This document shows, piece after piece, positions 1 through 64,000 of a stretch of 64,000 bases of DNA. Location of the stretch: positions 62,001 to 126,000 of the IMG/VR virus record IMGVR_UViG_3300021962_000021; one strand, 5' to 3'. The position numbers and the translations under genes were made by a program. Below the pieces are notes generated by a model that had not been told where the DNA came from, ran no database searches, and saw only the letters and a list, made by a program, of their open reading frames with translations. The first letter of the stretch is position 1, and the number at the start of each line of letters is the position of its first letter.

Positions 1-335
1 TGAAAACATTTAAAGATTTGGAATTTAATGCACATCCAACTCATATGTTGGGTGGAGTTCAAGCTCGTATGGATTTTGATAATGGGTATGGAGTGAGTGT
101 AGTGAAAAGTCCATATACATATGGTGGTGATAAAGGATTATACGAATTAGCAGTATTCAAAGATGGTCATATTCATTATGATAATCCAATTGCTAAAGGT
201 GATGTTGTTGGTTATTTAAGACCAGAAGATGTAACCGATGCAATGTTAATAATTCAGAAATTTGAAAAAGAAAATGAAATAAAAAATGATCCTGATTTTA
301 TGTATAATTGGATTAGGAATAAAAGTGGAAAATAA
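1..335 (+). CDS. hypothetical phage protein (5'-truncated; probably begins MKTFKDLEF at position 0)
   Basis: Open frame from the window edge; the leading TG would complete an ATG. Confidence 0.7.
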   Translation, partial: KTFKDLEFNAHPTHMLGGVQARMDFDNGYGVSVVKSPYTYGGDKGLYELAVFKDGHIHYDNPIAKGDVVGYLRPEDVTDAMLIIQKFEKENEIKNDPDFMYNWIRNKSGK

Positions 336-338
336 GAT

Positions 339-602
339 ATGGCACATTTAATACCAAATAATTCCACTCCATCGGTAACACAAATTAAACCCAAACCAAT
401 ATTCGTAATGAGGTTTAGTAATTCAATGAGTGATGAAGATGCGAGACAAACTTGTGAAACGATATACAAATCCGATATGAATAATGAGTATCATATAATT
501 GTAATTCGTAATGACAAAGATAGAGATGAGTTTGAATTATATAACGCAGATAAGATTGAAAGACAAGAGTGGAATGAAATAGTTAAAAAATTAAAGTTAT
601 GA
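339..602 (+). CDS. hypothetical protein
   Basis: ORF tightly packed with neighbours. Confidence 0.7.
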   Translation: MAHLIPNNSTPSVTQIKPKPIFVMRFSNSMSDEDARQTCETIYKSDMNNEYHIIVIRNDKDRDEFELYNADKIERQEWNEIVKKLKL

Positions 603-1123
603 GACGTAAGATAATATTCATAGATGTAGATGGCCCGTTGGCGTGGGGAACGTGGGGTGATGGTAGAGTTGAAATGAGTTTAGGTTCATCATCAACATTT
701 AAAATACCATACGCTTGGGTTGAAGAAGATTGTCAGGCTCTTAAAAAGATTTTGGATGAGAGTAATGCAAAGATGGTATTAAGTTCAGATTGGAGAAAAC
801 ATTTTAGTTTCTTACAAATGAAAAGAATATTTGAATACTACGGAATTGCAGGACACAATTTGATTGATATAACTACACATCAGGACCTATGGATGAAGTT
901 GAGTAGACCTGCAATTGAGTGGGAGAGAGCAGCTGAAATCAAAAAGTGGGTAAAGGATAATAAAATTAGTAATTGGATTTCAATTGATGATATGCAGTTG
1001 AATAAACAATTCAAATGGATGAAAGTTCCACAATGGAGACATGTTCAGGTTGATGGTGATTTTGGAGTAGGTGGTAGATTAAGAGATAAGATTGATGAAT
1101 GTATCATCAAACTAAATAGATAA
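599..1123 (+). CDS. HAD-superfamily phosphatase (Swiss Army Knife RNA repair-like HAD)
   Basis: IFIDVDGPL (DxD motif I), LSSDWR, ISIDD. Confidence 0.8.
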   Translation: MRRKIIFIDVDGPLAWGTWGDGRVEMSLGSSSTFKIPYAWVEEDCQALKKILDESNAKMVLSSDWRKHFSFLQMKRIFEYYGIAGHNLIDITTHQDLWMKLSRPAIEWERAAEIKKWVKDNKISNWISIDDMQLNKQFKWMKVPQWRHVQVDGDFGVGGRLRDKIDECIIKLNR

Positions 1124-1132
1124 AATAGTTGA

Positions 1133-1205
1133 GGCGGATTGGCCGAGGGAAGTGAGGTGAAGCTCTGCAAAAGCTTTTAGGTAGGTTTGAATCCTACATC
1201 CGCCT
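1133..1205 (+). tRNA. tRNA-Cys(GCA)
   Basis: Acceptor GGCGGAT/ATCCGCC, anticodon arm AAGCT-CTGCAAA-AGCTT, T arm GTAGG-TTTGAAT-CCTAC. Confidence 0.85.
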
Positions 1206-1214
1206 CAACTATAT

Positions 1215-1283
1215 TGTGGGAAGGTTAGGTAACCCGTTTGGTCTCATAAGCCAGATATTCAGGTTCGATTCCTGGTCCCGCAA
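1215..1283 (+). tRNA. tRNA-Met(CAT), compact D arm
   Basis: Acceptor TGTGGGA/TCCCGCA, loop CTCATAA, T arm CAGG-TTCGATT-CCTG. Confidence 0.75.
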
Positions 1284-1289
1284 CAACAT

Positions 1290-1364
1290 GGTGGCCGTAG
1301 CCTAATGGTAGGGCGAAAGTTTGTGGCACTTTATGTAAGAGTTCGATTCTCTTCGGTCACACCA
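1290..1364 (+). tRNA. tRNA-His(GTG) with G-1 and encoded CCA
   Basis: G+GTGGCCG/CGGTCAC-A-CCA, AAAGT-TTGTGGC-ACTTT. Confidence 0.9.
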
Positions 1365-1423
1365 CCCCGGGTTTTGGAGCTGGTATCTCTTTTTCCCGAT
1401 ATAAATGAAAAAACTACCAAAAA

Positions 1424-1507
1424 GGAAAGATGGGTGAGTGGTTTAAACCAGCAGTTTACTAAACTGCCGATTCAAAAGGTCCGTGAGTTCGAATCTCACT
1501 CTTTCCG
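1424..1507 (+). tRNA. tRNA-Ser(ACT)
   Basis: GGAAAGA/TCTTTCC-G, GCAGT-TTACTAA-ACTGC, long variable arm. Confidence 0.85.
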
Positions 1508-1508
1508 C

Positions 1509-1649
1509 ATGAAAAATGATAAATTTGAAACTAACAAAAGAGTAAATCGTATTGTTAGAATAAGAAAAATTATTAGAGAAAATGGAGCTTGTTTAATATG
1601 TGTGAGAAGATGGAATGGTGGAGTGAAAAAATATAGAACAAACTGTTAA
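1509..1649 (+). CDS. small basic hypothetical protein (46 aa, CxxC)
   Basis: ATG just after tRNA-Ser; this is the 3' part of track ORF 1305..1649. Confidence 0.45.
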   Translation: MKNDKFETNKRVNRIVRIRKIIRENGACLICVRRWNGGVKKYRTNC

Positions 1650-1652
1650 AAT

Positions 1653-1726
1653 GCCCGTATGGCGTAATTGGCAACCGCACTGGTCTTAGAAACCAGTTTG
1701 TGAAAGTTCGAGTCTTTCTACGGGTA
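1653..1726 (+). tRNA. tRNA-Leu(TAG), short variable loop
   Basis: GCCCGTA/TACGGGT-A, CTGGT-CTTAGAA-ACCAG, GAAAG-TTCGAGT-CTTTC. Confidence 0.85.
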
Positions 1727-1755
1727 CAAAAAATAAATTATCAATATGTAATATT

Positions 1756-2211
1756 ATGGAATACAAACGGCTATATGATGGAGTAAAAATTGACATGATT
1801 GAATATGTCAGAGAGTATTTAAGTGGAAAAGAAAATGTAGAAATACTAATTGGTTGTGATTCACAAAACTTTTCCGATAAAACTATTTACGCAATCGTTG
1901 TAGCTTTGTATCATAAAGGTAAAGGAGCACATGTTCTTTATAGTAAATGGAAAACCCAAAGAGAACCAACACGTTCAGTAAGATTGTTGAGTGAAGTATG
2001 GTATGCGGTTGAAGTTGCTGAAAAAATGAGAGAAGCTGGTTTACCAAAAGTGAAATGGATTGATATTGATATTAACCCTGACCCAAAATACAAATCAAAT
2101 GAAGTGTTCAGACAAGCAGTTGGTTTAGTAGAAGGAATGGGATATGAAGTTAGATATAAAACACTTGGTCCAATCGCAACTTATGCGGCTGACCATTTAG
2201 TTAAATTATAA
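1756..2211 (+). CDS. RNase H-like YkuK (DUF458) family protein
   Basis: IGCDSQ...RLLSEV...IDIDINP...YKSN...AADH pattern. Confidence 0.8.
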   Translation: MEYKRLYDGVKIDMIEYVREYLSGKENVEILIGCDSQNFSDKTIYAIVVALYHKGKGAHVLYSKWKTQREPTRSVRLLSEVWYAVEVAEKMREAGLPKVKWIDIDINPDPKYKSNEVFRQAVGLVEGMGYEVRYKTLGPIATYAADHLVKL

Positions 2212-2216
2212 AATGT

Positions 2217-2248
2217 TTTGGTAGATTAGATATATTTTCGTATATTTA
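2217..2248 (+). promoter_or_regulatory. Bacteroidetes-type sigma70 promoter for the tRNA array
   Basis: TTTG-N20-TATATTTA. Confidence 0.7.
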
Positions 2249-2263
2249 ATTTATCAAACAAAC

Positions 2264-2335
2264 GCTCGGTTGGACTAGGGGTTAGGTCACATCCCTTTCA
2301 CGGATGTAGCACGGGTTCGAATCCCGTACCGAGTA
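2264..2335 (+). tRNA. tRNA-Glu(TTC)
   Basis: GCTCGGT/ACCGAGT, CATCC-CTTTCAC-GGATG, GGTTCGAATCC. Confidence 0.9.
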
Positions 2336-2338
2336 CAA

Positions 2339-2423
2339 GACATACATCACACTCAGTCAAGCCGTATTTCGCTGTTAGTGTATGTTAGATAAGAGAATGA
2401 GGCGGCTGGGACGTTCTCTTATC
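2339..2423 (+). ncRNA. putative two-hairpin kissing-loop RNA
   Basis: Stems GACATACA/TGTATGTT and GATAAGAGAA/TTCTCTTATC; loops AGCCGT and GCGGCT are complementary. Confidence 0.45.
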
Positions 2424-2430
2424 GCAAATT

Positions 2431-2503
2431 GCCTGGTTAGCTCAGCTGGTAGAGCAACTGATTTGTAATCAGTAGGTCGGAGGTTCGATTCCATCACTAG
2501 GCT
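2431..2503 (+). tRNA. tRNA-Thr(TGT)
   Basis: Canonical cloverleaf, ACTGA-TTTGTAA-TCAGT. Confidence 0.92.
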
Positions 2504-2509
2504 CAAAAA

Positions 2510-2583
2510 GGATTGGTAGTTCAGTTGGTTAGAATGCTGCCCTGTCACGGCAGAGGTCGCGGGTTCGAATCCCGTCCAATCCG
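2510..2583 (+). tRNA. tRNA-Asp(GTC)
   Basis: CTGCC-CTGTCAC-GGCAG, canonical arms. Confidence 0.93.
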
Positions 2584-2587
2584 CAAT

Positions 2588-2661
2588 GGTTCGGTAGCTC
2601 AGTTGGATAGAGCAACAGCCTTCTAAGCTGTGGGTCAAAGGTTCGAATCCTTTCCGAATCA
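2588..2661 (+). tRNA. tRNA-Arg(TCT)
   Basis: ACAGC-CTTCTAA-GCTGT. Confidence 0.93.
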
Positions 2662-2667
2662 CAAACT

Positions 2668-2754
2668 GCCCTGGTGGCGAAATTGGTAGACGCGCAAGAC
2701 TTAAAATCTTGTTCACCGTAAATGTGAGTGCCGGTTCGATTCCGGCCTGGGGCA
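2668..2754 (+). tRNA. tRNA-Leu(TAA)
   Basis: CAAGA-CTTAAAA-TCTTG, long variable arm. Confidence 0.92.
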
Positions 2755-2756
2755 CA

Positions 2757-2860
2757 ATGTAACGATTCGTAAGAATGGCTGGACGGACGCTATGTATGAA
2801 GAAAACGTAACACTACGATAAAGGTAGTGAAAAGACAGTTTAACAGCACAGCCGTTACAT
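2757..2860 (+). ncRNA. putative multi-stem ncRNA between tRNAs
   Basis: Closing stem ATGTAACG/CGTTACAT; inner stems GGCTG/CAGCC, ATTC/GAAT, CACTAC/GTAGTG. Confidence 0.5.
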
Positions 2861-2863
2861 AAT

Positions 2864-2937
2864 GGGGGGTTAGCTCAGTTGGCTAGAGCACCTGCTTTGC
2901 ACGCAGGGGGTCATCGGTTCGACTCCGATATCCTCCA
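2864..2937 (+). tRNA. tRNA-Ala(TGC)
   Basis: G3:U70 pair, CCTGC-TTTGCAC-GCAGG. Confidence 0.93.
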
Positions 2938-2942
2938 CATAT

Positions 2943-3052
2943 GCCGGAGTGGCGGAAAGAATGTGGCCACATTTGAGACGTCCCGTAATTCTAGAAAGGT
3001 GCAGTATTAGCCGAAATGGCCTGCGTGTGAGTAACCAATCTCTCCTCCGGCA
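2943..3052 (+). ncRNA. aberrant tRNA-Leu-like RNA
   Basis: Acceptor GCCGGAG/CTCCGGC-A, TGGCGGAA...AGACG D arm with an inserted hairpin, degenerate anticodon and T arms. Confidence 0.55.
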
Positions 3053-3061
3053 CCTTTATTT

Positions 3062-3135
3062 GGACCTATAGCTCAGTTGGTTAGAGCAGGGCACTCATAA
3101 TGCCAAGGTCACAGGTTCGAGTCCTGTTTGGTCCA
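3062..3135 (+). tRNA. tRNA-Ile2/Met(CAT), probably lysidine-type Ile2
   Basis: GGACCTATAGCTCAGTTGGTTAGAGC, loop CTCATAA, A73. Confidence 0.85.
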
Positions 3136-3140
3136 CACTT

Positions 3141-3213
3141 GCGGAAGTAGCTCATTCGGTAGAGCACAACCTTGCCAAGGTTGGGGTGGCCAGTTCGAGC
3201 CTGGTCTTCCGCT
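3141..3213 (+). tRNA. tRNA-Gly(GCC)
   Basis: GCGGAAG/CTTCCGC-T, CAACC-TTGCCAA-GGTTG. Confidence 0.93.
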
Positions 3214-3218
3214 CAAAA

Positions 3219-3267
3219 GGACTTAAATGGTTGATGTACACAACTGAAGTAGGTTAGTCCCACCTAC
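3219..3267 (+). ncRNA. putative small pseudoknot RNA
   Basis: GGACT/AGTCC crossed by GTAGGT/ACCTAC; inner hairpin GGTTG/CAACT. Confidence 0.4.
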
Positions 3268-3272
3268 AAATT

Positions 3273-3347
3273 GCGGGAATAGTATAACGGTTATTATGCC
3301 ATCCTTCCAAGTTGGATATGCCGGTTCGATTCCGGCTTCCCGCTCCA
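3273..3347 (+). tRNA. tRNA-Gly(TCC) with encoded CCA
   Basis: GCGGGAA/TTCCCGC-T-CCA, loop CTTCCAA. Confidence 0.9.
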
Positions 3348-3352
3348 CAAAT

Positions 3353-3423
3353 TGCCCTTTGGTGTAACGGTAGCACAATTGGTTTTGGTCCAATTAGTTT
3401 AGGTTCGAATCCTAAAGGGGCAT
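3353..3423 (+). tRNA. tRNA-Gln(TTG)
   Basis: TGCCCTT/AGGGGCA, ATTGG-TTTTGGT-CCAAT. Confidence 0.9.
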
Positions 3424-3441
3424 CATACTAAAATTGGAAAA

Positions 3442-4095
3442 ATGAAATTAACATTAAATAAAGGACAGCGGTTGTGGTTTACAAGTGACACGCATTACAA
3501 CCATGCTAACATTTGTTCCGCTACAACTAGATGGATAGAACCGGTGACTTGTAGAGAGTTTAAATCATTAGAACATATGAACGCAACATTAGTAGGTAAT
3601 ATCAATGAGTTTGTAGGACAAGATGATATTCTATTCCATTTGGGAGATTGGTCATTTGGTGGATTTGAACAAATTGAGATATTCAGAAATCAAATCGTAT
3701 GTAAGAATGTTCACATCATCACAGGTAATCACGATCATCACATTGAAAACGATAGAGAAGGTTGTCAATCACTTTTTAGTTCAGTAAACAAATACCTAAA
3801 CTTAAATGTGAAATGGTCAAATGGACACGCTGGAAATGATGAACAACGATTTGCTCTAATGCACTTTCCAATCGCAAGTTGGGATAATATGGCAAGAGGT
3901 GCGATTCATTTACACGGACATGTTCATTTTCCGCCGGCAACTAGAATTGGTTTGGGTAAGATGATGGATGTAGGATGTGATGGTAACGCATTGTATCCAA
4001 TTGAAATGAGGACTGTATTAAGTTTGATGAGAAACCAACCAATTAAAAGTATGTTCAGTTTTGACCATCACGAAATTGTAGAAAATTATAAGTAA
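3442..4095 (+). CDS. calcineurin-like metallophosphoesterase
   Basis: SDTH, HLGD, GNHD, HGHVH. Confidence 0.9.
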   Translation: MKLTLNKGQRLWFTSDTHYNHANICSATTRWIEPVTCREFKSLEHMNATLVGNINEFVGQDDILFHLGDWSFGGFEQIEIFRNQIVCKNVHIITGNHDHHIENDREGCQSLFSSVNKYLNLNVKWSNGHAGNDEQRFALMHFPIASWDNMARGAIHLHGHVHFPPATRIGLGKMMDVGCDGNALYPIEMRTVLSLMRNQPIKSMFSFDHHEIVENYK

Positions 4096-4478
4096 TGAAA
4101 GAGTTAATATTATTGAGAGGGTTACCAGGTAGTGGTAAAAGTTCATTGGCAAAATCATTTGGTGGAATGCATATTGAGGCTGATATGTTCTTTATGAAAG
4201 ATGGAGAATATAAGTTTGATGCTACTAAATTAAGATACGCACATGAATGGTGCCAAAATGTAGTTGAAGCTTGGATGGATGAGGGTGAAGAACTAATTGT
4301 AGTATCAAACACATTTACTCAAGAATGGGAAATGGATTATTACTATACATTGGCTAAGGAAGCGGGTTATATAGTTCATTCAGTTATTGTAGAGAATAGG
4401 CATGGTTCTAAAAATATACACAATGTACCTGAAGAGAAATTAGAACAAATGAAAAATAGATTTGAAGTAAAGTTATAA
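4095..4478 (+). CDS. P-loop kinase (AAA_33 / polynucleotide kinase-like)
   Basis: RGLPGSGKS, VSNTF, HNVP. Confidence 0.85.
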   Translation: MKELILLRGLPGSGKSSLAKSFGGMHIEADMFFMKDGEYKFDATKLRYAHEWCQNVVEAWMDEGEELIVVSNTFTQEWEMDYYYTLAKEAGYIVHSVIVENRHGSKNIHNVPEEKLEQMKNRFEVKL

Positions 4479-4479
4479 T

Positions 4480-5607
4480 ATGGAAAACTTAAATTCAGTT
4501 TGCTACATAGCAACAATAAATGAGATTAAACCAATCGAAGGTGCTGATAATATTGAATTAGCAGTTGTTGGTGGGTGGAATTGTATTACCAAAAAAGGAG
4601 AACAAAAGGTTGGTGATTTAGTAATGATTGCTACAACCGATGCTATTATTCCTTTAGAACTTTCAGAAAAGATGAGTGTTACTAATTACTTACGAAAAGG
4701 TGGTAGAGTTAGGACGGTGAAATTAAGAGGTGTATACTCGGAATGTTTGATTATTCCAATTACTTATATTCCTTTTATGGAAAATTACTATGAGGGTAAG
4801 GATATGATGTATGTAATGAATATTTACAAATATGAACCACCTGTTAAGACCGTTCAATTAGCAAGTGGTAGAAAGATTCGTTATCAAGACAATCCGAATT
4901 TCCACATTTACTATAAGTTCCCTAACTTAAAGAATGTACCTGGAATGTTTACCGAAGAGGACACAGTCGAAATCACTCGTAAGATTCACGGAACTAATGC
5001 TCGTTATGGTATTGTTAAGAAAAACAAATTATCATTGTGGGATAAAGTGAAGAAATTCTTTGGAGTGGCAGATAGATGGATTGATTACGAATTTGTGGTT
5101 GGCTCTCACAATGTGGAAAAAGGAAGTGAATCACAAGGTTTCTACGATACTAATGTTTGGTATGATATTGAAAAGAAATATGATATTAAAAAGAAGTTGT
5201 GGGAGTATGTGAAATTGTTCAGCCCTACTAACATAGGCGATGGTATTACCTTATATGGTGAGATTTACGGAGCTGGAATTCAAAAGGGATATGATTATGG
5301 ATTGAAAGAGATTGAGTTCGTAGGATTCGATGTAAAAGAGAATGGTGAGTATTTAGATACAATCAATTCAAAGTTACTTATCAAAGAACTTCTAAAGTTA
5401 CCATATGTTGAACAATTGTATTTTGGTGAATGGTCGCAAGATGTGCAAGACAAATACACATTCAATAATTTTATCAAAGGAACGAAAATACCTGAAGAAG
5501 GAATTGTGATTAAAATTCATACGGGGGAAAGACAAAAGGTAGCTAAAGTTATCAACCCAGATTATCTAATTTATAGTGAAAAGCATAATGTAGGTGATAG
5601 TCACTAA
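4480..5607 (+). CDS. RNA ligase (DRB0094/Rnl5-like)
   Basis: N-terminal IEGADNIELA OB-like region; KIHGTN (motif I), GEIYG, GFDV, EGIVIK, AKVIN. Confidence 0.88.
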   Translation: MENLNSVCYIATINEIKPIEGADNIELAVVGGWNCITKKGEQKVGDLVMIATTDAIIPLELSEKMSVTNYLRKGGRVRTVKLRGVYSECLIIPITYIPFMENYYEGKDMMYVMNIYKYEPPVKTVQLASGRKIRYQDNPNFHIYYKFPNLKNVPGMFTEEDTVEITRKIHGTNARYGIVKKNKLSLWDKVKKFFGVADRWIDYEFVVGSHNVEKGSESQGFYDTNVWYDIEKKYDIKKKLWEYVKLFSPTNIGDGITLYGEIYGAGIQKGYDYGLKEIEFVGFDVKENGEYLDTINSKLLIKELLKLPYVEQLYFGEWSQDVQDKYTFNNFIKGTKIPEEGIVIKIHTGERQKVAKVINPDYLIYSEKHNVGDSH

Positions 5608-5614
5608 AAATAAA

Positions 5615-5646
5615 TTTGGAAGTTTGAAAAAACTTTCTTATATTTA
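5615..5646 (+). promoter_or_regulatory. Bacteroidetes-type promoter
   Basis: TTTG-N20-TATATTTA. Confidence 0.65.
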
Positions 5647-5672
5647 CATAGTTAAAATTTAAAACATAAACA

Positions 5673-6101
5673 ATGAATGTAAAACAAGCGTTAAAACAAA
5701 AAAACAAATTGGTTACCGATTTGAAAGCTCAATATGAGATTTTGAAAAAGTATAACTCAATTGAAGAAGGAAACCCACGTAGATATTCAATGTCCGTTAC
5801 ATTGACGGTAATTGAAACAATTCAATTTGAGTTAGTTGAATTGAAAGCAAAAATCCATAAAGCAAACCAACCGGTATATGCTAAAATATTTGAATTAGCA
5901 GAGTTGAAAGGATTGGTAAAGGAATTAAAAAAAGTTCCAACCGAAGAAGGTAAAATAGCTGAAAGATACGGAAGCGTTATTTCAGTAAAAGAAGTGGAAT
6001 TGAATGTGGTGGATATTCAAAACAAAGTGGATGCGTTAAGTGAAAGAATTGAAGAGTTGCAAAACGAATTAGATATTCACAACGCAAACACACAAATCTA
6101 A
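5673..6101 (+). CDS. coiled-coil protein, DIP1984-like
   Basis: MNVKQALKQKNKL...LKAKIHKAN...IEELQNELDIHNANTQI. Confidence 0.65.
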   Translation: MNVKQALKQKNKLVTDLKAQYEILKKYNSIEEGNPRRYSMSVTLTVIETIQFELVELKAKIHKANQPVYAKIFELAELKGLVKELKKVPTEEGKIAERYGSVISVKEVELNVVDIQNKVDALSERIEELQNELDIHNANTQI

Positions 6102-6106
6102 AAATA

Positions 6107-6310
6107 TTGAGTGAGTGGGGTTTGAAACTGATTGATTAGTTTATTCTTACAATTCTACTATGATACCAAATAGCGGATGAACGAATAAGATAATGAATAA
6201 TTAACAAACTTCAACAATATTAGGGTCACTTGTCGCGTAATTTCAAAACACTCAAACCTCTTTGAAACTCGGATAACCTTTTTAATTGGATTCATTCCTC
6301 ACAAACTCAA
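6107..6310 (+). ncRNA. putative ~200-nt structured RNA downstream of the DIP1984-like gene
   Basis: Ends pair (TTGAGT..GTGGGG..TGAA / TTCA..CCTCAC..ACTCAA); inner pair TTATTC/GAATAA; no ORF. Confidence 0.5.
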
Positions 6311-6337
6311 ATTATTAAAAAATTAAAAACAAATGTT

Positions 6338-6607
6338 ATGGGTTTTGGAACTTATTATTTACTTTGCTTTGTTTATTGCATTTATCAATTGATAAAAAAA
6401 TGGAATAAAAATGTAATGGCCGGTGGTTTAGGTATAACACCTGGATTGGACTCTATAATGATTATTATTATGGCTCCAATATTAGCACCAATTGATATAT
6501 TTTTAACATGGATGCGATTGTATAAAGAAGCAGAAGAAGCAAGAAGAAAACACGCTGATACTGATAATAGTTTAGACGGTAAAAGCAGAGATGAAAAAGT
6601 ATTCTAA
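6338..6607 (+). CDS. small membrane protein
   Basis: Two hydrophobic segments. Confidence 0.7.
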   Translation: MGFGTYYLLCFVYCIYQLIKKWNKNVMAGGLGITPGLDSIMIIIMAPILAPIDIFLTWMRLYKEAEEARRKHADTDNSLDGKSRDEKVF

Positions 6608-6614
6608 TTATTAA

Positions 6615-6699
6615 GGAGAGATGGCAGAGTGGTTGAATGCACCGGTCTTGAAAACCGGCAACTGTAACAGGTTCTGGGGTTCGAATCCCTGTCTCTCCG
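6615..6699 (+). tRNA. tRNA-Ser(TGA)
   Basis: GGAGAGA/TCTCTCC-G, CCGGT-CTTGAAA-ACCGG, long variable arm. Confidence 0.93.
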
Positions 6700-6704
6700 C
6701 ACAT

Positions 6705-6861
6705 TGTAAGGTGGTGAAATTGTGCACACATCGGCAGACACACCCACTCGTCTCGTGGGCGCTGAATATGAAATAGGTAAATGAATATGGGTTGACCACA
6801 AAGCCGGCTATTTTGTTCTTTACTGAATCACAGCATGAAGGTTCGATTCCTTCCCTTACAG
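6705..6861 (+). ncRNA. large tRNA-like RNA (157 nt)
   Basis: Acceptor TGTAAGG/CCTTACA, perfect T arm GAAGG-TTCGATT-CCTTC, CCCAC-TCGTCTC-GTGGG arm, ~75-nt variable region. Confidence 0.65.
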
Positions 6862-6862
6862 C

Positions 6863-6909
6863 AAAACCTCAATTACTTTTGGTAATTTGAGGTTTTTTTA
6901 TTATATTTA
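6863..6909 (+). terminator. intrinsic terminator overlapping the next promoter (TTTG 6878, TATATTTA 6902)
   Basis: AAAACCTCAATTAC/GTAATTTGAGGTTTT hairpin plus U tract. Confidence 0.65.
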
Positions 6910-6914
6910 AAATT

Positions 6915-7208
6915 ATGAAAAAGATACCTTACAAAACACATGATATTTTAATTTGTGATTGCCATTCAACTGAACATCAAATGGTTATTTGTTATAGTGA
7001 AGATGAAATGCCATCTGGACAAAAATGTCCAATTGTATATGCTCATGTTCATTTAAATAAAAGACCTTTTTGGCAAAGATTAAAGTATGGTATTAAATAC
7101 ATATTTGGATATAAATGTATGTATGGTGCATTTGATGAATTTTTAGTAAGTCCAAAAGATGCAGACAAGATAAAAGATATTGTAAAATATTTAAAAAAAA
7201 TAAAATGA
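6915..7208 (+). CDS. hypothetical protein
   Basis: ORF after promoter. Confidence 0.7.
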   Translation: MKKIPYKTHDILICDCHSTEHQMVICYSEDEMPSGQKCPIVYAHVHLNKRPFWQRLKYGIKYIFGYKCMYGAFDEFLVSPKDADKIKDIVKYLKKIK

Positions 7209-7969
7209 AATTTAGAATAACACACATTAGCGATACACATAATAAACACAAACAACTAAATGGTAAATTGCCAGGAGGAGATTTGTTAATCCATAGTGGA
7301 GATATTACATCTATTGGTAGAAAGCACGAAATTGAAGAATTTATCAAATGGTTCAATGGAATAGAAGGATATACTACTAAAGTTTTTATTGCAGGTAATC
7401 ACGATATGACCTTTGATAAAGAAGTTCTAATGAGAAGAAAATTAGATTATTTTGATGGTGGTAGAAACAATTGGGATACTCCTTGTGCAGAAGGTAAGCC
7501 TGAATGGTTGATTACTTTATTAGAAACAGGACTTAATTCTAATGTATTTTATTTGGAAAATTCTTTTATAGAAATAGACCAAATAAAAATATGGGGTTCA
7601 CCATACTCAGCAACTTTTGGTTATGGTTGGGGATTCAATGTGGATAGAGGACATGATTCTGCACAATTGTGGAATACTATACCCGAAGATACTGATATTG
7701 TAATTACTCACGGACCTGTTTATGGATATGGTGATAGAACAGCAAATACAAATGAAAATGTAGGTTGTGCGGATTTATATCATAGATTGAATGAATTAAA
7801 AACTCCTTTACATTTTACAGGACACATTCATGAGGGATATGGATATAAGCAAACTACTTGGGGTGGTTACTCCTTTAACGGATGTACTTGTAATTTAAGG
7901 TATGAAGCTTTAAATTCACCTATTACTTTTGATTATGATTTTATTAGTAAAGAATTAAATTTTCTTTAA
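7205..7969 (+). CDS. metallophosphoesterase (MPPED/239FB-like)
   Basis: ISDTH, HSGD, AGNHD, THGP, GHIHE. Confidence 0.9.
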   Translation: MKFRITHISDTHNKHKQLNGKLPGGDLLIHSGDITSIGRKHEIEEFIKWFNGIEGYTTKVFIAGNHDMTFDKEVLMRRKLDYFDGGRNNWDTPCAEGKPEWLITLLETGLNSNVFYLENSFIEIDQIKIWGSPYSATFGYGWGFNVDRGHDSAQLWNTIPEDTDIVITHGPVYGYGDRTANTNENVGCADLYHRLNELKTPLHFTGHIHEGYGYKQTTWGGYSFNGCTCNLRYEALNSPITFDYDFISKELNFL

Positions 7970-8814
7970 TGAGAGATACTATAATTTTTGCAGGTCAATC
8001 TAACACTTTTGGTTTGGGATTAGAGTGGGAACTCGATCCCGAACTGAATAGTGATGAATACCTTAATAAAGGTGTTCACTTACCTTTACCTGTAGAAACA
8101 AGACGTCCATATGAAAAATTATATTGGAAAAAATATAGATGGGCTAGTTTGGTTTGTAAGGATTTAGGATATACTGAATTTAATGTACATGATTTTGAAA
8201 ACAAACCTGTTTTAGGTAGTGGTGCAGCCGAAACTTTATGGCATTTATTCGAAAGAAGAAATGAAACCGATATCAAACAATTGATTGATAAAACAAAATA
8301 TGTAGTTTTAGAAATTGGATACATTCGTTGGTGGGATGATAATTTACATGGAAAATTAAATGGTGAATATCTACCGAACACACCAATAGAAATTGAAAAT
8401 TATTTAAAATTAAAAGATGCAAATCAGTTGGTAGTAGAGGCTGCAATTAGATGGATTTCCAATTATGATGAAAAATCATTTTGGGAACAAACATTTACAA
8501 AAATAGTTAAATTTCAGGAGTTGTTTCCCGAAATAAAAGTAATATTAGTTCCTTGGACCGGAAATCAACACGACTTTTTAAAAAGAACCGAATTATATGA
8601 ACAAGTTAAAGATTGGTTTATAGATGTTCCTACTCCCGGTGCAATAAATGGGTTTTTACAAACAAAACAATTACAAATTTGGAATAAAGCAAAGGCGTGG
8701 AATGGTAATTACAAATATAATTACAAAGAAGAGCATGCATGTATTGAAGGGCATAGATTAGTTGCGGATATGTTGATTAAACACATTAAAAATTTAGAAA
8801 ATGAAAAAGAATAA
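7969..8814 (+). CDS. SGNH/GDSL-like hydrolase-fold protein
   Basis: FAGQSNTFG (block I-like), C-terminal EHACIEGHRLVA. Confidence 0.55.
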   Translation: MRDTIIFAGQSNTFGLGLEWELDPELNSDEYLNKGVHLPLPVETRRPYEKLYWKKYRWASLVCKDLGYTEFNVHDFENKPVLGSGAAETLWHLFERRNETDIKQLIDKTKYVVLEIGYIRWWDDNLHGKLNGEYLPNTPIEIENYLKLKDANQLVVEAAIRWISNYDEKSFWEQTFTKIVKFQELFPEIKVILVPWTGNQHDFLKRTELYEQVKDWFIDVPTPGAINGFLQTKQLQIWNKAKAWNGNYKYNYKEEHACIEGHRLVADMLIKHIKNLENEKE

Positions 8815-9283
8815 GATATGGTTGTATTTGGATGATGTGAGGATACCAACCGAAGGTGAGTGGCAAGTGGTTAGAAATTATGATGAATTCATTGCTCATA
8901 TCAAAATGAATGGTTTGGAAAATTACGAAGTTATTTCTTTAGACCACGATTTGGGTGAAGGTGCAATGGTTGAATATTATACTAATGTTAAACCAAACTA
9001 CGAATTAGATTATAATCGTATACCTGAAAAAACAGGTATGGATTGTGCAAGATACTTAGTTGCGGAAGCAATGAATAAGAAAATTCCATTGCCAACCGTA
9101 TATGTTCACTCAGCTAATCCAATAGGAGCAGCTAACATTATCGGTTATGTAAACAACTATTTTAGAAATAATAAATTACCAGAAGTATGTGTTAAAGTAA
9201 ACATAGCACATACCTACGCACCTGAACAAATACTTTCTGAAGAAGAAAGACATCGTAGATATAATATAATGAAAAATAAATAA
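8801..9283 (+). CDS. cyclic-phosphate processing receiver domain protein
   Basis: LYLDDVR, ISLDHDLG, TGMDC, HSANPIG. Confidence 0.8.
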   Translation: MKKNKIWLYLDDVRIPTEGEWQVVRNYDEFIAHIKMNGLENYEVISLDHDLGEGAMVEYYTNVKPNYELDYNRIPEKTGMDCARYLVAEAMNKKIPLPTVYVHSANPIGAANIIGYVNNYFRNNKLPEVCVKVNIAHTYAPEQILSEEERHRRYNIMKNK

Positions 9284-9284
9284 T

Positions 9285-9422
9285 ATGGAATATATTGCAA
9301 TCGGGTTAATAGGCACAGGAATTTGGTTAGCATATGAGATATATACTGCACCAATGATGGATGAAAACGGAAATATAATAAAAAAAGGAAAAAGTTTAAA
9401 AGATTTATTTAAAAGAAAATAA
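9285..9422 (+). CDS. small membrane protein (45 aa)
   Basis: MEYIAIGLIGTGIWLAYE..., fills the gap between genes. Confidence 0.6.
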   Translation: MEYIAIGLIGTGIWLAYEIYTAPMMDENGNIIKKGKSLKDLFKRK

Positions 9423-9423
9423 T

Positions 9424-9681
9424 ATGAGAACGATTTACAAATACGAATTAGCGAGAACAGTTTCATTACCAATTGACTCGCAAGTTTTAAAAGTTGGAAT
9501 TCAAAATGGTATTATGCAAATGTGGGTATTAGTAGACCCAAATCAAAAGCAAACATCCTATCGTAATTTTGAAATAATTGGTACGGGTCATAATTTTGAA
9601 TTCGATTATTTAACGCATACCTACATTGATTCATTATTCGATGGCCCATTTGTTTGGCACGTTTGGGAAGTTAATCAATAA
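9424..9681 (+). CDS. phage hypothetical protein
   Basis: MRTIYKYEL...GTGH...FVWHVWE, a recurrent phage protein pattern. Confidence 0.7.
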   Translation: MRTIYKYELARTVSLPIDSQVLKVGIQNGIMQMWVLVDPNQKQTSYRNFEIIGTGHNFEFDYLTHTYIDSLFDGPFVWHVWEVNQ

Positions 9682-9723
9682 ATAATTAAAAAACTTATTT
9701 AAAAAAACAAAAAACAAATAGTT

Positions 9724-10302
9724 ATGGATGTTCATATCACAGATACTTTCACAAAATCTATAAAAAGGTTAATGTGGCATCAAAGTAAGGTATATAGATT
9801 TTACGCTTTATTCCGTTACGATATTCCACAATTTATTGGAAATATTTGGAAGTTCAGAAAAGAATTATGGTCGCATCGTTGGTGGGATTATAGATTCACA
9901 CTTGAAATGCTTTATCGCTCGATCCAGATTATGGAAAAAGAACTGAGTCTTAAAGGTATTGAAGTATCGGAAACCAGAGAACCAAAAATTCAAAGTATGC
10001 GTAGGGCATTGGAACTACTAAAGCATAAATTGGATGATGATTATATAGATAGAGCTGAATCCGAATTGGGTGAATTGATTATGCATGATTGGGAGTTTGA
10101 ACCAGTAGAGAATGGTAATATGCGATTGGTGGATAAGGAAACGGAAGAAGAAAAAGCACATAATAGATTGGTCTTTGAAACGGCTAGAGAGTTGGAAGAA
10201 AAAGAATGGAAAGAACTTTGGGAAATATTCAAAGGAACTAAACGTTCAAAGAAGTATGGATGGGCATATGATGGAACGGATATGAGAGCTTGGTGGGATT
10301 AA
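9724..10302 (+). CDS. hypothetical protein
   Basis: ORF ending in WWD. Confidence 0.75.
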   Translation: MDVHITDTFTKSIKRLMWHQSKVYRFYALFRYDIPQFIGNIWKFRKELWSHRWWDYRFTLEMLYRSIQIMEKELSLKGIEVSETREPKIQSMRRALELLKHKLDDDYIDRAESELGELIMHDWEFEPVENGNMRLVDKETEEEKAHNRLVFETARELEEKEWKELWEIFKGTKRSKKYGWAYDGTDMRAWWD

Positions 10303-10333
10303 AAGAGTTTATTAACCCTTTATTATATATTTT

Positions 10334-10528
10334 ATGTTGTTTGTTATTTTGTTTATGGTTTTAGGAACCGCACTTTTATCTTGGTCATGGGTAAAAGGAA
10401 TTGATTATATGAAAGAAAATCATCCCGATTACAAAGGTGAAGATTTTTTGAACTGGGATGATGTCCCAAATACTGCCGGAAGAGATGGGTGGGATGATAA
10501 CCTTATCAACTCTGAAGGTGATTTTTAA
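10334..10528 (+). CDS. small membrane protein
   Basis: N-terminal TM segment. Confidence 0.65.
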   Translation: MLFVILFMVLGTALLSWSWVKGIDYMKENHPDYKGEDFLNWDDVPNTAGRDGWDDNLINSEGDF

Positions 10529-10546
10529 ATTTTAAAATAAAAAGTT

Positions 10547-10885
10547 ATGAAAGAATTCATTCAAAAGTATCAGAAAGCAATCGTAGGAACTGGCGCTGTG
10601 GCAGTATTGTTGATTTGTTATTTACAACAAAAAGAATTAGCAAAATTGCGAAGTGAACCAAAAATAGAAGTTTATACAGGCGGAGATATTCAACGTGGTA
10701 TGATTATTGATTCACTAAGAAATAGAATAGACTCGTTGGAAAAAGCAAATGATTCTTTGTATACTGAAAACTATCCATGTCAAATAGAATTGGGTAGATA
10801 TCAAATGGCATATCAAATATTCTTAGAAAGGAATAAAAAAGCAGCGGAACAATACGGAACGATTATTTCACAAGAAACAGAATAA
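10547..10885 (+). CDS. membrane-anchored hypothetical protein
   Basis: TM followed by coiled coil. Confidence 0.7.
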   Translation: MKEFIQKYQKAIVGTGAVAVLLICYLQQKELAKLRSEPKIEVYTGGDIQRGMIIDSLRNRIDSLEKANDSLYTENYPCQIELGRYQMAYQIFLERNKKAAEQYGTIISQETE

Positions 10886-11967
10886 TGAATCTTTGTATAT
10901 TTGTAGGGTATTCAAATCAAATACCAATATTTTTAGGATTATTTGGAAAAGAAAATTTGATATATGAATCAAAGTTTGATGCATCTGATTTTGATTCAAA
11001 TTCAAAGCAATTTTATTTTCACAAAAATTTAAATACAAAGTTTGTATTTTATAGAACGGAATCGGATTACTTAAATGAATCTGATTCCTTTTTTAGTGCG
11101 TTTGAAAAGATAATTGTTATCATTGAAAATATAAAAGCATTTCATACAATCAAAAGAACAAATGAATTAATTAATTGTAAAAAAATGTTTATTTGGCATT
11201 ATGCCGAAGTTTTTGAAAAAGGATTTATAAAGGATATTGAAAATATAAATTATGATTTAATATATTCTGGATCAAAAAGACCTGAATTGGAAATAAATGA
11301 TAATTTTATTTTAGATTTGGAATTGCCATTTAGATATTTTAGGTATTACATTGGTTATGTTTGGTTGGAAGGGTTATTAAAAAATATGGAAATACCAAAA
11401 TATAATAAAAATGTATCAAAACTATTTTCATATGTTAGAGCACATGCAAATAGTTCTTGGAGAACGGACTTTATAAAAGGAATAAATGGATTAGAATTAT
11501 TATTATCAAAAAAGGATTCAGCAAATGATGCATATGATTTGTTATATCCAAAGTATAAACATTTTGAAGCAATAAATGATTATTTGTATTGTAATTTTAA
11601 TTTGATATTTGAAACACTAAATCCTGCTAATACTACCGAATGTTTTATAACAGAAAAAACATTTAAAGGTTTATTTTTTGGAAAACCATTTTTATTGGTA
11701 ACATCCGAAGTTATATTAAACTATTTGAAAAATAGAGGATATTATTTATTGAATTTTGAATTTAAAGATACAATTACATCATATCAAGATGTAAAACAAT
11801 CCATTAAAAATTTTACGGATTGGATTCAATCTGCAAGTGAAGATGAAATTGAAAACAAATATAATGAATTTTTAAATAAATCTATAAACAATAGAAAAAT
11901 ACTTTTTGAATATTTGAATGATTATTCTCAAAGTGAAAAAATATTTACAAAACTATTAAATGAATAA
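10885..11967 (+). CDS. glycosyltransferase-like protein (GT10-like C-terminal motif)
   Basis: LIFET...FITEKTFKGLFFGKPF; resembles 33531..34937. Confidence 0.5.
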   Translation: MNLCIFVGYSNQIPIFLGLFGKENLIYESKFDASDFDSNSKQFYFHKNLNTKFVFYRTESDYLNESDSFFSAFEKIIVIIENIKAFHTIKRTNELINCKKMFIWHYAEVFEKGFIKDIENINYDLIYSGSKRPELEINDNFILDLELPFRYFRYYIGYVWLEGLLKNMEIPKYNKNVSKLFSYVRAHANSSWRTDFIKGINGLELLLSKKDSANDAYDLLYPKYKHFEAINDYLYCNFNLIFETLNPANTTECFITEKTFKGLFFGKPFLLVTSEVILNYLKNRGYYLLNFEFKDTITSYQDVKQSIKNFTDWIQSASEDEIENKYNEFLNKSINNRKILFEYLNDYSQSEKIFTKLLNE

Positions 11968-12145
11968 TATGGCACATGAATTTGATATGTTGGTTGTTTT
12001 ACAGGAAATTAGAGACCTTCTAAAAAAGCAAAATGAAATATTAGAAAAACAGCAAACAATTCAACCGCAAACAAAAATAACAGTCGTTGGAAATAAAACA
12101 CAAAATGCGAAAGGTTTAAAAAATAATGAAGATTTTACCCTATAA
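11960..12145 (+). CDS. hypothetical protein
   Basis: Short ORF. Confidence 0.55.
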   Translation: MNNMAHEFDMLVVLQEIRDLLKKQNEILEKQQTIQPQTKITVVGNKTQNAKGLKNNEDFTL

Positions 12146-12157
12146 AATGGGCATTTT

Positions 12158-12283
12158 ATAACTAATTGATAATCAAAGGCTTATATATTAAGCCTTTTTT
12201 TATTGCATAACTGATTGATTTTCAACATATTAAAAAAAACTTTCATAAATATTTGGTAAATTCAAAAATTTTTCGTATATTTA
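12158..12283 (+). promoter_or_regulatory. operator-terminator-operator-promoter module
   Basis: Two ATAACT..TTGA-N3-TCAA boxes flanking hairpin AAAGGCTTA/TAAGCCTTT, then TTTG-N20-TATATTTA. Confidence 0.7.
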
Positions 12284-12309
12284 ATGAAATCACACAAAAA
12301 TTTATTACT

Positions 12310-14565
12310 ATGAGTTGGTACAAATCCACAATTGGAAAGGTGAAAAATTATGCTTCATCCTTTTGGTATGATGATTATGATACGTCTTTTGACTATCTTG
12401 AGACGTATGGAAATTATCAAAAGAAAGATTTAGATGCATATAAGAAAACGCACAACCTTTACAAATTAGCATCAGTGCGTAGAGCGATTTCAAATTTCGT
12501 TCAAATTGTAACTAACAAATCAATTCCTGTTTCTTTCGCTACTAAAAGTGAGAGTATGACGGATGGTAAAAAAGTTATTCTTTCTGCAGATGTAGAAGAT
12601 AACTTTGACGTTTCGGTAGGTTTGGCATTGCACGAAGGTTCTCATATCATTTTATCCGATTTTGAAATGTTAGAAACGCTTTCAAATATGCGTGATACAT
12701 TGGTAAGAAATATAAACCACGCTGCATATCAAAATAAATTATCTACGGATAATGGGCAACCTATTTTGTTTGATGAAGCGGCTATTGAGAAGAATAATAA
12801 CTCACTCATTGAAAGTAATGGTAAAAACTATGTAGAACAACTTAAACAAATATACCTTAATACAGGTAAAATTGGTAAGTTTGGTTTTCCAAATGATATG
12901 GTATTAGACACTCTACAAGGTTTGACAAATTGGATTGAAGATAGACGTATTGACCATTACATATACAATTCAGCACCTGGCTATCGTGATTATTATGTAA
13001 CTATGTATGACCATTATTTCAATGATAAAGCGGTAACGAAAGGTGTGAAGTCCGATGAATTTACGGATGAAACAATTGAGAGTTATATGTTTCGTATCAT
13101 TAACATTATGAATGAGAATACTGACTTGAGTAAACTCAAAGGATTGCGTGGTATTTATCGTAAATTGGATTTGAAAAATATCAGTAGATTGAAATCATCC
13201 AAAGACTCACTGCAATTATCCATTGATATTATGACAGATATATTGGGTTATGTAGATGCTTCACAGCAACAACAAAGTGGTGGTAAGGGTAATGGTAACT
13301 CACAATCCGGTCAACCAAATAATGACCCAACCGCTGATGTGAATGAAACCGGCGATGGTGAGAACAACGATATGGGTGGTGCAAGTGGTTCAGCAGATGT
13401 AAATCCTACAAACGCTAAAGAAAGTAGTGACCAAAGTGGTAATGCTAATGCAAGTTCATTATCCAAATCTGCATTGGACCAGCTTAAGAAGAAATTCCAA
13501 AAGCAGAAAGATTTCTTGAATGGTGATATTAAGAAGAAAAAAATATCTAAGCAAGAAGTTGATAAGTTGGAAAACATACAGGATTCTGGCACCGAATTGG
13601 TTCGTGTTGGTAACGATTATCAAAACCAACATGGTGATAGAATTGGTAAAGGTGTGGATTGTATTGTTGTAAAGAAACTTACTACATCATTATTGGAAAG
13701 TGATGATTTTCCATTCACACGCAAAAGTTGGAGAAGTGAAGGATTATCTACTCCTTACTTAGATGAAGTTAAAAGAGGTGTTATGTTAGGAACTTTGTTA
13801 GGTAAGAAGCTACAAATTCGTAGTGAAAGTAGAGATACTATCTTTAACCGATTGAAGAAAGGTAAAATTGATGGTAGATTGGTTGCATCTTTGGGATATG
13901 ATAATGAAAATGTATTCTATTCAAAAGAAGTAGACCAATACAAAAAAGCAAACTTACATATCTCAATCGACTACTCTGGCTCTATGAGTGGTGAAAAGAT
14001 TAAGAAAGCGGTTACATCAACCGTTGCAATTGTTAAAGCATGTATAATGGCTAGAAACATTAACATACAGGTATCAATTCGTTCTACCGAAAGTGGTGGA
14101 CGTTCTCTACCATATGTTGCAATGGTATATGATAGTCGTAGAGATAGTTTCAAACAATTCTGCGATTATATGAGTAAACTAGATGTAACCAATACAACAC
14201 CTGAAGGTTTGTGTTTTGAAGCAATATTGAAACAACTTATCCCATCAACAAATGATACGGATAGTTATTTCTTAAATTTCTCCGATGGTCAACCAACATA
14301 TAGTATCAATAGTGGTGGTGATGAAATACATTACGGCGGAGAAAATGCGGCAGAACATACTCGTAGACAAGTGAAAAAAATGCAACAAACTGGCATAAAT
14401 GTTTTATCTTACTTTATTACTGAATATAGTAAAGATAGATTTGAACATTCATCCGATTGGAGTATATTCAAAAAATGTTATGGTAATGATGCCAAATATG
14501 TAAATGTTGAAAATATGTTTGAAGTTGCGAAAACAATGAATGAATTGTTTTTGAAAAAATCGTAA
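12310..14565 (+). CDS. vWA domain protein with N-terminal HExxH domain (CobT-like, MoxR partner)
   Basis: LALHEGSH, IEDRRID, low-complexity linker, MIDAS IDYSGSM, TPEG, FSDGQP; start moved to ATG 12310. Confidence 0.85.
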   Translation: MSWYKSTIGKVKNYASSFWYDDYDTSFDYLETYGNYQKKDLDAYKKTHNLYKLASVRRAISNFVQIVTNKSIPVSFATKSESMTDGKKVILSADVEDNFDVSVGLALHEGSHIILSDFEMLETLSNMRDTLVRNINHAAYQNKLSTDNGQPILFDEAAIEKNNNSLIESNGKNYVEQLKQIYLNTGKIGKFGFPNDMVLDTLQGLTNWIEDRRIDHYIYNSAPGYRDYYVTMYDHYFNDKAVTKGVKSDEFTDETIESYMFRIINIMNENTDLSKLKGLRGIYRKLDLKNISRLKSSKDSLQLSIDIMTDILGYVDASQQQQSGGKGNGNSQSGQPNNDPTADVNETGDGENNDMGGASGSADVNPTNAKESSDQSGNANASSLSKSALDQLKKKFQKQKDFLNGDIKKKKISKQEVDKLENIQDSGTELVRVGNDYQNQHGDRIGKGVDCIVVKKLTTSLLESDDFPFTRKSWRSEGLSTPYLDEVKRGVMLGTLLGKKLQIRSESRDTIFNRLKKGKIDGRLVASLGYDNENVFYSKEVDQYKKANLHISIDYSGSMSGEKIKKAVTSTVAIVKACIMARNINIQVSIRSTESGGRSLPYVAMVYDSRRDSFKQFCDYMSKLDVTNTTPEGLCFEAILKQLIPSTNDTDSYFLNFSDGQPTYSINSGGDEIHYGGENAAEHTRRQVKKMQQTGINVLSYFITEYSKDRFEHSSDWSIFKKCYGNDAKYVNVENMFEVAKTMNELFLKKS

Positions 14566-14588
14566 AGCAGTAAAATAAAGGGTTATTT

Positions 14589-14704
14589 CATAACTCATTG
14601 ATAATCAAAGGGGTATATATTACCCCTTTTTTTATTACATAAATCATTGATAATCAATTAATTAAAAATAAATTTGGTGAAACGGGAAATTTTTCGTATA
14701 TTTG
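14589..14704 (+). promoter_or_regulatory. operator-terminator-operator-promoter module (homologous to 12158-12283)
   Basis: CATAACTCATTGATAATCAA, hairpin AAAGGGGTA/TACCCCTTT, CATAAATCATTGATAATCAA, TTTG-N20-TATATTTG. Confidence 0.7.
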
Positions 14705-14724
14705 ATAAATCAATCACCAATTAA

Positions 14725-16041
14725 ATGGATATTTCTATGCGTAAGAAAAATGTTACAAAAACTACTAAATCGAAAACTATGGCTCGTAAAACGGCAAAGC
14801 GTGTGAGTGGACGCAAAACAACTCAAAAGACAGTGGATACCAATGTAGGTTTCACAAATGAATGTTACAAAATTGTGCAAGTGGGTAGAAGTTTCGCACT
14901 TATGACCACAAAGAGTGATATCATTGATACAAAAGTCGATGGTATTTCGAAACAAAAAATGAAACAAGCACATACGGAGAATAAAGCAATCCGTGGTTTT
15001 GTAAACAAAAGTGGTAATCTTTCTTACAAACTTGTTGAGATGGATGAATTTAAAAAATTAGCAAATGTTATTGAAGATGCTGCATGTGATAGTGTAAGTG
15101 AAGCATTTGAAACACACGAACATTTGAAACAATTTATCCACGAGAAAGGTGGTGAATTGAAACCTGAAGGATTATTCATTGAACCGCTTAAGTGGAAGTA
15201 TCTTCTTCGTTCAGCAGTTCGTGGTAAGAATATTATGATGACTGGTCCTACTGGTTGTGGTAAAACTTTGGCATCTCAATCGTTAGTTCGTTCATTGAAG
15301 CGTCCTGACTTTTATTTCAACTTAGGTGCAACGCAAGACCCACGTGCTACTCTTATCGGTAACACACACTTTAATAAAGAAAACGGAACATTCTTTGCTG
15401 AATCCGCTTTCGTAAAAGCAATCAGCACTCCAAACGCAATCATCCTATTGGACGAGATTAGCCGTGCTCACCCAGAAGCTTGGAATATCTTAATGACTGT
15501 GTTGGATGCCGGACAGCGTTATTTACGATTGGACGAGGCTGAAGGTTCACCAATTGTTAAAGTAGCAAATGGTGTTACATTCATCGCAACGGCAAACATT
15601 GGTAACGAATATACGTCTACACGTATTATGGACCGTGCGATTATGGACCGTTTCGTAACTATTGAAATGGATTTGTTGGATAAGGATAGTGAATTGGCAT
15701 TGTTGAAATTCAAATTCCCTGAAGCTGATGAATATGCATTACAAGCTTTATCCGAGATTGCTGATACAACTCGTCAGTTAATCAAAACTGATATGAGTAA
15801 AATCTCAACAATCATTTCGACACGTGTGAATGTGGAAGCTGCCGGTCTTATCTATGATGGGTTTACCTTAATGGAAGCGGCTGAAATCGCTATCTTACCA
15901 TATTTCAGTAATGATGGTGGGTTGGATAGTGAAAGAGTATTTATTAAACAACTTGTTCAAAAATATGTTAAATCAACAGATGAAGCACTTTTCAATGAAG
16001 TGAAAGATGAACAAGGTGATGAAGAAACTATCGTTTGGTAG
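14725..16041 (+). CDS. MoxR/CobS-like AAA+ ATPase
   Basis: GPTGCGKT, ILLDEISR, ATAN, DRAIMDRF. Confidence 0.9.
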   Translation: MDISMRKKNVTKTTKSKTMARKTAKRVSGRKTTQKTVDTNVGFTNECYKIVQVGRSFALMTTKSDIIDTKVDGISKQKMKQAHTENKAIRGFVNKSGNLSYKLVEMDEFKKLANVIEDAACDSVSEAFETHEHLKQFIHEKGGELKPEGLFIEPLKWKYLLRSAVRGKNIMMTGPTGCGKTLASQSLVRSLKRPDFYFNLGATQDPRATLIGNTHFNKENGTFFAESAFVKAISTPNAIILLDEISRAHPEAWNILMTVLDAGQRYLRLDEAEGSPIVKVANGVTFIATANIGNEYTSTRIMDRAIMDRFVTIEMDLLDKDSELALLKFKFPEADEYALQALSEIADTTRQLIKTDMSKISTIISTRVNVEAAGLIYDGFTLMEAAEIAILPYFSNDGGLDSERVFIKQLVQKYVKSTDEALFNEVKDEQGDEETIVW

Positions 16042-16060
16042 TAGTTTTAATGGTGATTGA

Positions 16061-16096
16061 GAAAATAGGGTGGCATTTGTCACCCTATTTCTTTTT
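16061..16096 (+). terminator. intrinsic terminator
   Basis: AAATAGGGTGGC/GTCACCCTATTT plus T tract. Confidence 0.75.
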
Positions 16097-16124
16097 ATAC
16101 TAATGGTAATTTAAATTTTAAAAA

Positions 16125-16298
16125 ATGTCTACAAAATTGACAATCGAAGAAAAACAGGAAATTGAACTTGTATTAGAAGAAGCTTCAGCTTGGAATGTTC
16201 GTAAAGAAGTTATTCAAAAAGCTGAAAAATATATAAAGGATGGGCACGCACCTGTTGATGCTTATCATTTTGCTTATGAAGATTGCACACAACAATAA
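16125..16298 (+). CDS. hypothetical protein (57 aa, not in ORF track)
   Basis: MSTKLTIEEKQEIELVLEE... Confidence 0.6.
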   Translation: MSTKLTIEEKQEIELVLEEASAWNVRKEVIQKAEKYIKDGHAPVDAYHFAYEDCTQQ

Positions 16299-16299
16299 T

Positions 16300-16950
16300 A
16301 TGGAAATAGAATATAAAATAACCGAAGTGAAACCAAACATATTCGCAGTGATAATTCCGAATGGGTTTGATAGAGCTATGACTTTTTGTAGAGTTCAGGA
16401 ATTCTACGAGTCACCTAATCCACAATTTAGAGGTAAACACTTTAGCATGTGGGATTATATGAAGTGGTATAGTAAAGAATATGATCGTGGATTTAGTTAT
16501 CCAAACGATTGGAGTGGGTTTAACATTCCGTTTGAAGTTATGGATAAGTGTTTCCGAAATATGAAAGAATTTGAAACGCCGTATGATGCGGTGATGTATA
16601 AAATTTATTGGCATATCCGAACAATGAAAGCAAATGGTAGAGCCTATGTTATAGGTGCAGCTGATACCAAAGGTGATACATTTAAACATGAAGTTTGTCA
16701 TGGTTTGTATTATACCGATAAAACTTACAATCAATTAGTGAATGAAATTACCGATACTATTTCGGTAGAACACAAATTGAATTTCAGAAATAATTTAATC
16801 CGAATGGGTTATACCGATGGTGTAGTAGATGATGAAATTCAGGCGTATTTAACATTTGGACATAATTACAAAAACTTTTCGGATAAAGTTCCTGATGAAT
16901 TATGTAAACAATGGAACAAACAATATAAAAAAGTATTTCAAACTTTCTAA
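16300..16950 (+). CDS. hypothetical protein with HExxH motif
   Basis: FKHEVCHG...DDEIQAY; start MEIEYK. Confidence 0.65.
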   Translation: MEIEYKITEVKPNIFAVIIPNGFDRAMTFCRVQEFYESPNPQFRGKHFSMWDYMKWYSKEYDRGFSYPNDWSGFNIPFEVMDKCFRNMKEFETPYDAVMYKIYWHIRTMKANGRAYVIGAADTKGDTFKHEVCHGLYYTDKTYNQLVNEITDTISVEHKLNFRNNLIRMGYTDGVVDDEIQAYLTFGHNYKNFSDKVPDELCKQWNKQYKKVFQTF

Positions 16951-16961
16951 AAATAAAAATT

Positions 16962-17207
16962 ATGGCAAGTATAGACATTGATATTGATGATATCATATAT
17001 GGTTTAATGGGATATGAAAAGCAAGAATTAGCGGATGAACTTTATGAAGCGGGTTATGTTCCTAAACAAATTCAAGGAACTTTAGCTGATCCTGATAATA
17101 AGAGTTCGGAATTTGATGAACAAGTCAAAAAGTTAATTGGCAATAGTTGGAAACTATCCAAAGAAGATGAAGAAACAATTTTACGAATAACAAATAAATT
17201 AATTTAA
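16962..17207 (+). CDS. hypothetical protein
   Basis: ORF. Confidence 0.7.
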   Translation: MASIDIDIDDIIYGLMGYEKQELADELYEAGYVPKQIQGTLADPDNKSSEFDEQVKKLIGNSWKLSKEDEETILRITNKLI

Positions 17208-17588
17208 ATGAAAAACTTATTAAAGTATAAAACTCAAATCATTAATTTGATAACAATATTTTTGATTTTAGAATTTGTAATTTTCCCAGGTCTCAGTGCC
17301 GCTAATACATTTGCCAATATAATGGCTGGTATTGGTTTGTTGTTATTGATTGTTTGGGGTGGATTGGCTCTTTACAATTATGTAACATCCGATAAAGGTG
17401 GCTTCATTGATAAAAAAGAATTATCCGAAGCGGAAAGACAATGGAAAGAGCATGTTCAGAAACAAATGGATAATATGCAGAAACAAAATGAAACTCCAAC
17501 AAAGAAAAAAAATCCAAAACAATTTGATGGTGTTGAAAGTGATAACCCATTTGTAAAAACAAGAAAGAAAACAAATAAAACAAAATAA
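17208..17588 (+). CDS. membrane protein
   Basis: Two TM helices. Confidence 0.7.
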   Translation: MKNLLKYKTQIINLITIFLILEFVIFPGLSAANTFANIMAGIGLLLLIVWGGLALYNYVTSDKGGFIDKKELSEAERQWKEHVQKQMDNMQKQNETPTKKKNPKQFDGVESDNPFVKTRKKTNKTK

Positions 17589-17589
17589 T

Positions 17590-18534
17590 ATGGCAACATT
17601 TCAAAGGTATAATTATCGTTATGATGATTATGGTAATCGTAGAACGGATGAACAAATAGATGAACTAGAAACGCAATTTAATTTAGAACAAAAACAAAAA
17701 CAAAGTAAAATGTTTAAAACAATCGGAGCATCCATTATTGGATTTATTACATTAATGGTATTATTTGCAGCATGTGAAAGAATTGATGCAGGACACGTAG
17801 GTGTTAAAGTGAACCTTTATGGTGATAACAAAGGTGTAGCTGATGTAACGGAAGTAACGGGTATTGTATTCTTTAACCCAATTACGCATCGTATTTATGA
17901 GTTTCCTACCTTTATTCAACACAAAGAATATACAGGTGATAATTCATTTGTAGTAAACTCAAAAGATGGTAGTGAGTTCCATGTATCACCTATCGTAAAC
18001 TATTCAGTAAAGAGAGAAAAAGTTCCTTACATCTTTGCTAAGTATCGTAGAAGTTTAGAACAAATTGAAGAAGGTTTCTTAAAGACCGCAGTATATGATG
18101 CGTTTCGTTTAGCAACTAACAAATATACGGCTGATGAATTGATTAGTAATCGTGCTCAATTTGAGATTGAAGTTCGTAAGTTATTGGAAGGACAATTGTT
18201 AAACGAAGGATTTATGGTTAATCAGTTTACATCTAATTTGATTTATCCAGATTCATTCAAAGAAGCAATCAACGCTAAGAACAACGCAGTTCAAGCTGCA
18301 TTAAGAGCAGAGAACGAAGTTAAAACGGCAGAAGCACAAGCGAAGATTAAAGTAGCAACCGCAGAGGGTAACGCACAAGCATTACTTACATCTGCTAAAG
18401 CAGAAGCTGAAGCAAATAGAATGAAACAACAAACATTGACACCATTACTTATTCAAATGGAATATGTTAATAAGTGGGATGGTAAGTTGCCAGTTTATGG
18501 TCAAATACCTACATTGTTTAAGAATATTCAATAA
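17590..18534 (+). CDS. SPFH/band 7 (prohibitin) family membrane protein
   Basis: TM, IDAGHVGV, Ala/Glu-rich coiled coil (AEAQAKI...AEAEAN), KWDGKLP. Confidence 0.9.
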   Translation: MATFQRYNYRYDDYGNRRTDEQIDELETQFNLEQKQKQSKMFKTIGASIIGFITLMVLFAACERIDAGHVGVKVNLYGDNKGVADVTEVTGIVFFNPITHRIYEFPTFIQHKEYTGDNSFVVNSKDGSEFHVSPIVNYSVKREKVPYIFAKYRRSLEQIEEGFLKTAVYDAFRLATNKYTADELISNRAQFEIEVRKLLEGQLLNEGFMVNQFTSNLIYPDSFKEAINAKNNAVQAALRAENEVKTAEAQAKIKVATAEGNAQALLTSAKAEAEANRMKQQTLTPLLIQMEYVNKWDGKLPVYGQIPTLFKNIQ

Positions 18535-18578
18535 GATAGTTTGGAACTTGGTAGGGGTTCGATTCCCCTACTATCTTC
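18533..18578 (+). ncRNA. tRNA minihelix-like element (acceptor plus T arm)
   Basis: AAGATAG/CTATCTT enclosing TAGGGG-TTCGATT-CCCCTA. Confidence 0.4.
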
Positions 18579-18591
18579 AAAATAGAATAAT

Positions 18592-18858
18592 ATGAAATTG
18601 CTAACAATAGAAAATTATCAAAAATTAAATGGAATATTTTACAATAATAGATGGAAAATTTCAGAAGTGAAAGAAGAAATTGACCGTTATATTTTTTTAT
18701 TTGAAAGTGAACAAAAAGATGAAACAATTATTGAAATAGTTAGGAGACGGAATGATGGTGGTAAGTGGTTAGCAAGATATAGAAATGAGTGGTTCTTTTT
18801 AACCAAAGAAGATTTTAAATCACCAGATAATTTAGTAAAAGCATTTAGAAATTTTTAA
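18592..18858 (+). CDS. hypothetical protein, LxIxN..K[IL] family
   Basis: MKLLTIENYQKL. Confidence 0.65.
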   Translation: MKLLTIENYQKLNGIFYNNRWKISEVKEEIDRYIFLFESEQKDETIIEIVRRRNDGGKWLARYRNEWFFLTKEDFKSPDNLVKAFRNF

Positions 18859-18861
18859 GAT

Positions 18862-19071
18862 ATGAAAGGATACTATACAATCTACAATCATAGAAACAAT
18901 TGTTGGTTGAATTGGAGTAATATGTGGATAGAGGATAATGATACTACAAAAAATTACCAAAACATAAAATGTTATCAAACACTAAGTGAAGCTGAAAGTG
19001 ATTTGGTGCAAAATTACATTTGGAAAAATAACCCCAACGATTTCTTTACAATACGAAAAATATACTTTTAA
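18862..19071 (+). CDS. hypothetical protein
   Basis: ORF. Confidence 0.6.
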   Translation: MKGYYTIYNHRNNCWLNWSNMWIEDNDTTKNYQNIKCYQTLSEAESDLVQNYIWKNNPNDFFTIRKIYF

Positions 19072-19072
19072 T

Positions 19073-19393
19073 ATGAGATTAACAATTAAAAACATCAGTT
19101 CAATAAAGAAAATTGATAACCACGAACGGATTAGTATAAATGATGTTGAAGTAGAACAAAATCGTTATGTTATATTTTTTTGGCATAAAGATTATGGTTC
19201 TTTTGAAGCTACTTTAAAAAGAGATAAATTACAACCATTTCAAATGGGTTGGTCTTTACATTTAAGACCGGATGATTCGCATAGCAAAAGTTATGATTAT
19301 CCAATTTATAGAGATGATGTATTGGGTCCATTTAATTTTTTAGATTTTCTTAACAATACATGTCACGATTGGGATATATTAAACAATAAATAA
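19073..19393 (+). CDS. hypothetical protein, LxIxN family
   Basis: MRLTIKNISSI; start reassigned. Confidence 0.65.
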   Translation: MRLTIKNISSIKKIDNHERISINDVEVEQNRYVIFFWHKDYGSFEATLKRDKLQPFQMGWSLHLRPDDSHSKSYDYPIYRDDVLGPFNFLDFLNNTCHDWDILNNK

Positions 19394-19408
19394 ATTAATA
19401 AGTAAATT

Positions 19409-19819
19409 ATGGCAAGATTTAATGGAACAAAACGAAATGAATATTCTTCCGAAAGAGTAAGAAAAATGCGTAGTGAAAGAAAAATGAAAAAAGCTAAAGT
19501 TGATGGTGTAACTAATGACCTATATCAATATTGTTTGGGTGATTTAATTGGTGCCGGTCATTTATCAATAATGGGATTTAATCATTTGGATATTAAAACG
19601 GTAGTTGATACTAGTCCATTGGGGCAAGCTTTGAATATGAATAAAAACACCCTTATACAACATAATTTACAATTTAATGCATACCAACATAGTGATAGAG
19701 ATGGAGTAAGACCGCATATGGAAGGGTATTTATCGAGCGGACATCCTAATGACCCCCGTTTTAAATTAAAGGGTTGGTTTAATGAAGATGGTAGTATAAG
19801 AATTGAATTAGTTAAATAA
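19409..19819 (+). CDS. hypothetical protein
   Basis: ORF. Confidence 0.7.
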   Translation: MARFNGTKRNEYSSERVRKMRSERKMKKAKVDGVTNDLYQYCLGDLIGAGHLSIMGFNHLDIKTVVDTSPLGQALNMNKNTLIQHNLQFNAYQHSDRDGVRPHMEGYLSSGHPNDPRFKLKGWFNEDGSIRIELVK

Positions 19820-19826
19820 ATTAATT

Positions 19827-20165
19827 ATGATAAAAAATTTTAATAAAATAGATGGGTATTTAATAATGATACCAATATACAGGTCGCAAGCAACTTATAA
19901 TGTTCGTAATGTTTGGACAGAGGAAGGTGATAACGGGCATTGGGTTGGTAACATTAATTTTGAATTTGACCAGAAATCGGCATTTGCAGTTCCTAAACAT
20001 TTAACATTGAAACTGATTAAAAATTCAGATACAGATGGATACATTTTAAATATCAAATCGGATGAAGAATTAAAACCTTTCAAAGATGCATATTTAAAAG
20101 GTTCGGAAATTGGAGATATGCATAAATTTATTTCAAAAATACAAACATACATTCAAAACATTTAA
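19827..20165 (+). CDS. hypothetical protein
   Basis: MIKNFNKI. Confidence 0.65.
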   Translation: MIKNFNKIDGYLIMIPIYRSQATYNVRNVWTEEGDNGHWVGNINFEFDQKSAFAVPKHLTLKLIKNSDTDGYILNIKSDEELKPFKDAYLKGSEIGDMHKFISKIQTYIQNI

Positions 20166-20175
20166 AACAAAGTAT

Positions 20176-20829
20176 ATGCCAAATTGGTGCAGTAACACAT
20201 TAATCGTTGAAGGAGACTTGAACGAATTAGTAGATTTCAAAAAGAAAGTATTAGTTCCAAGTGAAACCATAAAAGGTGATTTGGATTTCACAATGGAAGG
20301 GTTATATCCTACTCCGCCTGAATTGTTAGAACAAACATCGCCAGTAATGTGGAGAGGTGAGTTGCATGATGAAGAAGGGCAAAAGGCGTTTGAAGAACAT
20401 ATCAAATCTTTAAAAGAAAAATTCGGACACGAAGATTGGTATAATTGGAGAATTGCAAATTGGGGAACGAAGTGGGATGTTAGTGATAGTTATGTAGATG
20501 AAAGAGATGGCGAGTCGCTTTCTATTAATTACACAACTGCTTGGGGACCTAATTCTATGTTTATTCATTACGCATCTAAACAATTTCCTAATCTACATTT
20601 CAAATTAAGTTATGAAGAACCGGGTATGGGATTTTGTGGTTGTTACGAAGTGATAAATGGTGGTGAAGATTTTGAAGATTTAATGGAAGGTGATTTAGAA
20701 TGGAAAGATGAAGATACGGATAGATTGGTTACATACGATAGTGAATTAGAAAGGTATCGTTATGTTGATACAAATGAAGTGATAGATGATGAAGATTTTT
20801 ATCCGCAAGAACATAATCCGTTTATATAA
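20176..20829 (+). CDS. DUF1281/YubB ferredoxin-like domain protein
   Basis: MPNWCSN...DWYNWRIANWGTKWD...TAWGP...YEEPGMGFCG. Confidence 0.75.
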   Translation: MPNWCSNTLIVEGDLNELVDFKKKVLVPSETIKGDLDFTMEGLYPTPPELLEQTSPVMWRGELHDEEGQKAFEEHIKSLKEKFGHEDWYNWRIANWGTKWDVSDSYVDERDGESLSINYTTAWGPNSMFIHYASKQFPNLHFKLSYEEPGMGFCGCYEVINGGEDFEDLMEGDLEWKDEDTDRLVTYDSELERYRYVDTNEVIDDEDFYPQEHNPFI

Positions 20830-20877
20830 GTGAATATATTATAAATTTTGTTAATATAAGGTAAAAATACCCTATTT

Positions 20878-21055
20878 CATAACTAATTGACCCTCAATGG
20901 GTTACGCATAAGTCGTTGATTATCAATGAGAAAATTCTTTATTGACAATCAATGACTTATGCTTTTGGTTTTATAGGGTATTTCATAACTCGTTGATTGT
21001 CAATGAACAATTTTTTCAAATTATTTGGCCAGTTCGGGAAAATTTCGTATCTTTA
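20878..21055 (+). promoter_or_regulatory. array of four TTGA-N3-TCAA boxes plus promoter
   Basis: Cores at 20887, 20916, 20942, 20993; TTTG(21024)-N20-TATCTTTA. Confidence 0.7.
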
Positions 21056-21102
21056 CAGGGTAAAGTTTCCAATATTGGAGATATATATAAAATTTTATTA
21101 AT

Positions 21103-21924
21103 ATGAGTAAGTTACAATTCACAACAATTTCTAGTGCTAAAAAACAAACCGGCCTATCGTATTTAGGTAGTGTGGCGAGTAGTTCAAAAATTGCTAAAGG
21201 TTTAAAATATAACGAAATGACTTATATATTATATCTTGCACCTGCTGAACAAAGTGGTTACAATGTGTGTCCAATGTCAACGGAAGAATGTAGAACGGCG
21301 TGTTTAACAGAGTCGGGTCACAATCGTATTGATGTTAAAAAGAACGCAATCAATAAAGCTCGTATCAAAAAAACAAAGTTATTCTTTGAACAACGTGATT
21401 TCTTTATGGCTTGGTTGATTACCGAAATACAAAAAGCTAAGATTGATGCAGATACCAAAGGTTATCAATTTTCAGTTCGTATCAACGGAACATCCGATAT
21501 TAGTTTAGAAAGTTTCAAAGTGAAAGGTATGAATATATTAGAGTTCTTCCCACTTATTCCTTTCTATGATTATACGAAAGTTGCTAATCGTTTCAAAATG
21601 TTAGATAAGTATGATAACTACGATTTAACATATTCATTCAGCGGACATAATATGTTTCAATGTTTAGAATTATTAAACGAAAGAAAAGGTCGTGTGGCTA
21701 TGGTGTTTGAAGGTAAAGTATTACCAAAAACATTTATGGGATATGATGTAATTGATGGTGATGCGTATGATATGAGATACTATGATGCGCAAGGTGTAAT
21801 TGTAGGATTAAAGTTTAAGAAAGTTCGTAACAAAATTGATACGGCTAATAACAAATTCATTATTCCAATGGATAGTAAATTTAGTGTTTATGAAAAACAA
21901 AGTGAAAAGGTTAAGTCCAAATAG
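21103..21924 (+). CDS. GP88-family phage protein (Cys-cluster, radical-SAM-like)
   Basis: LYLAPA, NVCP..C..CL, RINGTSD, FYDYTK, DGDAYDMR. Confidence 0.7.
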   Translation: MSKLQFTTISSAKKQTGLSYLGSVASSSKIAKGLKYNEMTYILYLAPAEQSGYNVCPMSTEECRTACLTESGHNRIDVKKNAINKARIKKTKLFFEQRDFFMAWLITEIQKAKIDADTKGYQFSVRINGTSDISLESFKVKGMNILEFFPLIPFYDYTKVANRFKMLDKYDNYDLTYSFSGHNMFQCLELLNERKGRVAMVFEGKVLPKTFMGYDVIDGDAYDMRYYDAQGVIVGLKFKKVRNKIDTANNKFIIPMDSKFSVYEKQSEKVKSK

Positions 21925-22039
21925 TTCTAAAAGAAAAGACCAGCTAGATGCTGGTCTTTTTGATGGTAGATACCGTCAAAGAGTAGTAGTAGATAAAAAG
22001 AAAAAGAACGCTCGTAATTGGGCTCGTAAAAATAAATAA
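21890..22039 (+). CDS. small basic protein
   Basis: ...GLFDGRYRQRVVVDKKKK. Confidence 0.5.
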   Translation: MKNKVKRLSPNSSKRKDQLDAGLFDGRYRQRVVVDKKKKNARNWARKNK

Positions 22040-22040
22040 T

Positions 22041-22622
22041 ATGGCAGAAAGACAATCGCATGGTTTTAAGTTTGAAACCAAATGGTGTAAGGAAAATAAC
22101 ATTACTACTTGGAAACAATACGAAAAAAAGTATGGTAAACAAAAAGGTTCTAATTACACGTCTAAGTGGGATGCTATAAATGAAAATGTGAAAGGAGTAA
22201 ATTACAAAGGTAAACCAGTTCAGTTAAAATGTATTGGTTTAAATAATGCAATTGAGTTGGGTGATATATTTCGTAATTCAAACAAAGAAGAAGATTTTAC
22301 CTTAGTGGTTGGATTTTGGGAAGGTAAGAAAACGAATATAGTGGATGTTGTTGTATTAGATATCAACCATAAGAAATGGAATAAATTGTTTCAATGGGAT
22401 AAGTTTGATGAAGTGAAAGATTGGATTAAAAACAAAGTATCAAATTCATATAGTTACGATAATCAATGGAAAGAAGAAATGAATTATTACAAAGAATTGT
22501 GGGGTGATAGATTGGTAACACCAACCTTTAAAAGAGACCACAAAAAACAAAGAAGAATACAGTGTCAAATATCTTACATTAACTTTATGCAAGAGTTTGT
22601 TAATAATAAAATTTGTAAATAA
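22041..22622 (+). CDS. possible PD-(D/E)XK endonuclease-like protein
   Basis: HGFKFE...WDA...QLKC spacing; weak. Confidence 0.4.
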   Translation: MAERQSHGFKFETKWCKENNITTWKQYEKKYGKQKGSNYTSKWDAINENVKGVNYKGKPVQLKCIGLNNAIELGDIFRNSNKEEDFTLVVGFWEGKKTNIVDVVVLDINHKKWNKLFQWDKFDEVKDWIKNKVSNSYSYDNQWKEEMNYYKELWGDRLVTPTFKRDHKKQRRIQCQISYINFMQEFVNNKICK

Positions 22623-22623
22623 T

Positions 22624-22881
22624 ATGAGTAAAGTAAAAGTTAAATTGGAAATGATGCCATGTATCAAATGTGGTAATGATATGCCTGTTTTACGCAAAGT
22701 GAAATATGGTTACAATTTTTGTGTAAATTGTTCTACTACGGAAAAGATGGGTGGTGTAGCTATCGCTAATCACAAAACAGGTAACGAAATACAAATCGTT
22801 CCAATGGAAGTAGCTAACAATATTAACCGATTGGCCGCAAGAAGTGGTTATGGTGTATGTAAAGGGATGAAACACAATTAA
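22624..22881 (+). CDS. zinc-finger protein
   Basis: CIKC...CVNC. Confidence 0.7.
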   Translation: MSKVKVKLEMMPCIKCGNDMPVLRKVKYGYNFCVNCSTTEKMGGVAIANHKTGNEIQIVPMEVANNINRLAARSGYGVCKGMKHN

Positions 22882-22892
22882 AATAAAAGTAT

Positions 22893-23258
22893 ATGTTTAA
22901 CAAAGAATTTTATCAAAAGTATTTTATGAATGACCCGAATAATGATACGGATGTTTACAATGAAAATAGTATGATTAACGAATTAATGGATAGTGTAGTT
23001 AGACACGATTATTCGTATATGTATTCGGATGATAATCGTTGGTATCTATCAGGCGATAGTAGTGAAAAACGTATTCAAGAATTGATACATGCGTTGGTAA
23101 GTGTAGCAAGAGTAGATGCAGAACGTCTATTGGAAGATTGTTTGTATGAAAGAGAAGAACAATATACCAACGGATTAACACATAAAACTATCCGCAATTG
23201 GTTTAAACCTTATGTAGAAAATGTGGATAACATTTTTGTAAAACCTAATTTTGAATAA
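22893..23258 (+). CDS. hypothetical protein
   Basis: HDYSYMYSDD motif. Confidence 0.7.
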   Translation: MFNKEFYQKYFMNDPNNDTDVYNENSMINELMDSVVRHDYSYMYSDDNRWYLSGDSSEKRIQELIHALVSVARVDAERLLEDCLYEREEQYTNGLTHKTIRNWFKPYVENVDNIFVKPNFE

Positions 23259-23259
23259 T

Positions 23260-23553
23260 ATGAATATAGAATTAACATTGTTGGAATTAAATAACCTTTA
23301 TTATGTGGTTAGTAAAGGAGTAGAAAAACATAGAGAAATAGTTGAAACGGCTAAAGAAGATACGCCTGAATTAAGAGGGTATTTTGATGAAGAATTAGAT
23401 AAGTCAATTCAGTTGTTGAATAAAATACAAACTGCTTTATATAATGAAGCAAATCGTATAGATGATGTAATTGACGATTACTTTGCATTCAAAGAGTGCG
23501 TAGATAGTATGAATGACGCGCAAAGTGAAGATAGAAGATTAGGTAACATTTAA
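23260..23553 (+). CDS. hypothetical protein
   Basis: ORF. Confidence 0.65.
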   Translation: MNIELTLLELNNLYYVVSKGVEKHREIVETAKEDTPELRGYFDEELDKSIQLLNKIQTALYNEANRIDDVIDDYFAFKECVDSMNDAQSEDRRLGNI

Positions 23554-23563
23554 TATAAACAAT

Positions 23564-23911
23564 ATGAGAGTAACTGATAAAAAAGCAATAGAGTATCTTA
23601 AAGGCAATCCTATTGTTGCCAACTTTATACATGAAGTTAATCTAAAACGATTGGCATATTATATAAAAGCAGATATGCGAAATCAATATCAAGACATAGT
23701 TGTTGAGGTTGGACAAAAGTATATTCGTTTATGGGTAGGAACCGGTTGTTGGGGTTTTATTAGTAGAGTGGATGGTGACTTAAAAGGTTCACCAATTAAG
23801 AAAGGTGATTTATTAAAATGTGCAACGTGGAAAGCACCAGCAAAACACGCAAGAGGAAATATAATTGATGGGACGGCTCGTTATGGAGTATATGGTCCCG
23901 AATATCTTTAA
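23564..23911 (+). CDS. conserved phage hypothetical protein
   Basis: KGDLLKCATWKAPAKHARGNI, a pattern common in large phages. Confidence 0.75.
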   Translation: MRVTDKKAIEYLKGNPIVANFIHEVNLKRLAYYIKADMRNQYQDIVVEVGQKYIRLWVGTGCWGFISRVDGDLKGSPIKKGDLLKCATWKAPAKHARGNIIDGTARYGVYGPEYL

Positions 23912-23921
23912 TACAAACAAT

Positions 23922-24608
23922 ATGAATATAATGAAACGAACATCAACTTACATTGCAACTATTCCAATGAAAAATATTGAGCAAGTCATCGAAGTGAAAA
24001 AAACTTTGGAACAAATCTTTGGATGGGTTGTATTGAGAGGTCGCCATAGTGATAGGAAAAAAGCGTTAGGTGATAGTTGGTATGTCGGTAAACAAAACGA
24101 TATACCGTGGCGTAAAGCTGAATATATTGACATTTATCTTCACCCTGAAAATCCGAATTACAAATCGGTAGGTAAAGGTAAAGGTATTCACCGTCAGAAC
24201 TTACAAACTTTTAGTGTAGGTGTTATTGCGTTGGGTAAAGCTGGTTTGGGATTTTATGATTCCCATATCAATAAACTAACGATAAAGGCACAACATAATG
24301 AAAAGAAACAACGAAAGTTGAGATTAGAAAAATATATGAACAAAGCTCGTAAATTACAGCCGGGTGATTGGGGATATATAACACAATCTCTTTTGGATTA
24401 TACTGAAAGGCATGGTAAACTGACGTTTAGTGAATTGAAAGAATACTATGATGTGATATTGAGAGGTAAACCTAAAATGGAAAATGGTGGGTCATTTATT
24501 CATCATTTACAGGCATTGAGAAAGGTTACTAATGCAAAGAATAGAAGATGTAACCGATTGTTAGTTAAGGATATGAATGATAAAAAGTATTTTGTAAGTA
24601 AATTTTAA
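23922..24608 (+). CDS. hypothetical protein
   Basis: ORF. Confidence 0.7.
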   Translation: MNIMKRTSTYIATIPMKNIEQVIEVKKTLEQIFGWVVLRGRHSDRKKALGDSWYVGKQNDIPWRKAEYIDIYLHPENPNYKSVGKGKGIHRQNLQTFSVGVIALGKAGLGFYDSHINKLTIKAQHNEKKQRKLRLEKYMNKARKLQPGDWGYITQSLLDYTERHGKLTFSELKEYYDVILRGKPKMENGGSFIHHLQALRKVTNAKNRRCNRLLVKDMNDKKYFVSKF

Positions 24609-24610
24609 TT

Positions 24611-24817
24611 ATGATTTGGACAATAATATTAATATGGATGTTGGCAACCTTTCCTATGGTTAGAGCAACATTGAAACATATGGAAGAACAGGGTAGACCG
24701 GAAAGGAATGAATTTCTTTTTCAGATTATCCTAATAGGGCAATCAATGATTTATGTTCCTTATTATTACTTTTTAGTAACAATGGAATTTATTACAAAAA
24801 TATTTAAAAAACGATAA
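24611..24817 (+). CDS. small membrane protein
   Basis: Hydrophobic. Confidence 0.6.
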   Translation: MIWTIILIWMLATFPMVRATLKHMEEQGRPERNEFLFQIILIGQSMIYVPYYYFLVTMEFITKIFKKR

Positions 24818-24818
24818 T

Positions 24819-25181
24819 ATGTTAAGTGAAATTTTTAAGAGAATTGAAAAGACAAATGCACAAAGAGCTACAATGGCTATGGTGTTAGTTACTATTATGA
24901 AACAAAGTGAATCAGCTTCATTGAGTTTAAGAACATCTATCGCAGCATCCTTTATGGATATGTTGGATAAGAATATGATTGAAGAAGATGAAGGATTGGT
25001 TAGATTGATTAATGAGGGAATTGATTATGTAGTTGATGAGGCTAAAGAGCATGGTGTTGATGATTTGAGAACTACATTAAAGGGTATCATTCAAAACGCA
25101 AACAAAGTGATTGAAGAAAGAGAAAGTAGAGTGAAAGAGGGGGATGATATATTAAACAACATTAACTTTAACTTAAATTAA
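24819..25181 (+). CDS. hypothetical protein
   Basis: ORF. Confidence 0.7.
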   Translation: MLSEIFKRIEKTNAQRATMAMVLVTIMKQSESASLSLRTSIAASFMDMLDKNMIEEDEGLVRLINEGIDYVVDEAKEHGVDDLRTTLKGIIQNANKVIEERESRVKEGDDILNNINFNLN

Positions 25182-25187
25182 TAAACT

Positions 25188-25562
25188 ATGGGATTAGATA
25201 TGTATGCCGTTAAAACGAAGGCAGATTTGCAAGAAATGGAAGTTGATTTTTCAACAAAGAATGTAGACACAGAAGAAGTAGCTTATTGGCGTAAACACCC
25301 AAACCTACACGGATGGATGGAAGGTCTTTATTATGAGAAAGGTGGCAAGGATGATTCGTTCAATGGTTCGTGTGTGGTATTAGATAATGAAGATTTAGAT
25401 GTGTTAGAAGAAGATATTAAGAATGGTAATCTACCACAAACATCGGGTTTCTTTTTTGGACAATCCGATGGTGATGAAGTGGATGGTGATTTGGAATTTA
25501 TTAAAAATGCTAGGCAAGCAATAAGTGAAGGTTACAAAGTTTATTACACAAGTTGGTGGTAA
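25188..25562 (+). CDS. conserved phage hypothetical protein
   Basis: MGLDMY...YWRKHPNLHGWM...GFFFG...YTSWW. Confidence 0.75.
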   Translation: MGLDMYAVKTKADLQEMEVDFSTKNVDTEEVAYWRKHPNLHGWMEGLYYEKGGKDDSFNGSCVVLDNEDLDVLEEDIKNGNLPQTSGFFFGQSDGDEVDGDLEFIKNARQAISEGYKVYYTSWW

Positions 25563-25574
25563 AATTAAAACACT

Positions 25575-25964
25575 ATGATAGGAGTATTATTGGGAGCAGG
25601 GTTGATACAACAACAAATATTAAGAAGTTCAAACTCATACAGCTCCGAAGAAAGTAAAACAAAAAAACAATATTACAAATTATTAAAATTAAAACCTATG
25701 TTTATAAAATTAAATGTATCATCGCATGGTGGTAAATTTCTACCACAACTTATCAATGTGTCAATGATTAAAGAAATTAGAGGTGGTTATATAGAACTTC
25801 ATGGATTAACACCTGATAAATGGTGTGTTGCTAAATTCATTGATGGTGAGGAGTTGTATGTTGAGGGTGAGTTAGATGACTTACAATCTAAAATTTGGAG
25901 TGAAGCTGATAAAGATATTCATGTAAGAGTTAGAGGTAGAGCATCGGGTTTAGGCCCATTTTAA
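25575..25964 (+). CDS. hypothetical protein
   Basis: ORF. Confidence 0.6.
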   Translation: MIGVLLGAGLIQQQILRSSNSYSSEESKTKKQYYKLLKLKPMFIKLNVSSHGGKFLPQLINVSMIKEIRGGYIELHGLTPDKWCVAKFIDGEELYVEGELDDLQSKIWSEADKDIHVRVRGRASGLGPF

Positions 25965-25981
25965 TAATTAAAAAATAAGTT

Positions 25982-27076
25982 ATGAAATTAGAAACGATAT
26001 ACAAATCAACAAAGGGTGGTAAGGTGCAAGAGTGGACAATTGAAGTAATGGGTAATAAATACCGAACTATATCGGGTCAAACGGATGGTAAAAAAGTGAC
26101 TAACGAATGGACGGTAGTGTATGGTAAAAATATCGGTAAAGTGAATGAAACTACCGATAAGGAGCAAGCAATGTTAGAAGCAATTGCTAAACGAAAGTTA
26201 AAGTTAGAGCGTGGTTACTTTGAGAATATCAAACACATCAACAAAACTCAATACTTTGAACCTATGTTGGCGGCAAAGTGGGAAGATTACAAAGATAAAG
26301 TTGAATATCCTATTTTCTGTCAACCTAAATTGGATGGTATTCGTTGTATCGTAAACAAAGATGGTATGTGGAGTAGAAATGGTAAACCAATAATTTCAGC
26401 ACCACATATTTACGATTCACTTAAACCACTATTTGATGAGAATCCTGATTTGATATTGGATGGTGAGTTGTACGCTGATAAGTTCGCTAATGATTTCAAT
26501 AAGATTGTATCATTGGTTAAGAAAACAAAACCAACGGATACGGACTTAGTAGAAAGTAAAAAGAATATTGATTATCACATTTACGATTTACCAAGTGTTG
26601 ATGATACATTTAGAGTTAGATATTCAACATTATGTTCATTAAGATTGCCAAAACAATGTATCGTTGTAAAAACACATATAGTTAAAAGTGAAGATATACT
26701 GATGGAACGATATGGTGAGTATGTAGAAGCAGGTTACGAAGGACAGATGTTACGATTGGATAGCAAGTATGAGAATAAGAGAAGCAAATCTTTATTGAAA
26801 CATAAATCATTTGTGGACGAAGAATATATCATTAAAGATATTTGTGAGGGTGAAGGTAATAGAACTGGAACTGCCGGTTATATGGTATTTGAAACCGCAG
26901 ATGGAAAACCTTTCAAATCAAATGTAAAGGGAACATGGGAAGAAACAGCTGAGATGTTAAAGAATAAAAAGAAACTAATCGGTAAGGAAGCAACGGTTAA
27001 GTATTTCAATTTAACGCCGGATGGTATTCCTCGCTTTCCTTTTGTAACAAATATAGATAGAAATAGTTACGAATAA
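25982..27076 (+). CDS. lig: ATP-dependent DNA ligase
   Basis: PMLA, QPKLDGIRC (motif I), LDGELY, GYEGQMLR, LLKHK, PRFP. Confidence 0.93.
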   Translation: MKLETIYKSTKGGKVQEWTIEVMGNKYRTISGQTDGKKVTNEWTVVYGKNIGKVNETTDKEQAMLEAIAKRKLKLERGYFENIKHINKTQYFEPMLAAKWEDYKDKVEYPIFCQPKLDGIRCIVNKDGMWSRNGKPIISAPHIYDSLKPLFDENPDLILDGELYADKFANDFNKIVSLVKKTKPTDTDLVESKKNIDYHIYDLPSVDDTFRVRYSTLCSLRLPKQCIVVKTHIVKSEDILMERYGEYVEAGYEGQMLRLDSKYENKRSKSLLKHKSFVDEEYIIKDICEGEGNRTGTAGYMVFETADGKPFKSNVKGTWEETAEMLKNKKKLIGKEATVKYFNLTPDGIPRFPFVTNIDRNSYE

Positions 27077-27089
27077 AAAATTATAAGTT

Positions 27090-27401
27090 ATGAAATTAAA
27101 ATTTAATCTTTCACCGGAAGTAAAAAATAAATTTCAGGATACAATGACCAATGCATTGGGTGAAAAGGTTTGGGCGGCATCTATAAGAGAAGAGGATTCA
27201 CAATATAGATTTGGATTTAGAATGTATGGTAGTGATTGGCATATGGAATTAGATAAAAATCCCCACGATCGAAATTGGTATACATTACATTGTTCAAAAG
27301 TAGAATTGAATTTACCAATTGATTATATTAAAGATTTGCAAATGTTTTGTAAACAATTAGTAAGAATAAGACAGATGCAAATGGAGGCCTGTAAATATTA
27401 A
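27090..27401 (+). CDS. hypothetical protein
   Basis: ORF. Confidence 0.65.
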   Translation: MKLKFNLSPEVKNKFQDTMTNALGEKVWAASIREEDSQYRFGFRMYGSDWHMELDKNPHDRNWYTLHCSKVELNLPIDYIKDLQMFCKQLVRIRQMQMEACKY

Positions 27402-27419
27402 TAATGTAAAATATAAGTT

Positions 27420-27767
27420 ATGAGAATTAAATCAACACATCCACCAATTTGTTTTGAATCACCACTTTCCGGCAAAACTTATATCGTATGTACTGGTGGT
27501 AAGGAAAGTAGTGGGTGGATTGAAGTAAATAGATGGTATAGTTGGAATGAATTGGAAAGTATGTGGGATAAAATAACATACAACAAACCAAAAGAGTTTC
27601 AAAAAGTCAAAGTGAAAAAAGAATGGAAAGTTAAGGGAAGTAAAGACAATGTGTATAAAGTAGTAAATGATGAAGGATTTTGGAGTTGTAGTTGTCCAGC
27701 ACATGGTTTTGGTAGAGGTAAAGATTGTAAACACATAAAACAAATTAAGGATGGGAAACACATTTAA
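27420..27767 (+). CDS. SWIM zinc-finger protein
   Basis: CSCP...CKHI. Confidence 0.75.
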   Translation: MRIKSTHPPICFESPLSGKTYIVCTGGKESSGWIEVNRWYSWNELESMWDKITYNKPKEFQKVKVKKEWKVKGSKDNVYKVVNDEGFWSCSCPAHGFGRGKDCKHIKQIKDGKHI

Positions 27768-27945
27768 ACAAAGAACTTATCAATGTGAGTGTGGTGTATT
27801 AACAAAAGAGTTCGTTTGGGATAGTGATTTAGATAAAAAGAAAATCAAATGTTCAGAATGTAACAAAATGTTAAGTAATAAACATCTATTCAAAGATGCA
27901 CCAAAGAGTTTGGTAGGAATTAGAACACCGACAAAAAATAGATAA
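27751..27945 (+). CDS. small zinc-ribbon protein
   Basis: YQCECG...CSEC. Confidence 0.65.
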   Translation: MGNTFKQRTYQCECGVLTKEFVWDSDLDKKKIKCSECNKMLSNKHLFKDAPKSLVGIRTPTKNR

Positions 27946-27958
27946 TAAAATATAAGTT

Positions 27959-28210
27959 ATGGATATAAGAGAACAATATAGAGAACGAGCTATTCAATTC
28001 GTTAAAGAGTGGAATGAAAATGTAAGTGAACACATCATTGATATTATGGTTTCTATTATGGCAACCAGAGATAAAAGTTCATACGCAGGTGGTGGATTTG
28101 TTCAAGCGGTTGTTGATAACAATTTGTATTTGGCTTTGAGTAGAGCAGATAGTGATTGCCGTAAAAACATTTTCATATTAACAATGTGTAACGCAAATTG
28201 TCATTTATAA
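27959..28210 (+). CDS. hypothetical protein
   Basis: GGFVQAVVDNNL..A..RAD. Confidence 0.7.
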   Translation: MDIREQYRERAIQFVKEWNENVSEHIIDIMVSIMATRDKSSYAGGGFVQAVVDNNLYLALSRADSDCRKNIFILTMCNANCHL

Positions 28211-28226
28211 AATTAAAACAAAAGTT

Positions 28227-28637
28227 ATGGGATTTTTTAGTTGGAGAACGCAGGATACTGATAAGAGTATTGCTAACAAATGGTCAACAAGAGATACATT
28301 TAGAGTTCAAATGATGGATAATAAAGGTAATGTTTGGACTGAAGATAGTTACGATGGTTATGGTGATTTTGGTGGTAAGGATTACTATGAGTTACTTGCC
28401 GAAATGAATGGATTAACGGCAGACAATCCCGATGAATTAAGAGGTAAGGGAATTGATTTAGCATTTAGTAAAGGTAACGGGTCGGGTGTAGGAACGGAAG
28501 GTGTGTTATATCCTAATCTAGTCGAAATGGCCGATGGTTGGCGATATGAACCTATGGGACCTGATAGTTGTGAAGACCAGGGTTTCTTTTATGATAGTGA
28601 AGTGGATGATGATTTTTTTGATGAAGATGAAAATTAA
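28227..28637 (+). CDS. conserved phage hypothetical protein
   Basis: MGFFSW...YDGYGDFGGKDYY. Confidence 0.75.
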   Translation: MGFFSWRTQDTDKSIANKWSTRDTFRVQMMDNKGNVWTEDSYDGYGDFGGKDYYELLAEMNGLTADNPDELRGKGIDLAFSKGNGSGVGTEGVLYPNLVEMADGWRYEPMGPDSCEDQGFFYDSEVDDDFFDEDEN

Positions 28638-28642
28638 TTGAT

Positions 28643-28990
28643 ATGAATAAACCTATAAACTTTGAAAAAATAGATAGAACTGATTTCGAAATGGAAGGGC
28701 ATTCTTTTTATTTTGATTTTGACAATATGCAAAACTATAAAGATAGAAATTGGATTTGGATATTTTGTAACGGACCTATTTTGGGTGATTATTGTGTTTT
28801 GTTTGAATTAAAATGGGAACACAATTGTTATAGTATGAAAAAATGTGTATTGGGTGCAGGTGATGCTGGTGATTGGATATTTCAAGACAAACATCTTAAT
28901 AAAGATTTTCTAAAAACAAAAGATGAGTTTTCGGATTATATCAAACAAATCATTGAAAAAGAAATTGAATACGGAACTTTTAAAAATTAA
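28643..28990 (+). CDS. hypothetical protein
   Basis: ORF. Confidence 0.65.
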   Translation: MNKPINFEKIDRTDFEMEGHSFYFDFDNMQNYKDRNWIWIFCNGPILGDYCVLFELKWEHNCYSMKKCVLGAGDAGDWIFQDKHLNKDFLKTKDEFSDYIKQIIEKEIEYGTFKN

Positions 28991-28994
28991 TTAT

Positions 28995-29303
28995 ATGGCA
29001 ATTTATGGAGATGGGAAACATAACGAAAATATGGAGCATGTTCCCAAAAAAACTTATCGGTTTTATATTGACCGTAAGATAACGGATTGGGTAAGAGAGT
29101 ATCACGAAGTAGAAGCAGACTCGTTAGAAGATGCAAAGAAAGAAATGATTGAATCTTTCCACGACAATATGTGTGGTGAAACATTTGATTATCAGGAAGG
29201 ATTGAATGTAGAAGAATATATAGAACCGGGTGAAAATGGTGGAGAAGCAACCGCAGAATTGTATTATGAAATAGGTGAATTATTAACAACAAATATAGAT
29301 TAA
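28995..29303 (+). CDS. hypothetical protein
   Basis: ORF, start reassigned. Confidence 0.65.
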   Translation: MAIYGDGKHNENMEHVPKKTYRFYIDRKITDWVREYHEVEADSLEDAKKEMIESFHDNMCGETFDYQEGLNVEEYIEPGENGGEATAELYYEIGELLTTNID

Positions 29304-29305
29304 TT

Positions 29306-29524
29306 ATGGAACAAAACACAATGAAAAGATTAGATGAAAACCGAATTGCAGCTGATGGTTTGATTTGGGATAACCGAGCAGATAAAGCAATTAAAGTAAA
29401 AAACTTAGATAATGGATTTATGGTCCATTCAATTAAATTGGAAGATGTAAGTTATTATCCTATATCAATTGATAAGAGTAATAAAAATAAAAATTACATT
29501 CAAGTAATCGAAAAAGAAAAATAA
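29306..29524 (+). CDS. hypothetical protein
   Basis: ORF. Confidence 0.6.
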   Translation: MEQNTMKRLDENRIAADGLIWDNRADKAIKVKNLDNGFMVHSIKLEDVSYYPISIDKSNKNKNYIQVIEKEK

Positions 29525-29667
29525 TGAAAACATTTACAATAGTTGAACTTATCGAACTATTGGAGAATGAAATTAAAAATGGTGCTTCAATCGTTCAGGT
29601 CGATGGCACCATTCTCATTCCCGATAATGGAAACAAAATTTTAGTAACTACACAAAAGCAAATGTAA
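29524..29667 (+). CDS. hypothetical protein (47 aa)
   Basis: TAATG coupling, fills the gap. Confidence 0.55.
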   Translation: MKTFTIVELIELLENEIKNGASIVQVDGTILIPDNGNKILVTTQKQM

Positions 29668-29668
29668 T

Positions 29669-30028
29669 ATGAAAGCAATCTTAATTGACTCTATCAACAA
29701 AGAGGTAAAAGAAGTTGAAATCGGTAAAGGTATTGATGAAATGTATAAGTTTCTTCAATGCGAATGTTTTACGGTCGCATCTTACTTAGATAAAGAAGAT
29801 GCTATCTTTGTAGATGATGAAGGGTTAATGAATGGAACGGATGTATTCTTTACATTTGAAGGAGCACATCAACCATTCGCAGGTAACGGATTGATTATGG
29901 GTTGTGATGATGAAGGTGAAAGTGACGATTGTAAAATCAGTTTTGCCGAAGTGAAAGATAAAGTAAAATTTTATAGTAGATACGAATTAGCATTGGGTAT
30001 CGCTATGGGAACAATTAAAACATTTTAA
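29669..30028 (+). CDS. DUF3846-like protein
   Basis: IFVDDEGL...FAGNGLIMG. Confidence 0.65.
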   Translation: MKAILIDSINKEVKEVEIGKGIDEMYKFLQCECFTVASYLDKEDAIFVDDEGLMNGTDVFFTFEGAHQPFAGNGLIMGCDDEGESDDCKISFAEVKDKVKFYSRYELALGIAMGTIKTF

Positions 30029-30030
30029 TT

Positions 30031-30621
30031 ATGGGTCAGTATTACAAAATAGTAAATGTAAAGAAAAAGCAGTATATCACCCCACATACATTTGGTGATG
30101 GTGCAAAGTTAATGGAATTTAGTATGTCAGCAAATGGTGTGTTGGCAGGTTTGGCAATTCTACTTGCTGACGGAAATGGTAGAGGTGGTGGTGACCTTAA
30201 TAGTGAAAACGAAATCGTTGGTAGTTGGGCAGGTGATAACATTGTTGTTGCCGGTGATTACGCCGATGACGGTAAATTTGTAAAGGATGCCGACCAAAAT
30301 CTTTATCATGTAGCCGTAAGTGAAGGTGAGGATATATCCATAAAAGTATTGGATGCATTATTTGATGACCAATATTTCTTTTCGGAGTTTAGAAAGAATA
30401 GAGCGGGTTGGATATCGGATAGTCAAGTTGACTCTTTGATTGAAAGAAAATTAAAAGAGAAAGGATTAACCAAAGTGAAAAAACATCAAGTGGTTTCATC
30501 AAAAGACCCAAATGTAAAGTATAATGTAATTGAAGATAATGGAACATGGGAGTGTGATTGTCCTTCGTTCACATATACAGGCGGTAAAGAGTGTAAACAT
30601 ATTAAATCATTAAAGGTATGA
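30031..30621 (+). CDS. phage protein with C-terminal SWIM finger
   Basis: MGQYY...GSWAGD...GDY; CDCP...CKHI. Confidence 0.7.
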   Translation: MGQYYKIVNVKKKQYITPHTFGDGAKLMEFSMSANGVLAGLAILLADGNGRGGGDLNSENEIVGSWAGDNIVVAGDYADDGKFVKDADQNLYHVAVSEGEDISIKVLDALFDDQYFFSEFRKNRAGWISDSQVDSLIERKLKEKGLTKVKKHQVVSSKDPNVKYNVIEDNGTWECDCPSFTYTGGKECKHIKSLKV

Positions 30622-30836
30622 TAAAGTATAAGAAAATGAAAACAGGTCCCGTTGAAATAGATTTGACCGGACCGGATGGTAACGCATTTAATCTAATCGG
30701 AATTGCTGGTAATTTAGCAAAGCAATTGGATTTGGATAAAAAGAAAATCAGAGAGGAAATGATGAGTGGTGATTATGAAAACCTACTCAAAGTATTTGAT
30801 AAACATTTTGGAGAATTTGTAACTTTATATCGTTAG
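30618..30836 (+). CDS. conserved phage hypothetical protein
   Basis: LTGPDGNAF...SGDYENLL. Confidence 0.75.
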   Translation: MIKYKKMKTGPVEIDLTGPDGNAFNLIGIAGNLAKQLDLDKKKIREEMMSGDYENLLKVFDKHFGEFVTLYR

Positions 30837-30838
30837 TT

Positions 30839-31180
30839 ATGTTAAAAATAGAAAACATAGGAAAAATTGTTAATATGTATGCTAACGGTAGATTAATAGT
30901 AGAAGCCGGCGATTATAGTGATACATTACGAAAGCTTGGACATGTATATTATTTTTTCAAAATCGAAAAGCAAGGAAATGGTGTAGATTACAATAAAGAG
31001 CATGATATAGTTTTGACCAAAGAAAAAGGTCCAAATGGAAAATATCGTATGTTCAATATGGGATTACAAAGGGCAACCGAAATAGAAGTCGATATGAAAT
31101 CTTTTAATTTACCAACAGACTTTTGTGTAGCAATTAGAAATGTTTTAATAAAAACACAAACATATTATCAAACATCATAG
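30839..31180 (+). CDS. hypothetical protein, LxIxN family
   Basis: MLKIENIGKI. Confidence 0.65.
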   Translation: MLKIENIGKIVNMYANGRLIVEAGDYSDTLRKLGHVYYFFKIEKQGNGVDYNKEHDIVLTKEKGPNGKYRMFNMGLQRATEIEVDMKSFNLPTDFCVAIRNVLIKTQTYYQTS

Positions 31181-31183
31181 TTT

Positions 31184-31723
31184 ATGAAAAAACAAATATC
31201 AGAAAAATCAATCTTAATGATGTTATACTTATTGGGATTGATAATAATGACATTCTTTTCAGCTTGTAGTAAAGATGTATTTAGTAAAAATATTGAATTG
31301 AATATTGATACTCGATTACCAAAGGATGTAAACGGATATTCAGTATTCAATTTGTATTCAACACAAACACAAAACATACATACAATATCTGGATCTATTA
31401 GAGTGAACGGACGAATACCAAATGAACCTCGTGAGAAAGTTGAATGGGAAAGTTCACATTATTGGACACTGAAAGTTGGTGATACAATCGGAACAATCTA
31501 TCGTAGGACATGGAGAGGATTAGGTTGGCAAATTGTAGATAGTATCAAAGTAGTAAACTTAAAACAATCACAGGTACCAACAATCAATTCGGCAACATAC
31601 AATTCCGCAGATGGTAGTATCAATACAGTCATAGCACCAATGTGGAATATGAGAGGTGATACAATGACAATAGTTGCTCGTTCAAATGGTGTAGTGAAAG
31701 TAGAAAAAATTATTTTGAAATAA
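31184..31723 (+). CDS. putative lipoprotein
   Basis: Signal peptide with FSAC lipobox. Confidence 0.7.
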   Translation: MKKQISEKSILMMLYLLGLIIMTFFSACSKDVFSKNIELNIDTRLPKDVNGYSVFNLYSTQTQNIHTISGSIRVNGRIPNEPREKVEWESSHYWTLKVGDTIGTIYRRTWRGLGWQIVDSIKVVNLKQSQVPTINSATYNSADGSINTVIAPMWNMRGDTMTIVARSNGVVKVEKIILK

Positions 31724-31744
31724 GGAATATTTTGTGTATATTTG
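31714..31744 (+). promoter_or_regulatory. Bacteroidetes-type promoter
   Basis: TTTG-N19-TATATTTG. Confidence 0.55.
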
Positions 31745-31759
31745 ACAAAACGAATAGTT

Positions 31760-32023
31760 ATGAGTAAAACAAAAGAATGGTATATGCAACAACAAAATAA
31801 CTTACCAAATGATATTCAACATGATGAAGATTACATCTATGAACAATATCTGAAAGAAGAAAAATTAAATGAGGAATATTGGAATGGAGTCAATAGTGGC
31901 TCAATCTTTCCTGATGGAATGGAATATGATGATGAATATTACAAATCAGCATATTTACCAACACCACAAGAGGAAGATGAAAACTTTAAACAAACACTAA
32001 GAGAAAATGGATATACTTCCTGA
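31760..32023 (+). CDS. acidic hypothetical protein
   Basis: ORF. Confidence 0.65.
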   Translation: MSKTKEWYMQQQNNLPNDIQHDEDYIYEQYLKEEKLNEEYWNGVNSGSIFPDGMEYDDEYYKSAYLPTPQEEDENFKQTLRENGYTS

Positions 32024-32333
32024 AATAATAACACTATCAAATGAGATGATTGATTTGTTAGATGAAGCTCAGTTCTTTGAAGGTAATCCCTTTATTGAAC
32101 GATTACCACTTAAAAGAAAATTGCAAATTGCAATGCAAAGAAAGTGGGAACAAGAATTTGAAATGCATTTGACCGATTTAGAAGTTGAAAAAATAATGCA
32201 AGAAACTCTATCGGATTCGGTTGGTGATACAATTGAAAGTTTAGTGCAAAAAGGTGCATTGAATATGAGTATAGGGTCGGATGGTGAGATAGTTTATTCG
32301 GCAAATAAAGATTTTAACTTTGATGATTTATGA
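32007..32333 (+). CDS. hypothetical protein
   Basis: ORF. Confidence 0.65.
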   Translation: MDILPEIITLSNEMIDLLDEAQFFEGNPFIERLPLKRKLQIAMQRKWEQEFEMHLTDLEVEKIMQETLSDSVGDTIESLVQKGALNMSIGSDGEIVYSANKDFNFDDL

Positions 32334-33529
32334 TAGATAATAAGGAAAACAATTTTGAAAAAGAAATACTTAATAAGTATGCCTGCAATTCTCCATTTAA
32401 ATATATAGATGTTCAACCGCTTGGTAATTTCGTTTGTTGTCCTTTTTGGAATAAAACTAATTTAAGAGTTAATAAAGAAGGTGAACCAAATCCTTGGTTT
32501 GCAGTTGATGAAGATGAAGATTTATTAAGAAATTGGACTTCACCACAAGCCAAAAAAGTTAGAAGGGATATTTTAGATGGTTCATATGAGTCTTGTGATA
32601 AAGTTGTTTGTCCGTGTTTATCTCAAATATTAAGTAAGAGTCAAATTGAAGGTAAAGAGGTTATTCCATATAACTTTCAATTGAAAGAAGAACTGATGAA
32701 AGAATTAAATATCAGCTCGATAGAAGATATTGAAAACTTTGATATTACACCTGAGGAAATACTTTTTGGATTTGATAGAAGTTGTAATTACAAATGCCCA
32801 TCTTGCAGAACACATTTAATACCAAATGATGATGTTGATTCGATAGAATATAAAAGAAAAAAAATCATTATTGATAAAATAGATGAACAATATTCTTGGA
32901 ATTTAAGAAAAATTATAATAACAGGTTCTGGTGACCCGTTTTATTCAAAAATATTTAGAGAATATTTACAAAATTTTGACCCTAAAAAATATCCAAAGTT
33001 AAGAGAAATACAATTGGTTACGAATGGCTCTTTATTAAATAAGCAGATGTGGGATACCATGCCAAATATACATCAATATGTTAAGTGTATCGAAATAAGT
33101 ATAGATGCTGCAACTAAATTAACATATGAAACCAAAGTTAGATTGGGTGGAGTTTGGGAAACGCTTATACAAAATTTACTATTTCTTTCAAAATTAGAAA
33201 GTGTAGAAAGAGTTGTATTTTCTATGACTGTTAGTAAAAATAACTACAAAGAAATGTATATGTTTTGGGAGTTATTAAAACCTTTGTTCGAACATAAAAA
33301 AGTATTGGTTATAAATTATAGAAGATTGGTGCAGTGGGGAACATTTACACCCGAAGAATTAAAAGATTTATGTGTATTTGAAAAAGACCATCCATTGTTT
33401 TCCGATTTTATGAAAGAGTTAAAAAGAATACATCAACTACCACATGTTGATAATAATTTTAATGATTTGATTATTGAGGATGAAAAAGAAAAAACAAAAC
33501 CATTTAAAATACAAAAAAGTTTAATTTAA
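32330..33529 (+). CDS. radical SAM protein with N-terminal SPASM/twitch-like Cys cluster
   Basis: CNYKCPSC (CxxxCxxC), TGSGDPF, TNG, SIDA; N-terminal C..PF...CC...C..CP; ends QKSLI. Confidence 0.88.
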   Translation: MIDNKENNFEKEILNKYACNSPFKYIDVQPLGNFVCCPFWNKTNLRVNKEGEPNPWFAVDEDEDLLRNWTSPQAKKVRRDILDGSYESCDKVVCPCLSQILSKSQIEGKEVIPYNFQLKEELMKELNISSIEDIENFDITPEEILFGFDRSCNYKCPSCRTHLIPNDDVDSIEYKRKKIIIDKIDEQYSWNLRKIIITGSGDPFYSKIFREYLQNFDPKKYPKLREIQLVTNGSLLNKQMWDTMPNIHQYVKCIEISIDAATKLTYETKVRLGGVWETLIQNLLFLSKLESVERVVFSMTVSKNNYKEMYMFWELLKPLFEHKKVLVINYRRLVQWGTFTPEELKDLCVFEKDHPLFSDFMKELKRIHQLPHVDNNFNDLIIEDEKEKTKPFKIQKSLI

Positions 33530-33530
33530 A

Positions 33531-34937
33531 ATGAAAGTATTATTTGGATATGATATTATGACTTACAATGGTGAAATGCCAAATTGTCTGCATCCAAAAT
33601 TTTTGAATACAATATATCAAGCTTCCGATTTTAATTATGCATTCTCAGGAGAGCATTTTCAAAATAGATGGAATATCGGTTGGCATTTATATAATTCCAA
33701 TTTTTGGAATAACTATGTTGATAAAAAATCAGTATATGAAATTATAAATAATCACAAAAACACAAAATGGTTTTATCCGGTAGAACCGTTTGGAAGTATT
33801 GAAAGTTTTTTTGGAAACCATCCTACCTTTAATGAATTATGTTTAAAACAAATTTCATCAGTAGCATTGAATGAAATCAAAAGTGGTAATGGTAATTTAT
33901 TAATTAACTATATCATTGATGGTGGATTAGGAATTACAAAATCGAATTTCAAAAAGTTAGTTGATTTTACAAGAGAAAACGAAATACCCGATGAAAAGGT
34001 TTACCTGATATTTCAGGATTTTAAACTACAATCAAATCTTAAAAAGATGGGTGTTAATTACAATGTATTTGATTTTAATTTAGCACAACTATCTAAATCA
34101 CAGGAGTTTAATAACATAATTAATAATCCTGATTTTAAATTTTGGGGTGATAATTCATTTGAACCACAATTTGGACAAACCGAACATACTGCAAATAGTG
34201 TTTTAACATTTGAAGAATTTGAAAATAGTATAGGAAATCAAAAAAAGGATTTTTTATTTTTATGTAGACATTGGAAGTTGCATAGATTACTTATACTTTC
34301 AAAATTACATAAACTTGGAAAACTATTTTACAATAATACATCTTGGGATAAAAAGTTTTATCACGAAGATGTAATTACTGAATTTTTAAAACATGATGAA
34401 AATTTAGAATTGGCAGAAATAGTTAAAACGGTTTCTAAAAATTTAGATGTATCGGATTTGACTAAAATAGCAGGATATGGTTTTGAAAATAAATCAATAT
34501 ATTTAAATTCTTATATCAGTTTAGTTTCGGAATCTATATTTTTTCAAGTTAGAGATGATGAAGATGTATATGTAGAATTTCCAACAGGATATCTAAGTGA
34601 AAAGATTTGGAAACCAATAGGACACGCACAACCATTCATATTAGCCGGTCCTGCTAAATCTTTACAATACTTACAAAGTTTAGGATATAAAACCTTTCAT
34701 CCATACATTGATGAAAGTTATGATATAGAAACCGATGATTTTAAAAGATTGGAAATGATTTTTGAACAAATAGAAAAGTTTACTAAAAAATCAAAAGAAG
34801 AAAAGGATGAATTTTTACTTAATGTAAAAGATATTGTTAAACACAATCAGCAATTATTTTTAGATTATTCCAAAGAAGCATATAAAGATGATTGTAAAAA
34901 TATAATAAATTCATTAGCAAAACAAACTTTAATATAA
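33531..34937 (+). CDS. glycosyltransferase-like protein (GT10-like C-terminal motif)
   Basis: LVSES...LSEKIWKPI...QPFI...GYKTF...DESYD; ends KQTLI. Confidence 0.55.
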   Translation: MKVLFGYDIMTYNGEMPNCLHPKFLNTIYQASDFNYAFSGEHFQNRWNIGWHLYNSNFWNNYVDKKSVYEIINNHKNTKWFYPVEPFGSIESFFGNHPTFNELCLKQISSVALNEIKSGNGNLLINYIIDGGLGITKSNFKKLVDFTRENEIPDEKVYLIFQDFKLQSNLKKMGVNYNVFDFNLAQLSKSQEFNNIINNPDFKFWGDNSFEPQFGQTEHTANSVLTFEEFENSIGNQKKDFLFLCRHWKLHRLLILSKLHKLGKLFYNNTSWDKKFYHEDVITEFLKHDENLELAEIVKTVSKNLDVSDLTKIAGYGFENKSIYLNSYISLVSESIFFQVRDDEDVYVEFPTGYLSEKIWKPIGHAQPFILAGPAKSLQYLQSLGYKTFHPYIDESYDIETDDFKRLEMIFEQIEKFTKKSKEEKDEFLLNVKDIVKHNQQLFLDYSKEAYKDDCKNIINSLAKQTLI

Positions 34938-35185
34938 TGGAGTTTAATAAAACGGATGAAGAATTAAAACAAATGACAGATGATGAATTGTTTGAATACT
35001 TGGATGCAAAAGCATTACACTTAAAACAACACACATCGCCACTAAGTAGTTATCACACCAAAAGATTTGCAAGTATAAGTTCTGCAATATCTAATACGGA
35101 ATTTGATTATGATAGTGTAAAAAAGATTGCAAAAGAAAACGAGCAATTAGGATTTGAAAAATTTATAAATGATAAAAACAAATAG
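34937..35185 (+). CDS. hypothetical protein
   Basis: ORF. Confidence 0.65.
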   Translation: MEFNKTDEELKQMTDDELFEYLDAKALHLKQHTSPLSSYHTKRFASISSAISNTEFDYDSVKKIAKENEQLGFEKFINDKNK

Positions 35186-35187
35186 TT

Positions 35188-35679
35188 ATGAACTACGAAA
35201 ATTTTAAAACAGGTTTTAATAAACCAACTATCATTACGGCACAACAATATGGCACAAAGGTATCAGTCGAATTAGACCATAGTGATACATCTTTGGATGA
35301 ATTAATGGATGCATTTGAAACATTGGTAATTGGGTTAGGTTATCATAACGATGCTTGGAAGGAGTGGATATTGGATAGAGCAAACGAATACCAAGAAGAG
35401 GAAAATGAAAAATGGGATGAAGATGGTGGTTTTGGAGTTAAACCATACACAATAGATGATTTCAAAAGAGATGAAGAAGAAGCAGTTAGAAGTTTTATTA
35501 AAAGTAAAATGGATGCAGAAATATTTTCAGATGCATTGGAAAATCCACCCGCACCAAATGAGGAATTAAAAAAAGCAGCTGACCAATATAATAAAACAAT
35601 GAAAGCTGCACCTAAAAAAAGAAAGAAGAAAACGGTGGAAGATTGGGAAAACGAAATTGATTTGGGAGGTCACGAATAA
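35188..35679 (+). CDS. hypothetical protein
   Basis: ORF. Confidence 0.7.
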   Translation: MNYENFKTGFNKPTIITAQQYGTKVSVELDHSDTSLDELMDAFETLVIGLGYHNDAWKEWILDRANEYQEEENEKWDEDGGFGVKPYTIDDFKRDEEEAVRSFIKSKMDAEIFSDALENPPAPNEELKKAADQYNKTMKAAPKKRKKKTVEDWENEIDLGGHE

Positions 35680-35680
35680 T

Positions 35681-35896
35681 ATGGGATTTAATAACTGCTA
35701 CCTACCGGAATATGATGAACTGATTAAATATTACAATTCAGTAACATTAGAAGTATTTGTCAAACGATTTAGAAAATATGATTGTTGGACGGGTAGTAGT
35801 GAATCTATGAATTTTTTAGAAAACAAAGTAAAAGAATATTATGAGTTACAACAAATACAGGTGGTGGACAAAGGGGAGAACAAACAAACCACTTAA
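35681..35896 (+). CDS. hypothetical protein
   Basis: ORF. Confidence 0.55.
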   Translation: MGFNNCYLPEYDELIKYYNSVTLEVFVKRFRKYDCWTGSSESMNFLENKVKEYYELQQIQVVDKGENKQTT

Positions 35897-36332
35897 AGCA
35901 GATGCACCTTTGTTATTAAAGATACGCAATGGTGATTTCGATTATTCATATATGTTTGGTGAAGCATTAGAGATGCGACAATCGGCTCAAACGGTTTATG
36001 AACAAACTTATACTAACTACGGCGGAACTGATGAAAAGAATAGAAAGGAAGCAGCATTGGAGGCTAGTAGGATGAAAAGAGTGAAAGCTCTCAAACTGGA
36101 ATTAGAAGCAGATAAAGATGAAAATCAAATTCTATGGAAACTTCGTAAAGAGTTAGAAAAAGAATTTGGTAAAGACCTTTGGGATAAAGCAATGGAAAGA
36201 CAAAGAGGTAAAGGAACGCTTGAGGATTTGTATGAGTGGTATCGTAAAAATTCTAAAGTGAAAAACCCACAATCAATTCAAGATATTCAATTAAAAAGAG
36301 CAAATACTAAAGGATTGGAATACTTATTCTAA
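35841..36332 (+). CDS. hypothetical protein
   Basis: ORF. Confidence 0.7.
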   Translation: MSYNKYRWWTKGRTNKPLKADAPLLLKIRNGDFDYSYMFGEALEMRQSAQTVYEQTYTNYGGTDEKNRKEAALEASRMKRVKALKLELEADKDENQILWKLRKELEKEFGKDLWDKAMERQRGKGTLEDLYEWYRKNSKVKNPQSIQDIQLKRANTKGLEYLF

Positions 36333-36374
36333 AGGTTACTGATTGTTCACTAAATAAACAACACATGGACGACG

Positions 36375-36614
36375 GTGATAAACAGAATAAAAGAAAAATA
36401 CTCGGAAAAAAGCCAGAGGTTAATGCTATACAAAGACATGAGTTTGTTCCTAGCACTATTTTTCAATCCCTTTGGATTCGATGCCGTTCAATATTCCCTA
36501 ATATTACTAACGGGAAGTTTATGGAGAGCGAACTTCGTTATGTATTGTATTGCGGTATCTTTTTTTGGATGCTACATTTACTTTGGCAAACGATTAAATA
36601 AAAAGAATGATTAA
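36375..36614 (+). CDS. small membrane protein
   Basis: LALFFNPFGFD plus TM segments. Confidence 0.6.
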   Translation: MINRIKEKYSEKSQRLMLYKDMSLFLALFFNPFGFDAVQYSLILLTGSLWRANFVMYCIAVSFFGCYIYFGKRLNKKND

Positions 36615-37401
36615 TTTAGAAAATGTTACATTAGTTTCAATAGATTCGGTTAAAGATAATCCAAATAAATCCAATATTAGATTGGCGGCGGTTAGTAGAT
36701 TGGTTCCTGAAATTTGTAAACACATTAATTTCGGTGATGTTTTAATGGTCAATCCTTTTAATAAAAATAAAGAATTAATCGAACAGAAGTTTGAAACACT
36801 TTGGCCATTCGATTGGGAAAATTCTGGCGGAATAGCTTGGTATAACAACTTTCTAATAAAACAATTACCACATTTAATAAAAACGGATTGGTATTTAATA
36901 ATTCAATGGGATGGGTTTCCTAGATTTCATAATTTTTATTTTGATAATGAATTTTTTAATTATCCGTATTTGGGTGGAGGTCATTCTTTGATAAATGGTG
37001 GATTTAGTTTACGCAATACGAAAGTAATGCAAGATATATCCAAAATAAATGAAACTTATAATAAAGGTTCGGAAGATGCATTTTATTCTACCTTTTTTGA
37101 TAACGAATTTACACAGGAATATGCAACACCTTTTAAGTTTAAATGGCCTGAAGAAAATGTTTTGAATAAATTTTGTTTTTTTGAAGATACAAAATATTAT
37201 GAAACTACATTTGGTTGGCATAGAAGTTATTGCCTTTCAAAGAAAAAAATATTTGAAATGTTTAAAGAAACCGGCATATTTAATAGTAACGAATTAGATT
37301 TGTTAGTTGATTATTCTTTGTTAAAAGAAATAAATGGAGTTCATTTTGATTTGAAAAATTATCAATTAGAATATAATCAAGAATTTTTTGATAAATATTA
37401 A
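36607..37401 (+). CDS. DUF5672-like glycosyltransferase-related protein
   Basis: LIIQWDGF, YPYLGG, NGGFSLRN, SEDAFY, FGWH. Confidence 0.7.
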   Translation: MINLENVTLVSIDSVKDNPNKSNIRLAAVSRLVPEICKHINFGDVLMVNPFNKNKELIEQKFETLWPFDWENSGGIAWYNNFLIKQLPHLIKTDWYLIIQWDGFPRFHNFYFDNEFFNYPYLGGGHSLINGGFSLRNTKVMQDISKINETYNKGSEDAFYSTFFDNEFTQEYATPFKFKWPEENVLNKFCFFEDTKYYETTFGWHRSYCLSKKKIFEMFKETGIFNSNELDLLVDYSLLKEINGVHFDLKNYQLEYNQEFFDKY

Positions 37402-37403
37402 TA

Positions 37404-37763
37404 ATGGAGCCTGTAATATTACATATTGATTTAGGTAGTTATCCAATATCAAATTGGTTAAGAAATAATAAGTATGTTATTTTTTCAGAGCTGTTACGAT
37501 TTTCAAAAATATTAATCGAACAAAATTTAGATACGATACAAGCAATAATGATATCAAATTATCAGGACAATATAGTATTCATATTAAAAAAAGAAAATTT
37601 AGAAAATGTTTTAGAAAAAGCATTCAATTTTTTTATGGGTATTGAGGAATACGAAAAATGTGCTGAAATTCGTGATTTGAATATACTTATTGAAAACTTA
37701 AAAAATGAGTCAAAAGATATTAAAAATAGTAAATCAAATAAAAGACAATCTAAAATCAATTGA
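37404..37763 (+). CDS. hypothetical protein with UVR-like C-terminus
   Basis: EEYEKCAEIRD. Confidence 0.65.
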   Translation: MEPVILHIDLGSYPISNWLRNNKYVIFSELLRFSKILIEQNLDTIQAIMISNYQDNIVFILKKENLENVLEKAFNFFMGIEEYEKCAEIRDLNILIENLKNESKDIKNSKSNKRQSKIN

Positions 37764-37884
37764 TGATGATGGTGTTTATCACCCACTCCACGATGATATT
37801 TATGACCAACTAGCTTTAATCGAAGATGAAATATACAGCGATGAAGATTTAGAAGGATTTGATTTTACGGATGAAGATTATTAA
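37705..37884 (+). CDS. small acidic protein (59 aa)
   Basis: MSQKILKIVNQIKDNL...; not in ORF track. Confidence 0.5.
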   Translation: MSQKILKIVNQIKDNLKSIDDDGVYHPLHDDIYDQLALIEDEIYSDEDLEGFDFTDEDY

Positions 37885-37894
37885 ATAAATTTAT

Positions 37895-38236
37895 ATGAAT
37901 AGGTTATTGATGGGTATTTTGTTTGGAATATTCGGACAAGTTATGTCCTTTATGCAATTGCAAGGCAGTGTAAAATATGGTTGGTTTCAAAAATATCCAA
38001 TTATAGTTTTATTAAGTTCAATACCAGCTGCATGGTTTTACATTAAATCGGTAGAAAATTTAGTAAGTTGGGGAAACGGACAATTGTGGCCATCTCGTCT
38101 TATTGGATTTGGTATTGGTATTGTTGTATTCGTATTATTGAGTTGGTTATTATTTAAAGAACCATTTAGTTTAAAGACTATAATTTGTTTATTACTTGCT
38201 GCAAGTATATTATTAATTCAAATATTTTGGAAATGA
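37895..38236 (+). CDS. 4-TM membrane protein (DMT/SMR-like topology)
   Basis: Four hydrophobic helices, LFKEP. Confidence 0.65.
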   Translation: MNRLLMGILFGIFGQVMSFMQLQGSVKYGWFQKYPIIVLLSSIPAAWFYIKSVENLVSWGNGQLWPSRLIGFGIGIVVFVLLSWLLFKEPFSLKTIICLLLAASILLIQIFWK

Positions 38237-38436
38237 GAAAGCCGGAATTAGTTAGAGCGGGTGAAGATTTATATGAGGTCATATATAAAGTTTCAGCATT
38301 TAAATTTTCAACGGATATAACAGGCGATAAAGCCGATATACTTAAACAATGGTTTGGTGCAGAAAAAATATTAAGAAATTCTCAAACGAATGAATATCTT
38401 TTTGTAAATTTAATACCTGAATTGGATTATGAGTAA
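38233..38436 (+). CDS. hypothetical protein
   Basis: ORF, start reassigned. Confidence 0.6.
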   Translation: MRKPELVRAGEDLYEVIYKVSAFKFSTDITGDKADILKQWFGAEKILRNSQTNEYLFVNLIPELDYE

Positions 38437-39109
38437 TATACATATACATTATTTTGGATGTTCTTTTACAAATTCCGAACATAGTAAAACGGGATATGAA
38501 TTTATAAATTTTAGAAAGTTAATTGAAGAAAAAATAAATTGTAATTCAACAAATCATTCGGAAAATGGAATGGCTAATCAGCACATATTCGATAAAGTTT
38601 ATAAATTATCAAAAACAGAAAATGTAAGTGATTCGATATTCGTTATTCAAACTACATTTTTAGATAGATTAGGAATGTATTGTGATTTGGAAAATGAATT
38701 TATTTCAATGTGTAAAATAGAGAGTCCGGATTCACAAGTTGATGGTGTAAAGATAAATTTTTACAATGATTGGATAAAATATTTTTATTCAAACAATAAT
38801 CAGTATTTAGAATTTGAAAAAGAAATAGATTTACTGGCCAATTGGTTAAAATCAAATAATATTCAATTTATTTTTATTGGAATGGATGGGATGTTATCTA
38901 AATTGGATAAAAGTTTTTTTGAAAGAAACAATTTTGCTATTTTTGATAATAAAGAATTTGCATTTTATCCATACGCAGCATCTAATAAATTAAGAATTGC
39001 GGATACAATTTCAAAAAAAGAAAGTAATGGAGTTTTGGATTTTCATTTTAATCAGTTAGGACATAATAGATTAGCAGAAGGTATTTTGAGAAAAATTAAA
39101 TTTGTTTAA
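38429..39109 (+). CDS. SGNH-like hydrolase-fold protein
   Basis: FGCSFT, NHSENGMAN, DFHFNQLGH. Confidence 0.65.
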   Translation: MSNIHIHYFGCSFTNSEHSKTGYEFINFRKLIEEKINCNSTNHSENGMANQHIFDKVYKLSKTENVSDSIFVIQTTFLDRLGMYCDLENEFISMCKIESPDSQVDGVKINFYNDWIKYFYSNNNQYLEFEKEIDLLANWLKSNNIQFIFIGMDGMLSKLDKSFFERNNFAIFDNKEFAFYPYAASNKLRIADTISKKESNGVLDFHFNQLGHNRLAEGILRKIKFV

Positions 39110-39141
39110 TAGATGTATATTTATATTTTAAAATAACATTT

Positions 39142-39240
39142 ATGACCAACAGAGAAAGAGCATCCAAAAACCGAAAGAAAATGCAAAAACAAAGTAGAAA
39201 GATTAATATCAAAAAAGGTATTCATCAAAAGCACACATAA
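39142..39240 (+). CDS. very basic 32-aa peptide
   Basis: MTNRERASKNRKKMQKQSRKINIKKGIHQKHT, between an ATATTTAT motif and a terminator. Confidence 0.5.
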   Translation: MTNRERASKNRKKMQKQSRKINIKKGIHQKHT

Positions 39241-39263
39241 AAATCTTGCATGCCATGTAACCC

Positions 39264-39326
39264 AAAAGGGACACCCTAAAAAGTGTCCCTTTTATTTTGT
39301 AATATCGAATATTTTTTGTATATTTA
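39264..39326 (+). terminator. intrinsic terminator followed by promoter (TTTG 39296, TATATTTA 39319)
   Basis: AAAAGGGACAC/GTGTCCCTTTT. Confidence 0.7.
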
Positions 39327-39330
39327 ATGA

Positions 39331-39870
39331 ATGAAAAAAATATGCGCATATTGTGGACAAGATACTTATCATGTCGATATTGAATACCTTGTAGGATATA
39401 ATCATTTGAGTTGTGCATTGGCAGCAGAACAGAAAGCAGAACAAATGCAAATAATAAATTGGAAAAAAATACAAGGTGAACGATTTGAATTGATGGGTGC
39501 ATCGTTTTGTTTTGGTAGAGTTTATGAAAATAGTCAGGCCTACTTCACTGAAATAATCGAAACCGCTGATAACGATATTGTATTTCGTGTCAAACTAACT
39601 AAAATGGTTGGTGAATTTAATTTGGAAATAGAAGATACAAAGAATATTTTAAGTTCAAAAATTAGAAGAATAATAAGACCAAACGAAATAAAATCTTTAC
39701 AAAACTTTATTCATATCGCTTGTGATTCGATTAACAAAAATCAAGTTATTAAAACATATTGTTCTTTGCTCGGTATGATGCAAGATGAAATTAGAAGTAA
39801 AAGAAAAGCAAAAACAATATCAGGAAACACAAACTTTAATATGCCTGTTTCACAATCAATAAAATGGTAA
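39331..39870 (+). CDS. hypothetical protein with N-terminal Zn knuckle
   Basis: CAYC...HLSC. Confidence 0.65.
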   Translation: MKKICAYCGQDTYHVDIEYLVGYNHLSCALAAEQKAEQMQIINWKKIQGERFELMGASFCFGRVYENSQAYFTEIIETADNDIVFRVKLTKMVGEFNLEIEDTKNILSSKIRRIIRPNEIKSLQNFIHIACDSINKNQVIKTYCSLLGMMQDEIRSKRKAKTISGNTNFNMPVSQSIKW

Positions 39871-39873
39871 ATA

Positions 39874-40350
39874 ATGAAAAAACTAATAACAATAATTTTA
39901 TTATTTGTGAGTGTTAATTTATACTCACAAACAAAAAAACCTTTAGGTGCAGTGGATAGTATTCCTGTTTTGACACCTGATACTACATTCAATAATTTCG
40001 TTTATCATTGGTTGGGTAAACCATATAAGTTAGGTGGCAAAACCGAACGAGGTATTGATTGTTCACAATTCAATAAGAGGTTGGCAATGGACGTGTACAA
40101 AATACAATTAGAAAATGTTTGTTATAGACAGTGGGACCAGACTGAAAGGATAAAGCAAGATAGTTTACAAATAGGGGATTTGGTATTTTTCAGGAGCAAA
40201 CAATCGCCTTCGGGTTGGCATTGTGGAACATACATTGGCGAAACAATGTTTATACATGCAGCAAACCGATATGAAGGTGTAAAGATTAGTTCACTATTAG
40301 AGCCAAATTACAAAAGAGCATATAAAGGAGCAGGACGAATTAAAAAATAA
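39874..40350 (+). CDS. NlpC/P60 (C40) peptidoglycan peptidase, secreted
   Basis: Signal peptide, PYKLGG, GIDCS, GDLVFF, HCGTY, FIHA. Confidence 0.92.
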   Translation: MKKLITIILLFVSVNLYSQTKKPLGAVDSIPVLTPDTTFNNFVYHWLGKPYKLGGKTERGIDCSQFNKRLAMDVYKIQLENVCYRQWDQTERIKQDSLQIGDLVFFRSKQSPSGWHCGTYIGETMFIHAANRYEGVKISSLLEPNYKRAYKGAGRIKK

Positions 40351-40355
40351 AAATT

Positions 40356-40898
40356 ATGTTTGATAAACTAATTGAAATAATAACTAGATTTTGGAATGAT
40401 ATTTTACCTTTCATTATAGTTGAACAATGGAATGAAGCTATACATTTAAGATTGGGTAAATATCATAGAACATTGAAGGCAGGTATTTGGATTAAAATAC
40501 CATTCTTTGATTCGATTATTGAAACAGCGGTAATTACACAAACTGTAAATTTGCCGGCGCAAACACTAACTACATTAGACGAGCAGGGAATTGTATTGAA
40601 AGCTTTGATTAGATATAGGGTGGTGAATGTAAAAAATTATCTTTTGAATGTGATGCACGCAAATGATGTATTGGTAGATACTACTATGGGAATGATTAGA
40701 GACATTGTTGAATTAACAACTTGGGCCGATTTGATTGATGTAAATGAACAAATAACTGCCGAAGTGAAAGAATTTGTAGAAAAATGGGGAATTGAAATTG
40801 AAAAAATAACAATAACCGATTTGGCAATTGTAAAAACTTTTCGTATATTAGGTGATGACATAAAACCTTTACCATTAAACGAATTTAACAATGGATAA
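40356..40898 (+). CDS. SPFH/band 7 (stomatin-like) protein
   Basis: LRLGKY, IPFFD, PAQTLTTLD, WGIEIEKITITD. Confidence 0.85.
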   Translation: MFDKLIEIITRFWNDILPFIIVEQWNEAIHLRLGKYHRTLKAGIWIKIPFFDSIIETAVITQTVNLPAQTLTTLDEQGIVLKALIRYRVVNVKNYLLNVMHANDVLVDTTMGMIRDIVELTTWADLIDVNEQITAEVKEFVEKWGIEIEKITITDLAIVKTFRILGDDIKPLPLNEFNNG

Positions 40899-41082
40899 AC
40901 AATATTCAAAACAAATGATAGCATGGGCTGAGGAAGCAAAACAATATTTAAAAATATCAGCATCAGTAATTAACGAAACGCCAAACGATTTGGAATTGGG
41001 GAATAAAATAAGACAAATGTATTGGAAGCATGAAAAAGAAAATGATGAGTTAATTGAAAGGTGTAAAAAAGAAACAAAATGA
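40891..41082 (+). CDS. hypothetical protein
   Basis: PNDLELGNKIR. Confidence 0.6.
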   Translation: MDKQYSKQMIAWAEEAKQYLKISASVINETPNDLELGNKIRQMYWKHEKENDELIERCKKETK

Positions 41083-41273
41083 AAAAAACAAAATGGTTTA
41101 TAGCAAATAACCGAACACAAAAAAACAAAGACATTGTAAACATTTTACCATTTATTAAATTATGGTATAGTGAAAATTACTTTTTAGAAACAGGAGTATT
41201 AACACCCGCATTTGGAATAGCAATTAGTTGGTTAAAATGGAATTACTATTTTACTATGCAAAAAGGATATTAG
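41079..41273 (+). CDS. hypothetical protein
   Basis: ORF. Confidence 0.6.
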   Translation: MKKTKWFIANNRTQKNKDIVNILPFIKLWYSENYFLETGVLTPAFGIAISWLKWNYYFTMQKGY

Positions 41274-41274
41274 T

Positions 41275-41829
41275 ATGAAAATCAAAGGTTGGGAAAAAAT
41301 AAGTGGATATACATACAAAGGTTATTCAATAGTTAATCCAATACATAATGCGGACGAAACTAGATATGAAGCAACTATATTAAACTTAAACTTACCGCAA
41401 AAACCAAAATGGGAATTGACTGTATTGACACCCGCACATAAATTTAAACATGATACCAATTTTAGTATTATTGTGAGGGATGACGAAAATCGTTCTACAA
41501 TAAATTCAGTAGATAAAAAAAGGATGGCATCAATTTCAATTTTCAGAAACACATTTGAGGAAATGATTGATAAATTATTGAGTATGAGGTTGACATCTGC
41601 CGGTGTAACTGCAAGTAGTCATTCAATAAATATGAATGCATATGCCACCAAAACAATCAATCCTAAATTATATGGACCTGTTAAAGTTACAAATACCGGT
41701 GGATTATTTAGCACGATACAATCAAATGGAAACAATGTTGTATGGGACCCGAATACTAATTTACCAAGTTCAATGTTAATTGCAATAAAAGATTTACAAA
41801 AACAAATTGATGAGTTAAAAAACAAATAA
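41275..41829 (+). CDS. hypothetical protein
   Basis: ORF; C-terminal LIAIKDLQKQIDELK coil. Confidence 0.65.
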   Translation: MKIKGWEKISGYTYKGYSIVNPIHNADETRYEATILNLNLPQKPKWELTVLTPAHKFKHDTNFSIIVRDDENRSTINSVDKKRMASISIFRNTFEEMIDKLLSMRLTSAGVTASSHSINMNAYATKTINPKLYGPVKVTNTGGLFSTIQSNGNNVVWDPNTNLPSSMLIAIKDLQKQIDELKNK

Positions 41830-42026
41830 TGAAAAATAAAAATAAAGTGGCATTATTTAAAGAACTAAAAGAAATCAGAGAACAAATACTTTACTGGGAA
41901 AAATATCAGGGAGTAAACTGGTTGGGTAAGTGGGCTCGTAGTGTTAGATTAGAAAGGTTGCACAAAAGGTATTCAATTATAGAAAGGAAAATTCAAAAAC
42001 TAAAAAATAAAAATAATGGTGAATGA
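41829..42026 (+). CDS. hypothetical protein
   Basis: ORF. Confidence 0.6.
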   Translation: MKNKNKVALFKELKEIREQILYWEKYQGVNWLGKWARSVRLERLHKRYSIIERKIQKLKNKNNGE

Positions 42027-42129
42027 TATTTTAATTATTGGCTTGATTACTATTCTAAGTTTTGTAGCAATATTTGGAACGATTGATATGTTAAGGCAAA
42101 TAAACAAATTGGAAGATAAAAATTAATTT

Positions 42130-42336
42130 ATGACTTACGATTGTCACGGTAAATCACATTCTTTTGTAAAAGAGGATTTTGAAAATTGGTTATTGGTTAA
42201 TCAATCCAAATTACCACTTGAAGTAGTTACAGGAAATTCAGAACATATGCAAAGAATAATTAAAGGTGTTTTGGAATTTTACGATTTTGATTATTACATA
42301 CCGCCAACAAATAATGGAGTTATTAAAATTATATAA
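42130..42336 (+). CDS. minimal Smr-domain-like protein
   Basis: DCHG...VVTGNS...NNG. Confidence 0.55.
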   Translation: MTYDCHGKSHSFVKEDFENWLLVNQSKLPLEVVTGNSEHMQRIIKGVLEFYDFDYYIPPTNNGVIKII

Positions 42337-42358
42337 ATAAAATAAAACAAAATAAGTT

Positions 42359-43072
42359 ATGGAATTAGTATTAGCAATTGTAGCAGTAGTAGTAGTATTC
42401 TTTATTGGATACATTGTGGGTGCAAAACAAATGAGTAAAGAACAATATGAAGGGTCGCTTGGTTCATACACACCTGGTGAAGTTAATTGGTCACCACCAA
42501 CAAGTTCATTTAATAGTGAAGTACCAGTAGAATGGTTGGCAAGTGGTGATAAAGAAAGAGCACTACATATAGCCGGAATTAAAGAAGCAAGTTGGGAAAA
42601 ACAAAAAGAGTGGGAAGCTGAAAGAAAAGTAAAGGTTGAAGAAAAATCTGCACTTAGTGATAAACAATTAATGGAATACATTGAAGCAAAGAATGAGGAA
42701 ATATTAGTTAAAGCAGGTATCAAACAATATGATAGAAATAAAGGAGTGGATGATTTAACTAAAAAAATACAATCAATTGTAACGACAGATGATATTGATG
42801 AGGTTCAAAGAGTTAAATTGAAAGCAGCAGCTGCAAGAAAAGAATATGAAAGGGAAAGGCAAGAACGAATTAAAATTGACTTTGATGCATTGAACTTTAG
42901 TAGAATATCCAATGAAGCTAGAAAACAAATAACCGAAATAGTAAAGCAGGATTTGGAAAACAAAATAAAAGAAATCGAAAAAAATACTCCTGAAATTGAA
43001 GAAGTCATTGAAACGCCAAAACAAAAAAATAAACGAAGTGAAAATAAAAATAGAAAATCCACATCACATTAA
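42359..43072 (+). CDS. membrane-anchored coiled-coil protein
   Basis: N-terminal TM followed by charged helices. Confidence 0.7.
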   Translation: MELVLAIVAVVVVFFIGYIVGAKQMSKEQYEGSLGSYTPGEVNWSPPTSSFNSEVPVEWLASGDKERALHIAGIKEASWEKQKEWEAERKVKVEEKSALSDKQLMEYIEAKNEEILVKAGIKQYDRNKGVDDLTKKIQSIVTTDDIDEVQRVKLKAAAARKEYERERQERIKIDFDALNFSRISNEARKQITEIVKQDLENKIKEIEKNTPEIEEVIETPKQKNKRSENKNRKSTSH

Positions 43073-43367
43073 TACAAAGAATATGTGTCTTGATGGGTCC
43101 ATTGTTGAAATATCTTATATTGGATTAGAAGAACGAATAAATGCATCGGATAAAATACCATATACTATTTACAAATTTGAAGGATATCAAAATAGAACTT
43201 TCAGTAAAATGGTAAAATTTGAATTACATACTGATATAATCGATAACAAAGTTCAAATGAATATACATCAAAACGGCGGAATGACATTTGGTAGTGTATA
43301 TGTCGACACGGTAAAAGATAGGGATGCATTGATAAACTATTTTATTGAGGAAATAAAAAGATACTAA
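43038..43367 (+). CDS. hypothetical protein, LxIxN family
   Basis: GTG start, KIKIENPHHI. Confidence 0.6.
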   Translation: MKIKIENPHHINTKNMCLDGSIVEISYIGLEERINASDKIPYTIYKFEGYQNRTFSKMVKFELHTDIIDNKVQMNIHQNGGMTFGSVYVDTVKDRDALINYFIEEIKRY

Positions 43368-43368
43368 T

Positions 43369-43575
43369 ATGAAAAATGAAATCTTAGGAAGTTACAAAGA
43401 ATATATAATCATTGAACGGACGGATTTGCATGAATTAAAAGATATGGCAAGAGAATTATTTGAAAAAGCAGATAATGATATTTCAAATTATCACAAAGCA
43501 GCCGCAATAATGGATGTAGTAAAGTTTTTAAAGGAACGAAATATTTACAATAGGGAATTTAAAATTAAACCATAA
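43369..43575 (+). CDS. hypothetical protein
   Basis: ORF. Confidence 0.6.
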   Translation: MKNEILGSYKEYIIIERTDLHELKDMARELFEKADNDISNYHKAAAIMDVVKFLKERNIYNREFKIKP

Positions 43576-43918
43576 TAAATAAAACAATATGAAACAAAAA
43601 TTAGAAAAAGCATTAGAATATATCGGTTATGTATTTATCACCGCAGTATCTTTATTGGTATTGACTTGGGGATTTCGTTTTTTGTGGGAGTCCGCAAAAT
43701 CTATTTGGAAAGTATTAAGTAAATAACGAGGGGGGCCGGGGGGAACAAACCCGTCGTTTCGCCCAATTTTTTTGATAGTATTATGAATGATATTATTTTA
43801 TTTTTTATCTTATACATAGTAGTTTTGGTATTACAGCTCGGAATATATAAATTCGACAAATCAAATAACAAAGGTAAAATAAAAAACATAAACCATAAAC
43901 GAAATAAAAAGATACATA

Positions 43919-44248
43919 ATGTTAGTAATAGAAAATTTTTATAAGTTAAGGAATAGACCTTTGAACAAACGAAACTTTTATGTAGAAAGTATAAATGAAA
44001 GGTTTGATTTGGATGGCAAATTATTAACACAATCAAATCATAGATACGTGATTGGTATAACGAATAGAGTATACGCAATACAAATTACATTACATAGAGA
44101 AGCAATTGGACGAGAAGGCAATTGGGATTATACATTACAAAGTAGCACAGGACATAAAATTTATATAAACAAAGAGGACATAAGTAATATTGATAAGTTT
44201 ATAAATAAATTAAGATTAGTAGCATTAAATAAATTCGTAAACTATTAA
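43919..44248 (+). CDS. hypothetical protein, LxIxN family
   Basis: MLVIENFYKL. Confidence 0.65.
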   Translation: MLVIENFYKLRNRPLNKRNFYVESINERFDLDGKLLTQSNHRYVIGITNRVYAIQITLHREAIGREGNWDYTLQSSTGHKIYINKEDISNIDKFINKLRLVALNKFVNY

Positions 44249-44338
44249 TAACAATGGGGACATTTAAAGAAAGGAAAAAAGAAATAATAACAGGAGCAAT
44301 CATTGGTATTTGGGTATGGTTAATTTTAAAATGGTTAA

Positions 44339-44788
44339 ATGGATAGCAAACAATTAAGAGCAATGAGTGTAAAGAATGCGCACGCTGCAATCAAACAAGC
44401 ACAAACCCTTTGGAACCCGAATGCGATGTATCAAAAAGTTATCCAAGCTTTAAATGAATTAGAAACTACCGAAACTAAACCTGTTATGCTCACAATACAA
44501 AATATAGAAAAATTATTTCGTAAAGATATATGCGGTTGGCGAATTAGTGGAGTTGAAACCTTACCTAGTACATACATTATTCATTTACGCAAACCAAACG
44601 GGGAAAGGCATCAAGTAAATTTAGAAAGGATGCCGATAGGTGTTAAATATGAATTGTGGTGTTGGAAGGGAGTGGATTTTAAAACGGGTAATATGAATAA
44701 TGCAAAACCCGAAAGGTTAATGATAGAACGAAAACATTTAGAAACAATGGATGAAGCATTGAGAGTTATAAATTTAGTATTGATGTAA
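44339..44788 (+). CDS. hypothetical protein with internal LxIxN-family domain
   Basis: ...MLTIQNIEKL...WRISGVE. Confidence 0.65.
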   Translation: MDSKQLRAMSVKNAHAAIKQAQTLWNPNAMYQKVIQALNELETTETKPVMLTIQNIEKLFRKDICGWRISGVETLPSTYIIHLRKPNGERHQVNLERMPIGVKYELWCWKGVDFKTGNMNNAKPERLMIERKHLETMDEALRVINLVLM

Positions 44789-44842
44789 AATAAAAAGATA
44801 ATACGCCGGAAAACCTTAATAAAATAAATTCAGCAAGGATAT

Positions 44843-45058
44843 ATGAATAAGAGTATAACAAAAGAAAATGTAACTATACAAGATATACAGAGTATAAGTA
44901 AGGATATGAATATAATACTGAATAAAGAACAGGAACAAAATATACTAAGTGAATACAATAAGGAAGTAATGGATAAAGGGGAAAGCTGGAATGAATTAGT
45001 CCGAATACTAATAACTAAACACGAAACAATAAGAGTATTAAAAGAATTAAATAAATAA
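44843..45058 (+). CDS. hypothetical protein
   Basis: ORF. Confidence 0.6.
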   Translation: MNKSITKENVTIQDIQSISKDMNIILNKEQEQNILSEYNKEVMDKGESWNELVRILITKHETIRVLKELNK

Positions 45059-45064
45059 TACTAT

Positions 45065-45337
45065 ATGCGATTAAAAATAAAAAATCCCCATAAGATAATA
45101 GGCAAGGAATACGATAGTAGATTAGATGTAGTAGGGGTAAAAGAATATGAAAATGTTTATGAGTTTACATTGGGAGCAAAGAATACAATGAGTAGACAAA
45201 ACGAAACTATATTGCTACATAGAAAACAAACCCAAAACGGAATGTGGATAATGGAATATAAGAATAAAACACTTTGGTTAAATAAAAACGAATTTGATAC
45301 AATGGATAAAATTATAATTTGTATGCGAACAATATAA
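45065..45337 (+). CDS. hypothetical protein, LxIxN family
   Basis: MRLKIKNPHKI. Confidence 0.65.
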   Translation: MRLKIKNPHKIIGKEYDSRLDVVGVKEYENVYEFTLGAKNTMSRQNETILLHRKQTQNGMWIMEYKNKTLWLNKNEFDTMDKIIICMRTI

Positions 45338-45348
45338 AAAGAAATAGT

Positions 45349-45513
45349 ATGTTAAAGTATTTAAATGGATGGGCAACCAATATAGCATCGGCAGTAGGTG
45401 GAATGGCAATAGTGTTTGGTGAAATAGATGATGCGCCTGGTTTGGGTGGTATTGGTATTATCCTAATTGGATTTAGTATGTATTTGAATTATAAAGTAAT
45501 AAAAAATAAATAA
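45349..45513 (+). CDS. small membrane protein
   Basis: FGEIDDAPGLGGIG hairpin. Confidence 0.6.
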   Translation: MLKYLNGWATNIASAVGGMAIVFGEIDDAPGLGGIGIILIGFSMYLNYKVIKNK

Positions 45514-45516
45514 GGT

Positions 45517-45753
45517 ATGAATATAAGAAAATATAACGAATGGAATGATAAAGAAGGTATAATGAAAACTATGCCAATGTGGATAACAAAAGGTTGGAGA
45601 AGGATAACAGGATATAAAACAAGAGGATATAAAAATAGAGTTAGTTTAGTTGGTTGGAGTAGAACATATATTGCTGAACCTGAATTAACAAAACATATAA
45701 AACGAAATAGAGTCCATAAGTTGTGTATATTAAACAATACAGTGTCAAAATAA
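45517..45753 (+). CDS. basic hypothetical protein
   Basis: ORF. Confidence 0.5.
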   Translation: MNIRKYNEWNDKEGIMKTMPMWITKGWRRITGYKTRGYKNRVSLVGWSRTYIAEPELTKHIKRNRVHKLCILNNTVSK

Positions 45754-46033
45754 ATAATGTAGTGTTAATTTGTGGGTAAAAGTGGTAAATTGTGTTAAAG
45801 AGTGGTAAAAATTTAATGTGTCAAAATAATTTACTTACATACTTACACACTACAAAGAAAACAAATTACTATAAAAGTGTATCACTATAAACTGAAATAT
45901 CCCACCTGCGTTCACACTGCGCAATGTTTTTCCCGGCAATACAAAAATGGTGAAAGGGGATGCGCAGAGTTAGTCCCGATTAGTTAGGTGAGTTGCGCAA
46001 AGTGAAATTAATTTAGCTATTGTGGTCCGTGCG

Positions 46034-46116
46034 ATGAAACGCAGACCTGTAACGGGTTTCCTGAAGATACGAAAAATATTCCACATTGCCAAATATAAGC
46101 CTGGTCTGCGTTTCAT
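46034..46116. repeat. 14-bp perfect inverted repeat enclosing a minus-strand promoter
   Basis: ATGAAACGCAGACC (46034-47) / GGTCTGCGTTTCAT (46103-16). Confidence 0.85.
46062..46093 (-). promoter_or_regulatory. Bacteroidetes-type promoter on the minus strand
   Basis: Reverse complement TTTG-N20-TATCTTCA with TTCGTA context like the + strand promoters. Confidence 0.6.
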
Positions 46117-46230
46117 TAGATAATTTTTATTTCGCACCGTGTCTCTTTTAAATAATATCTAACAAAACCTTTATATAATTGATTGATTTTCAATGAGTTG
46201 CATAACTTGTTGATTATCAGTTAGTTGCCA

Positions 46231-46258
46231 GTGTCCTATATAATATATTATGTTAAAT
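46231..46258 (+). other. dif-like Xer recombination site 1
   Basis: GTGTCCTATAT-AATATA-TTATGTTAAAT (exact XerD arm). Confidence 0.5.
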
Positions 46259-46304
46259 AGGGAAGTAATTGATTGTCAGTGCTTTACGCAAGAAAAACCC
46301 GAAA

Positions 46305-46332
46305 AAAACTAATAATTGATATTATGTTAAAT
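46305..46332 (+). other. dif-like Xer recombination site 2
   Basis: AAAACTAATAA-TTGATA-TTATGTTAAAT. Confidence 0.55.
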
Positions 46333-46548
46333 AGAAATTTCGTAACTAATTGATTGTCAACGAGTTATGTTTTCAAAAATTCTTTATTGACAATCAATCA
46401 GTTATGCCGGCGGAAATATATCGGTTTTATAACTCGTTGATTGTCAATAAACTTTTTTTTCAAATTATTTGGTGGTCCCTAAAATTTGCCGTATCTTTAC
46501 AGGGTAAAGTTCCAATATCGGACAAGGTATATAAAAAATTTGTAATAT

Positions 46549-46923
46549 ATGAGTAAGTTTAACATTGAATTTAAAGAAAGTATCAAAACCGGCGGTAATC
46601 GTTTGGGTCAATTGATTGAAAACCCTTTTAAGAATTTTGCCGCGAGTAAAATGAGTTTAGGTAAAAAAACTATGTGTATCGTTGAATATACCGATTTGTT
46701 GGGTAATGTTCACCGCATTAAATGTAATAACCGAAAACAAATGACTGAAGCTCAGTTATTCCTTTCTATGTTTAAAAAGGAAGCCGCTACTATTAAAAAT
46801 ATTATTGCGGAATATCCAATTTCTTATGGTCGTATCCCTAAAAAGTTTATGAGTGAATTGCGTAGTGAATTGGTTGAATTTGGTTTAACTTACAAATTCA
46901 TTAACAAATTGGCTGGTTATTAA
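46549..46923 (+). CDS. hypothetical protein (putative early gene)
   Basis: First ORF after promoter, MSK start. Confidence 0.7.
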   Translation: MSKFNIEFKESIKTGGNRLGQLIENPFKNFAASKMSLGKKTMCIVEYTDLLGNVHRIKCNNRKQMTEAQLFLSMFKKEAATIKNIIAEYPISYGRIPKKFMSELRSELVEFGLTYKFINKLAGY

Positions 46924-46971
46924 TATCAGCCTTTTGTATTTCAAAATTGTTTCACCTTTAAATTATAGTAT

Positions 46972-47217
46972 ATGAGTAAGAGTAAAGTAAATATTAAAAA
47001 GAATTACGAAATTAAGAAAGTTCGTAAAGTTATGAGAATGAAAGATAATAACTTTGAGTCCGCTACCTATGAAGTGTTTAAGGTAACTGGTCCTAATAAG
47101 TTTAAAAAGTATTTTTGTAGTAGAAAGGATGCGAAAGCGTATATTGATAAAATGACGGATACAAAAATGACTATGAGTATAGTAAAAAACATTATGAACG
47201 AAATTAAATATAAATAA
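46972..47217 (+). CDS. hypothetical protein, paralog of 48026..48397
   Basis: YEVFKVTGP versus YEVFELTGP. Confidence 0.65.
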   Translation: MSKSKVNIKKNYEIKKVRKVMRMKDNNFESATYEVFKVTGPNKFKKYFCSRKDAKAYIDKMTDTKMTMSIVKNIMNEIKYK

Positions 47218-47335
47218 TATGGGTACACACATTACCATTTTTGAATTGATTGTTATTTCAGTTGTTAGTATTATTGGATATGCCGCAGGTAAGGCGTTTT
47301 ATGAAACCTACATTAAAAAAAGTAAATAGTATATT

Positions 47336-47695
47336 ATGAGTAAGATTAGACAAGATTTAGTTTGGGAAAAAATTGGTTATGATTGGGCTAACAAAAAAAT
47401 GTTAGTAAAGGTATACGACTCCCTAAAGTATATCGTTGAATATTCGGTTGGCAAACCAACATGGACTAGTGTTATTAAGCATATGTTTATTATGCATAAT
47501 GATAACATCAATCGTATCAATGTAAACGGATACTATTCAACTATCCGCCGTATCTTAAAGGATATCAAAGTAATTGAATACTACAAAGGTGCTATTATCA
47601 AAGGTTCTAATTGGGACCGTTTTTATAGTGATGAAGATTGGTCGTGGTTTAAAACAAATACCAACTGCGGCGGTTATGGTGAAATTATTAAGTAA
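47336..47695 (+). CDS. hypothetical protein
   Basis: ORF. Confidence 0.7.
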   Translation: MSKIRQDLVWEKIGYDWANKKMLVKVYDSLKYIVEYSVGKPTWTSVIKHMFIMHNDNINRINVNGYYSTIRRILKDIKVIEYYKGAIIKGSNWDRFYSDEDWSWFKTNTNCGGYGEIIK

Positions 47696-47706
47696 AAATA
47701 TTTTAT

Positions 47707-48024
47707 ATGAGTAGAAAGAAAAGGTCAGATAGAAACCACGTTATATACGAAATTGTGAATACATCAAACGGCAAATCGTATATCGGTATAACTGCCGCAA
47801 TTGGACGTAGGTTTCATTATTCTGCTCACTTGCGTTTCTTAAAACACCAGAGCAGAGCCCGTAAAGAGAAAAAGCAATGGGCATTGTATATTGATATGCG
47901 TGAGAATGATCCTGAAGTTTACGAATTGTTTATCGTTGACGTAGTAAGGGGTAAAGCATTAGCTCACCAAATCGAAACGGAATTGTTAAAAGAATTTAAT
48001 TACGAACTAAATAGTACACATTAA
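47707..48024 (+). CDS. GIY-YIG nuclease family protein
   Basis: VIYEIVNTSNGKSYIGIT, R..H, E...N. Confidence 0.75.
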   Translation: MSRKKRSDRNHVIYEIVNTSNGKSYIGITAAIGRRFHYSAHLRFLKHQSRARKEKKQWALYIDMRENDPEVYELFIVDVVRGKALAHQIETELLKEFNYELNSTH

Positions 48025-48025
48025 T

Positions 48026-48397
48026 ATGAGTAAGAGTAAAACAAAAACATTGAAAGGGTTGAAACGTGGTTATGTTGCAACTATTAAAACAAAGATATTC
48101 AACTTTGGTGAAGGTAGGCACAAATACGAAGTGTTTGAATTAACTGGTCCTAAAATGGACAAACCTCGTTTCTTTGTTGATGAAGATTCAGTGCGTATGT
48201 TTGTGAATGCAAATGAAACTGAAACTGCATTGACTAAATCATTTGAGTCAGCAGTTAAGCGTGCTACATCAAAGAGTGAAAGAAAGGAAATGCAGGCTGC
48301 AAAGGAGTTAGGTGAATTGATGCCGGATTTGGAAGCAATTGTGCCGGCGGCAATCCGCGACTCACAAGCAACTAGACCTGAAGATACCGATAAGTAA
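48026..48397 (+). CDS. hypothetical protein
   Basis: ORF. Confidence 0.7.
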   Translation: MSKSKTKTLKGLKRGYVATIKTKIFNFGEGRHKYEVFELTGPKMDKPRFFVDEDSVRMFVNANETETALTKSFESAVKRATSKSERKEMQAAKELGELMPDLEAIVPAAIRDSQATRPEDTDK

Positions 48398-48415
48398 TTA
48401 ATTAAAACAAATAAT

Positions 48416-48769
48416 ATGAGTAAACAAACAGTAGCAGCGCCCATCACGCTGAGTCAAGCAATTGATGGCGTTAGTAATTCAATTAGTAATATCTTTAGCA
48501 AAGAAGATGTCTTGCGTTTATTGATGCGCATTGAAGTGAATGTTACAGAGCCAGAGTTCACCGAAGATGAAATGCAAGAGTTAATCGACCATGTTCGTGG
48601 TGGACTAGCATATGTAGACTCATCCGAAGTAGTGGATTATGATTCAGCAAGATTTGAAATCGGCGATGGCAATGTAGTTGAATTAAAGGACATTGATATC
48701 GACACTGACCACATTGAAGATGAAATTGAAGAGTCAATCCGTCAATGGTTCGACCACAATGTATTCTAA
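48416..48769 (+). CDS. acidic hypothetical protein
   Basis: ORF. Confidence 0.7.
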   Translation: MSKQTVAAPITLSQAIDGVSNSISNIFSKEDVLRLLMRIEVNVTEPEFTEDEMQELIDHVRGGLAYVDSSEVVDYDSARFEIGDGNVVELKDIDIDTDHIEDEIEESIRQWFDHNVF

Positions 48770-48775
48770 AATAAA

Positions 48776-48807
48776 TTTGGCAATATCGAAAATGTTTCGT
48801 ATATTGT
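48776..48807 (+). promoter_or_regulatory. Bacteroidetes-type promoter
   Basis: TTTG-N20-TATATTGT. Confidence 0.6.
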
Positions 48808-48896
48808 AAAACAATAGTGAATGAAACGCCAGTAAAGGTCCCGCTGGTGCGGAGTTCAAATTAGTAATAATTTAGAGGACCAAAAAACAGTTTTTT

Positions 48897-49217
48897 ATGG
48901 CTAAGACAATTAAGTCAAAAGTTGAGTATCAGGTAACAGAGTTAGTAAGCAATTTAAATGAAGCAGCTACTGCTACATCTGAACAAAAGAGAGATTTCTT
49001 CACAACAAGAGCATTGTATAATGCTAAGCGTTTGAGCACTATTGTGAACAAAGCTAAGATTGGTGCAATGGCGTTAGTGTTGACTATGGGTATGGTTGCG
49101 TGTGGTTCAAATAACACAGCAGCTATCAATGTAGCTGACTCTACAGCAGTTAGCGTTGATTCAACTGCAGCAGCAGTAGATACAACAGCTAAGGCTGACA
49201 CTTCTATCGTGAAGTAA
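48897..49217 (+). CDS. lipoprotein-like protein with N-terminal extension
   Basis: Internal h-region plus MVAC lipobox, then a DST/DTT-rich tail. Confidence 0.65.
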   Translation: MAKTIKSKVEYQVTELVSNLNEAATATSEQKRDFFTTRALYNAKRLSTIVNKAKIGAMALVLTMGMVACGSNNTAAINVADSTAVSVDSTAAAVDTTAKADTSIVK

Positions 49218-49223
49218 TTTATT

Positions 49224-49405
49224 GGCGGCTAGCCGTTTCATAAGTGGTTATTCTCAAAAACTTCACAGAGTTACTGACTACCGCCATGTTATTATAGCGT
49301 AGGATGGGTTCGACTCCCTACCTACGCTCTATGTTAGGATTGCATCTCGATTCTTACTCAAATGGTTATTCTCCGATTTTACTTTACAAACAAAGCATTC
49401 TAACA
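49224..49405 (+). ncRNA. putative structured 3' RNA (three hairpins)
   Basis: GGCGG/CCGCC, AGCGTAGG..TTCGACT..CCTACGCT, TGTTAGGAT/ATTCTAACA; TGGTTATTCTC twice. Confidence 0.45.
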
Positions 49406-49407
49406 AT

Positions 49408-49439
49408 AAGACCAGTGCACGAGAGCGCTGGTCTTTTTT
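49408..49439 (+). terminator. intrinsic terminator
   Basis: AAGACCAGTGC/GCGCTGGTCTT plus T tract. Confidence 0.75.
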
Positions 49440-49459
49440 ATTAACTAATGTATTAAATT

Positions 49460-49876
49460 ATGATTGAATTAGATACACCAATACAGCGGTTGGGTAGAGA
49501 GCCAACTGTGCGTATTGCAAATATGGCATTGAGGTGGTGCAAACGAAAGTTTGGAGTAAACAATCGTAAAAAATATGCACCAATCTGGACCATACAAAAA
49601 GCACCGGTGCCTGACCTGTGTGGTGAGTATGACGATAGTGAAAACGAAGTGATTATTTATTGGGATGGTTGCGACGATGTGCGAGAGCTCATAGCAACCT
49701 GTATACATGAATGGACACATCAATTACAACCTATAACAACAAAATATTATAAATACCCTGGCTCATATAGCAGGAACCCGTACGAGAGGCAAGCTCGATA
49801 TAGAGAAAAGAAATACACCCCGATATTTTGGGATGAATACAAACATAAAATAAACAAACAATGCAAGAAGCAATAA
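49460..49876 (+). CDS. zincin-like metallopeptidase domain protein
   Basis: CIHEWTHQLQ...NPYE. Confidence 0.7.
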   Translation: MIELDTPIQRLGREPTVRIANMALRWCKRKFGVNNRKKYAPIWTIQKAPVPDLCGEYDDSENEVIIYWDGCDDVRELIATCIHEWTHQLQPITTKYYKYPGSYSRNPYERQARYREKKYTPIFWDEYKHKINKQCKKQ

Positions 49877-50091
49877 AGATATTAGAACATAGTGAAGTGG
49901 TCCTTATGAAAAAGATTAAAGCAATGAAGGACGGTAAACCTAAGTATGCAGCAAGTGAAAGGTTGAGTGAATTACGCATGGCAATTCATATACTTAAAAC
50001 ACACGACGCATTGGATGAAATGATGGCAGAGAATGAAGATGCTATTCTTGCAGAACAATTTACACAACATCCCCCGCAGGCAAAAGCATAA
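49861..50091 (+). CDS. hypothetical protein
   Basis: ORF. Confidence 0.6.
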   Translation: MQEAIKILEHSEVVLMKKIKAMKDGKPKYAASERLSELRMAIHILKTHDALDEMMAENEDAILAEQFTQHPPQAKA

Positions 50092-50142
50092 ACCCTGCCG
50101 GACACCCGAGATAAAATAAATTCAGCAAAGATAACATATAGT

Positions 50143-50364
50143 ATGAATACAATAGAGAACATAACAATAGATAGACTTACTACCATAGAGAAAGAAAGAG
50201 AAACTACAATGGCAGACACTAACTTTCAACAATGGTGTAAGGATATGAAGATAGGTTATATGGTCCAAAAGAGAGAAGGCATAGATAATGCTAACGCACT
50301 AATGCAACAATGGAACAACGAAGTTCAATCTGGACTACCTGAATTTATACGAAGGTGGTTTTAA
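50143..50364 (+). CDS. hypothetical protein
   Basis: ORF. Confidence 0.6.
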   Translation: MNTIENITIDRLTTIEKERETTMADTNFQQWCKDMKIGYMVQKREGIDNANALMQQWNNEVQSGLPEFIRRWF

Positions 50365-50414
50365 GATAAAAGGCTTACTCATATACAAAGTGAATAACAA
50401 AATGTATTCACGCC

Positions 50415-50446
50415 CCCGCTAGCAGTAACTTGCTAGCGGGTTCTTT
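50415..50446 (+). terminator. intrinsic terminator
   Basis: CCCGCTAGCAG/TTGCTAGCGGG plus TTCTTT. Confidence 0.7.
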
Positions 50447-50804
50447 GTGCCCTCCCGTTTCTACCCCACTGCGCACTGAATTTCGTGTAGCTCAAAAAGA
50501 GAGCGCATTGTAAAAGCGGGTCGGATACGTGCGAATACCGGGGGCAATTTTTTCGCTATAGAGCGCAATTTTGATATATGAGTTGACACTCATGTGGAAA
50601 AATATATTTACCTAAATACGAAGGAAAAAGAAAAAAACCTCGATAGTTATAAAAGACAGCAGCAGCAAAACAGCAAAGATAGCAAATAAAGCAAGACAGT
50701 AGACAGTATAACGCTTTAATCTATTTTCCTTTATACTTATTAATACGAATTCGAATATCAGTTGACTGATGGTTATTTATTTTTTAACCCTAAACTGAAA
50801 CAAA

Positions 50805-50915
50805 ATGGCAGTATTAGATTTCGTATTAAACCTTCAATTCGTTGTTGGTTTAGTAGTAGGTTGGAAAGTTCTTCCTTACCTAATTGATTTCGGAAAGAAG
50901 TTTTTAAAGAAATAA
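50805..50915 (+). CDS. 36-aa single-TM peptide
   Basis: MAVLDFVLNLQFVVGLVVGWKVLPYLIDFGKKFLKK, followed by a terminator. Confidence 0.6.
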   Translation: MAVLDFVLNLQFVVGLVVGWKVLPYLIDFGKKFLKK

Positions 50916-50951
50916 AAAAGAGACCCCACCAAAAGTGGGGTTTTTCTTTTT
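50916..50951 (+). terminator. intrinsic terminator
   Basis: GACCCCAC/GTGGGGTT plus T tract. Confidence 0.7.
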
Positions 50952-50966
50952 CAGATATTTATTATT

Positions 50967-51335
50967 ATGAAATTAAAATCAATATTAGAAGCAACGACTG
51001 TATTTAAAGCAGGAACTGTACCTGTTATGGTTAAGTTAGTATTTTGGGATGAAAAGAACGGATTGAAAGACCCAAAGAAAGTAAATGAGATACTAAGAGT
51101 ATTGGAAAGAAATCTAATGGTTAAGAAATCAGGATTCAAAGGATTAAACATAAATGATGTAATGAATGGATTTAAATACTATGAAGCAACCGATAAGTTA
51201 ATTGGTAATTATCCAAAGCATGTATTCTTACCTACAAACAAACCAATGGGGGCAATTAGTATGAAGAATTGTAATTTCGACCATGAATTACTAAAAGTAT
51301 CAAAGACATTAGAAGTAAAACAGAAAACCGTATAA
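50967..51335 (+). CDS. hypothetical protein (putative late gene)
   Basis: ATATTTAT upstream; MKLKSILE start. Confidence 0.7.
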   Translation: MKLKSILEATTVFKAGTVPVMVKLVFWDEKNGLKDPKKVNEILRVLERNLMVKKSGFKGLNINDVMNGFKYYEATDKLIGNYPKHVFLPTNKPMGAISMKNCNFDHELLKVSKTLEVKQKTV

Positions 51336-51336
51336 T

Positions 51337-51678
51337 GTGTTAAGTGAAAGAGTATATCAGAAAGCATCAGATGATTTTGGAACGCCAGTTGGTGTAGCAA
51401 AGATATTAGGTTATAAAAAGAAATCAGAACATATTGAAGAAATTTCACAAGAGAACTATAAAGACCTATCAAAACAATTAGATATTAATTGGATTATAGC
51501 AGAAACCGTTTTGGATGGTAATTACAAAGAATTACAAAGAGAGATATATAGATTAAGGAAAACAAACAAAAGATTAAAATCGGAATTAAGTATATATAAA
51601 AGAGCATTCGATATAATAAATGGCAAAGATAATACCAATAACGCAAAATCCACAAAGATACACACAACAAACGAATAG
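51337..51678 (+). CDS. hypothetical coiled-coil protein
   Basis: ORF. Confidence 0.6.
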   Translation: MLSERVYQKASDDFGTPVGVAKILGYKKKSEHIEEISQENYKDLSKQLDINWIIAETVLDGNYKELQREIYRLRKTNKRLKSELSIYKRAFDIINGKDNTNNAKSTKIHTTNE

Positions 51679-52783
51679 TTGGGTAATATCGGCTTCTCCC
51701 AATATCTCGCCAATCACTATTGAAAAAGGAATTTCTATCGGAAACCTTAAACCCGTATTAGAAGTGGATGGTATTATAGTGAAAGCAGATGATTGGTATT
51801 TGTGTTCGCAAAAGACAATAGATGCTTTACAAACTTCTAACAATCCACACTACGCAATAGAATCTAACGGTCCTATCAAAGTGAAAGATAAAGAGGTTTT
51901 GATGGGTAAGAGTATTAAGATAATAGAGATAGATGTAGATAAGTTAAAGAAAGAAGCAGAAGGGTTAGATTTCCAAAACCGTAAAGCTGCCGTTTCTTAT
52001 GTAGATTATATATTTGAAGGTGATACGCAGGACGGTGTTCCGGTAAACCTCATTCGACAAATCAATTATACACTTAACCCTACTATTGATAGACCCGTAG
52101 ATAAGTATGGATTACATTCCTTTCAGTTAGGGGATGATGATACTATATACTCTATTGATAAATTAAATACAGAAACAAAACAGTCCGATGGGACATTAGA
52201 TAAGAGTAAATTAGAAAACTTTCTTCAAAACTTACAAAATAGGCTTATCATACTCCGTAGTGATTTTAATATGATTAAGGATGTATTCTATAATGGAACA
52301 TTCCCTGATTCTCAAGTTACTATTGATTTCGAAAAGGTCGCAACTACTGGTCTAAGTGATACTGCTAAAGAAGAACCACCGGTAGTATTCAAGTATACTC
52401 AACTTGCTCAAGTGGTAGAAACACCACTTACTTCTACTTCCTCCGGGTCTGCGGATAATACAACCAATAATACCACTACTACCGAGCCTACACCATTACA
52501 ACCTGGTCAACCGGCTACAAACCCAACTCCACCAATCATCCAATTAAAGATGAGAAAGAAAAGAGATTTGCGTTCTAATACTATACCGGTGTGGAGAAAT
52601 GACCCGACCGTTGGTGATAAGGGTGGGAGAAAAAGGTTAATCAAAGAAGGTGATACATTTTGGGGATACTTCTTTAAAGATTGGGAACATGGGCAAAAGG
52701 TATGGGTTGTATATGAATCGGATAAAACTACCATTGTTGGATGGGGTGTTGCTGATAGAAACGATTTTGTCGATCCTGTATAA
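51620..52783 (+). CDS. hypothetical protein with T/P-rich linker and small C-terminal beta domain (possibly virion)
   Basis: 387-aa ORF. Confidence 0.7.
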   Translation: MAKIIPITQNPQRYTQQTNSWVISASPNISPITIEKGISIGNLKPVLEVDGIIVKADDWYLCSQKTIDALQTSNNPHYAIESNGPIKVKDKEVLMGKSIKIIEIDVDKLKKEAEGLDFQNRKAAVSYVDYIFEGDTQDGVPVNLIRQINYTLNPTIDRPVDKYGLHSFQLGDDDTIYSIDKLNTETKQSDGTLDKSKLENFLQNLQNRLIILRSDFNMIKDVFYNGTFPDSQVTIDFEKVATTGLSDTAKEEPPVVFKYTQLAQVVETPLTSTSSGSADNTTNNTTTTEPTPLQPGQPATNPTPPIIQLKMRKKRDLRSNTIPVWRNDPTVGDKGGRKRLIKEGDTFWGYFFKDWEHGQKVWVVYESDKTTIVGWGVADRNDFVDPV

Positions 52784-52803
52784 TTATTTTAAACTGTTAT
52801 ATT

Positions 52804-53079
52804 ATGAATAAATTAAAGTTATTAAACGAAAGTGTAATAAAGTGGATGGAACATATCGGAGTGGTCATGCGAATAATAGCATTTGGCACTCTTTCTATTA
52901 TGGGACCTGATACACCCTTTCTCGCTATGTGGATATGGAATACTATTGATGCAATCATTCTTACATATGCCGCATGGGAAAGAGATAATAAAGCATACGT
53001 TATCTTAAACACTTTTTGGTGTATTGTTGGATTGGTAGGTATTTACACATCAATTTACGGAAATGGTATCAATCATTAA
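52804..53079 (+). CDS. membrane protein
   Basis: Three TM segments. Confidence 0.65.
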   Translation: MNKLKLLNESVIKWMEHIGVVMRIIAFGTLSIMGPDTPFLAMWIWNTIDAIILTYAAWERDNKAYVILNTFWCIVGLVGIYTSIYGNGINH

Positions 53080-53206
53080 TAAACTTTCCGATTGGTTTAC
53101 GGTTATAATCCTCCTACCCGTTGTTTTAATTAGCCTGGCTTGCGCCATTTTGTATTGGGGTATAAAGTTACCTTTTTGGTATGTTGCACGAAAAATGAAG
53201 AGATAA
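53063..53206 (+). CDS. small membrane protein (47 aa)
   Basis: MVSIINKLSDWFTVIILLPVVLISLAC... Confidence 0.5.
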   Translation: MVSIINKLSDWFTVIILLPVVLISLACAILYWGIKLPFWYVARKMKR

Positions 53207-53785
53207 ATGGTTATAGATGTATATAACGGAAAATGGGGAGTTCCCGCGAAATGTGGTTCTCGATATTTTTCTAAAACCGTATTATTACTTAATTCACACA
53301 TTAATATAAATTATAGAGTTCCGTTTGAAAAATTAAACAAACTGGGATTAGAAGTGATTATAATACGAAATCCACTTTCACATTTAGAATCTGCTTTACA
53401 AACGGAAGTGATGGAGTGTTGGGATGATTCGGATAAAATTCTAAAGATATTATTAAAATTTTCCGATATACAATTTGGTGGAACACACTATCATCCACAT
53501 TTTTGTGAAAAAATATATTATATTTGGTATAATAGTGAATTGAGAATAGTGGATTTATCCAATCTTTCCGGATTTATGGAAGAAATATTGAAAACCATAC
53601 CATACAATCAAAATGAATACGATTTTCATACTGAACCAAATTATAAATCAAAAAAAGAAGTTTGGGATAAGTGCGTTGATTTATATCCTGAATTGATGGA
53701 TAAATTGATTAGATATACCCAAAGTGATATGAAGTATTATAATGCTTTATTGAATAAGGATAAGAGTTTAATTAAAATAATATAG
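53207..53785 (+). CDS. sulfotransferase-like protein (degenerate)
   Basis: PAKCGSR (5'PSB-like), IRNPLSHLESA (3'PB-like); ends KSLIKII. Confidence 0.55.
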   Translation: MVIDVYNGKWGVPAKCGSRYFSKTVLLLNSHININYRVPFEKLNKLGLEVIIIRNPLSHLESALQTEVMECWDDSDKILKILLKFSDIQFGGTHYHPHFCEKIYYIWYNSELRIVDLSNLSGFMEEILKTIPYNQNEYDFHTEPNYKSKKEVWDKCVDLYPELMDKLIRYTQSDMKYYNALLNKDKSLIKII

Positions 53786-53849
53786 GGTCTATCAATAGAG
53801 ATACCAAAAATTTTCTTTTAAAAAACGACCTCCCCCAACCCCCACCCCT

Positions 53850-53881
53850 TTTGGTAAATTCAAAAATTATTCGTATATTTG
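53850..53881 (+). promoter_or_regulatory. Bacteroidetes-type promoter of the tailoring-enzyme operon
   Basis: TTTG-N20-TATATTTG. Confidence 0.7.
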
Positions 53882-53897
53882 TTCATAAAACTAAACT

Positions 53898-54461
53898 ATG
53901 ATATTAGAAGATAAAGGTATATCGGTAATTCCAAAGTTTCTATCAAATGAAGAATGTGAATGGATTATAGATAAATGTCTTTCTGATTTGGATTTAAAAG
54001 ATGCGGAAGTATACAATACATATAAAAAAGAAAGTCAGAAAAAGACAAGAAAATCAAAAGTTGCATTTGTGGGTGATTTAAATAACATCAATACAAAAAT
54101 TACAAATGAAATATTAAAAAGAACACCGAAACAAAGAGGTTATGAATTATATGTTGAAAGTTTTCAATTTACAGAATATAATGTAGGCGATTACTTTGAT
54201 TGGCATTCTGATTCAAATGATAATATCTTTAAAGATAGAATATATACAGTTGTGATACAATTAAATGATGAGTATACTTCTGGTGATTTTCAATTAATGT
54301 TAGAAAATTCTATAACATTAAAACCAGGAAAAGGTAATATGTTTATATTTCCATCGGCAATATTACATAGAGTAAAACCCGTAGAATCAGGAAAAAGATA
54401 TTCATTAGTTAGTTGGTTGAAATTAAAAAAAATAGAAAATAATAAAACAGAATTGATATAA
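53898..54461 (+). CDS. 2OG-Fe(II) oxygenase (prolyl-4-hydroxylase-like)
   Basis: DWHSD, LHRVKPV, RYSLV; ends KTELI. Confidence 0.88.
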   Translation: MILEDKGISVIPKFLSNEECEWIIDKCLSDLDLKDAEVYNTYKKESQKKTRKSKVAFVGDLNNINTKITNEILKRTPKQRGYELYVESFQFTEYNVGDYFDWHSDSNDNIFKDRIYTVVIQLNDEYTSGDFQLMLENSITLKPGKGNMFIFPSAILHRVKPVESGKRYSLVSWLKLKKIENNKTELI

Positions 54462-55114
54462 TGGAATTTACAAAATATAATTTCGGGCCCGAATTAATGA
54501 AAACCAATATTGATTTGGATTTATGTAAAGAACTTCTATCCGTTGGGAGAAATGAAATTTTAATAGATAATAAGCTCGATTCCATAACATTTGATACATC
54601 TTACAAATATAGTTTTGAAAATGTAAGTTATTTTAAAAATAAAATTTCCGTTTATATAGAAAATTATATAAAAGAAATTGCCAAAATTAGAAATTTAAAG
54701 CCATTTCGATTTGGAATTAATATTGAAGATTTATGGATTAATTTTCAAAAAAGTAGAGATTTTAATTCTCCACATTTTCATGCATATGATATATCCTTTG
54801 TAATATATGTGGATATGCCGGATGAAATTAAAAATGAAAAAACTATTAAAAGAGGATTTCAAAATGGAAGTATATCATTTTTATATGGACAAAATGTAAA
54901 AAAATTTGATTCAAATGCACAAGAATTTTCAAATACGGTAAATAGTTATATGTCACCGATAACACAGATAAATCATTCACCGATTACAGGGGAAATGTTT
55001 ATATTTCCAGCGTATTTAATGCATTATGTTAGTCCATTTTTTACAAAAGATGTAGAACGGATATCAGTTGCGGGTAATGTCAGTTTAATAGATAATAAAA
55101 AAAGTATAATATAA
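54461..55114 (+). CDS. putative 2OG-Fe(II) oxygenase (TIGR02466-like)
   Basis: WIN, PHFH, FPAYLMHYV, RISVAGN; ends KKSII. Confidence 0.8.
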   Translation: MEFTKYNFGPELMKTNIDLDLCKELLSVGRNEILIDNKLDSITFDTSYKYSFENVSYFKNKISVYIENYIKEIAKIRNLKPFRFGINIEDLWINFQKSRDFNSPHFHAYDISFVIYVDMPDEIKNEKTIKRGFQNGSISFLYGQNVKKFDSNAQEFSNTVNSYMSPITQINHSPITGEMFIFPAYLMHYVSPFFTKDVERISVAGNVSLIDNKKSII

Positions 55115-55401
55115 TGAGTTTTAATCCTAAAGAAATTATTAATGCTTGGATTACATCATTCAACCCTAATTCAACACAAAAGAGTTTAGCAGAAGAACGT
55201 ATGAGCATTTGTATGAAGTGTGAGTTTAGAAAAGAAATTATACACAATAAAAAATGGTCTGCAATATGTGGTGGATGTGGATGTCCTTTAGAAAAGAAAA
55301 TATTTACAGACCAGGCCGGAACATGTCCAAAATCAAAGTGGAATAGTGTTGAAGAAAAATATATAAAAACTCTAAAAGTTAAAACTAAAACAATTATTTA
55401 A
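55114..55401 (+). CDS. small Cys-rich protein (DUF6171-like)
   Basis: RMSICMKC, CGGCGCP, CPKSKW; ends KTKTII. Confidence 0.7.
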   Translation: MSFNPKEIINAWITSFNPNSTQKSLAEERMSICMKCEFRKEIIHNKKWSAICGGCGCPLEKKIFTDQAGTCPKSKWNSVEEKYIKTLKVKTKTII

Positions 55402-55403
55402 TT

Positions 55404-56045
55404 ATGAAAAAAATTACGTTTGAAGATGGTGTAGATTTGTATATAGTAAAATTAGAAAATACAAAGTTACAATCTGATGTTTTAGGAAATTGTATATCAT
55501 TTTTATCTACCGCCAATTATGTTCCCCAAGATAATTATCCATATTTAAACGATTGGGGTAGTTTTGATTTTAAAAAAGAAATGATACCATCGAATTATAT
55601 TGAAGAAATTATTAAAATTTGTTTGAATGAATGTGTTGAGTTAGGTATAAAAGATGAACTGAATTTTAATAAAGTTAATATTAATGCTTGGATAAATGTT
55701 GTAAAAACTGGAAAACCAAAACAAAATAATTTTAAATATGGTGGTGATGTTAAATTACATAACCACATAGATTTGCAAAAAATTATAAATTCTTTTTATC
55801 CGGAATATACTTTTGTATATTATGCCCAAATGCCAAATAATCTATCAGATACGGAAGGCACTTTAATAGTAGAAGGTAAAAACAAAAAAAGATATTATTA
55901 TTTACCAGAAGAAGGTGAAGTGGTTATTATGAAATCTAATTTAGAACATTCACCAAATAATTCACCCAATTCAACAAAAAATAGAATTGTTATAGCGGGT
56001 AATGTAGGATTTGAATCTGCGAAAAAAATTAGTAGTTTAATTTAA
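55404..56045 (+). CDS. putative 2OG-Fe(II) oxygenase
   Basis: AWINV, LHNH, LEHSP, RIVIAGN; ends KISSLI. Confidence 0.7.
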   Translation: MKKITFEDGVDLYIVKLENTKLQSDVLGNCISFLSTANYVPQDNYPYLNDWGSFDFKKEMIPSNYIEEIIKICLNECVELGIKDELNFNKVNINAWINVVKTGKPKQNNFKYGGDVKLHNHIDLQKIINSFYPEYTFVYYAQMPNNLSDTEGTLIVEGKNKKRYYYLPEEGEVVIMKSNLEHSPNNSPNSTKNRIVIAGNVGFESAKKISSLI

Positions 56046-56082
56046 AAAACCAATATATTTATATAAATAAGACAATAAAAAA

Positions 56083-57618
56083 ATGAAAGCATTAATAATT
56101 GGAACGGATTTTTTAAAGGATGCATCCGGTAATTTAAGAATAATAGAAACAAACACAAATGTGGATGTTCATAACAAAATTGTTCCACAATTGGATTGGA
56201 ATACATTTAAGCAATTTTTAATAGATAATTCTATTACAAAATTGCATTTTATATATACGGATGGTAATTTTATAAATACGGAAAAAGAAAATGTATTTGA
56301 TACAACAACAGAAAATATATCTTTAAAAGATAAAATGAGTGAAATAATGGTTGAATTATCAGGCACATTCAACCACTATGAAGTTCCTAAAAATTCAATA
56401 ACAGTTCCATATATAGAAGATGCGGATGATGTATTAATACTGAGAACATCATATGATACTACTGCATTAGTAGATGAAAATTATGCAAAAGATAAGGTAA
56501 ATTTTCATAGAGTAATTTCAAATGAAACATTTGCACCAAACGTGTATTATCATTCAGAAACTGATACAAATCTTAATATAGACCAATTAGTAAATTTACA
56601 TACTACAGCCGGCGATGCACCGAATTATATTGTAAAAACAAGATATCCAAATACAAATTATTTAACTTATCCAAAGTTTTACAAAATACAATCATTGGAA
56701 TCTTTACAATCTTTAAAAGATTCATTAACAGAATTGGAATATATAGAAGAATACCACACACACCCGGATAATTTTATTGATAATAAAATAGGCGTAATAA
56801 GAAGTTTGGATATAATATATGGTGGAACATTAAGTATATTACATTTGGGTTCGTATATTATGACGGCCGGTGTTGAAAATGATGCGTGGGTAACCGAATA
56901 TGATACAAATGGTAAAATGGAACAAAATTCCAGAGTATTATGGATGAGTAAATCCCTAATAAGTAAATTTGGTACAACTTATATTTTGGATGATGATACA
57001 CCAATATTATATTCAGATGGAAGTTTTAAATATCCAAATCAAATTTTAGTTAATGATTCATTAAAAACGATAACTCTTCCTTGGGTTCCACTAAATGAAA
57101 CATCCGAAACAGGAGAAGTATTATATATGCCAGATTTGAATTCAGGAAGTTTCAGCTCTGACTTAGAATCATTTACTCAATCAAATACAACCGTAATTGA
57201 TTTAGGAACACAAACTAAAGAATCCCTAATGATTAGGGTAACATTGGAAAATGGTATAGTTTATGAAGATTTGCCGGCTAGTTCTATGTTGGTAGAGGAA
57301 TACGATACATTACAAACTACATTTGTATTTACAAATAGATTTAGAATAAATGATTCAATTGTATTTTTTGATTATGTGAATAATACTTTAGTAAAATCAA
57401 AAATAACAAATTTGGAAATCGTATATGTTAATAAAAAAATATATGATATAAATGTTGAAACAAATGATTTGTTTTTACCATTAGCAGATGAAACATTGGG
57501 ACTTACTTTTGTACAACACAACGGTACATGTTATGGTTGGTGTGGTGCTTGGATGTGTGCAGTTTGGTGTTGTAGTGCATGTGGTTTCTGTGGTGGCCAA
57601 CCTCCTTCAAAACTTTAA
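56083..57618 (+). CDS. circularly permuted ATP-grasp / Hint domain / Cys-Trp-rich tail fusion protein
   Basis: N-terminal GTDFLKD..G..IIETNTN then YIVK, YIEEY; Hint blocks ILDDDTPILYSDGSFK..I.VND, IYDINV, QHN; tail GTCYGWCGAWMCAVWCCSACGFCGGQPPSKL. Confidence 0.75.
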   Translation: MKALIIGTDFLKDASGNLRIIETNTNVDVHNKIVPQLDWNTFKQFLIDNSITKLHFIYTDGNFINTEKENVFDTTTENISLKDKMSEIMVELSGTFNHYEVPKNSITVPYIEDADDVLILRTSYDTTALVDENYAKDKVNFHRVISNETFAPNVYYHSETDTNLNIDQLVNLHTTAGDAPNYIVKTRYPNTNYLTYPKFYKIQSLESLQSLKDSLTELEYIEEYHTHPDNFIDNKIGVIRSLDIIYGGTLSILHLGSYIMTAGVENDAWVTEYDTNGKMEQNSRVLWMSKSLISKFGTTYILDDDTPILYSDGSFKYPNQILVNDSLKTITLPWVPLNETSETGEVLYMPDLNSGSFSSDLESFTQSNTTVIDLGTQTKESLMIRVTLENGIVYEDLPASSMLVEEYDTLQTTFVFTNRFRINDSIVFFDYVNNTLVKSKITNLEIVYVNKKIYDINVETNDLFLPLADETLGLTFVQHNGTCYGWCGAWMCAVWCCSACGFCGGQPPSKL

Positions 57619-57630
57619 AAATAATTAAAA

Positions 57631-57750
57631 ATGAAAGATAAAATAATTTCTTCGGAAATAGTATTAACCAATAACACCACAAATCAGGCCATTGCAACTA
57701 TTATGCAGCAGGTCGCAAACTTAATTTATACGGATGTAACTGGTTCATAA
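57631..57750 (+). CDS. 39-aa peptide downstream of the Hint fusion (not in ORF track)
   Basis: MKDKIISSEIVLTNNTTNQAIATIMQQVANLIYTDVTGS, fills the gap. Confidence 0.6.
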   Translation: MKDKIISSEIVLTNNTTNQAIATIMQQVANLIYTDVTGS

Positions 57751-57761
57751 ATTTTATTAAA

Positions 57762-58496
57762 ATGGTTATAAATAATTGTATTGTTTTTATACCAATACCA
57801 AAAAATGCATCTTGGTCGGTAGAAGATACTTGTATTGAATACGGGTTGGATTTAACATATCCGAATATTTTATGGGAAAATTCTATTAAATTTGGAGTAA
57901 AAAATCCAGAAAAACATATTCATTCGGATATAAATTATTTAATTGATTCGCTTGGTATGGATTTTGAATTTGTATGTATAATAAGAAATTCTACGGATAG
58001 ATTTATATCAGCTTGGAAATTTTTTATACAAGAAATAATTCAAAGTATATCCGAAGAGGGTTCAAATATCCTTAAAAATTTAGATAATAATTTTATAATT
58101 TCTTTTTTTAAAGACAACATATACGAATTCAAAAATGCGTATATATCTTATGAAACTAGAGTAAATCTCCTAATAAAATTATTAGAAACGGCGGGTGTAA
58201 TTCAATATTATAATATATCCGATGAATTTAAAAAAAGATACGCAATACACATTATGTCATTCGTATCGCAATATCAATGGATATCATCATCAAAAGTAAA
58301 AGTAAAAGAATTTCATTTTGATAGATTATATGAATTTGAAGATTATATATCAAAAAAACTTAATATAGATTTTAAGTTAATTCATAAAAATAAAACGCAA
58401 TTAGATTATTCTGCAATATTGAAAACCGATGAATTAATAAAATTTGTCGATACATATATTGATGGTTCATACAAAAGAGTTAAATCTATTATTTAA
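57762..58496 (+). CDS. sulfotransferase family 2-like protein
   Basis: FIPIPKNASWS, IRNSTDRFISAW, SQYQW; ends VKSII. Confidence 0.75.
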   Translation: MVINNCIVFIPIPKNASWSVEDTCIEYGLDLTYPNILWENSIKFGVKNPEKHIHSDINYLIDSLGMDFEFVCIIRNSTDRFISAWKFFIQEIIQSISEEGSNILKNLDNNFIISFFKDNIYEFKNAYISYETRVNLLIKLLETAGVIQYYNISDEFKKRYAIHIMSFVSQYQWISSSKVKVKEFHFDRLYEFEDYISKKLNIDFKLIHKNKTQLDYSAILKTDELIKFVDTYIDGSYKRVKSII

Positions 58497-59317
58497 TGAA
58501 ATTATTTACATTCGGTGATAGTTGGACCGAAGGAGTTGGTTCCGATTGGCAGGAAGAATTAAAAACCGAAGATTTAGAAGAAAGAACAAAAATACGTCAT
58601 AAATACGCATGGCCTACATTGTTATCAAAACATTTAAATATTCCTTTTGATAATTTTGGAATAGGTGGTTGTTCTAATAAAAGTATATTTGATGCAGTTT
58701 GTAATTCAGTAGATACCGATTTAATTAAAAAAGATGATTTGGTTGTTATAATGTGGAGTTCATCTTTAAGAGATTCTGTTCCATTTTTTCCTGATAATAA
58801 TTCCTGGCACTATTGGGGTGAGAGATATAAACGAAAAGAATATTTGTATAAAAAAGTATTTAAAAATACAAATATAACTACAAAATACGATAGAATAAAA
58901 AAAGAATATCAAGAATATTTTTTAGCAAATTTATTTACGGATGAATATTATCAAATCGTAAACCAAAATTATATTTTATATTTACAATGGATGTTTAAAA
59001 AAATTGGTATAAGATATATTTTTTGTGATGCATTTGATTTAATGATAAAAGATGATATTTCAAAAAACATAGATAAAACTAATCTAATTGATAAAAACCA
59101 TTATTGGGGTATTTCAAATAAAACTTTAAAAGATTTATTAATAAATACAAATAGAAAGGATGTGTGGGGAGATGGACAACATTGGAAAGATTTAACAGAG
59201 GGTAAACATCCTAACAAAAATGGATATAAATTAATTGCGAATGAACTATATGATTTTATATTAAATAAAAACATATTAACATATAAGACGAACAATATCG
59301 AAAATATTATTATATGA
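58496..59317 (+). CDS. SGNH/GDSL hydrolase-fold protein
   Basis: FGDSWTEG, NFGIGGCSN, HPNKNGY; ends ENIII. Confidence 0.8.
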   Translation: MKLFTFGDSWTEGVGSDWQEELKTEDLEERTKIRHKYAWPTLLSKHLNIPFDNFGIGGCSNKSIFDAVCNSVDTDLIKKDDLVVIMWSSSLRDSVPFFPDNNSWHYWGERYKRKEYLYKKVFKNTNITTKYDRIKKEYQEYFLANLFTDEYYQIVNQNYILYLQWMFKKIGIRYIFCDAFDLMIKDDISKNIDKTNLIDKNHYWGISNKTLKDLLINTNRKDVWGDGQHWKDLTEGKHPNKNGYKLIANELYDFILNKNILTYKTNNIENIII

Positions 59318-59859
59318 ATTATTATATAAACAATTTGTTTGATAAAAAAGAATGCCAATCTATAATAGAATTTGCAGAAAATAATGGCATACAATTTTCA
59401 TATAATCCAAATGAAGTATGGGATTGTAAAAGAATTTATGATGATGAATTTAAATCAAATATAATTCAAAAAATCAAAGAAAAATATAATAAAAATGAAT
59501 TTAAATTATGGTTTGATTTGAATAAATTTAATATAAAGGATGTAAATATTAGTTTGACAAAGTATTATGATAATAGATGGTTGGATTTGCATTTAGATAC
59601 TACATCACAATTTACAACAGTTATAGTTTTATCGGCCGGATTTAGTGATGGTAGCTTCGTATTATCCGAAAAAATGGATGATATAAAAAATGGAAATAAA
59701 TACATACTAAATATTGGTGAATCTATTTCATTTGATGGTAGTAAAACATATCACGGTGTAATGCCAGTCTATTCAGGTATTAGATATGCATTAAATATAT
59801 GGATGACAAATACAGATTTTAAATATTATCAATTAGATAAATCAAAAAAATTGATATGA
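59314..59859 (+). CDS. 2OG-Fe(II) oxygenase
   Basis: LHLD, YHGVMPV, RYALNIW; ends SKKLI. Confidence 0.8.
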   Translation: MNYYINNLFDKKECQSIIEFAENNGIQFSYNPNEVWDCKRIYDDEFKSNIIQKIKEKYNKNEFKLWFDLNKFNIKDVNISLTKYYDNRWLDLHLDTTSQFTTVIVLSAGFSDGSFVLSEKMDDIKNGNKYILNIGESISFDGSKTYHGVMPVYSGIRYALNIWMTNTDFKYYQLDKSKKLI

Positions 59860-60380
59860 ATATTTTAATAATTTCCTTACCAAGAACAGGTTCCACCGAA
59901 TTAGGTAAAAAATTAGCAATTGATAATAAATTGGTTTATAATTTTGAACCATTTAATCCATTTAATAAAATAAATACTCAAAATAATATTCATAATGTAG
60001 TTATAAAAACAATTATATTTCATAAACCAAATTCTATAAAAGAATCCAATAGAGTAGACTGGTTAATAAGTTTGATATCAAAATTTGAAAAAACAATTTT
60101 ATTAAGTAGAAGAGATTTAAAGGCATGTGCGGAAAGTTGGTCTTATCTAAACTATAAAATGAAAACATCGAATTTTTCATCTATATCACAATATCTTTGG
60201 GAAAAAACACCAAACTATGATGAAGCATTTTATAACATAAAGTTGTGGAATGATGAATTAAACTATATATCGCAAAAAACAAATATACCAATAACTTATT
60301 ATGAAGATATCTATGATTTAAATGATAAAAATAGATTGAGAAAAGGAAATAAAGATGATTATAATTACAATTTAATATAA
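59856..60380 (+). CDS. sulfotransferase-like P-loop protein
   Basis: SLPRTGST, EPF, RRD....ES, YYEDI; ends NYNLI. Confidence 0.7.
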   Translation: MNILIISLPRTGSTELGKKLAIDNKLVYNFEPFNPFNKINTQNNIHNVVIKTIIFHKPNSIKESNRVDWLISLISKFEKTILLSRRDLKACAESWSYLNYKMKTSNFSSISQYLWEKTPNYDEAFYNIKLWNDELNYISQKTNIPITYYEDIYDLNDKNRLRKGNKDDYNYNLI

Positions 60381-61444
60381 TGATTGATTTAAAAGATTAT
60401 ATATGCAAAGTTCCATTTGAAATATTGGAAATACATGATGAATCTTATTTTTTATGCTGTGCAAGTTGGTTAAAAAAACACTTACCAAAGAATCAACCTA
60501 TGAAAGATGTGTGGAATAGTGATGAGGCAAAGGATATTAGAAAATCGGTATTGAATGGTTCATATCTTTATTGTGATAAAAAACAATGTCCGTATCTATC
60601 TCAATTAATAAATTTAAAAACCAATAATTTAGGTCCTATAAAACATTATTCTCAAATAGACCCATCTTTTTTTAATAATTACAATTTTGAAACAGGAAAA
60701 ATGTATCAGGGACCAAAAACCATACATATGAGTTTTGATAGGACGTGTAATTATAAATGCCCATCTTGTAGAATAGAAATGATTGTTGCAAATAGTGATA
60801 AAATACAAAAAATAAATATAACAATAGAAGAAATGGAATCTCTATATGCAAACGATATAGAAATGATATATTGTTCAGGCACTGCAGACCCGTTTGCTTC
60901 CGTTTCATATAGAAATTTTTTAAGAAAATTTAATCCTAAAAAATATCCAAATTTAAAATCAATACACTTACATACAAATGCCAGTTTATGGAATAAGGAA
61001 ATGTGGGATAGTATGCCGGAAATACATGATTATGTAAAGAGTTGTGAAATAAGTATTGATGCTGGTTCAAAATTTACATACGAAAATGTAACAAGATTGG
61101 GTGGTAATTGGGATAATTTAATATCCAATCTTAATTTTATTTCAACCATAAAAAGTATACAAACTGTAAAATGTTCATTTGTAGTTCAACAATCTAATTA
61201 TACAGAAATGTCTGAATTTTTAAGATTAATTACTTTCATATTTGGTAATAAAACAAAAGTATTTTTTGGAAGAATAACTAATTGGGGAACATTTTCCGAT
61301 GAAACCTTTAAAATGATTGATGTGGGTAATGTGCTACATCCAGAACATTCTTTGTTTTTAGATGAGTTCAAAAAGGTAGCCACCAATCCATATGTATTTC
61401 ATAATATGTATGATTTAATAGAAATAAAAAAATCTATAATTTAA
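60380..61444 (+). CDS. radical SAM protein with N-terminal SPASM/twitch-like cluster (paralog of 32330..33529)
   Basis: CNYKCPSC, SGTADPF, SIDAG; ends KKSII. Confidence 0.88.
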   Translation: MIDLKDYICKVPFEILEIHDESYFLCCASWLKKHLPKNQPMKDVWNSDEAKDIRKSVLNGSYLYCDKKQCPYLSQLINLKTNNLGPIKHYSQIDPSFFNNYNFETGKMYQGPKTIHMSFDRTCNYKCPSCRIEMIVANSDKIQKINITIEEMESLYANDIEMIYCSGTADPFASVSYRNFLRKFNPKKYPNLKSIHLHTNASLWNKEMWDSMPEIHDYVKSCEISIDAGSKFTYENVTRLGGNWDNLISNLNFISTIKSIQTVKCSFVVQQSNYTEMSEFLRLITFIFGNKTKVFFGRITNWGTFSDETFKMIDVGNVLHPEHSLFLDEFKKVATNPYVFHNMYDLIEIKKSII

Positions 61445-61445
61445 A

Positions 61446-61477
61446 TTTGGTAATTTTAAATTTTTTTCATATATTAG
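61446..61477 (+). promoter_or_regulatory. Bacteroidetes-type promoter
   Basis: TTTG-N20-TATATTAG. Confidence 0.55.
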
Positions 61478-61508
61478 ATGTATTAATAAATAATTAAACT
61501 CTAAAAGT

Positions 61509-62150
61509 ATGAAAACGCAACAAGAACTAGAAGCAAATTACGAAAAGTTCATTCAAATTCTAAAAAAATATTTCACAGGCGAAAGGTTAGAGAAATTACT
61601 CCACATGTATTCCGAAGATGAATTGGGAAGTAATCTAGCGGTATCACCGGCATCCGGCTCAACATTTTATCACAATGCATACATAGGTGGTTATATTGAC
61701 CATATATTTAATGTAACTAAGAATGCGCTTCGTATGAAGAAGTTATTTGAAGAAGCAGGTGGTAAAATTGATTTTACTGATGAAGAATTAGTATTCAGTT
61801 GTTTACATCACGATTTGGGTAAATTGGGTATTAAAGGTGAATTACACTATATTCCAAACGATAATGATTGGCAGATTAAAAATAACGGACATGTGTTTAA
61901 GAGAAACGATAAGATTTCTTATATGACACTTACCGATAGAACATTTTTTACTCTAAACCATTATGGTATTTCTTATAATGAGAATGAGTATTTTGCTATC
62001 AAACTTACAGATGGTATGTATGATGAAGATAACCAAAAGTATTTAGCCGGTCACGATATTAAAAAACAATTGAAAGGTAAATTACAATTTATTATGCATT
62101 GGGCAGACCACATGTCTACTGTGATTGAAAGACAAGATGTCAAAATTTAA
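61509..62150 (+). CDS. HD-domain phosphohydrolase
   Basis: PAS...HNAYIGGYIDH, LHHDLGK, HWAD. Confidence 0.85.
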   Translation: MKTQQELEANYEKFIQILKKYFTGERLEKLLHMYSEDELGSNLAVSPASGSTFYHNAYIGGYIDHIFNVTKNALRMKKLFEEAGGKIDFTDEELVFSCLHHDLGKLGIKGELHYIPNDNDWQIKNNGHVFKRNDKISYMTLTDRTFFTLNHYGISYNENEYFAIKLTDGMYDEDNQKYLAGHDIKKQLKGKLQFIMHWADHMSTVIERQDVKI

Positions 62151-62227
62151 TGACATTATTTCCTAAAAAAAGTTTGGTATGATAGTTGAATAATAATAGT
62201 ATATTGTTTAACAAAAAAATTAAAACT

Positions 62228-62623
62228 ATGTATTACACAAATTTTGACAAAGTATTAGAATCTATTTTTGAAAGTAACTCTCCAGTTTGGGAAAACAAAT
62301 CAACAACATTTGTTCCTTCTAAATTTGCAGTTGATGTAAAAGATGATAAAGCACACATTGCTTTAGCAGTGATAGGACATGACCCTAAAAACATTGAAAT
62401 CAATTGTTATGAAGATAAAATTGAAGTTACTGCAACAAAAGAGAAAAAAGATTCACAAAACGCAGTTGACCAGTTGATTGGAAACATTAAAGAAACAATC
62501 ACATTGGGTAAAGACTTAGATGGTAGAAATGCAAAAGCGGAAATTAAAAATGGTATCTTATCAATCTTAGTAGAAAGAAAAGAAGAATCCAAACCAAAAA
62601 AATTAACCTTAAAAGTTGGTTAA
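62228..62623 (+). CDS. small heat shock protein (Hsp20/alpha-crystallin)
   Basis: AEIKNGILSILV...KPKKL. Confidence 0.85.
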   Translation: MYYTNFDKVLESIFESNSPVWENKSTTFVPSKFAVDVKDDKAHIALAVIGHDPKNIEINCYEDKIEVTATKEKKDSQNAVDQLIGNIKETITLGKDLDGRNAKAEIKNGILSILVERKEESKPKKLTLKVG

Positions 62624-62647
62624 TTCAGTTATTTTTTGTATATTACG

Positions 62648-62680
62648 AAGGTAGGAGTTTTATAACTTCTACCTTTTTTT
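62648..62680 (+). terminator. intrinsic terminator
   Basis: AAGGTAGGAGTT/AACTTCTACCTT plus T tract. Confidence 0.7.
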
Positions 62681-62702
62681 ATTTAATAAAATATTTATTA
62701 GT

Positions 62703-62879
62703 ATGATATATAACGAAAAAATACAAAACTTATTAGAAGCGTTGAATGGTAAGTTGAGAATTATCCAGAATGTTGCAAATGGTGCACAACAACTTTCACC
62801 ATCAGAAATTAATACGGTAATTGAAGATGCTAGGAAAATAGTAGAGCGTGCTTCTGAATTAGTATCAATCAATAGATAA
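62703..62879 (+). CDS. hypothetical protein (58 aa, not in ORF track)
   Basis: MIYNEKIQNLLEALNGKL..., after ATATTTAT. Confidence 0.6.
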   Translation: MIYNEKIQNLLEALNGKLRIIQNVANGAQQLSPSEINTVIEDARKIVERASELVSINR

Positions 62880-64000
62880 TGAATTGGCTTAAATATTTAG
62901 TGGGATTTTCCGCACTAATTATTGCAGGATGTGCGGCTTATTTTTCTGTTACCGGATTAGGTGTTTTATTTGCAGGTGCTTCTTTATCGGTAATGATAAT
63001 GGCATCTTCGTTGGAACTTGCTAAATTGGTAGCGGCAACTTATTTAAAACAAAAATGGGATGAAATAAGTGGTTTTAACAAATGGTATCTAACTATTTCG
63101 GTTGGAGTTCTTATGTTAATTACTTCCGCCGGCATATTTGGATATCTTTCAAATGCATTTCAGGCACAATCACTTAAATTGCAAGTAGTTGATAGAGAAA
63201 TTTTAGTTTATCAAACAAAAATCGACCAAAATACCGCTCAAATTACTCAATTAAACGAACAATTGAACGGATTATCCCAAACGCAATCAACGATTTTAGA
63301 AAAAGGTAAAGTAAATTCTCGTTTACTGCGTAGTATTGACAGTAAAGACCGTCAGACTTCTCAAATTAACAAAAAAATTGAGGGTTTACAAACCGAAAAT
63401 GCAAAAAATACCGAAAAAATTAATGAAATTAAACTTGCTAACTTAGATTTAGAAAAAGAAGTTGGTGGATTTCGTTTTGTTGCAGAAGCATTTGGTATGG
63501 AATTGAAAAATGTTGTAAAATTCTTCATATTTTTGATTGTAATTGTGTTTGACCCTCTGGCAGTAGCACTTATCATCGCATTTAATGGATTAGTTGGTAA
63601 AAAAAATCGAAAAGAAGAAGAAAATTTAACAGAAAATGTAAAATTAAATCAATCAATTCTACAAAATTCCGAATTAGTGGAAAAAAATTACCAAATTTAC
63701 GGAGATAGTAGAAAAAATTCTACAAATGTAGAAGAAAATGAGGTTATAATGGAAAAAATTCCATCTGGACCAGTAAGAATACCAATTGATTTGGATGGTG
63801 ATGGAACGATTGATGGGTATGATACGGATGGAGATGGGATGATAGATGAGTGGGAAGAAAGTGGTGATGAAGAAAGACAAAGAGGTTTAAGAAACTCTAT
63901 ACCATACTACGCAAAAGAAGATTTTAATTGGGCAAATAAAGCCAGTTGGATAAATGACCAAAACGCAGTTAATTATTGGTTAGCATACAAAAAATCAAAG
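62879..64000 (+). CDS. multi-TM coiled-coil phage membrane protein, 3'-truncated (not in ORF track)
   Basis: MNWLKYLVG...FSVTGL...LELAKLV...GIFGYLS...IVFDPLA; open to the window end; DxDxDG pair near 63788. Confidence 0.8.
   Translation, partial: MNWLKYLVGFSALIIAGCAAYFSVTGLGVLFAGASLSVMIMASSLELAKLVAATYLKQKWDEISGFNKWYLTISVGVLMLITSAGIFGYLSNAFQAQSLKLQVVDREILVYQTKIDQNTAQITQLNEQLNGLSQTQSTILEKGKVNSRLLRSIDSKDRQTSQINKKIEGLQTENAKNTEKINEIKLANLDLEKEVGGFRFVAEAFGMELKNVVKFFIFLIVIVFDPLAVALIIAFNGLVGKKNRKEEENLTENVKLNQSILQNSELVEKNYQIYGDSRKNSTNVEENEVIMEKIPSGPVRIPIDLDGDGTIDGYDTDGDGMIDEWEESGDEERQRGLRNSIPYYAKEDFNWANKASWINDQNAVNYWLAYKKSK

Follow-up and report, generated by a model that had tools for sequence, protein, structure and literature searches.

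The window analysed here, a 64,000-nucleotide stretch of a 238-kb IMG/VR contig from an uncultivated giant phage, carries at positions 53207-61444 a tightly packed gene cluster, all on the + strand, with ORFs that mostly abut or overlap by 1-4 nt, as expected from the contiguous cluster reported in the initial annotation. It comprises four 2OG-Fe(II) oxygenase-like genes and genes for a GDSL/SGNH protein, a radical SAM enzyme, one to three sulfotransferase-like proteins, a 95-aa six-Cys protein and a 511-aa fusion protein. The features are as follows, with the C-terminal residues of proteins given in brackets and "tagged" referring to the shared C-terminal motif described below.

50919-50945, + strand: terminator-like hairpin 5' of the unit, from a consensus scan (11-bp stem then T run; pattern match only)
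53207-53785, + strand: 192-aa protein, tagged (..SLIKII), with a P-loop-like motif seen by eye
53898-54461, + strand: 2OG-Fe(II) oxygenase, prolyl-hydroxylase-type PF13640, tagged (..KTELI); Pfam 2OG-FeII_Oxy_3 2.1e-15, PHROG 61 6.6e-37
54461-55114, + strand: 2OG-Fe(II) oxygenase PF13759 (2OG-FeII_Oxy_5), tagged (..KKSII); Pfam 2e-12
55114-55401, + strand: 95-aa six-Cys protein, tagged (..KTKTII), which synteny marks as the fusion gene's constant partner
55404-56045, + strand: 2OG-oxygenase-like 213-aa protein, tagged (..ISSLI); PHROG 81 4.5e-8, Pfam 3e-4 (below cut-off)
56083-57618, + strand: 511-aa fusion of an ATP-grasp-like domain, a degenerate Hint domain and a Cys-rich tail
56083-56958, + strand: N-terminal domain of the fusion (residues 1 to ~292), circularly permuted ATP-grasp-like, glutathione-synthetase-type
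56977-57522, + strand: Hint-fold domain (residues ~299-480) identified by Foldseek, with an invariant terminal His479-Asn480 (57517-57522)
57523-57615, + strand: 31-residue Cys/Trp-rich tail, a putative released peptide, with 7 Cys and 4 Trp
57631-57750, + strand: 39-aa ORF directly 3' of the fusion gene, untagged, its position kept in relatives
57762-58496, + strand: sulfotransferase-like 244-aa protein, tagged (..VKSII), from a profile search against the PDB
58496-59317, + strand: GDSL/SGNH (DUF6071-like) protein ending ..ENIII; Pfam Lipase_GDSL 3.6e-7, DUF6071 4.4e-5
59314-59859, + strand: 2OG-Fe(II) oxygenase-like 181-aa protein, tagged (..SKKLI); PHROG 61 1.5e-9
59856-60380, + strand: 174-aa protein, tagged (..YNLI), with a PRTGST motif; Sulfotransfer_1 1.3e-3 (below cut-off)
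60380-61444, + strand: radical SAM protein, twitch-type, with an N-terminal Cys cluster, tagged (..KKSII)
62647-62676, + strand: terminator-like hairpin 3' of the Hsp20 gene, from the same kind of scan (13-bp stem then T run; pattern match only), a possible end of the transcription unit

These matches support the earlier assignment of the four oxygenases and the SGNH protein. They also agree with the proposed radical SAM enzyme with a twitch-like cluster, which carries a CxxxCxxC motif (CNYKCPSC) and matches NCBIfam N_Twi_rSAM ('N-terminal twitch', 2.2e-15) and Pfam Radical_SAM (1.4e-3), with scores that fall short of the curated cut-offs. Three proteins had been called sulfotransferase-like. 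For the 244-aa protein the call is moderately supported by a profile match to heparan sulfate 2-O-sulfotransferase in the PDB (2.5e-4, over the PAPS-binding region), by one homologue that weakly matches Sulfotransfer_2 and by the invariant residues S17, R75, R80 and S83; for the 174-aa protein it is weakly supported, and the 192-aa protein matched no family in Pfam, PHROG or NCBIfam.

The fusion protein is an intact ORF ending in the Cys/Trp peptide originally described, and its AF2 model has a pLDDT of 86, as does that of the N-terminal domain. The 11 best Foldseek matches of this domain in the PDB are without exception (homo)glutathione synthetases from eukaryotes (E-values 3e-4 to 3e-2; probability up to 0.99, TMq about 0.4, rmsd 9-10 Å), and eukaryotic glutathione synthetases are its sole significant matches (E 3e-4 to 1e-3). 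Glutathione synthetase is a circularly permuted ATP-grasp enzyme that extends a peptide by ligating an amino acid to its C-terminus. Pfam, NCBIfam and other profile searches returned no ATP-grasp match, and the earlier ATP-grasp assignment is, from these modest structural scores, probably right at the level of fold only. The domain is N-terminal in every one of 366 representatives, with D9, E22, N24, D113, R121, D125, D131, Y134, N181, K185 and R240 invariant.

The Hint call is upheld by Foldseek matches to the hedgehog autoprocessing domain (1at0, 7.8e-8), BIL2 (6y75) and mini-inteins, with E-values from 8e-8 to 1e-5 and TM-scores on the target of up to 0.79. Across 59 sequences of 30-93% identity, I or H stands in the place of intein Cys1 and the TxxH motif is absent, while D462, H479 and N480 are kept in 58-59 of the 59; judged from these residues, the N-terminal nucleophile and block-B Thr/His have been lost and the terminal His-Asn retained. 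In inteins, C-terminal cleavage proceeds by Asn cyclisation. An invariant His-Asn at the end of a Hint domain otherwise stripped of catalytic residues is the pattern predicted by a retained cleavage step. His-Asn stands at the Hint end in most of 233 full-length members; of 284 sequences, 171 have a small residue (G/S/A/P) next to the Asn and 218 have their first tail Cys at +2 or +3. In 29 members a true Hint follows the tail (Pfam Intein_splicing 3e-12 in P0091), and in 28 an S74-like domain does so, starting at an invariant K-S-D-x3-K, a position from which its cut would fall close to where the tail normally ends. The same tail is thus bracketed by a second self-processing module in independent architectures, which we count in favor of a peptide precursor.

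The initial annotation had asked whether the Cys pattern persists in a tail that otherwise varies, and this is what we observed: where the body of the protein is 80-90% identical, non-Cys tail positions are only 0.38 identical, and the loops between Cys diverge fast around a fixed six-Cys framework of five invariant Cys and one near-invariant. The tail, which is modelled with low confidence (AF2 pLDDT <55), commonly ends in ..K-[L/I/V]. Its conserved residue types (Cys, Trp/Tyr, Pro and Lys) would fit the neighboring enzyme classes. Five members have short, Cys-poor tails that keep the His-Asn and a short Lys-containing end (e.g., ..HNPAPPPKL), and certain members with tandem Hints lack a Cys tail, so the Cys peptide is not a feature of the whole fusion family.

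A search of 5.8 billion proteins yielded 161 homologues of the fusion protein, and IMG/VR 273 relatives; GenBank phages contained none and cellular genomes a single match, on a doubtful MAG contig, so that the family is almost entirely viral. Conservation of the neighborhood had been proposed as a check. The same neighbors recur around fusion homologues at 86 loci, more than chance would produce, with gene order kept down to 30% identity: the 213-aa oxygenase is present at 70, the 181-aa oxygenase at 65, the GDSL protein at 59, the 244-aa protein at 54, the 174-aa protein at 52 and the radical SAM enzyme at 29. Relatives add a Trp halogenase (47 loci), a SET methyltransferase, an APS kinase and more radical SAM/SPASM genes. 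Common descent alone can account for conserved gene order among related phages, and synteny extends to the HD, Hsp20 and 387-aa genes on the flanks. The 95-aa protein, which is the small Cys-rich protein noted earlier and has six invariant Cys (C33, C36, C52, C55, C57 and C71), occurs in 77 of the 86 loci, mostly adjoining the fusion gene. A distant clade has the fusion gene with this partner adjoining it as the only tagged neighbor and is devoid of tailoring enzymes, the enzymes thus being an add-on to a smaller core. ORFs of 37-49 aa occupy the position of the 39-aa ORF at loci L001, L003-L007 and L091, with similar sequences in L001 and L004. Pfam, NCBIfam, PHROGs, PDB sequences and the searched literature held no description of the fusion architecture, in keeping with the first impression that it was unrecognized in phages.

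Nearly every tailoring enzyme around the fusion gene ends in K-x-x-K-[S/T]-[L/I]-[I/L]-COOH, a shared C-terminal tag that is new here. Within 2 kb of the fusion gene the tag is found on 79% of upstream and 69% of downstream genes, falling to 10-17% beyond 6 kb, and in the window it is present on 10/10 cluster enzymes versus 4/95 other ORFs (Fisher p = 3.5e-11). By family, it marks 84-100% of the 2OG oxygenases, halogenase, sulfotransferase-like proteins, radical SAM enzymes and 95-aa proteins, and 0-13% of the fusion protein, APS kinase, DUF2061, carbamoyltransferase, HD, Hsp20 and 387-aa families. Tagged homologues make up 97-100% for the 213-aa protein, 75-100% for the 244-aa protein, 96% for the 181-aa protein, 91% for the 174-aa protein and 84% for the radical SAM enzyme, and a C-terminal [S/T]-hydrophobic-hydrophobic is present in all 120 best homologues of the 95-aa protein. 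Orthologues encode the tag with different synonymous codons, so it is at the protein level that the constraint acts. That the tag marks the enzymes around the fusion gene and is absent from the syntenic flanks argues for a functional unit. A dioxygenase/halogenase array in Syn9 differs in having neither the fusion gene nor the tag.

We propose, at a probability of roughly 0.45, that the 511-aa protein is a self-releasing peptide precursor and scaffold to which the enzymes are recruited through their shared tag. Asn480 would cyclise as in intein C-terminal cleavage, freeing the tail with a new N-terminus, and before or after cleavage the tagged enzymes (prolyl-hydroxylase-type 2OG oxygenases, sulfotransferase-like proteins, the radical SAM enzyme and the GDSL protein, joined in relatives by the Trp halogenase and SET methyltransferase) would modify it. 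The tag would dock each enzyme onto a common partner, most economically, at a guess, the fusion protein itself. The fusion protein would thereby take over the part that a leader peptide has in ordinary RiPP pathways, and its ATP-grasp-like domain may activate a carboxylate, so that the peptide is ligated or capped, or may bind C-termini. The Trp count of the tail, which barely tracks halogenase presence (2.6 vs 2.1), counts against this proposal, and one halogenase-bearing locus has a tail that lacks Trp. The original interpretation, a RiPP-like pathway or virion decoration with a Hint-released substrate, is partly supported.

The virion-decoration half of that interpretation may yet hold. In an account that we regard as unlikely, the tail stays attached and gives an enzyme or structural protein a module that binds Zn or Fe-S, the His-Asn is structural and the enzymes decorate tail fibers, other virion proteins or glycans. 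The six Cys and C-x2-C-x2-C ending of this tail resemble metal sites, and the S74-like chaperone domain of some members is typical of fibers. Other substrates are made possible by sugar-nucleotide enzymes, glycosyltransferases and a carbamoyltransferase near the cluster in several loci, and by large fiber-like genes that follow it (a 1408-aa Peptidase_S74 gene in L003 and a 1661-aa gene in L001), much as the Syn9 array comes after its tail-fiber genes. Yet an invariant His-Asn that precisely closes a Hint fold shorn of all other catalytic residues is what retained cleavage predicts, inter-Cys loops evolving much faster than the body are unusual for a structural metal site, and the tag is carried by enzyme classes acting on proteins but is absent from the sugar enzymes and carbamoyltransferase. 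That the Hint domain is instead a fossil, an intein-like element decayed to a linker in an ATP-grasp protein within a merely inherited gene order, seems to us very improbable: loss of Cys1 and TxxH, true Hint/intein-like insertions in the same gene of relatives and the syntenic flanks would all fit, but invariance of the His-Asn and Y300 over ~366 representative clusters is unexpected of a decaying intein, and the flanks do not share the tag.

Scaffold-peptide chemistry likened to pearlin-type (PEARL) pathways, which we judge improbable, would have the glutathione-synthetase-like domain extend its own tail at the C-terminal carboxylate by at least one residue. The tagged enzymes would tailor what had been appended, and a short peptide or small molecule would then be released, with the Cys-rich stretch serving as a spacer or metal-binding handle. 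The ligase activity of the domain's only structural relatives, the Lys within the last four residues of 124/155 tails and the ends kept by the Cys-poor tails favor this chemistry, and scaffold-peptide pathways also include halogenase and oxygenase sets; however, a mere spacer would hardly be expected to keep its six-Cys framework invariant in most of the family, and we saw no ligase partner, whether aminoacyl-tRNA-dependent or of another kind. We hold it to be a long shot that the gene is a polymorphic-toxin-like cassette, whose Hint frees a variable peptide directed at the host or at competing phages or cells and whose downstream ORF is an immunity protein or antidote. A Hint directly before a rapidly diverging C-terminal module is the pretoxin-HINT layout, the PT-HINT Pfam model matches the extra Hint of P0091, P0105 and P0228, and a small ORF lies directly 3' of the gene in the loci examined. 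Against this, the protein has no N-terminal secretion or trafficking domain, Pfam and a further search gave no toxin-family match for the tail, the downstream ORF is conserved and does not visibly co-vary with the tail, and the tails share one framework with no swapping of unrelated domains. The cassette concerns the action of the peptide and partly overlaps the precursor and scaffold that we prefer.

Distal members of this tagged set lie elsewhere in the window.

32330-34937, + strand: a paralogous radical SAM protein (32330-33529, ..QKSLI) and a 468-aa protein (33531-34937, ..KQTLI)

This radical SAM protein (Pfam Radical_SAM 2.7e-7) is 36-41% identical to the cluster radical SAM family of other loci, and homologues of the 468-aa protein, mostly tagged, lie near the fusion gene in other loci.

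Twelve abutting genes on the + strand make up the cluster in the window, and the features considered here lie as follows.

53207-61444, + strand: the whole cluster
55114-55401, + strand: gene for the 95-aa partner of the fusion protein
56083-57618, + strand: fusion gene (511 aa; residues 1 to ~290 ATP-grasp-like, ~300-480 Hint fold, then the tail)
57523-57615, + strand: part of the fusion gene encoding the Cys-rich tail

The initial annotation had placed four 2OG-Fe(II) oxygenases, three sulfotransferase-like proteins, an SGNH protein, a radical SAM enzyme and a small Cys-rich protein in this block. Two of the oxygenases pass the Pfam threshold and two more were recovered by PHROGs, and a GDSL/DUF6071 protein, a radical SAM protein and a 95-aa protein with six invariant Cys residues were likewise found. 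The sulfotransferase assignments held only in part: the 244-aa protein is placed by its profile, which matches heparan sulfate 2-O-sulfotransferase (2.5e-4), the 174-aa protein is placed weakly and the 192-aa protein not at all, and hhalign related neither of these last two to the 244-aa family. The 354-aa radical SAM protein carries its CxxxCxxC motif as CNYKCPSC at residues 123-130 and matches PF04055 (1.4e-3) and the NCBIfam model N_Twi_rSAM ('N-terminal twitch', 2.2e-15), both below curated cut-offs.

The window genes recur in nearly the same order, at 30-100% identity, around homologues of the fusion gene in 86 loci.

Cluster genes recovered in the 86 loci that carry a fusion-gene homologue
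95-aa partner (mostly directly adjacent): 77 of 86
213-aa oxygenase: 70 of 86
181-aa oxygenase: 65 of 86
GDSL protein: 59 of 86
244-aa protein: 54 of 86
174-aa protein: 52 of 86
Radical SAM protein: 29 of 86

The loci of relatives also hold a Trp halogenase (47 loci), a SET-domain methyltransferase, an APS kinase, a DUF2061 protein, a carbamoyltransferase and up to five radical SAM/SPASM genes, and an ORF of 37-49 aa lies directly 3' of the fusion gene in L001, L003-L007 and L091. Tailoring enzymes are thus co-located and co-conserved with the fusion gene across the 86 loci, as is typical of RiPP pathways, except in one distant clade (represented by protein P0192) that has the fusion gene and its adjoining 95-aa partner with no recognisable tailoring enzymes. 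Because this clade has the pair alone, we regard the pair as the core of the system and the enzyme set as an elaboration. At the borders of the cluster, a 387-aa protein (51620-52783) with a Thr/Asn/Pro-rich low-complexity linker and no family match is syntenic upstream in about 20 loci, and a weakly recognised HD-domain-like protein and an Hsp20 (61509-62623) follow in 27 and 22 of the 86 loci, respectively. In L001 the enzyme block is followed, at 14210-21542, by a 1661-aa protein and three proteins of ~370 aa, two of them ending ..SGHCGWR[T/A], and in L003, at 15961-20187, by a 1408-aa protein with a Peptidase_S74 match; these very large proteins look like fibre genes.

The fusion protein was modelled with AlphaFold2 from 59 homologues (pLDDT 86), and Foldseek matched residues ~300-480 to hedgehog autoprocessing domains, BIL2 and many mini-inteins (E 8e-8 to 1e-5). 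Against the PDB this region gave 57 matches at E<=1e-3, and each of the 50 listed among them is a Hint domain; the best was 1at0 (E 7.8e-8, TMt 0.79). In inteins, the terminal His-Asn pair drives Asn cyclisation and C-terminal cleavage (PMC4031507). None of the 59 aligned sequences lacks the corresponding block G pair, His479-Asn480, which closes the final strand of the modelled fold, and Asp462 is conserved. The remaining intein positions are degenerate. Position 301, equivalent to Cys1 in a register set by eye against the usual C-L-x-x-D/G-T-x-I/V motif, is Ile in 38 of the 59 sequences, His in 17 and another residue in the rest, directly after an invariant Tyr300; the block B stretch reads T-L-E-N-G-x-x-[Y/W]-x-D-L-P-x-[S/T], with no conserved His and no Thr-x-x-His; and the residue after Asn480 is Gly, Ser, Ala or Pro in 171 of 284 sequences and Cys in only 10, the first Cys falling at +2 or +3, not +1, in 218 of the 284. 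Lacking Cys/Ser at position 1, the block B Thr/His and a +1 nucleophile, the domain, as judged from its motifs, cannot splice or form an N-terminal thioester. The sole intein step that it could have kept is Asn cyclisation, cutting the chain after Asn480, as the conservation of the pair suggests. Since hhalign aligned only a 26-residue repeat-like stretch of this degenerate Hint with the true Hint of relatives (probability 7%), the mapping of catalytic positions rests on the motif reading together with the fold match. Like inteins, BIL domains and the hedgehog Hint, the domain has the fold and the terminal His-Asn, but it is built into its protein family as a constant domain and is no mobile insertion.

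Past Asn480 lies a tail of 31 residues with Cys at 483, 487, 492, 496/497, 500 and 503, five of them invariant and one nearly so, with aromatic residues between the Cys and usually a C-terminal ..K-[L/I/V]. The prediction that the tail would vary while keeping its Cys pattern was borne out: homologue pairs with 80-90% identity in the body share only 38% identity at the non-Cys tail positions. A fixed Cys framework with fast-evolving loops is what a ribosomal RiPP precursor with a variable core presents. The tail has no protein-family match in Pfam, and among PDB sequences it scores best against Cys-rich peptides of plants, wisotide (E 0.054) and vaccatide (E 7.3), a likeness that we put down to Cys spacing and not to homology. 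A proposed correlation of tail Trp content with halogenase presence was set aside, the difference being weak (2.6 vs 2.1) and confounded by phylogeny.

A regex-based sort of the 233 full-length members shows how the family treats this peptide. Nothing follows the Cys-rich tail in 155 (median 32 residues, 6 Cys), at least one true Hint domain follows it in 29, and an S74-like chaperone domain follows it in 28, all of them relatives found outside the window; a few members have short Cys-poor tails, or tandem Hints with no Cys tail. The extra Hint of relatives has Cys1 and ..VHN, and in P0091 it passes the Pfam Intein_splicing threshold. The S74-like domain begins at an invariant K-S-D-x3-K, of which S-D-x3-K is invariant in the 18 aligned sequences, and all five long variants scanned match PF13884 from profile position 1; in both respects it resembles the Peptidase S74 chaperone of tail fibres and endosialidases, but its E values (0.011-0.15) fall below threshold, it has no PDB sequence match, and it comes after a 25-30-residue Cys peptide and not after a fibre shaft. 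A cut at the start of this domain would leave a tail ending ..K, as in ordinary tails. Three independent layouts therefore bracket the same peptide with self-processing modules, which is the strongest indirect argument for peptide excision. Among the members with tandem Hints, P0228 (L091, 1254-3554), P0233 and P0250 carry two or three true Hints past the degenerate one and no Cys-rich tail, with junctions ..HN-AP-CF.. and ..HN-RS-CF.. and a protein end ..VHNK.

The fusion protein has no Pfam, NCBIfam or PHROG match, and single-sequence and profile searches of PDB sequences both returned only noise (phmmer, D-Ala-D-Ala ligase, E 0.3). Residues 1-290 were modelled separately (pLDDT 86); the model has no structural match in BFVD, and its sole significant Foldseek matches in the PDB are eukaryotic glutathione and homoglutathione synthetases (E 3e-4 to 3e-2), at TMq 0.36-0.43, rmsd 9-11 Å and 9-13% identity. 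Glutathione synthetases are classical circularly permuted ATP-grasp enzymes. Glu22-x-Asn24, Lys185, Glu223 and Arg240 are invariant or nearly so among homologues, and a permuted ATP-grasp reading would be consistent with the E-x-N motif, which lies near the N-terminus and not near the C-terminus. With ~290 residues against ~450-470 and no profile match, the domain nevertheless differs from the eukaryotic enzymes. On this modest, fold-level assignment we term it ATP-grasp-like and not a member of the superfamily.

The cluster enzymes share a C-terminal tag, K-x-x-K-[S/T]-[L/I]-[I/L]-COOH. All ten cluster enzymes bear it (..KKSII, ..KTKTII, ..ISSLI, ..VKSII, ..SKKLI and so on), whereas among the window's further ORFs, about 95, only 4 do (Fisher p 3.5e-11). 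Two of these four, a paralogous radical SAM protein and a 468-aa protein, are encoded 20 kb upstream and have homologues adjoining the fusion gene in other loci; an 81-aa ORF (16962-17207) and a 68-aa ORF (42130-42336), far from the cluster, have the tag-like ends ..NKLI and ..IKII. Across 85 loci the tag is found on 79% of genes within 2 kb upstream of the fusion gene and 69% within 2 kb downstream, compared with 10-17% beyond 6 kb. Built from 642 non-redundant proteins, the consensus reads K(-6), K(-3), [S/T/K](-2), [L/I](-1), [I/L](0). By family, 84-100% of the oxygenases, Trp halogenases, both sulfotransferase-like families, radical SAM proteins and 95-aa proteins are tagged, against 0-13% of the fusion proteins, APS kinases, DUF2061 proteins, carbamoyltransferases, HD, Hsp20 and 387-aa proteins (the flanking 387-aa, HD-like and Hsp20 proteins of the window itself are untagged); for the 95-aa protein, each of the 120 best homologues has [S/T]-hydrophobic-hydrophobic as its last three residues. 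The tag argues for the tagged enzymes being one functional set, and, being the only untagged protein always present, the fusion protein is the simplest candidate for its binder. The tag resembles a class I PDZ ligand, which offers a candidate lead.

Several other origins of the tag were considered and rejected. It is no by-product of start/stop overlap or of AT-rich gene ends: three tagged genes are followed by gaps of 38-113 nt, the tag is missing from genes of the same loci that lie beyond 6 kb, and the codons of orthologues differ. The likeness to the eukaryotic KKxx retrieval signal we take as coincidence because of the phage context and the lack of membrane anchors. Nor is the tag general to cyanophage oxygenase arrays, being absent from that of Syn9; the match in S-MbCM6 is a lone oxygenase beside uvsY.

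We propose that the fusion protein would present its own tail as substrate, that the tagged enzymes would dock and modify it, that cyclisation of Asn480 would free it, and that the ATP-grasp-like domain might ligate or cap the peptide or supply the site that binds C-termini. We give this model as a whole a probability of roughly 0.45. Protein side chains are the targets of the tagged classes (prolyl-hydroxylase-type oxygenases, SET lysine methyltransferase, Trp halogenase, sulfotransferases, radical SAM), and the tail has residues to suit them: its Cys, the Trp/Tyr in the stretches separating these, and Pro and Lys towards the C-terminus; it is therefore docking, modification and release that we favour. 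The APS kinase is untagged; its sole contribution would be PAPS. The initial annotation had already suggested a RiPP-like or virion-decoration system with a tail freed by an autoproteolytic Hint, and the second of its options persists in the rival that the tail stays uncleaved and binds metal while the enzymes serve glycan or fibre decoration. A six-Cys tail, an S74-like domain in some relatives and fibre-like genes beyond the enzyme block in others are at home in that account, which we consider unlikely though deserving of weight; the bracketing of the peptide by self-processing modules speaks for excision. It is rather improbable that the chemistry is that of a scaffold peptide at the tail C-terminus, where tails commonly end in Lys and a hydrophobic residue and where an ATP-grasp-like domain could act.

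A toxin-like cassette, which we judge improbable, would draw on the likeness to pretoxin-HINT proteins, in which a Hint likewise lies directly upstream of a variable C-terminal module, presumably released by it. Here, however, the payload is a ~30-residue Cys-framework peptide and not a toxin domain, the setting is a block of phage tailoring enzymes, and the N-terminus is ATP-grasp-like and not a secretion, trafficking or filament domain; the tail matches no toxin family. That the Hint is the fossil of an intein and the gene order merely inherited seems to us the least probable account: the splicing residues are gone as it would have them, and His479-Asn480 is without exception in the alignment. 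Returning to the model of docking, modification and release, a further-reaching form of it is possible but doubtful: a new organising principle for peptide natural products, almost only viral, in which the peptide is fused to a scaffold and released by an Asn-cyclisation-only Hint, a tag in place of a leader peptide recruits unrelated enzymes, and jumbo phages make a conopeptide-like, heavily modified Cys-framework product during infection.

Among known RiPPs, borosins (OphMA) have the core peptide fused to a pathway enzyme, and SCIFF/ranthipeptides are Cys-rich and modified by radical SAM enzymes. The present system recalls both in its C-terminal ribosomal peptide, Cys-rich core and co-located radical SAM, oxygenase and other tailoring enzymes, but it differs from RiPP pathways in that release would be autocatalytic, through the Hint, and in that its enzymes share a C-terminal tag. 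Pfam and NCBIfam searches detected no leader peptide, RRE domain or leader peptidase around the fusion gene, and no homology to known RiPP precursors or maturases at curated thresholds. The parts are known, namely the Hint fold, the ATP-grasp-like fold, RiPP-type tailoring enzymes and phage dioxygenase arrays; their combination, the His-Asn-only Hint as a fixed release device and the shared enzyme tag were absent from the libraries and full-text literature searched. The family falls outside canonical inteins, canonical ATP-grasp families as judged by sequence profiles, leader-dependent RiPP clusters and polymorphic toxins, and the system would operate as a RiPP pathway does, but with release built into the precursor. 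Should the logic of tag docking hold up, the system would merit being ranked as new in kind.

Phage-encoded tandem 2OG-Fe(II) oxygenases with Trp halogenases have been described by Iyer et al. 2010 (PMC2938197), who linked sulfotransferases to related bacterial clusters and predicted that the clusters modify peptides or secondary metabolites. The gp41-gp54 array of cyanophage Syn9 shares the tandem oxygenases and Trp halogenases, and the cluster oxygenases have cyanophage homologues at 28-42% identity, but the fusion protein, its 95-aa partner and the 244-aa protein all lack homologues in Syn9, whose array enzymes have no C-terminal tag in common. The Syn9 array (record positions 32454-43144) holds two Trp halogenases and about ten dioxygenase-like genes directly after the genes for tail fibres and fibre assembly; several array genes carry the label 'minor coat protein', 'DNA endonuclease V' or 'ferrochelatase' and look like mis-annotated 2OG oxygenases. 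To our knowledge, phage dioxygenase/halogenase arrays have been recognised since about 2005-2010 with no substrate ever identified, and the fusion family offers a concrete candidate substrate for one large group of them. If real, a Hint confined to C-terminal cleavage would be a natural means of releasing ribosomal peptides without a leader, and a docking tag common to a dozen unrelated enzymes would assemble a modification pathway in a new manner; both might make useful tools.

The fusion protein has 161 homologues in a collection of 5.8 billion proteins and 273 relatives in IMG/VR, and the N-domain profile recovered 366 representative clusters (50% identity) among 1.84 billion, always with the domain at the N-terminus. 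Near and protein-level searches of 50,697 GenBank phages found nothing for the cluster or for the fusion, 95-aa and 244-aa proteins. Cellular genomes (185,579 species) gave a single match, L088 (JABJFP010000318.1), a 5-kb contig binned as a 'Methanobacteriota archaeon' MAG with 29% identity over the N-domain, which is probably a mis-binned viral contig. Two family-bearing IMG/VR loci, L036 and L046, are labelled as giant-virus MAGs (GVMAG), and their gene content matches the phage loci. The system is thus widespread (273 IMG/VR loci, 366 clusters) yet confined to uncultivated large phages, and it may point to a new phage activity during infection.

IMG/VR matched the window, as locus L008, to bases 108083-129615 of IMGVR_UViG_3300021962_000021, a 238,219-bp viral contig. 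At about 30% GC, the window is AT-rich; almost all of its genes lie on the + strand, and it has no close relative among the 50,697 GenBank phages; a 770-aa ORF is 33-35% identical to proteins of an uncultured 484-kb phage and of Microcystis phage Mel-JY01. A scan for sigma-70 promoters stayed at background (109 found vs 100 expected). Other recognised genes of the window are these.

4480-5607: RNA ligase with PHA02142 OB domain
7205-7969: metallophosphoesterase
14725-16041: MoxR/CbbQ-type AAA ATPase
17590-18534: SPFH/Band 7 protein
25982-27076: ATP-dependent DNA ligase

At the start of the window, 16 tRNA genes lie on the + strand at 1133-3424 and 6615-6700 (Cys, Met x2, His, Ser x2, Leu x2, Glu, Thr, Asp, Arg, Ala, Gly x2, Gln), 15 of them within 2.3 kb that coincide with a GC peak of 0.43.

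Follow-up and report, generated by a model that had tools for sequence, protein, structure and literature searches.

Circularly permuted ATP-grasp enzymes serve in glutathione and polyamine-conjugate metabolism, and eukaryotic glutathione synthetase is reportedly the classic textbook case, said to go back to Polekhina et al. 1999. The permuted families CP_ATPgrasp_1 and CP_ATPgrasp_2 belong to bacteria, where alpha-E and transglutaminase-like partners accompany their genes, and they are not known as phage Hint fusions. Hint domains are found in inteins, Hedgehog proteins and polymorphic toxins, where the layout places the Hint domain just before a variable C-terminal cargo. In borosins the modifying enzyme, a methyltransferase, carries its own substrate peptide at the C-terminus, and an external protease takes the place that a Hint domain might have. 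Graspetides are peptides into which ATP-grasp ligases introduce cross-links (PMC8939145); the ligases concerned are of the classical, non-permuted, RimK-like type and work on Asp/Glu side chains of separate precursors. The nearest structural relatives of the ligase domain described below activate a peptide C-terminal carboxylate and then add an amine: YgiC and YjfC ligate peptides to spermidine, and Cp1B makes amide bonds (PMC12568646).

We analyzed a 64,000-nucleotide stretch (the window) of IMG/VR virus record IMGVR_UViG_3300021962_000021, which encodes a 511-aa protein with a predicted permuted ATP-grasp domain followed by a Hint-fold domain and a Cys-rich tail. This protein could be a self-sufficient device that makes a peptide or attaches one. 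A permuted ATP-grasp-Hint fusion is not described in the literature searched, in Pfam or in PHROGs.

The gene and its family

Positions 56083-57615 (+) translate as one open 511-aa frame, for which the standard genetic code suffices and no alternative code is needed, and 56083 is the earliest possible start downstream of an in-frame stop. The full-length AlphaFold model (pLDDT 87.5, pTM 0.82) has a low-confidence linker, residues 293-298, separating the ligase domain from the Hint domain, and low pLDDT in the tail. The end coordinate of the original prediction, 56979 (residue 299), falls at this linker.

A word search recovered 161 full-length homologs, and every full-length homolog has in common a start at residue 1 that reads M-K-x-x-I-x-G-[TS]-D. 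An N-domain profile search gave 786 clusters; the family also counts 366 representatives at 50% identity and is present on 313 IMG/VR contigs. The whole protein has no match in Pfam or PHROGs, lenient thresholds included, and the Pfam scan returned nothing even at E 10. The family is absent from the GenBank phage collection by tblastn and megablast, and nothing in BFVD, a library of viral structures derived from UniProt, matched it at E<=1e-3. It is thus far confined to uncultured T4-like phages; a cyanophage origin was rejected, as the complete genome has no psbA. A T4-type late promoter, TATAAATA, lies at 56062-56069, 13 nt 5' of the gene start, and was rejected as a conserved feature, being present upstream of only 5 of 77 homologs.

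Table 1. Features of the gene and its neighbors, in window coordinates (all residue numbers refer to the 511-aa protein unless stated).
Feature	Position	Strand	Basis or remark
Whole gene, 511 aa	56083..57618	+	Permuted ATP-grasp, then Hint domain, then Cys-rich tail
Circularly permuted ATP-grasp domain (predicted), residues 1-292	56083..56958	+	AlphaFold pLDDT 93.7, structure searches
N-terminal beta-hairpin, residues 2-24, with predicted Mg-binding D9/E22/N24; the permuted element	56086..56154	+	Strands 2-12 and 18-24 in both models
Rossmann-like "pre-ATP-grasp" part, residues ~50-160	56230..56562	+	Classical ATP-grasps align from there
Central (lid) unit, strand-loop-strand-helix-strand, residues 182-224	56626..56754	+	DSSP
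Two long strands, residues 235-261, in one sheet with the N-terminal hairpin	56785..56865	+	DSSP, conservation
Hint-fold domain, residues 299-480	56977..57522	+	Foldseek on PDB with the full model; terminal H479-N480 at 57517-57522
Cys/Gly/Pro/Trp-rich hypervariable tail, 31 aa, residues 481-511, ending K-L	57523..57615	+	Homolog comparison
39-aa ORF, predicted small subunit of the ligase	57631..57750	+	Synteny, complex model; 12 nt downstream of the gene
192-aa ORF, upstream	in 53207..56045	+	Synteny; end [ILV][ILV]
2OG-Fe(II) oxygenases	53898-54461, 54461-55114, 55404-56045	+	Pfam; ends [ILV][ILV]
95-aa Cys-rich DUF6171-like protein	55114-55401	+	Pfam; end [ILV][ILV]
244-aa ORF, downstream	in 57762..61444	+	No significant Pfam match; ortholog weakly sulfotransferase; end [ILV][ILV]
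GDSL/DUF6071 protein	58496-59317	+	Pfam; end [ILV][ILV]
181-aa 2OG-family protein	in 57762..61444	+	Pfam; end [ILV][ILV]
174-aa protein, weak sulfotransferase match	in 57762..61444	+	Pfam; end [ILV][ILV]
354-aa radical-SAM-like protein, CxxxCxxC	60380-61444	+	CNYKCPSC at its residue 123; end [ILV][ILV]

Fold of the ligase domain and its predicted small subunit

The original prediction had placed a metal-binding-like motif, normally C-terminal, ahead of two other ATP-grasp motifs, and this order holds: GTDFLKDASGNLRIIETNTN occupies residues 7-26 (56101-56160) at the extreme N-terminus, PNYIVKTRYP follows at residues 180-189 (56620-56649), and YIEEY comes last of the three at residues 220-224 (56740-56754). 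In an alignment of 71 homologs with identity down to 30%, G7, D9, E22, N24, P180, N181, K185 and R240 are invariant and E223 is kept in 68, so that the resemblance of these motifs is more than chance. The D-to-E spacing of 13 and the E-x-N are the same as in E. coli YgiC (D102, E115, N117), and the spacing is nearly that of GspS (D318, E330, N332), as read from the K-12 genes. By analogy with classical ATP-grasp topology, K185, on strand 182-186, would be the ATP-phosphate lysine, and E222/E223, on strand 219-223, the acidic hinge. The loop after the Lys strand reads TRYPNTNYLTYP and has no Gly, where a Gly-rich phosphate loop was looked for; such a loop is not present in all ATP-grasps. Other invariant columns fall in the Rossmann-like part (T107, P109, D113, R121, D125, D131 and Y134), the lid unit consists of DSSP elements E182-186, E198-200, H205-214 and E219-223, and in the long strands D243 accompanies the invariant R240 in 70 of 71 homologs.

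A three-part ATP-grasp fold is predicted, with a Rossmann-like part, a lid unit and an antiparallel nucleotide-holding sheet. Three structure searches were performed: Foldseek on PDB, the Foldseek-independent VIA-align, and an ESM-Atlas shape search. Permuted ATP-grasps ranked first in all three, namely YgiC, glutathionylspermidine synthetase, eukaryotic glutathione synthetase and CP_ATPgrasp. The top 24 Foldseek matches of the ligase model in PDB were all permuted, the best being 1m0w (E 2.7e-5), 8fbz and 5oeu, from eukaryotic glutathione synthetase and nematode GSS-like effectors. Permuted enzymes cover model residues 1-292 and classical ATP-grasps only 50-292, with RimK, LysX, GshB and TTLL each aligning their own residue 1 with model residue ~50. 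The claimed circular permutation therefore stands: the hairpin that comes last in the classical fold, with the predicted Mg ligands, has moved to the front of the chain, the Rossmann-like part, Lys strand and hinge follow it, the two long strands close the domain, and the structure searches agree. An ATP-grasp fold is predicted for residues 1-292, within the first 300 residues where the original prediction called for one. According to the models, residues 1-292 very probably form a circularly permuted ATP-grasp fold, with a permutation whose placement in the glutathione synthetase / glutathionylspermidine synthetase / YgiC structural class is supported. The domain is quite likely to be catalytically active as an ATP-grasp carboxylate ligase.

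Comparison with CP_ATPgrasp and GSP_synth profiles, the check proposed with the original prediction, detected nothing significant: there was no significant match to GSP_synth (PF03738) or CP_ATPgrasp_1/2 (PF04174, PF14403), and a search of the phage genome with PF03738 at E 1 found nothing, although it did detect the E. coli control. The hhalign probability of the N-domain alignment was 1.3% against 25 GSP_synth sequences from 21 genomes and 0.6% against YgiC alone, for which the related loci are only enterobacterial copies, 87-100% identical and too similar to yield a useful profile. In the hhalign alignment model 5-249 runs colinear with YgiC 97-359, with the D/E-x-N motifs paired and the N-terminal hairpin on the YgiC motif (residues 101-119), and such colinear alignments are by themselves no evidence of homology. 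Against PDB sequences the N-domain profile found nothing, and the full-length profile only non-significant Hint and nanobody matches. Because no sequence profile detects it (Pfam, PHROGs, PDB, hhalign), the ligase domain is, as judged by sequence, a new family and not a member of CP_ATPgrasp or GSP_synth.

In 76 of 78 loci the gene is followed, after 1-37 nt, by an ORF of 37-52 aa, and these small ORFs are homologous across subfamilies and found in distant architectures too. The complex model of the ligase with the 39-aa protein gave an ipSAE of 0.82 (runs 0.81-0.83), against 0.01 for the best of three controls, with partner pLDDT 87-89 and contact agreement of at least 93%; of 80 solved complexes, 58 reach the mark set for the complex tool, as do 2 out of 110 mismatched pairs. 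The modeled partner contacts long-strand residues (235-261) and the N-terminal hairpin. We predict that the 39-aa protein binds the ligase domain as a structural subunit, contributing one strand and one helix on the back face of the hairpin/long-strand sheet.

The Hint domain, the tail and the neighboring genes

Foldseek with the full model matched 69 PDB entries at E<=1e-3, the listed ones being Hint or intein domains, among them hedgehog Hint 1at0 (E 4.8e-8, TM by target 0.77), BIL2 6y75 (E 1.1e-7) and a RecA mini-intein. The hhalign comparison with the canonical second Hint of two relatives (P0092 and P0106) was out of register and aligned the wrong half, and the Hint catalytic positions were therefore read from motifs and the fold search. 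The position-1 Cys/Ser/Thr nucleophile is absent, with Y300 or I301 in its place, as is the block-B Thr-x-x-His, where N/D stands at +3 from T387 instead of His. Lacking both, the domain is unable to perform the first steps of protein splicing. H479 and N480 are invariant in the 71 homologs, and of 176 homologs with a complete N-terminus 171 carry the terminal His-Asn; on a Hint fold, this invariant pair suggests that the domain probably cleaves, and the cleavage site would be N480/G481. The Cys/Ser/Thr required at +1 for true splicing is missing: the residue is G481 here and across homologs S (40), G (33), P (29), A (21) or others. The first Cys after His-Asn is at +2 in 109 homologs and at +3 in 49, and Cys at +1 occurs only in tandem-Hint relatives. 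Among the best 150 of 366 representatives, all those long enough keep the fusion of the ligase, from residue 1, to the Hint domain, whatever comes after.

The tail of the 511-aa protein has seven Cys and no Asp or Glu. Across 150 tail-only homologs, tails are 26-36 aa long with mostly 6 or 8 Cys, K/R occurs within the last four residues in every case, and 41 tails have no Asp or Glu. Outside the Cys positions tail identity is 41% where ligase domain identity is 84%; the tail is hypervariable on a fixed Cys frame. In some variants the Cys-rich block is flanked by a second, putatively self-cleaving module. This is either a canonical Hint starting CF.GD (Intein_splicing 1e-12) or a sub-threshold Peptidase_S74, whose S-D-x-x-x-K motif comes directly behind the Cys block and follows a Lys, so that an S74-type cut would expose the same kind of Lys-ended C-terminus. 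Variants of ~565-590 aa have S74-like C-termini, and so do some that are longer still (up to 668 aa). In three divergent members Peptidase_S74 (PF13884) is the only Pfam family match, and it stays below threshold there, with E 0.005-0.2 and 12-17 bits where the cut-off is 22; it concerns the longer variants and not the 511-aa protein.

Synteny was compared over 78 loci, of which 70 have the 95-aa protein, mostly at position -1, and 75 have the 2OG family; other loci add APS kinase, halogenase, SET and carbamoyltransferase, and one related locus has a tail-fibre-like S74 protein downstream. The surrounding modifying enzymes share a C-terminal [STK]-[LI]-[IL] tag. Ends of the form [ILV][ILV] occur at positions -5 to +5 in 64-93% of the 78 loci, compared with about 22% of genes at least 8 positions away and 6% of the genome's other ORFs, and on the main gene in none of the 78. 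The tag holds without gene overlap and with varied codons, and shows no co-variation with ligase subfamily. The tail as sole substrate of the neighboring enzymes is weakened as an idea by members with a 7-aa Lys/Pro tail that keep the same neighborhood, and a link between Trp halogenase and the Trp-rich tail is not obligatory, the halogenase being in 49 of 78 loci and absent from the phage's own genome.

Possible reactions and comparison with known systems

The best explanation we can offer, at about an even chance, is that the permuted ligase acts on its own tethered tail and the Hint domain then releases the peptide. The ligase would turn a carboxylate into an acyl-phosphate with ATP, and this would be joined at the tethered tail, at its C-terminal carboxylate or at a tail Lys or Cys. 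The terminal His-Asn would then cut the bond after itself by Asn cyclisation, and the tail would be freed as a hypervariable peptide of roughly 31 aa. The part after the Hint domain always offers nucleophiles and a free carboxylate, with Lys near the C-terminus and here also seven Cys. That the tail is the substrate of the ligase is a tentative assignment; that the released tail could be ligated or cyclised in cis, or attached to another protein, as originally proposed, is reasonable.

The ligase might instead work in trans on a small molecule or short peptide from the neighboring enzymes, with the Hint domain and tail serving separately, for example in timed release of a cargo peptide; we consider this rather doubtful. 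The gene lies within a conserved block that encodes 2OG oxygenases together with sulfotransferase-like, GDSL and radical-SAM-like enzymes, and a similar cyanophage cluster has been taken as a secondary-metabolite or polysaccharide-decoration pathway (PMC7824862). Members without a Cys-rich tail retain the neighborhood, and all close structural relatives (YgiC, GspS, glutathione synthetase, Cp1B) are small-substrate ligases. However, among the full-length representatives listed no ligase is without a Hint domain, across very divergent architectures, which argues for a coupled function. In addition, the structurally aligned permuted ligases have 40-145 residues ahead of the hairpin that the phage domain is without, and these residues are assumed to help bind substrate there. 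A coupled function of another kind would be an ATP-driven half of splicing, in which the ATP-grasp replaces the first steps: the ligase would activate the neighbors' tagged C-terminus, a tail Cys or Lys would attack, and Asn cyclisation would free an enzyme-peptide conjugate. Of the residues needed for splicing, the Hint domain is missing precisely those of the first steps and retains those of the last ones, [ILV][ILV] ends are enriched around the gene, GS/GspS-type ligases bind peptide C-terminal carboxylates, and distant relatives have Cys directly after His-Asn. Even so, we judge such a reaction quite unlikely, as the first Cys at +3 here is poor geometry for an S-to-N shift, the tag does not vary with the ligase subfamily, one 511-aa protein would be consumed per ligation in a single turnover, and no biological reason is known for placing a Cys-rich peptide on about ten enzymes. 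Similarly, the protein is unlikely to be a single-use ATP-powered ligation device in which the ATP-grasp took over the first half of splicing, a tagged C-terminus or other acyl donor would be captured by tail Cys/Lys, the Hint domain would cut the acylated peptide free, and the 39-aa subunit would complete the ligase fold.

A catalytically dead ATP-grasp serving as a scaffold, either a hub docking the tagged enzymes or a virion/tail-fibre accessory, would fit the lack of a Gly-rich loop and of an Arg next to the Asp, as well as the S74-like C-termini of some variants and the S74 protein downstream in one related locus, the S74 chaperone domain being typical of fibres. It is nevertheless very unlikely: D9, E22, N24 and K185 are invariant and E223 nearly so down to 30% identity, which is hard to explain without nucleotide and metal binding. 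That there is no permutation at all, the N-terminal motif having arisen by chance or the hairpin belonging to another gene through a mis-called start, would suit the failure of sequence searches to detect any ATP-grasp family. We reject this extremely improbable reading on the start position (the first after the in-frame stop, with the upstream gene ending at 56045 in another reading context), on conservation of the N-terminus from residue 1 in hundreds of homologs, and on the different model ranges matched by permuted and classical enzymes.

Taken together, the losses and retentions of the Hint domain, the nucleophile-rich hypervariable tail, the conserved micro-subunit and the shared C-terminal tag suggest that lytic T4-like phages, whose hosts are uncultured, encode a coordinated system for modifying peptides or proteins. 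Should the ligase modify the tail that it carries, the protein would be a compact, genetically encodable route to make and release modified Cys-rich peptides, and also a case of an enzyme taking over half of the splicing reaction. As a single-use ligation device it would give lytic marine phages a new way of producing modified or conjugated peptides. The conservative result alone provides a fold and testable active-site residues for a large family of "hypothetical proteins".

Compared with known permuted ligases, the phage domain has no detectable sequence similarity to YgiC/YjfC or the GspS synthetase domain (GSP_synth). It starts directly at the hairpin, whereas the aligned part begins at residue 94 in YgiC and 310 in GspS; it also differs from these enzymes in lacking the Arg at -2 from the Asp and the Gly-rich loop, in being Hint-fused, and in its predicted need for a separate 39-aa subunit. 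Its top Foldseek matches, eukaryotic glutathione synthetase and the nematode GSS-like effectors, are much larger (450-480 aa), stand-alone, act on small-molecule substrates and have no sequence similarity to it, and there is no Pfam match to CP_ATPgrasp_1 or CP_ATPgrasp_2 (e.g. Mfla_0391, PDB 3n6x). With borosin OphMA and the graspetides the phage protein shares a concept, respectively a RiPP enzyme-core fusion and an ATP-grasp acting on a peptide. It falls outside the graspetide class, as its fold is permuted, its peptide is fused to the enzyme and its tail has no Asp/Glu. BIL domains and the phage protein share the Hint fold and a C-terminal His-Asn with a non-canonical residue behind it, and the phage variants with cargo between two Hint domains recall the BUBL layout. 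Unlike BIL, BUBL and PT-HINT domains, the phage Hint has neither the position-1 nucleophile nor the block-B His, and we know of no BIL, BUBL or PT-HINT protein with an ATP-grasp. The cargo differs as well: in the phage family it is a Cys-rich peptide of 26-36 aa and no folded toxin or ubiquitin-like domain.

Motif order and predicted fold of the N-terminal domain

The 511-aa protein is read from a single open frame, and its start codon is the earliest possible past an in-frame stop, the preceding gene stopping at 56045. The original prediction, that ATP-grasp motifs occur here in circularly permuted order, was borne out: GTDFLKDASGNLRIIETNTN is followed in one frame by PNYIVKTRYP and then YIEEY. 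The same residue-1 motif opens every N-terminally complete homolog among the 161 found by word search, all of them metagenomic and unnamed. Across 71 aligned homologs, the most distant at 30% identity, every sequence has G7, D9, E22, N24, P180, N181, K185 and R240, and 68 have E223. The E. coli K-12 protein YgiC (D102, E115, N117) has the same D-to-E spacing of 13, then E-x-N, and in GspS (K-12; D318, E330, N332) the spacing is one residue shorter than in the phage protein. By these sequences, the N-terminal motif and the permuted order are real and under selection.

Pfam and PHROGs gave no match for the protein, and a profile search of PDB sequences gave none for the ligase domain. The hhalign comparison with 25 GSP_synth sequences returned a probability of only 1.3%, although the alignment was colinear (residues 5-249 versus YgiC 97-359) and paired the Mg motifs. 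The domain is recognised by no sequence method, and structure prediction is decisive instead. AlphaFold, using a 71-sequence alignment, gave pLDDT 93.7 and pTM 0.87 for residues 1-292; for the whole 511-aa protein the values were 87.5 and 0.82. When the domain was searched against the PDB with Foldseek, all 24 matches at E<=1e-3 were permuted ATP-grasps; among them are the glutathione synthetases of yeast and human, GSS-like effectors from nematodes, YjfC, YgiC, GspS and Mfla_0391. Classical ATP-grasps enter only with Ddl, at E 0.027. A wide VIA-align search, which is independent of Foldseek, scored, below its top, T. brucei GS at 8.1, Mfla_0391 at 7.7 and Cp1B at 7.6, with matches covering all or nearly all of the 1-292 model. 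An ESM-Atlas shape search returned the family's own viral clusters first, then CP_ATPgrasp_1/2, 'acid-amine ligase YgiC' (GSP_synth) and GCS2+CP_ATPgrasp clusters (TM 0.55-0.56). These searches on the AlphaFold model agree on the ATP-grasp fold that had been proposed for residues 1-300.

Features of the main protein and its surroundings (window coordinates; residues of the 511-aa protein)
Feature	Window position	Strand	Residues	Remark
Main gene	56083-57618	+	1-511	permuted ATP-grasp, Hint, Cys-rich tail
GTDFLKDASGNLRIIETNTN			7-26	N-terminal motif
PNYIVKTRYP			180-189	motif
YIEEY			220-224	motif
Hairpin			2-24	model
Rossmann-like part			about 50-160	model
Strand with K185, then loop, strand, helix			182-186 (strand)	model
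Hinge strand			219-223	model
Two long strands			235-261	model
TATAAATA	56062-56069	+		13 nt 5' of main start codon
39-aa ORF	57631-57750	+		conserved 3' neighbour of main gene
95-aa protein	55114-55401	+		CxxC...CxxCxC...C motifs; weak DUF6171 match
Radical-SAM-type protein	60380-61444	+		CNYKCPSC at residue 123; Pfam score only weak
Radical-SAM-type protein	32330-33529	+		above Pfam threshold, E 2.7e-7
Radical SAM enzyme and its neighbour	32330-34937			20 kb upstream; both tagged
ORFs scored for C-terminal ending	53207-61444
Run of start/stop overlaps	53898-61444			one or four bases (TAATG, ATGA)
387-aa ORF	51620-52783	+		adjoins cluster upstream
Hsp20/alpha-crystallin protein	62186-62623	+		Pfam E 2.3e-10; directly downstream of cluster
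15-tRNA-gene array and one more tRNA-Ser	1133-3424 and 6615-6700	+

Hint domain, C-termini and extent of the family

Residues from about 300 to 480 of the full model match Hint domains in Foldseek, among them hedgehog 1at0 (E 4.8e-8, TM by target 0.77), BIL2 6y75 and the RecA mini-intein. On motif reading, position 1 holds Y300 or I301 and no Cys, Ser or Thr; block B has Thr387 but Asn/Asp in place of His; the H479-N480 pair at the end does not vary. Without the position-1 nucleophile and the block-B His the domain would be unable to start splicing, and it keeps residues predicted to serve in cutting the bond after Asn480.

The tail of the main protein comprises 31 aa with seven Cys. In 150 tail-only homologs it is 26-36 aa long with mostly 6 or 8 Cys, consists of 22% Cys, 13.5% Gly, 9% Pro and 7% Trp, and always has K/R within its last four residues, the usual ending being K-[LVIF]. 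Identity falls to 41% over the non-Cys tail positions of proteins whose ligase domains share 84%.

An exhaustive profile search gave 366 representatives at 50% identity, and the family occurs on 313 IMG/VR contigs. Residue 1 is the start of the ligase domain in every N-terminally complete member among the best 150 of the 366. C-termini after the first Hint's His-Asn fall into four kinds: a Lys-containing stub of 5-7 aa with no Cys; a Cys-rich peptide; such a peptide with a sub-threshold Peptidase_S74-like domain behind it, in which S-D-x-x-x-K starts directly after a Lys; and canonical Hint domains, one to three in number (His-Asn then CF[IV]AGT...), ending ...LVHN-K. The last kind is seen in the distant homologs P0298, P0299, P0303, P0305 and similar proteins, where a degenerate Hint precedes one to three canonical tandem Hint domains and a single Lys follows the last His-Asn, with no Cys-rich cargo. 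The ligase, the degenerate Hint and a short C-terminus with Lys recur throughout the family; the Cys-rich block and the further self-cleaving modules have been added to this core. Since neither the GenBank phage collection (tblastn) nor BFVD holds a homolog, the family appears so far limited to uncultured phages.

Conserved neighbourhood and predicted small partner

The source genome is a 238-kb IMG/VR record rated complete by CheckV; it encodes a T4 Gp23 capsid protein and lacks psbA. The main gene sits within a block conserved over 78 loci, whose members include 2OG-Fe(II) oxygenases (75/78), the 95-aa Cys-rich DUF6171-like protein, mostly at -1 (70), two weakly sulfotransferase-like families (67 and 66), a further 2OG-like protein (63), GDSL/DUF6071 (50), a Trp-halogenase-like protein absent from this genome (49), APS kinase (27) and a radical-SAM-like protein (21). 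Only the 39-aa ORF and the 2OG family are more constant neighbours than the 95-aa protein, which usually lies immediately upstream; radical SAM/SPASM pairs adjoin the ligase gene in related loci. For a similar cyanophage cluster, a role in secondary metabolism or polysaccharide decoration has been proposed (PMC7824862).

The run of start/stop overlaps suggests that translation is coupled along the cluster; short gaps separate the ligase gene and 39-aa ORF from it. The 387-aa ORF, whose product contains a low-complexity linker rich in Thr, Asn and Pro, matched nothing in Pfam or PHROGs. The octamer TATAAATA, the T4 late-promoter consensus, has only 8 copies on this strand of the window, and just 5 of 77 homologs have it upstream.

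An [ILV][ILV] ending is found on 10 of the 11 ORFs scored around the main gene, itself the sole exception, and on 16 of 255 elsewhere in the genome (6%). Over the 78 loci, positions -5 to +5 carry it in 64-93% of cases, versus about 22% far away. Because the ending, preceded by S/T/K, is retained where genes do not overlap and is written in varied codons, [STK]-[LI]-[IL] looks like a protein-level C-terminal tag (tag loci L002, L110-L192, L194 and L195). Both radical-SAM-type proteins bear it.

A 37-52-aa ORF lies 1-37 nt 3' of the main gene in 76 of 78 loci. These small ORFs are homologous across subfamilies and also adjoin the most divergent architectures; the 39-aa ORF has no Pfam match. 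Co-folding with the 511-aa protein, with a separate alignment for each chain, gave ipSAE 0.82 (three runs, 0.81-0.83); the best of three controls gave 0.01. Of 80 solved complexes 58 reach the tool's mark, as do 2 of 110 mismatched pairs; these rates hold only roughly here because we supplied our own alignments. In the model the partner (pLDDT 87-89, contact agreement at least 93%) pairs residues 9-13 with ligase strand 257-261 and lays its helix against residues 8, 10, 18, 20, 23, 239-243 and 254, on the hairpin-sheet face opposite D9, E22 and N24; it also contacts the Hint domain. The model supports binding to the ligase, and we read the partner as a probable structural subunit, not a substrate.

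Proposed action and comparison with known permuted ligases

The nearest structural relatives activate a peptide C-terminal carboxylate and add an amine (PMC12568646). Peptide ligation or cyclisation had been suggested for the phage domain, and the most economical reading would have the ligase act in cis on its own tail, which the Hint domain would then release. What favours this reading is that the ligase is always fused to a Hint domain that keeps only the release step, and that the tail behind it offers a free carboxylate and Lys/Cys nucleophiles. Three rivals stand beside it: the domain may be a trans-acting metabolite ligase, the tagged neighbours may be ligated to the tail, or the domain may be a dead scaffold. 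Members without Cys-rich tails show that the Cys peptide is not a universal substrate.

Literature searches did not find the family or its architecture described; within two known fold classes, sequence family and architecture are both new. The phage domain begins right at the hairpin, whereas known permuted ligases align from 40-145 or more residues in, and unlike them it has neither the Gly-rich loop nor the Arg at -2 from the Asp.

Follow-up and report, generated by a model that had tools for sequence, protein, structure and literature searches.

In Cys1Ala mini-intein tags and in SICLOPPS, which work without a position-1 nucleophile, only Asn cyclisation remains of the intein chemistry, and the downstream polypeptide is freed with a free N-terminus. 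To our knowledge, Asn cyclisation is also the only known role of a His-Asn pair in the Hint fold. Polymorphic toxins are known to use a HINT domain, sited just ahead of a variable C-terminal cargo, to release that cargo (PMC3482391), and the Tetrahymena BUBL proteins have a Hint-payload-Hint layout (PMC8616854). An earlier study described phage arrays that combine dioxygenases with halogenases and sulfotransferases and for which the peptide substrate is not known (PMC2938197).

The locus considered here lies in a 64-kb stretch of DNA, the window of this analysis, that belongs to a large marine phage with a genome of 238 kb. One gene in the window encodes a protein of three parts, namely an ATP-grasp-like domain (residues 1-294), a Hint domain (residues 300-480), and a Cys-rich stretch made up of the last 31 aa (Table 1). 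Its homologues, 161 close and 253 representative, are all viral and carry no annotation. They form a phage-only family of about 250 clusters, and the carriers are large aquatic tailed phages. Searches of Pfam, PHROG, NCBIfam, and the PDB (phmmer) gave no usable sequence match for the protein, and a fold search of BFVD yielded nothing beyond generic viral proteins with a Hint, none of them a named full-length relative. INPHARED, searched by DNA and by tblastn, gave no match to the gene family, and thus no cultured phage with the ATP-grasp-Hint-tail family was found. With confidence that is evenly balanced, and building on folds, residue conservation, tail variability, and gene clustering, we propose that the gene encodes a self-processing precursor in which a Hint-like asparagine lyase would free a RiPP-like peptide by a predicted cleavage. 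The ATP-grasp-Hint-tail fusion looks like a type of peptide precursor that has not been described before.

Table 1. Features of the locus, with positions numbered from the first letter of the window
Feature	Coordinates	Strand	Details
Whole gene	56083..57618	+	511 aa, uninterrupted ORF: ATP-grasp-like + Hint-like + Cys-rich tail
Circularly permuted ATP-grasp-like ligase domain (predicted)	56083..56964	+	Residues 1-294
D9...E22-x-N24 motif, DFLKDASGNLRIIETNTN	56107..56160	+	Like ATP-grasp Mg/ATP-site strand pair, but N-terminal
Degenerate Hint (Hedgehog/intein) fold	56980..57522	+	Residues 300-480; Ile at position 1, no TxxH, blocks F and G kept
His479-Asn480, proposed Asn-cyclisation (asparagine lyase) site	57517..57522	+	CAC AAC; scissile bond would be Asn480-Gly481
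31-aa tail, hypervariable cassette	57523..57615	+	Six-Cys scaffold and one extra Cys; Trp-, Gly-rich; ends PPSKL
2OG-Fe(II) oxygenases	53898-54461, 54461-55114, 55404-56045	+	Pfam; upstream of the 56083-57618 gene
95-aa Cys-rich DUF6171-like protein (CxxC...CGGCGC...C)	55114..55401	+	Weak Pfam DUF6171 match
39-aa ORF, MKDKIISSEIVLTNNTT...	57631..57750	+	Conserved companion directly downstream of the 56083-57618 gene
Downstream genes	57762..61444	+	244-aa unannotated, GDSL/DUF6071 hydrolase, 181-aa, sulfotransferase-like, radical-SAM (Pfam, NCBIfam)

The Hint-like domain opens at position 56980, the start of the Tyr300 codon in YILDDDTPIL, and the AlphaFold2 model has a mean pLDDT of 86.6. The top Foldseek match of this domain in the PDB was the Hedgehog Hint 1at0 (E 1e-7, target TM 0.79), with BIL2, RecA, DnaB, and other mini-inteins further down the list and 58 matches in all at E <= 1e-3. 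Against 1at0, 6y75, and 2in0, E was 1e-7 and the target TM ranged from 0.68 to 0.79. A profile of residues 297-480 aligned end to end with the Pfam-verified downstream Hint domains of relatives (hhalign 98.3-98.7%, E about 1e-14). These scores are far above chance, and we regard the predicted Hint assignment of residues 300-480 as confirmed. A preliminary description, made from the letters of the DNA and a list of its open reading frames, had called a Hint domain here and named structure prediction of residues ~300-480 as a check; the fold returned by AlphaFold2 and Foldseek, together with the hhalign result, bears that call out, and the coordinates and residue claims of that description all hold against the sequence and ORF list. 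At E <= 1, neither PF01079, PF13403, PF14890, and PF07591 nor the rest of Pfam matched the protein encoded in the window. Pfam Hint models do match the second, genuine Hint that two relatives carry (P0091 and P0105).

Alignment with those genuine Hints by hhalign assigns Hint position 1 to Ile301 and position -1 to Tyr300. Family members have I, H, L, K, or G at position 1, with Ser in 7/239 sequences and Cys never. The TxxH column of block B falls on D396-L-P-A-S400, which contains no His and in which D396 is 85% conserved, and by this alignment block B is absent. Blocks F and G are kept (IYDINVE...QHN). The lack of an N-terminal Cys/Ser, the replacement of TxxH, and the intact block F and terminal His-Asn had all been read correctly from the sequence beforehand. 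Position 462 in block F is Asp in 187/239 sequences and His in 30/239; the equivalent position is His in many inteins, where it helps Asn cyclisation, and this column is a point against the cleavage reading. The conserved polar set of the domain consists of D303, D396, S400, D424, E459, D462, H479, and N480. Of all Hint positions, only His479 and Asn480 rank in the top 20 columns by conservation, level with the predicted ATP-grasp catalytic residues, and the next best conserved Hint position, D424, reaches 87%. Among 239 family sequences, Asn480 is kept in 237 and the His-Asn pair in 233. When His479 is replaced by S, N, G, or Y, Asn480 is still kept, and natural inteins likewise lose the penultimate His while holding on to Asn. 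Both CAC and CAT encode the His and both AAC and AAT the Asn in 71 unique genes. The +1 residue, described earlier as non-nucleophilic, is Gly481 here; it is Gly, Pro, or Ala in 116/233 sequences (50% of the family) and Cys in 4/233. An Asn-Pro bond is the autocleavage site of FlhB/YscU. The one relative seen without His-Asn altogether (P0135) also lacks a Cys-rich tail. The preliminary description had proposed that Asn cyclisation would release the peptide behind the Hint; these family data strengthen that proposal, which is thus partly supported.

The N-terminal part, residues 1-294, was modeled with a pLDDT of 93.9 by AlphaFold2. Its top Foldseek matches were the eukaryotic glutathione synthetases 5oev, 3kak, and 1m0t, at E 1e-4 and probability 1.0 with a query TM of only 0.38-0.42; PurK and RimK stood lower in the list with non-significant E. 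Eukaryotic glutathione synthetase is the classic permuted ATP-grasp enzyme, and it activates a peptide C-terminal carboxylate. Across 221 full-length sequences of the phage family, four residues (E22, N24, R121, and D131) never change, and conservation is at least 99% at D9, K185, and R240. The family profile aligns the D9...E22-x-N24 stretch to biotin, pyruvate, and 2-oxoglutarate carboxylases, which is a motif-level match only because E is about 1. The position of the E-x-N metal-site strand at the N-terminus is consistent with a permuted ATP-grasp. Sub-threshold Pfam matches to RimK, ATPgrasp_ST, or GSP_synth were obtained for 6/73 relatives and none for the protein encoded in the window. 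Given the modest TM and the sub-threshold matches, residues 1-294 are probably a circularly permuted ATP-grasp domain with eukaryotic glutathione synthetase as its nearest relative, and the ATP-grasp label that this part had received in the preliminary description stands at the level of fold and motif.

The tail, GTCYGWCGAWMCAVWCCSACGFCGGQPPSKL, has 31 aa with 7 Cys and 3 Trp and a reduced mass of 3233.8 Da. The Cys and Trp counts reported for it earlier are right for this tail, but the scaffold conserved in the family has six Cys, not seven. Five tail Cys are invariant in alignment A1, and the Cys count is even in 146/164 tails, which favors disulfide or metal pairing. Lys is the last or second-to-last residue in 123/164 tails, within a conserved (P)PxK-x C-terminus. 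Outside the Cys positions, tail identity is 24%, compared with 63-67% for the ATP-grasp-like and Hint-like domains. Between near-identical genes, substitutions concentrate in the last ~70-90 nt; the tails of two such pairs (L009/L010 and L026/L030) differ by about 20 substitutions per 100 nt versus 0-8 in the flanking DNA. The pooled dN/dS of the tail, 0.24-0.35, fits relaxed or mosaic selection better than clear positive selection. Judged by its sequence, the tail behaves as an independent cassette, and in the AlphaFold2 model its pLDDT is below 50, i.e., it is modeled as unattached. No NCBIfam model at E <= 10, SCIFF-type precursor models included, and no Pfam precursor model matched the tail. 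A reading of the tail as a membrane anchor was dropped by eye and on composition, since Cys, Gly, Ser, Asn, and Tyr abound in tails and Asp/Glu are often present.

Relatives with other C-terminal layouts bear on what becomes of the tail. A genuine Hint with Cys1 is placed after the tail in 19 relatives, and an S74 autoprotease directly follows it in 29, so the tail would lie between two self-cleaving junctions in those proteins. One relative keeps His-Asn and then has only the 7-aa, Cys-free tail PAPPPKL, and some carry cargos of 700-1242 aa, which means that not every member would yield a small Cys-rich peptide. These layouts also lend themselves to a different explanation, possible although we lean against it, by which no cleavage occurs and the tail stays in place as a hypervariable C-terminal knob held by disulfides or zinc. 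The tail could then serve as a binding tip for the host surface or regulate the ATP-grasp enzyme by sensing metal, a structural or some other catalytic role would explain the retention of His-Asn, and the S74 and Hint add-ons would come off only to expose the Lys-containing C-terminus. S74 intramolecular-chaperone add-ons are typical of trimeric phage fibres and spikes, and their presence right after the tail hints at a structural role. The long-cargo genes adjoin phage tail genes, including that for the tail sheath, local hypervariability is what one would expect of a receptor-binding tip, and conservation of the terminal Lys suggests a role for the C-terminus of the protein itself. In addition, the gene island resembles the 'host recognition cluster' of pelagimyophages (PMC7029224) and lies near fibre-like genes in two loci (L001 and L003). 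A retained knob nevertheless leaves unexplained why His-Asn is the best conserved part of the Hint while other catalytic blocks decayed. In the prediction the tail hangs free of the fold, and an ATP-grasp enzyme with an apparently intact active site would be an odd carrier for a structural tip.

Continued splicing has a very slim chance of being correct. In such a class-2-like intein, the first Cys of the tail would attack the Tyr300-Ile301 junction and Asn480 would cyclise, joining the ATP-grasp domain to the tail with loss of the Hint domain. Class-2 inteins, e.g., Mja KlbA, have no position-1 nucleophile, KlbA is among the Foldseek fold matches, and both Tyr300 (-1) and Cys483 are invariant in a 64-sequence alignment. 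However, TxxH, the activator of the N-terminal junction, is absent, the first Cys is found at +2 in 95 sequences, at +3 in 73, and at +4 to +9 in others rather than at +1, Tyr300 varies in the wider family (K, P, L, F, G), and HN is kept by tail-less members. Of the class 1 features, the Hint-like domain has the terminal His-Asn and block F and lacks the position-1 Cys/Ser/Thr, TxxH, and a +1 Cys/Ser/Thr; the class 3 nucleophile, the block-F Cys of the WCT triplet, is missing, the block-F:4 equivalent (position 455) being D/E/S/T/N with Cys not among the eight commonest residues. On either side of the domain stand an entire enzyme domain and the 31-aa tail rather than the split halves of a single protein. 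A decayed intein relic without function, followed by a low-constraint extension, would account for the loss of two catalytic blocks, but it is effectively refuted by conservation: about 230 divergent sequences have the domain in the same position, the domain's dN/dS of 0.11 equals that of the enzyme domain, the polar set is conserved, and the tail keeps its exact Cys scaffold and terminal Lys. Hardly more credible is a tail that serves as the variable region of a diversity-generating retroelement or of other targeted hypermutation, for although the hotspot at the 3' end of the gene is sharp (70-90 nt), the window holds no template-repeat-like copy of the tail DNA, on which ground a retroelement target was rejected, codons are exchanged through multi-nucleotide changes that affect all bases rather than adenine specifically, and six-frame translations of 91 loci contained no orphan tail cassettes within about 8 kb by a strict pattern that recovered only 28 in-gene tails.

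The proposed precursor is surrounded by candidate tailoring enzymes. The upstream 2OG-Fe(II) oxygenases are kept beside the gene in 66-67/85 loci. The most constant neighbor is the DUF6171-like gene, present in 74/85 related loci, mostly immediately upstream with a median offset of -351 nt, and its protein clusters are viral-only. An ORF of 38-47 aa similar to the one at 57631..57750 follows the gene in six loci (L001, L003, L004, L006, L087, and L088) and precedes it in L005; tblastn detected this ORF in 16 loci. It stays constant while the tail varies, and the idea of a toxin-immunity pair is weakened by this lack of co-variation. The order of the genes at 57762..61444 is conserved in 25-63/85 loci, and the enzyme neighborhood persists down to 31% identity, local rearrangements notwithstanding. 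The clustering could partly owe something to the common ancestry of related phages. The radical-SAM genes near the precursor gene have only sub-threshold similarity to twitch-domain and SPASM-type families. The upstream oxygenases and the products of 57762..61444 all end in [LI]I, and a K-K-[S/T]-[L/I]-I C-terminal tag is common to nearly all neighborhood enzymes. A DNA-level signal (overlapping stop-start, AT-rich leader) was rejected as the main cause of these ends, because the motif's Ser, Thr, Leu, and Lys codons match the background and the genes use all three stop codons. Codon bias, toward ATA, is confined to the last Ile and is attributed to ATATGA overlaps.

In the self-processing mechanism that we favor, the Hint-like domain would have lost the N-terminal half of intein chemistry and kept the C-terminal half. 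With help from His479, Asn480 would cyclise onto its own backbone carbonyl in a single turnover and break the Asn480-Gly481 bond, leaving a 54.9-kDa ATP-grasp-Hint body with a terminal succinimide. The product would be a 31-residue peptide of 3.23 kDa with a free alpha-amine, and its six-Cys scaffold would most likely hold a metal cluster or be closed by three disulfides. The fused ATP-grasp ligase may modify the tail or ligate it, either ahead of release or afterwards, and the neighboring oxygenases, sulfotransferase-like proteins, hydrolase, radical-SAM enzyme, and small Cys-rich protein may act on it too. In effect the locus would be a RiPP-type cluster with a self-removing 'leader'. The hypervariability of the tail suggests a fast-evolving partner, be it a host surface, a host defence, or a competitor. 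A more elaborate version, to which we assign a low probability, makes the locus a producer of knotted, possibly head-to-tail cyclised or protein-conjugated six-Cys peptides. The Hint remnant would expose the alpha-amine, the glutathione-synthetase-like ATP-grasp domain would activate a carboxylate and form a new amide bond, and that carboxylate could be the tail's own K-x end or the K-K-[S/T]-L-I tags of the neighbors. The tag shared by the tailoring enzymes would bring them all to one hub protein.

If the cut occurs, this family would represent a natural, widespread Hint reduced to a pure C-terminal asparagine lyase, so that a ribosomal peptide would come with its own 'leader peptidase', in about 250 sequence clusters. 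The puzzling dioxygenase/halogenase/sulfotransferase/radical-SAM arrays of marine myophage islands (PMC2938197, PMC7029224) would gain a candidate substrate, and a hypervariable peptide would join the arsenal deployed in conflicts between phage and host or among phages. As a natural self-cleaving tag, the minimal Hint could be of practical use, and the C-terminal tag common to the enzymes suggests an unrecognised organisation of multi-enzyme pathways.

Comparison with described systems shows which parts of this arrangement are familiar. BIL domains share the Hint fold, residence in variable proteins, and, if the proposed cut occurs, end cleavage rather than splicing, and the A-type BILs end in His-Asn; they keep Cys1 and block B, whereas the phage Hint-like family lacks both. 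We know of no BIL that is joined to an ATP-grasp domain or carries a Cys-rich cargo of 30 aa. BIL2 of Tetrahymena BUBL (PDB 6y75) is the third-best structural match of the Hint-like domain, and the BUBL Hint-payload-Hint order is mirrored by the relatives with a genuine Hint after the tail (PMC8616854). Pretoxin-HINT (PF07591) similarly stands right before a highly variable, recombining C-terminal cargo for which autoproteolytic release is predicted (PMC3482391). Its cargo is a toxin domain, while that of the phage protein is a peptide of about 31 aa, and the phage protein, which has an enzyme at its N-terminus, lacks secretion and RHS modules and has no PF07591 match. Polymorphic toxins also differ in having a co-varying immunity gene; no such co-variation is seen at the phage locus, where the downstream ORF is constant while the tail changes. 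The Hedgehog/Hog domain (1at0) is the best structural match, but it has the opposite polarity, cleaving its own N-terminus via Cys1 and having no terminal His-Asn. Eukaryotic glutathione synthetase (1m0t, 3kak, 5oev) is the best fold match of residues 1-294, yet identity is about 10%, TM is only about 0.4, and the phage domain measures about 290 aa versus about 450-470 aa. The tail resembles SCIFF/ranthipeptides and Cys-every-fifth and cyclotide-type peptides in that a fixed Cys scaffold carries variable loops within a core of about 30 aa, and the nearby radical-SAM genes, sub-threshold as their family matches are, recall the surroundings of RiPP precursors. Unlike in those precursors, the phage 'leader' is a 480-aa two-domain protein, and the proposed scheme would need no leader peptidase. 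Finally, engineered C-terminal-cleaving inteins are laboratory constructs that retain block B, whereas the phage family is natural, ancient, and diversified.

The preliminary description had proposed a Hint domain limited to C-terminal cleavage that frees a small Cys-rich peptide, and its placement of the features is exact. Tyr300 of YILDDDTPIL starts at 56980, the terminal His479-Asn480 pair is encoded by CAC AAC at 57517-57522, and the 31-codon tail that follows (57523-57615; GTCYGWCGAWMCAVWCCSACGFCGGQPPSKL) holds 7 Cys and 3 Trp, with a reduced mass of 3233.8 Da. The sequence libraries (Pfam, PHROGs, NCBIfam, and PDB sequences) returned nothing for the target protein. An AlphaFold2 model built with 64 homologues averages a pLDDT of 86.6, and most of residues 300-480 score over 85. 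Foldseek comparison with the PDB identifies these residues as a Hint fold: they match the autoprocessing domain of Hedgehog (1at0; target TM 0.79, E 1e-7), BIL2 of Tetrahymena, and numerous mini-inteins. Some relatives carry a second, Pfam-verified Hint further downstream, and the profile of region 297-480 aligns end-to-end with the profile of these genuine Hints (98.3-98.7% probability, E ~1e-14). In the profile alignment, Ile301 takes Hint position 1 and Tyr300 position -1, D396-L-P-A-S400 occupies the site of the TxxH block, and IYDINVE...FVQHN falls on blocks F and G. The earlier reading of a missing position-1 Cys/Ser, a replaced TxxH, and intact terminal blocks is confirmed in every detail. 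None of 239 family sequences has Cys at position 1; the residue there is I, H, L, K, or G.

Asn480 is kept in 237 of the 239 sequences covering the site and His479 in 233; Asn is retained with each of the His479 substitutions (S, N, G, and Y), and both synonymous codons of each residue are in use. Of the twenty best-conserved columns of the target protein, H479 and N480 alone lie in the Hint domain; the next Hint position is D424 at 87%. Asn cyclization is, to our knowledge, the sole known job of a His-Asn pair in the Hint fold, and the preserved part of this domain is, judging by conservation, precisely the residue pair for that reaction. In the mechanism suggested by this conservation, the side-chain amide of Asn480 would attack its own carbonyl with the assistance of His479. 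Breakage between Asn480 and Gly481 would release the tail, now bearing a new alpha-amine, from a 54.9-kDa ATP-grasp-Hint body that ends in a succinimide. Disulfides or a metal would then lock a six-Cys scaffold, as even Cys counts suggest, and, more speculatively, the tail could be modified, cyclized, or conjugated by the fused ligase and clustered enzymes. We give cleavage and release of the tail, as read from sequence, about an even chance.

The family comprises 161 relatives from a 5.8-billion-protein search and, in an exhaustive search, 253 representative clusters (155 with E <1e-10); all members are labeled "hypothetical", and the atlas clusters are at least 96% viral, with the label Uroviricota. 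A short tail (median 31.5 aa) is present in 164 sequences and has the scaffold C-x2-3-C...C...C-x2-C; five Cys are invariant in an alignment of 64 sequences, and most often there are six. The Cys count is even in 146 of these 164 tails (6 Cys in 100, 8 Cys in 40), the first Cys falls at +2 or +3, and Lys is last or second-to-last in 123, often inside (P)PxK-x. Half of the +1 residues are G, P, or A. In 29 relatives an S74-type self-cleaving intramolecular chaperone domain lies directly after the tail (P0022, P0097, P0116, P0119, P0120, and about 24 others), with the sequence SDISYKENL...IAQELI...VDYxKIDVEFKK; in P0097 the Pfam S74 match is no better than E 0.011. By analogy with endosialidase, from which the cleavage outcome is taken, the SD[IV]xxKxN start of this add-on would place the C-terminus at or near Lys in several inspected examples (..CDQK, ..GYGK). 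Another 19 relatives have a genuine Hint with an initial Cys, placed between the final CxxC and the terminal Lys; its closing HN is followed by K, N, or V, not by Cys, Ser, or Thr. Some of the genuine Hint or intein-like domains (P0091, P0105, P0123, P0125, P0137, P0138, P0144, P0222, and P0236, among others) are sited directly after HN, and some have inserts of 150-200 aa. Since the canonical tail end would be restored if the flanks were joined, and the +1 residue is Lys, Asn, or Val, Lys-dependent ligation by these downstream Hints, as in Tetrahymena BIL2 (PMC8616854), is a possibility. Other long cargos, up to 1242 aa, occur in 19 relatives; the distant members P0253 (related locus L005, 150-5153), P0246, and P0247 have 700-1242 aa after His-Asn with a faint BACON match, and the P0253 gene is directly upstream of a tail sheath gene. 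One relative keeps HN followed by PAPPPKL only, and one has lost HN altogether and has no Cys tail. The S74 add-ons, the long-cargo relatives, and the fibre genes close to target homologues all favor the main rival explanation, that the tail is an uncleaved hypervariable knob, but this explanation leaves the His-Asn constraint unaccounted for and we consider it less likely than cleavage and release.

The tail behaves as a hypervariable cassette: where overall identity is 60% or more, its non-Cys positions share 24% identity, versus 63-67% for the two domains. Differences between gene pairs that are 96-98% identical gather in the last 90-120 nt: the related loci L009/L010 and L026/L030 each show 20 substitutions in the final 100 nt and 0-8 substitutions per 100 nt in the remaining gene and adjacent DNA. 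Codons lying between the fixed Cys codons are replaced at several nucleotides at once. In the tail pS is elevated as well as pN (pooled dN/dS 0.24-0.35), a pattern that fits divergent alleles imported on a small scale, or diversification over a long time, rather than simple positive selection. A pattern scan of 91 loci, necessarily strict, gave no orphan tail cassettes. The conserved 39-aa ORF just behind the target gene stays constant when the tail changes, and this lack of co-variation argues against a toxin-immunity pair. Three further explanations are each very improbable: a DGR target, given that the window has no template-like repeat of the tail; a dead relic, given that the Hint and enzyme domains are under the same purifying selection (dN/dS 0.11 for both); and class-2-like splicing, for which TxxH is absent and the first tail Cys would not stand at +1.

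Modeled separately, residues 1-294 reach a pLDDT of 93.9, and their significant fold matches are eukaryotic glutathione synthetases only (E 1e-4, probability 1.0, query TM ~0.4), with PurK and RimK ranking below. Eukaryotic glutathione synthetase is a textbook circular permutation of the ATP-grasp fold, and a permuted ATP-grasp is therefore a consistent reading of this domain. The first 26 residues (D9...E22-x-N24) resemble, at the motif level (E ~1), the Mg-binding E-x-N strand pair, which lies near the C-terminus in biotin carboxylase-type ATP-grasp enzymes, whereas it is N-terminal in the target. Across 221 full-length sequences E22, N24, R121, and D131 never vary, and conservation of D9, K185, and R240 is 99% or higher, which argues for an active enzyme. 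The ATP-grasp label of the preliminary description is reasonable on these fold and motif matches, although less secure than the Hint call because Pfam matches are sub-threshold and found in few relatives.

The window belongs to a 238-kb viral contig of IMG/VR and has ~30% GC, a single coding strand for all genes, and 16 tRNA genes, including two tRNA-Met and a tRNA-Ser with anticodon ACT (ARAGORN call). Its DNA ligase is nearest to that of an uncultured 595-kb phage (50%) and to T4-like phages of Alphaproteobacteria; neither the window DNA nor the target protein has a match among cultured phages (INPHARED). The set formed by the RNA ligase, AAA-type, phrog_200, DNA ligase, SPFH/Band 7, and Hsp20 genes fits a large T4-like marine myophage.

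Features of the window and of related loci (L003, L004)
Feature	Position	Strand	Remark
16 tRNA genes	1133-3424 and 6615-6700		15 inside 2.3 kb
RNA ligase	4480-5607		
AAA-type protein	14725-16041		PHROG "porphyrin biosynthesis" match
phrog_200 "lipoprotein"	17590-18534		
ATP-dependent DNA ligase	25982-27076		
Two radical-SAM genes	32330-33529 and 60380-61444		sub-threshold similarity to twitch-domain radical-SAM family
SPFH/Band 7 protein	40356-40898		
95-aa Cys-rich DUF6171-like protein (CxxC...CGGCGC...C)	55114-55401	+	most constant neighbor
Target gene	56083-57618	+	single intact 511-codon ORF
39-aa ORF MKDKIISSEIVLTNNTTNQAIATIMQQVANLIYTDVTGS	57631-57750	+	conserved next to target gene even in distant loci
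Hsp20	62186-62623		
Tryptophan halogenase + carbamoyltransferase	L003 7341-8576; L004 6630-8297		~3.5 kb or less from target homologue

The neighbors of the target recur in 85 related loci down to 31% identity, local rearrangements notwithstanding. They comprise two or three 2OG-Fe(II) oxygenases, an unannotated 244-aa protein, the DUF6171-like protein, the small ORF (downstream of the target in most loci, upstream in L005), a GDSL/DUF6071 hydrolase, a 181-aa protein, a sulfotransferase-like protein, and a radical-SAM protein. Of the 85 loci, 74 have the DUF6171-like gene, in most cases just ahead of the target; the protein it encodes falls in viral clusters only. Up to five radical-SAM genes lie upstream of the target in relatives; that at 32330-33529 has sub-threshold matches to SPASM-type peptide-maturase families and a weak match to the Cys-every-fifth maturase CefB. 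Some loci also have APS kinase, tryptophan halogenase, carbamoyltransferase, and further radical-SAM/SPASM genes. The tails of target homologues near the halogenase or carbamoyltransferase are rich in Trp. Similar gene arrays in cyanophages were described in 2010 as probably serving peptide modification, on a substrate not then known (PMC2938197), and in the "host recognition clusters" of pelagimyophages fibre genes stand alongside such modification genes (PMC7029224).

Nearly all modification-type genes around the target (2OG oxygenases, sulfotransferase-like, GDSL, radical-SAM, and DUF6171-like proteins, and the Trp halogenase of L003) end in [L/I]-Ile. This ending occurs in 12 of the 84 window ORFs, all at 32330-34937 or 53207-61444, and in none of the 72 others; in the related loci (L001-L088), 550 of 1340 ORFs are tagged, with the consensus K-K-[S/T/K]-[L/I]-I-COOH. 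Codon usage indicates that this motif is selected at the protein level. The tag is absent from the target, the small downstream ORF, and fibre-like proteins, as well as from the dioxygenase island of phage Syn9, which is without the target. The shared end may be a docking or targeting signal; an obvious candidate receptor would be the ATP-grasp domain, since domains of its type bind C-terminal carboxylates.

We found no description of the target family in the literature, nor is it covered by any curated family model. That a Hint can release a C-terminal cargo is already known; what appears undescribed is a natural family whose Hint would be reduced to the C-terminal reaction alone, the fusion of such a Hint to a permuted ATP-grasp, a hypervariable six-Cys cargo of ~31 aa, and the conserved enzyme cluster around it. 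That a Hint would cut upstream of its payload is in keeping with Cys1-to-Ala inteins, which cleave at the C-terminus only. It is likewise in keeping with the Hint(HN)-tail-Hint(Cys1) relatives, which match the BIL-Ubl-BIL arrangement of Tetrahymena, in which BIL2 forms a Lys isopeptide (PMC8616854), and with polymorphic toxins, which place HINT just ahead of variable cargos (PMC3482391).
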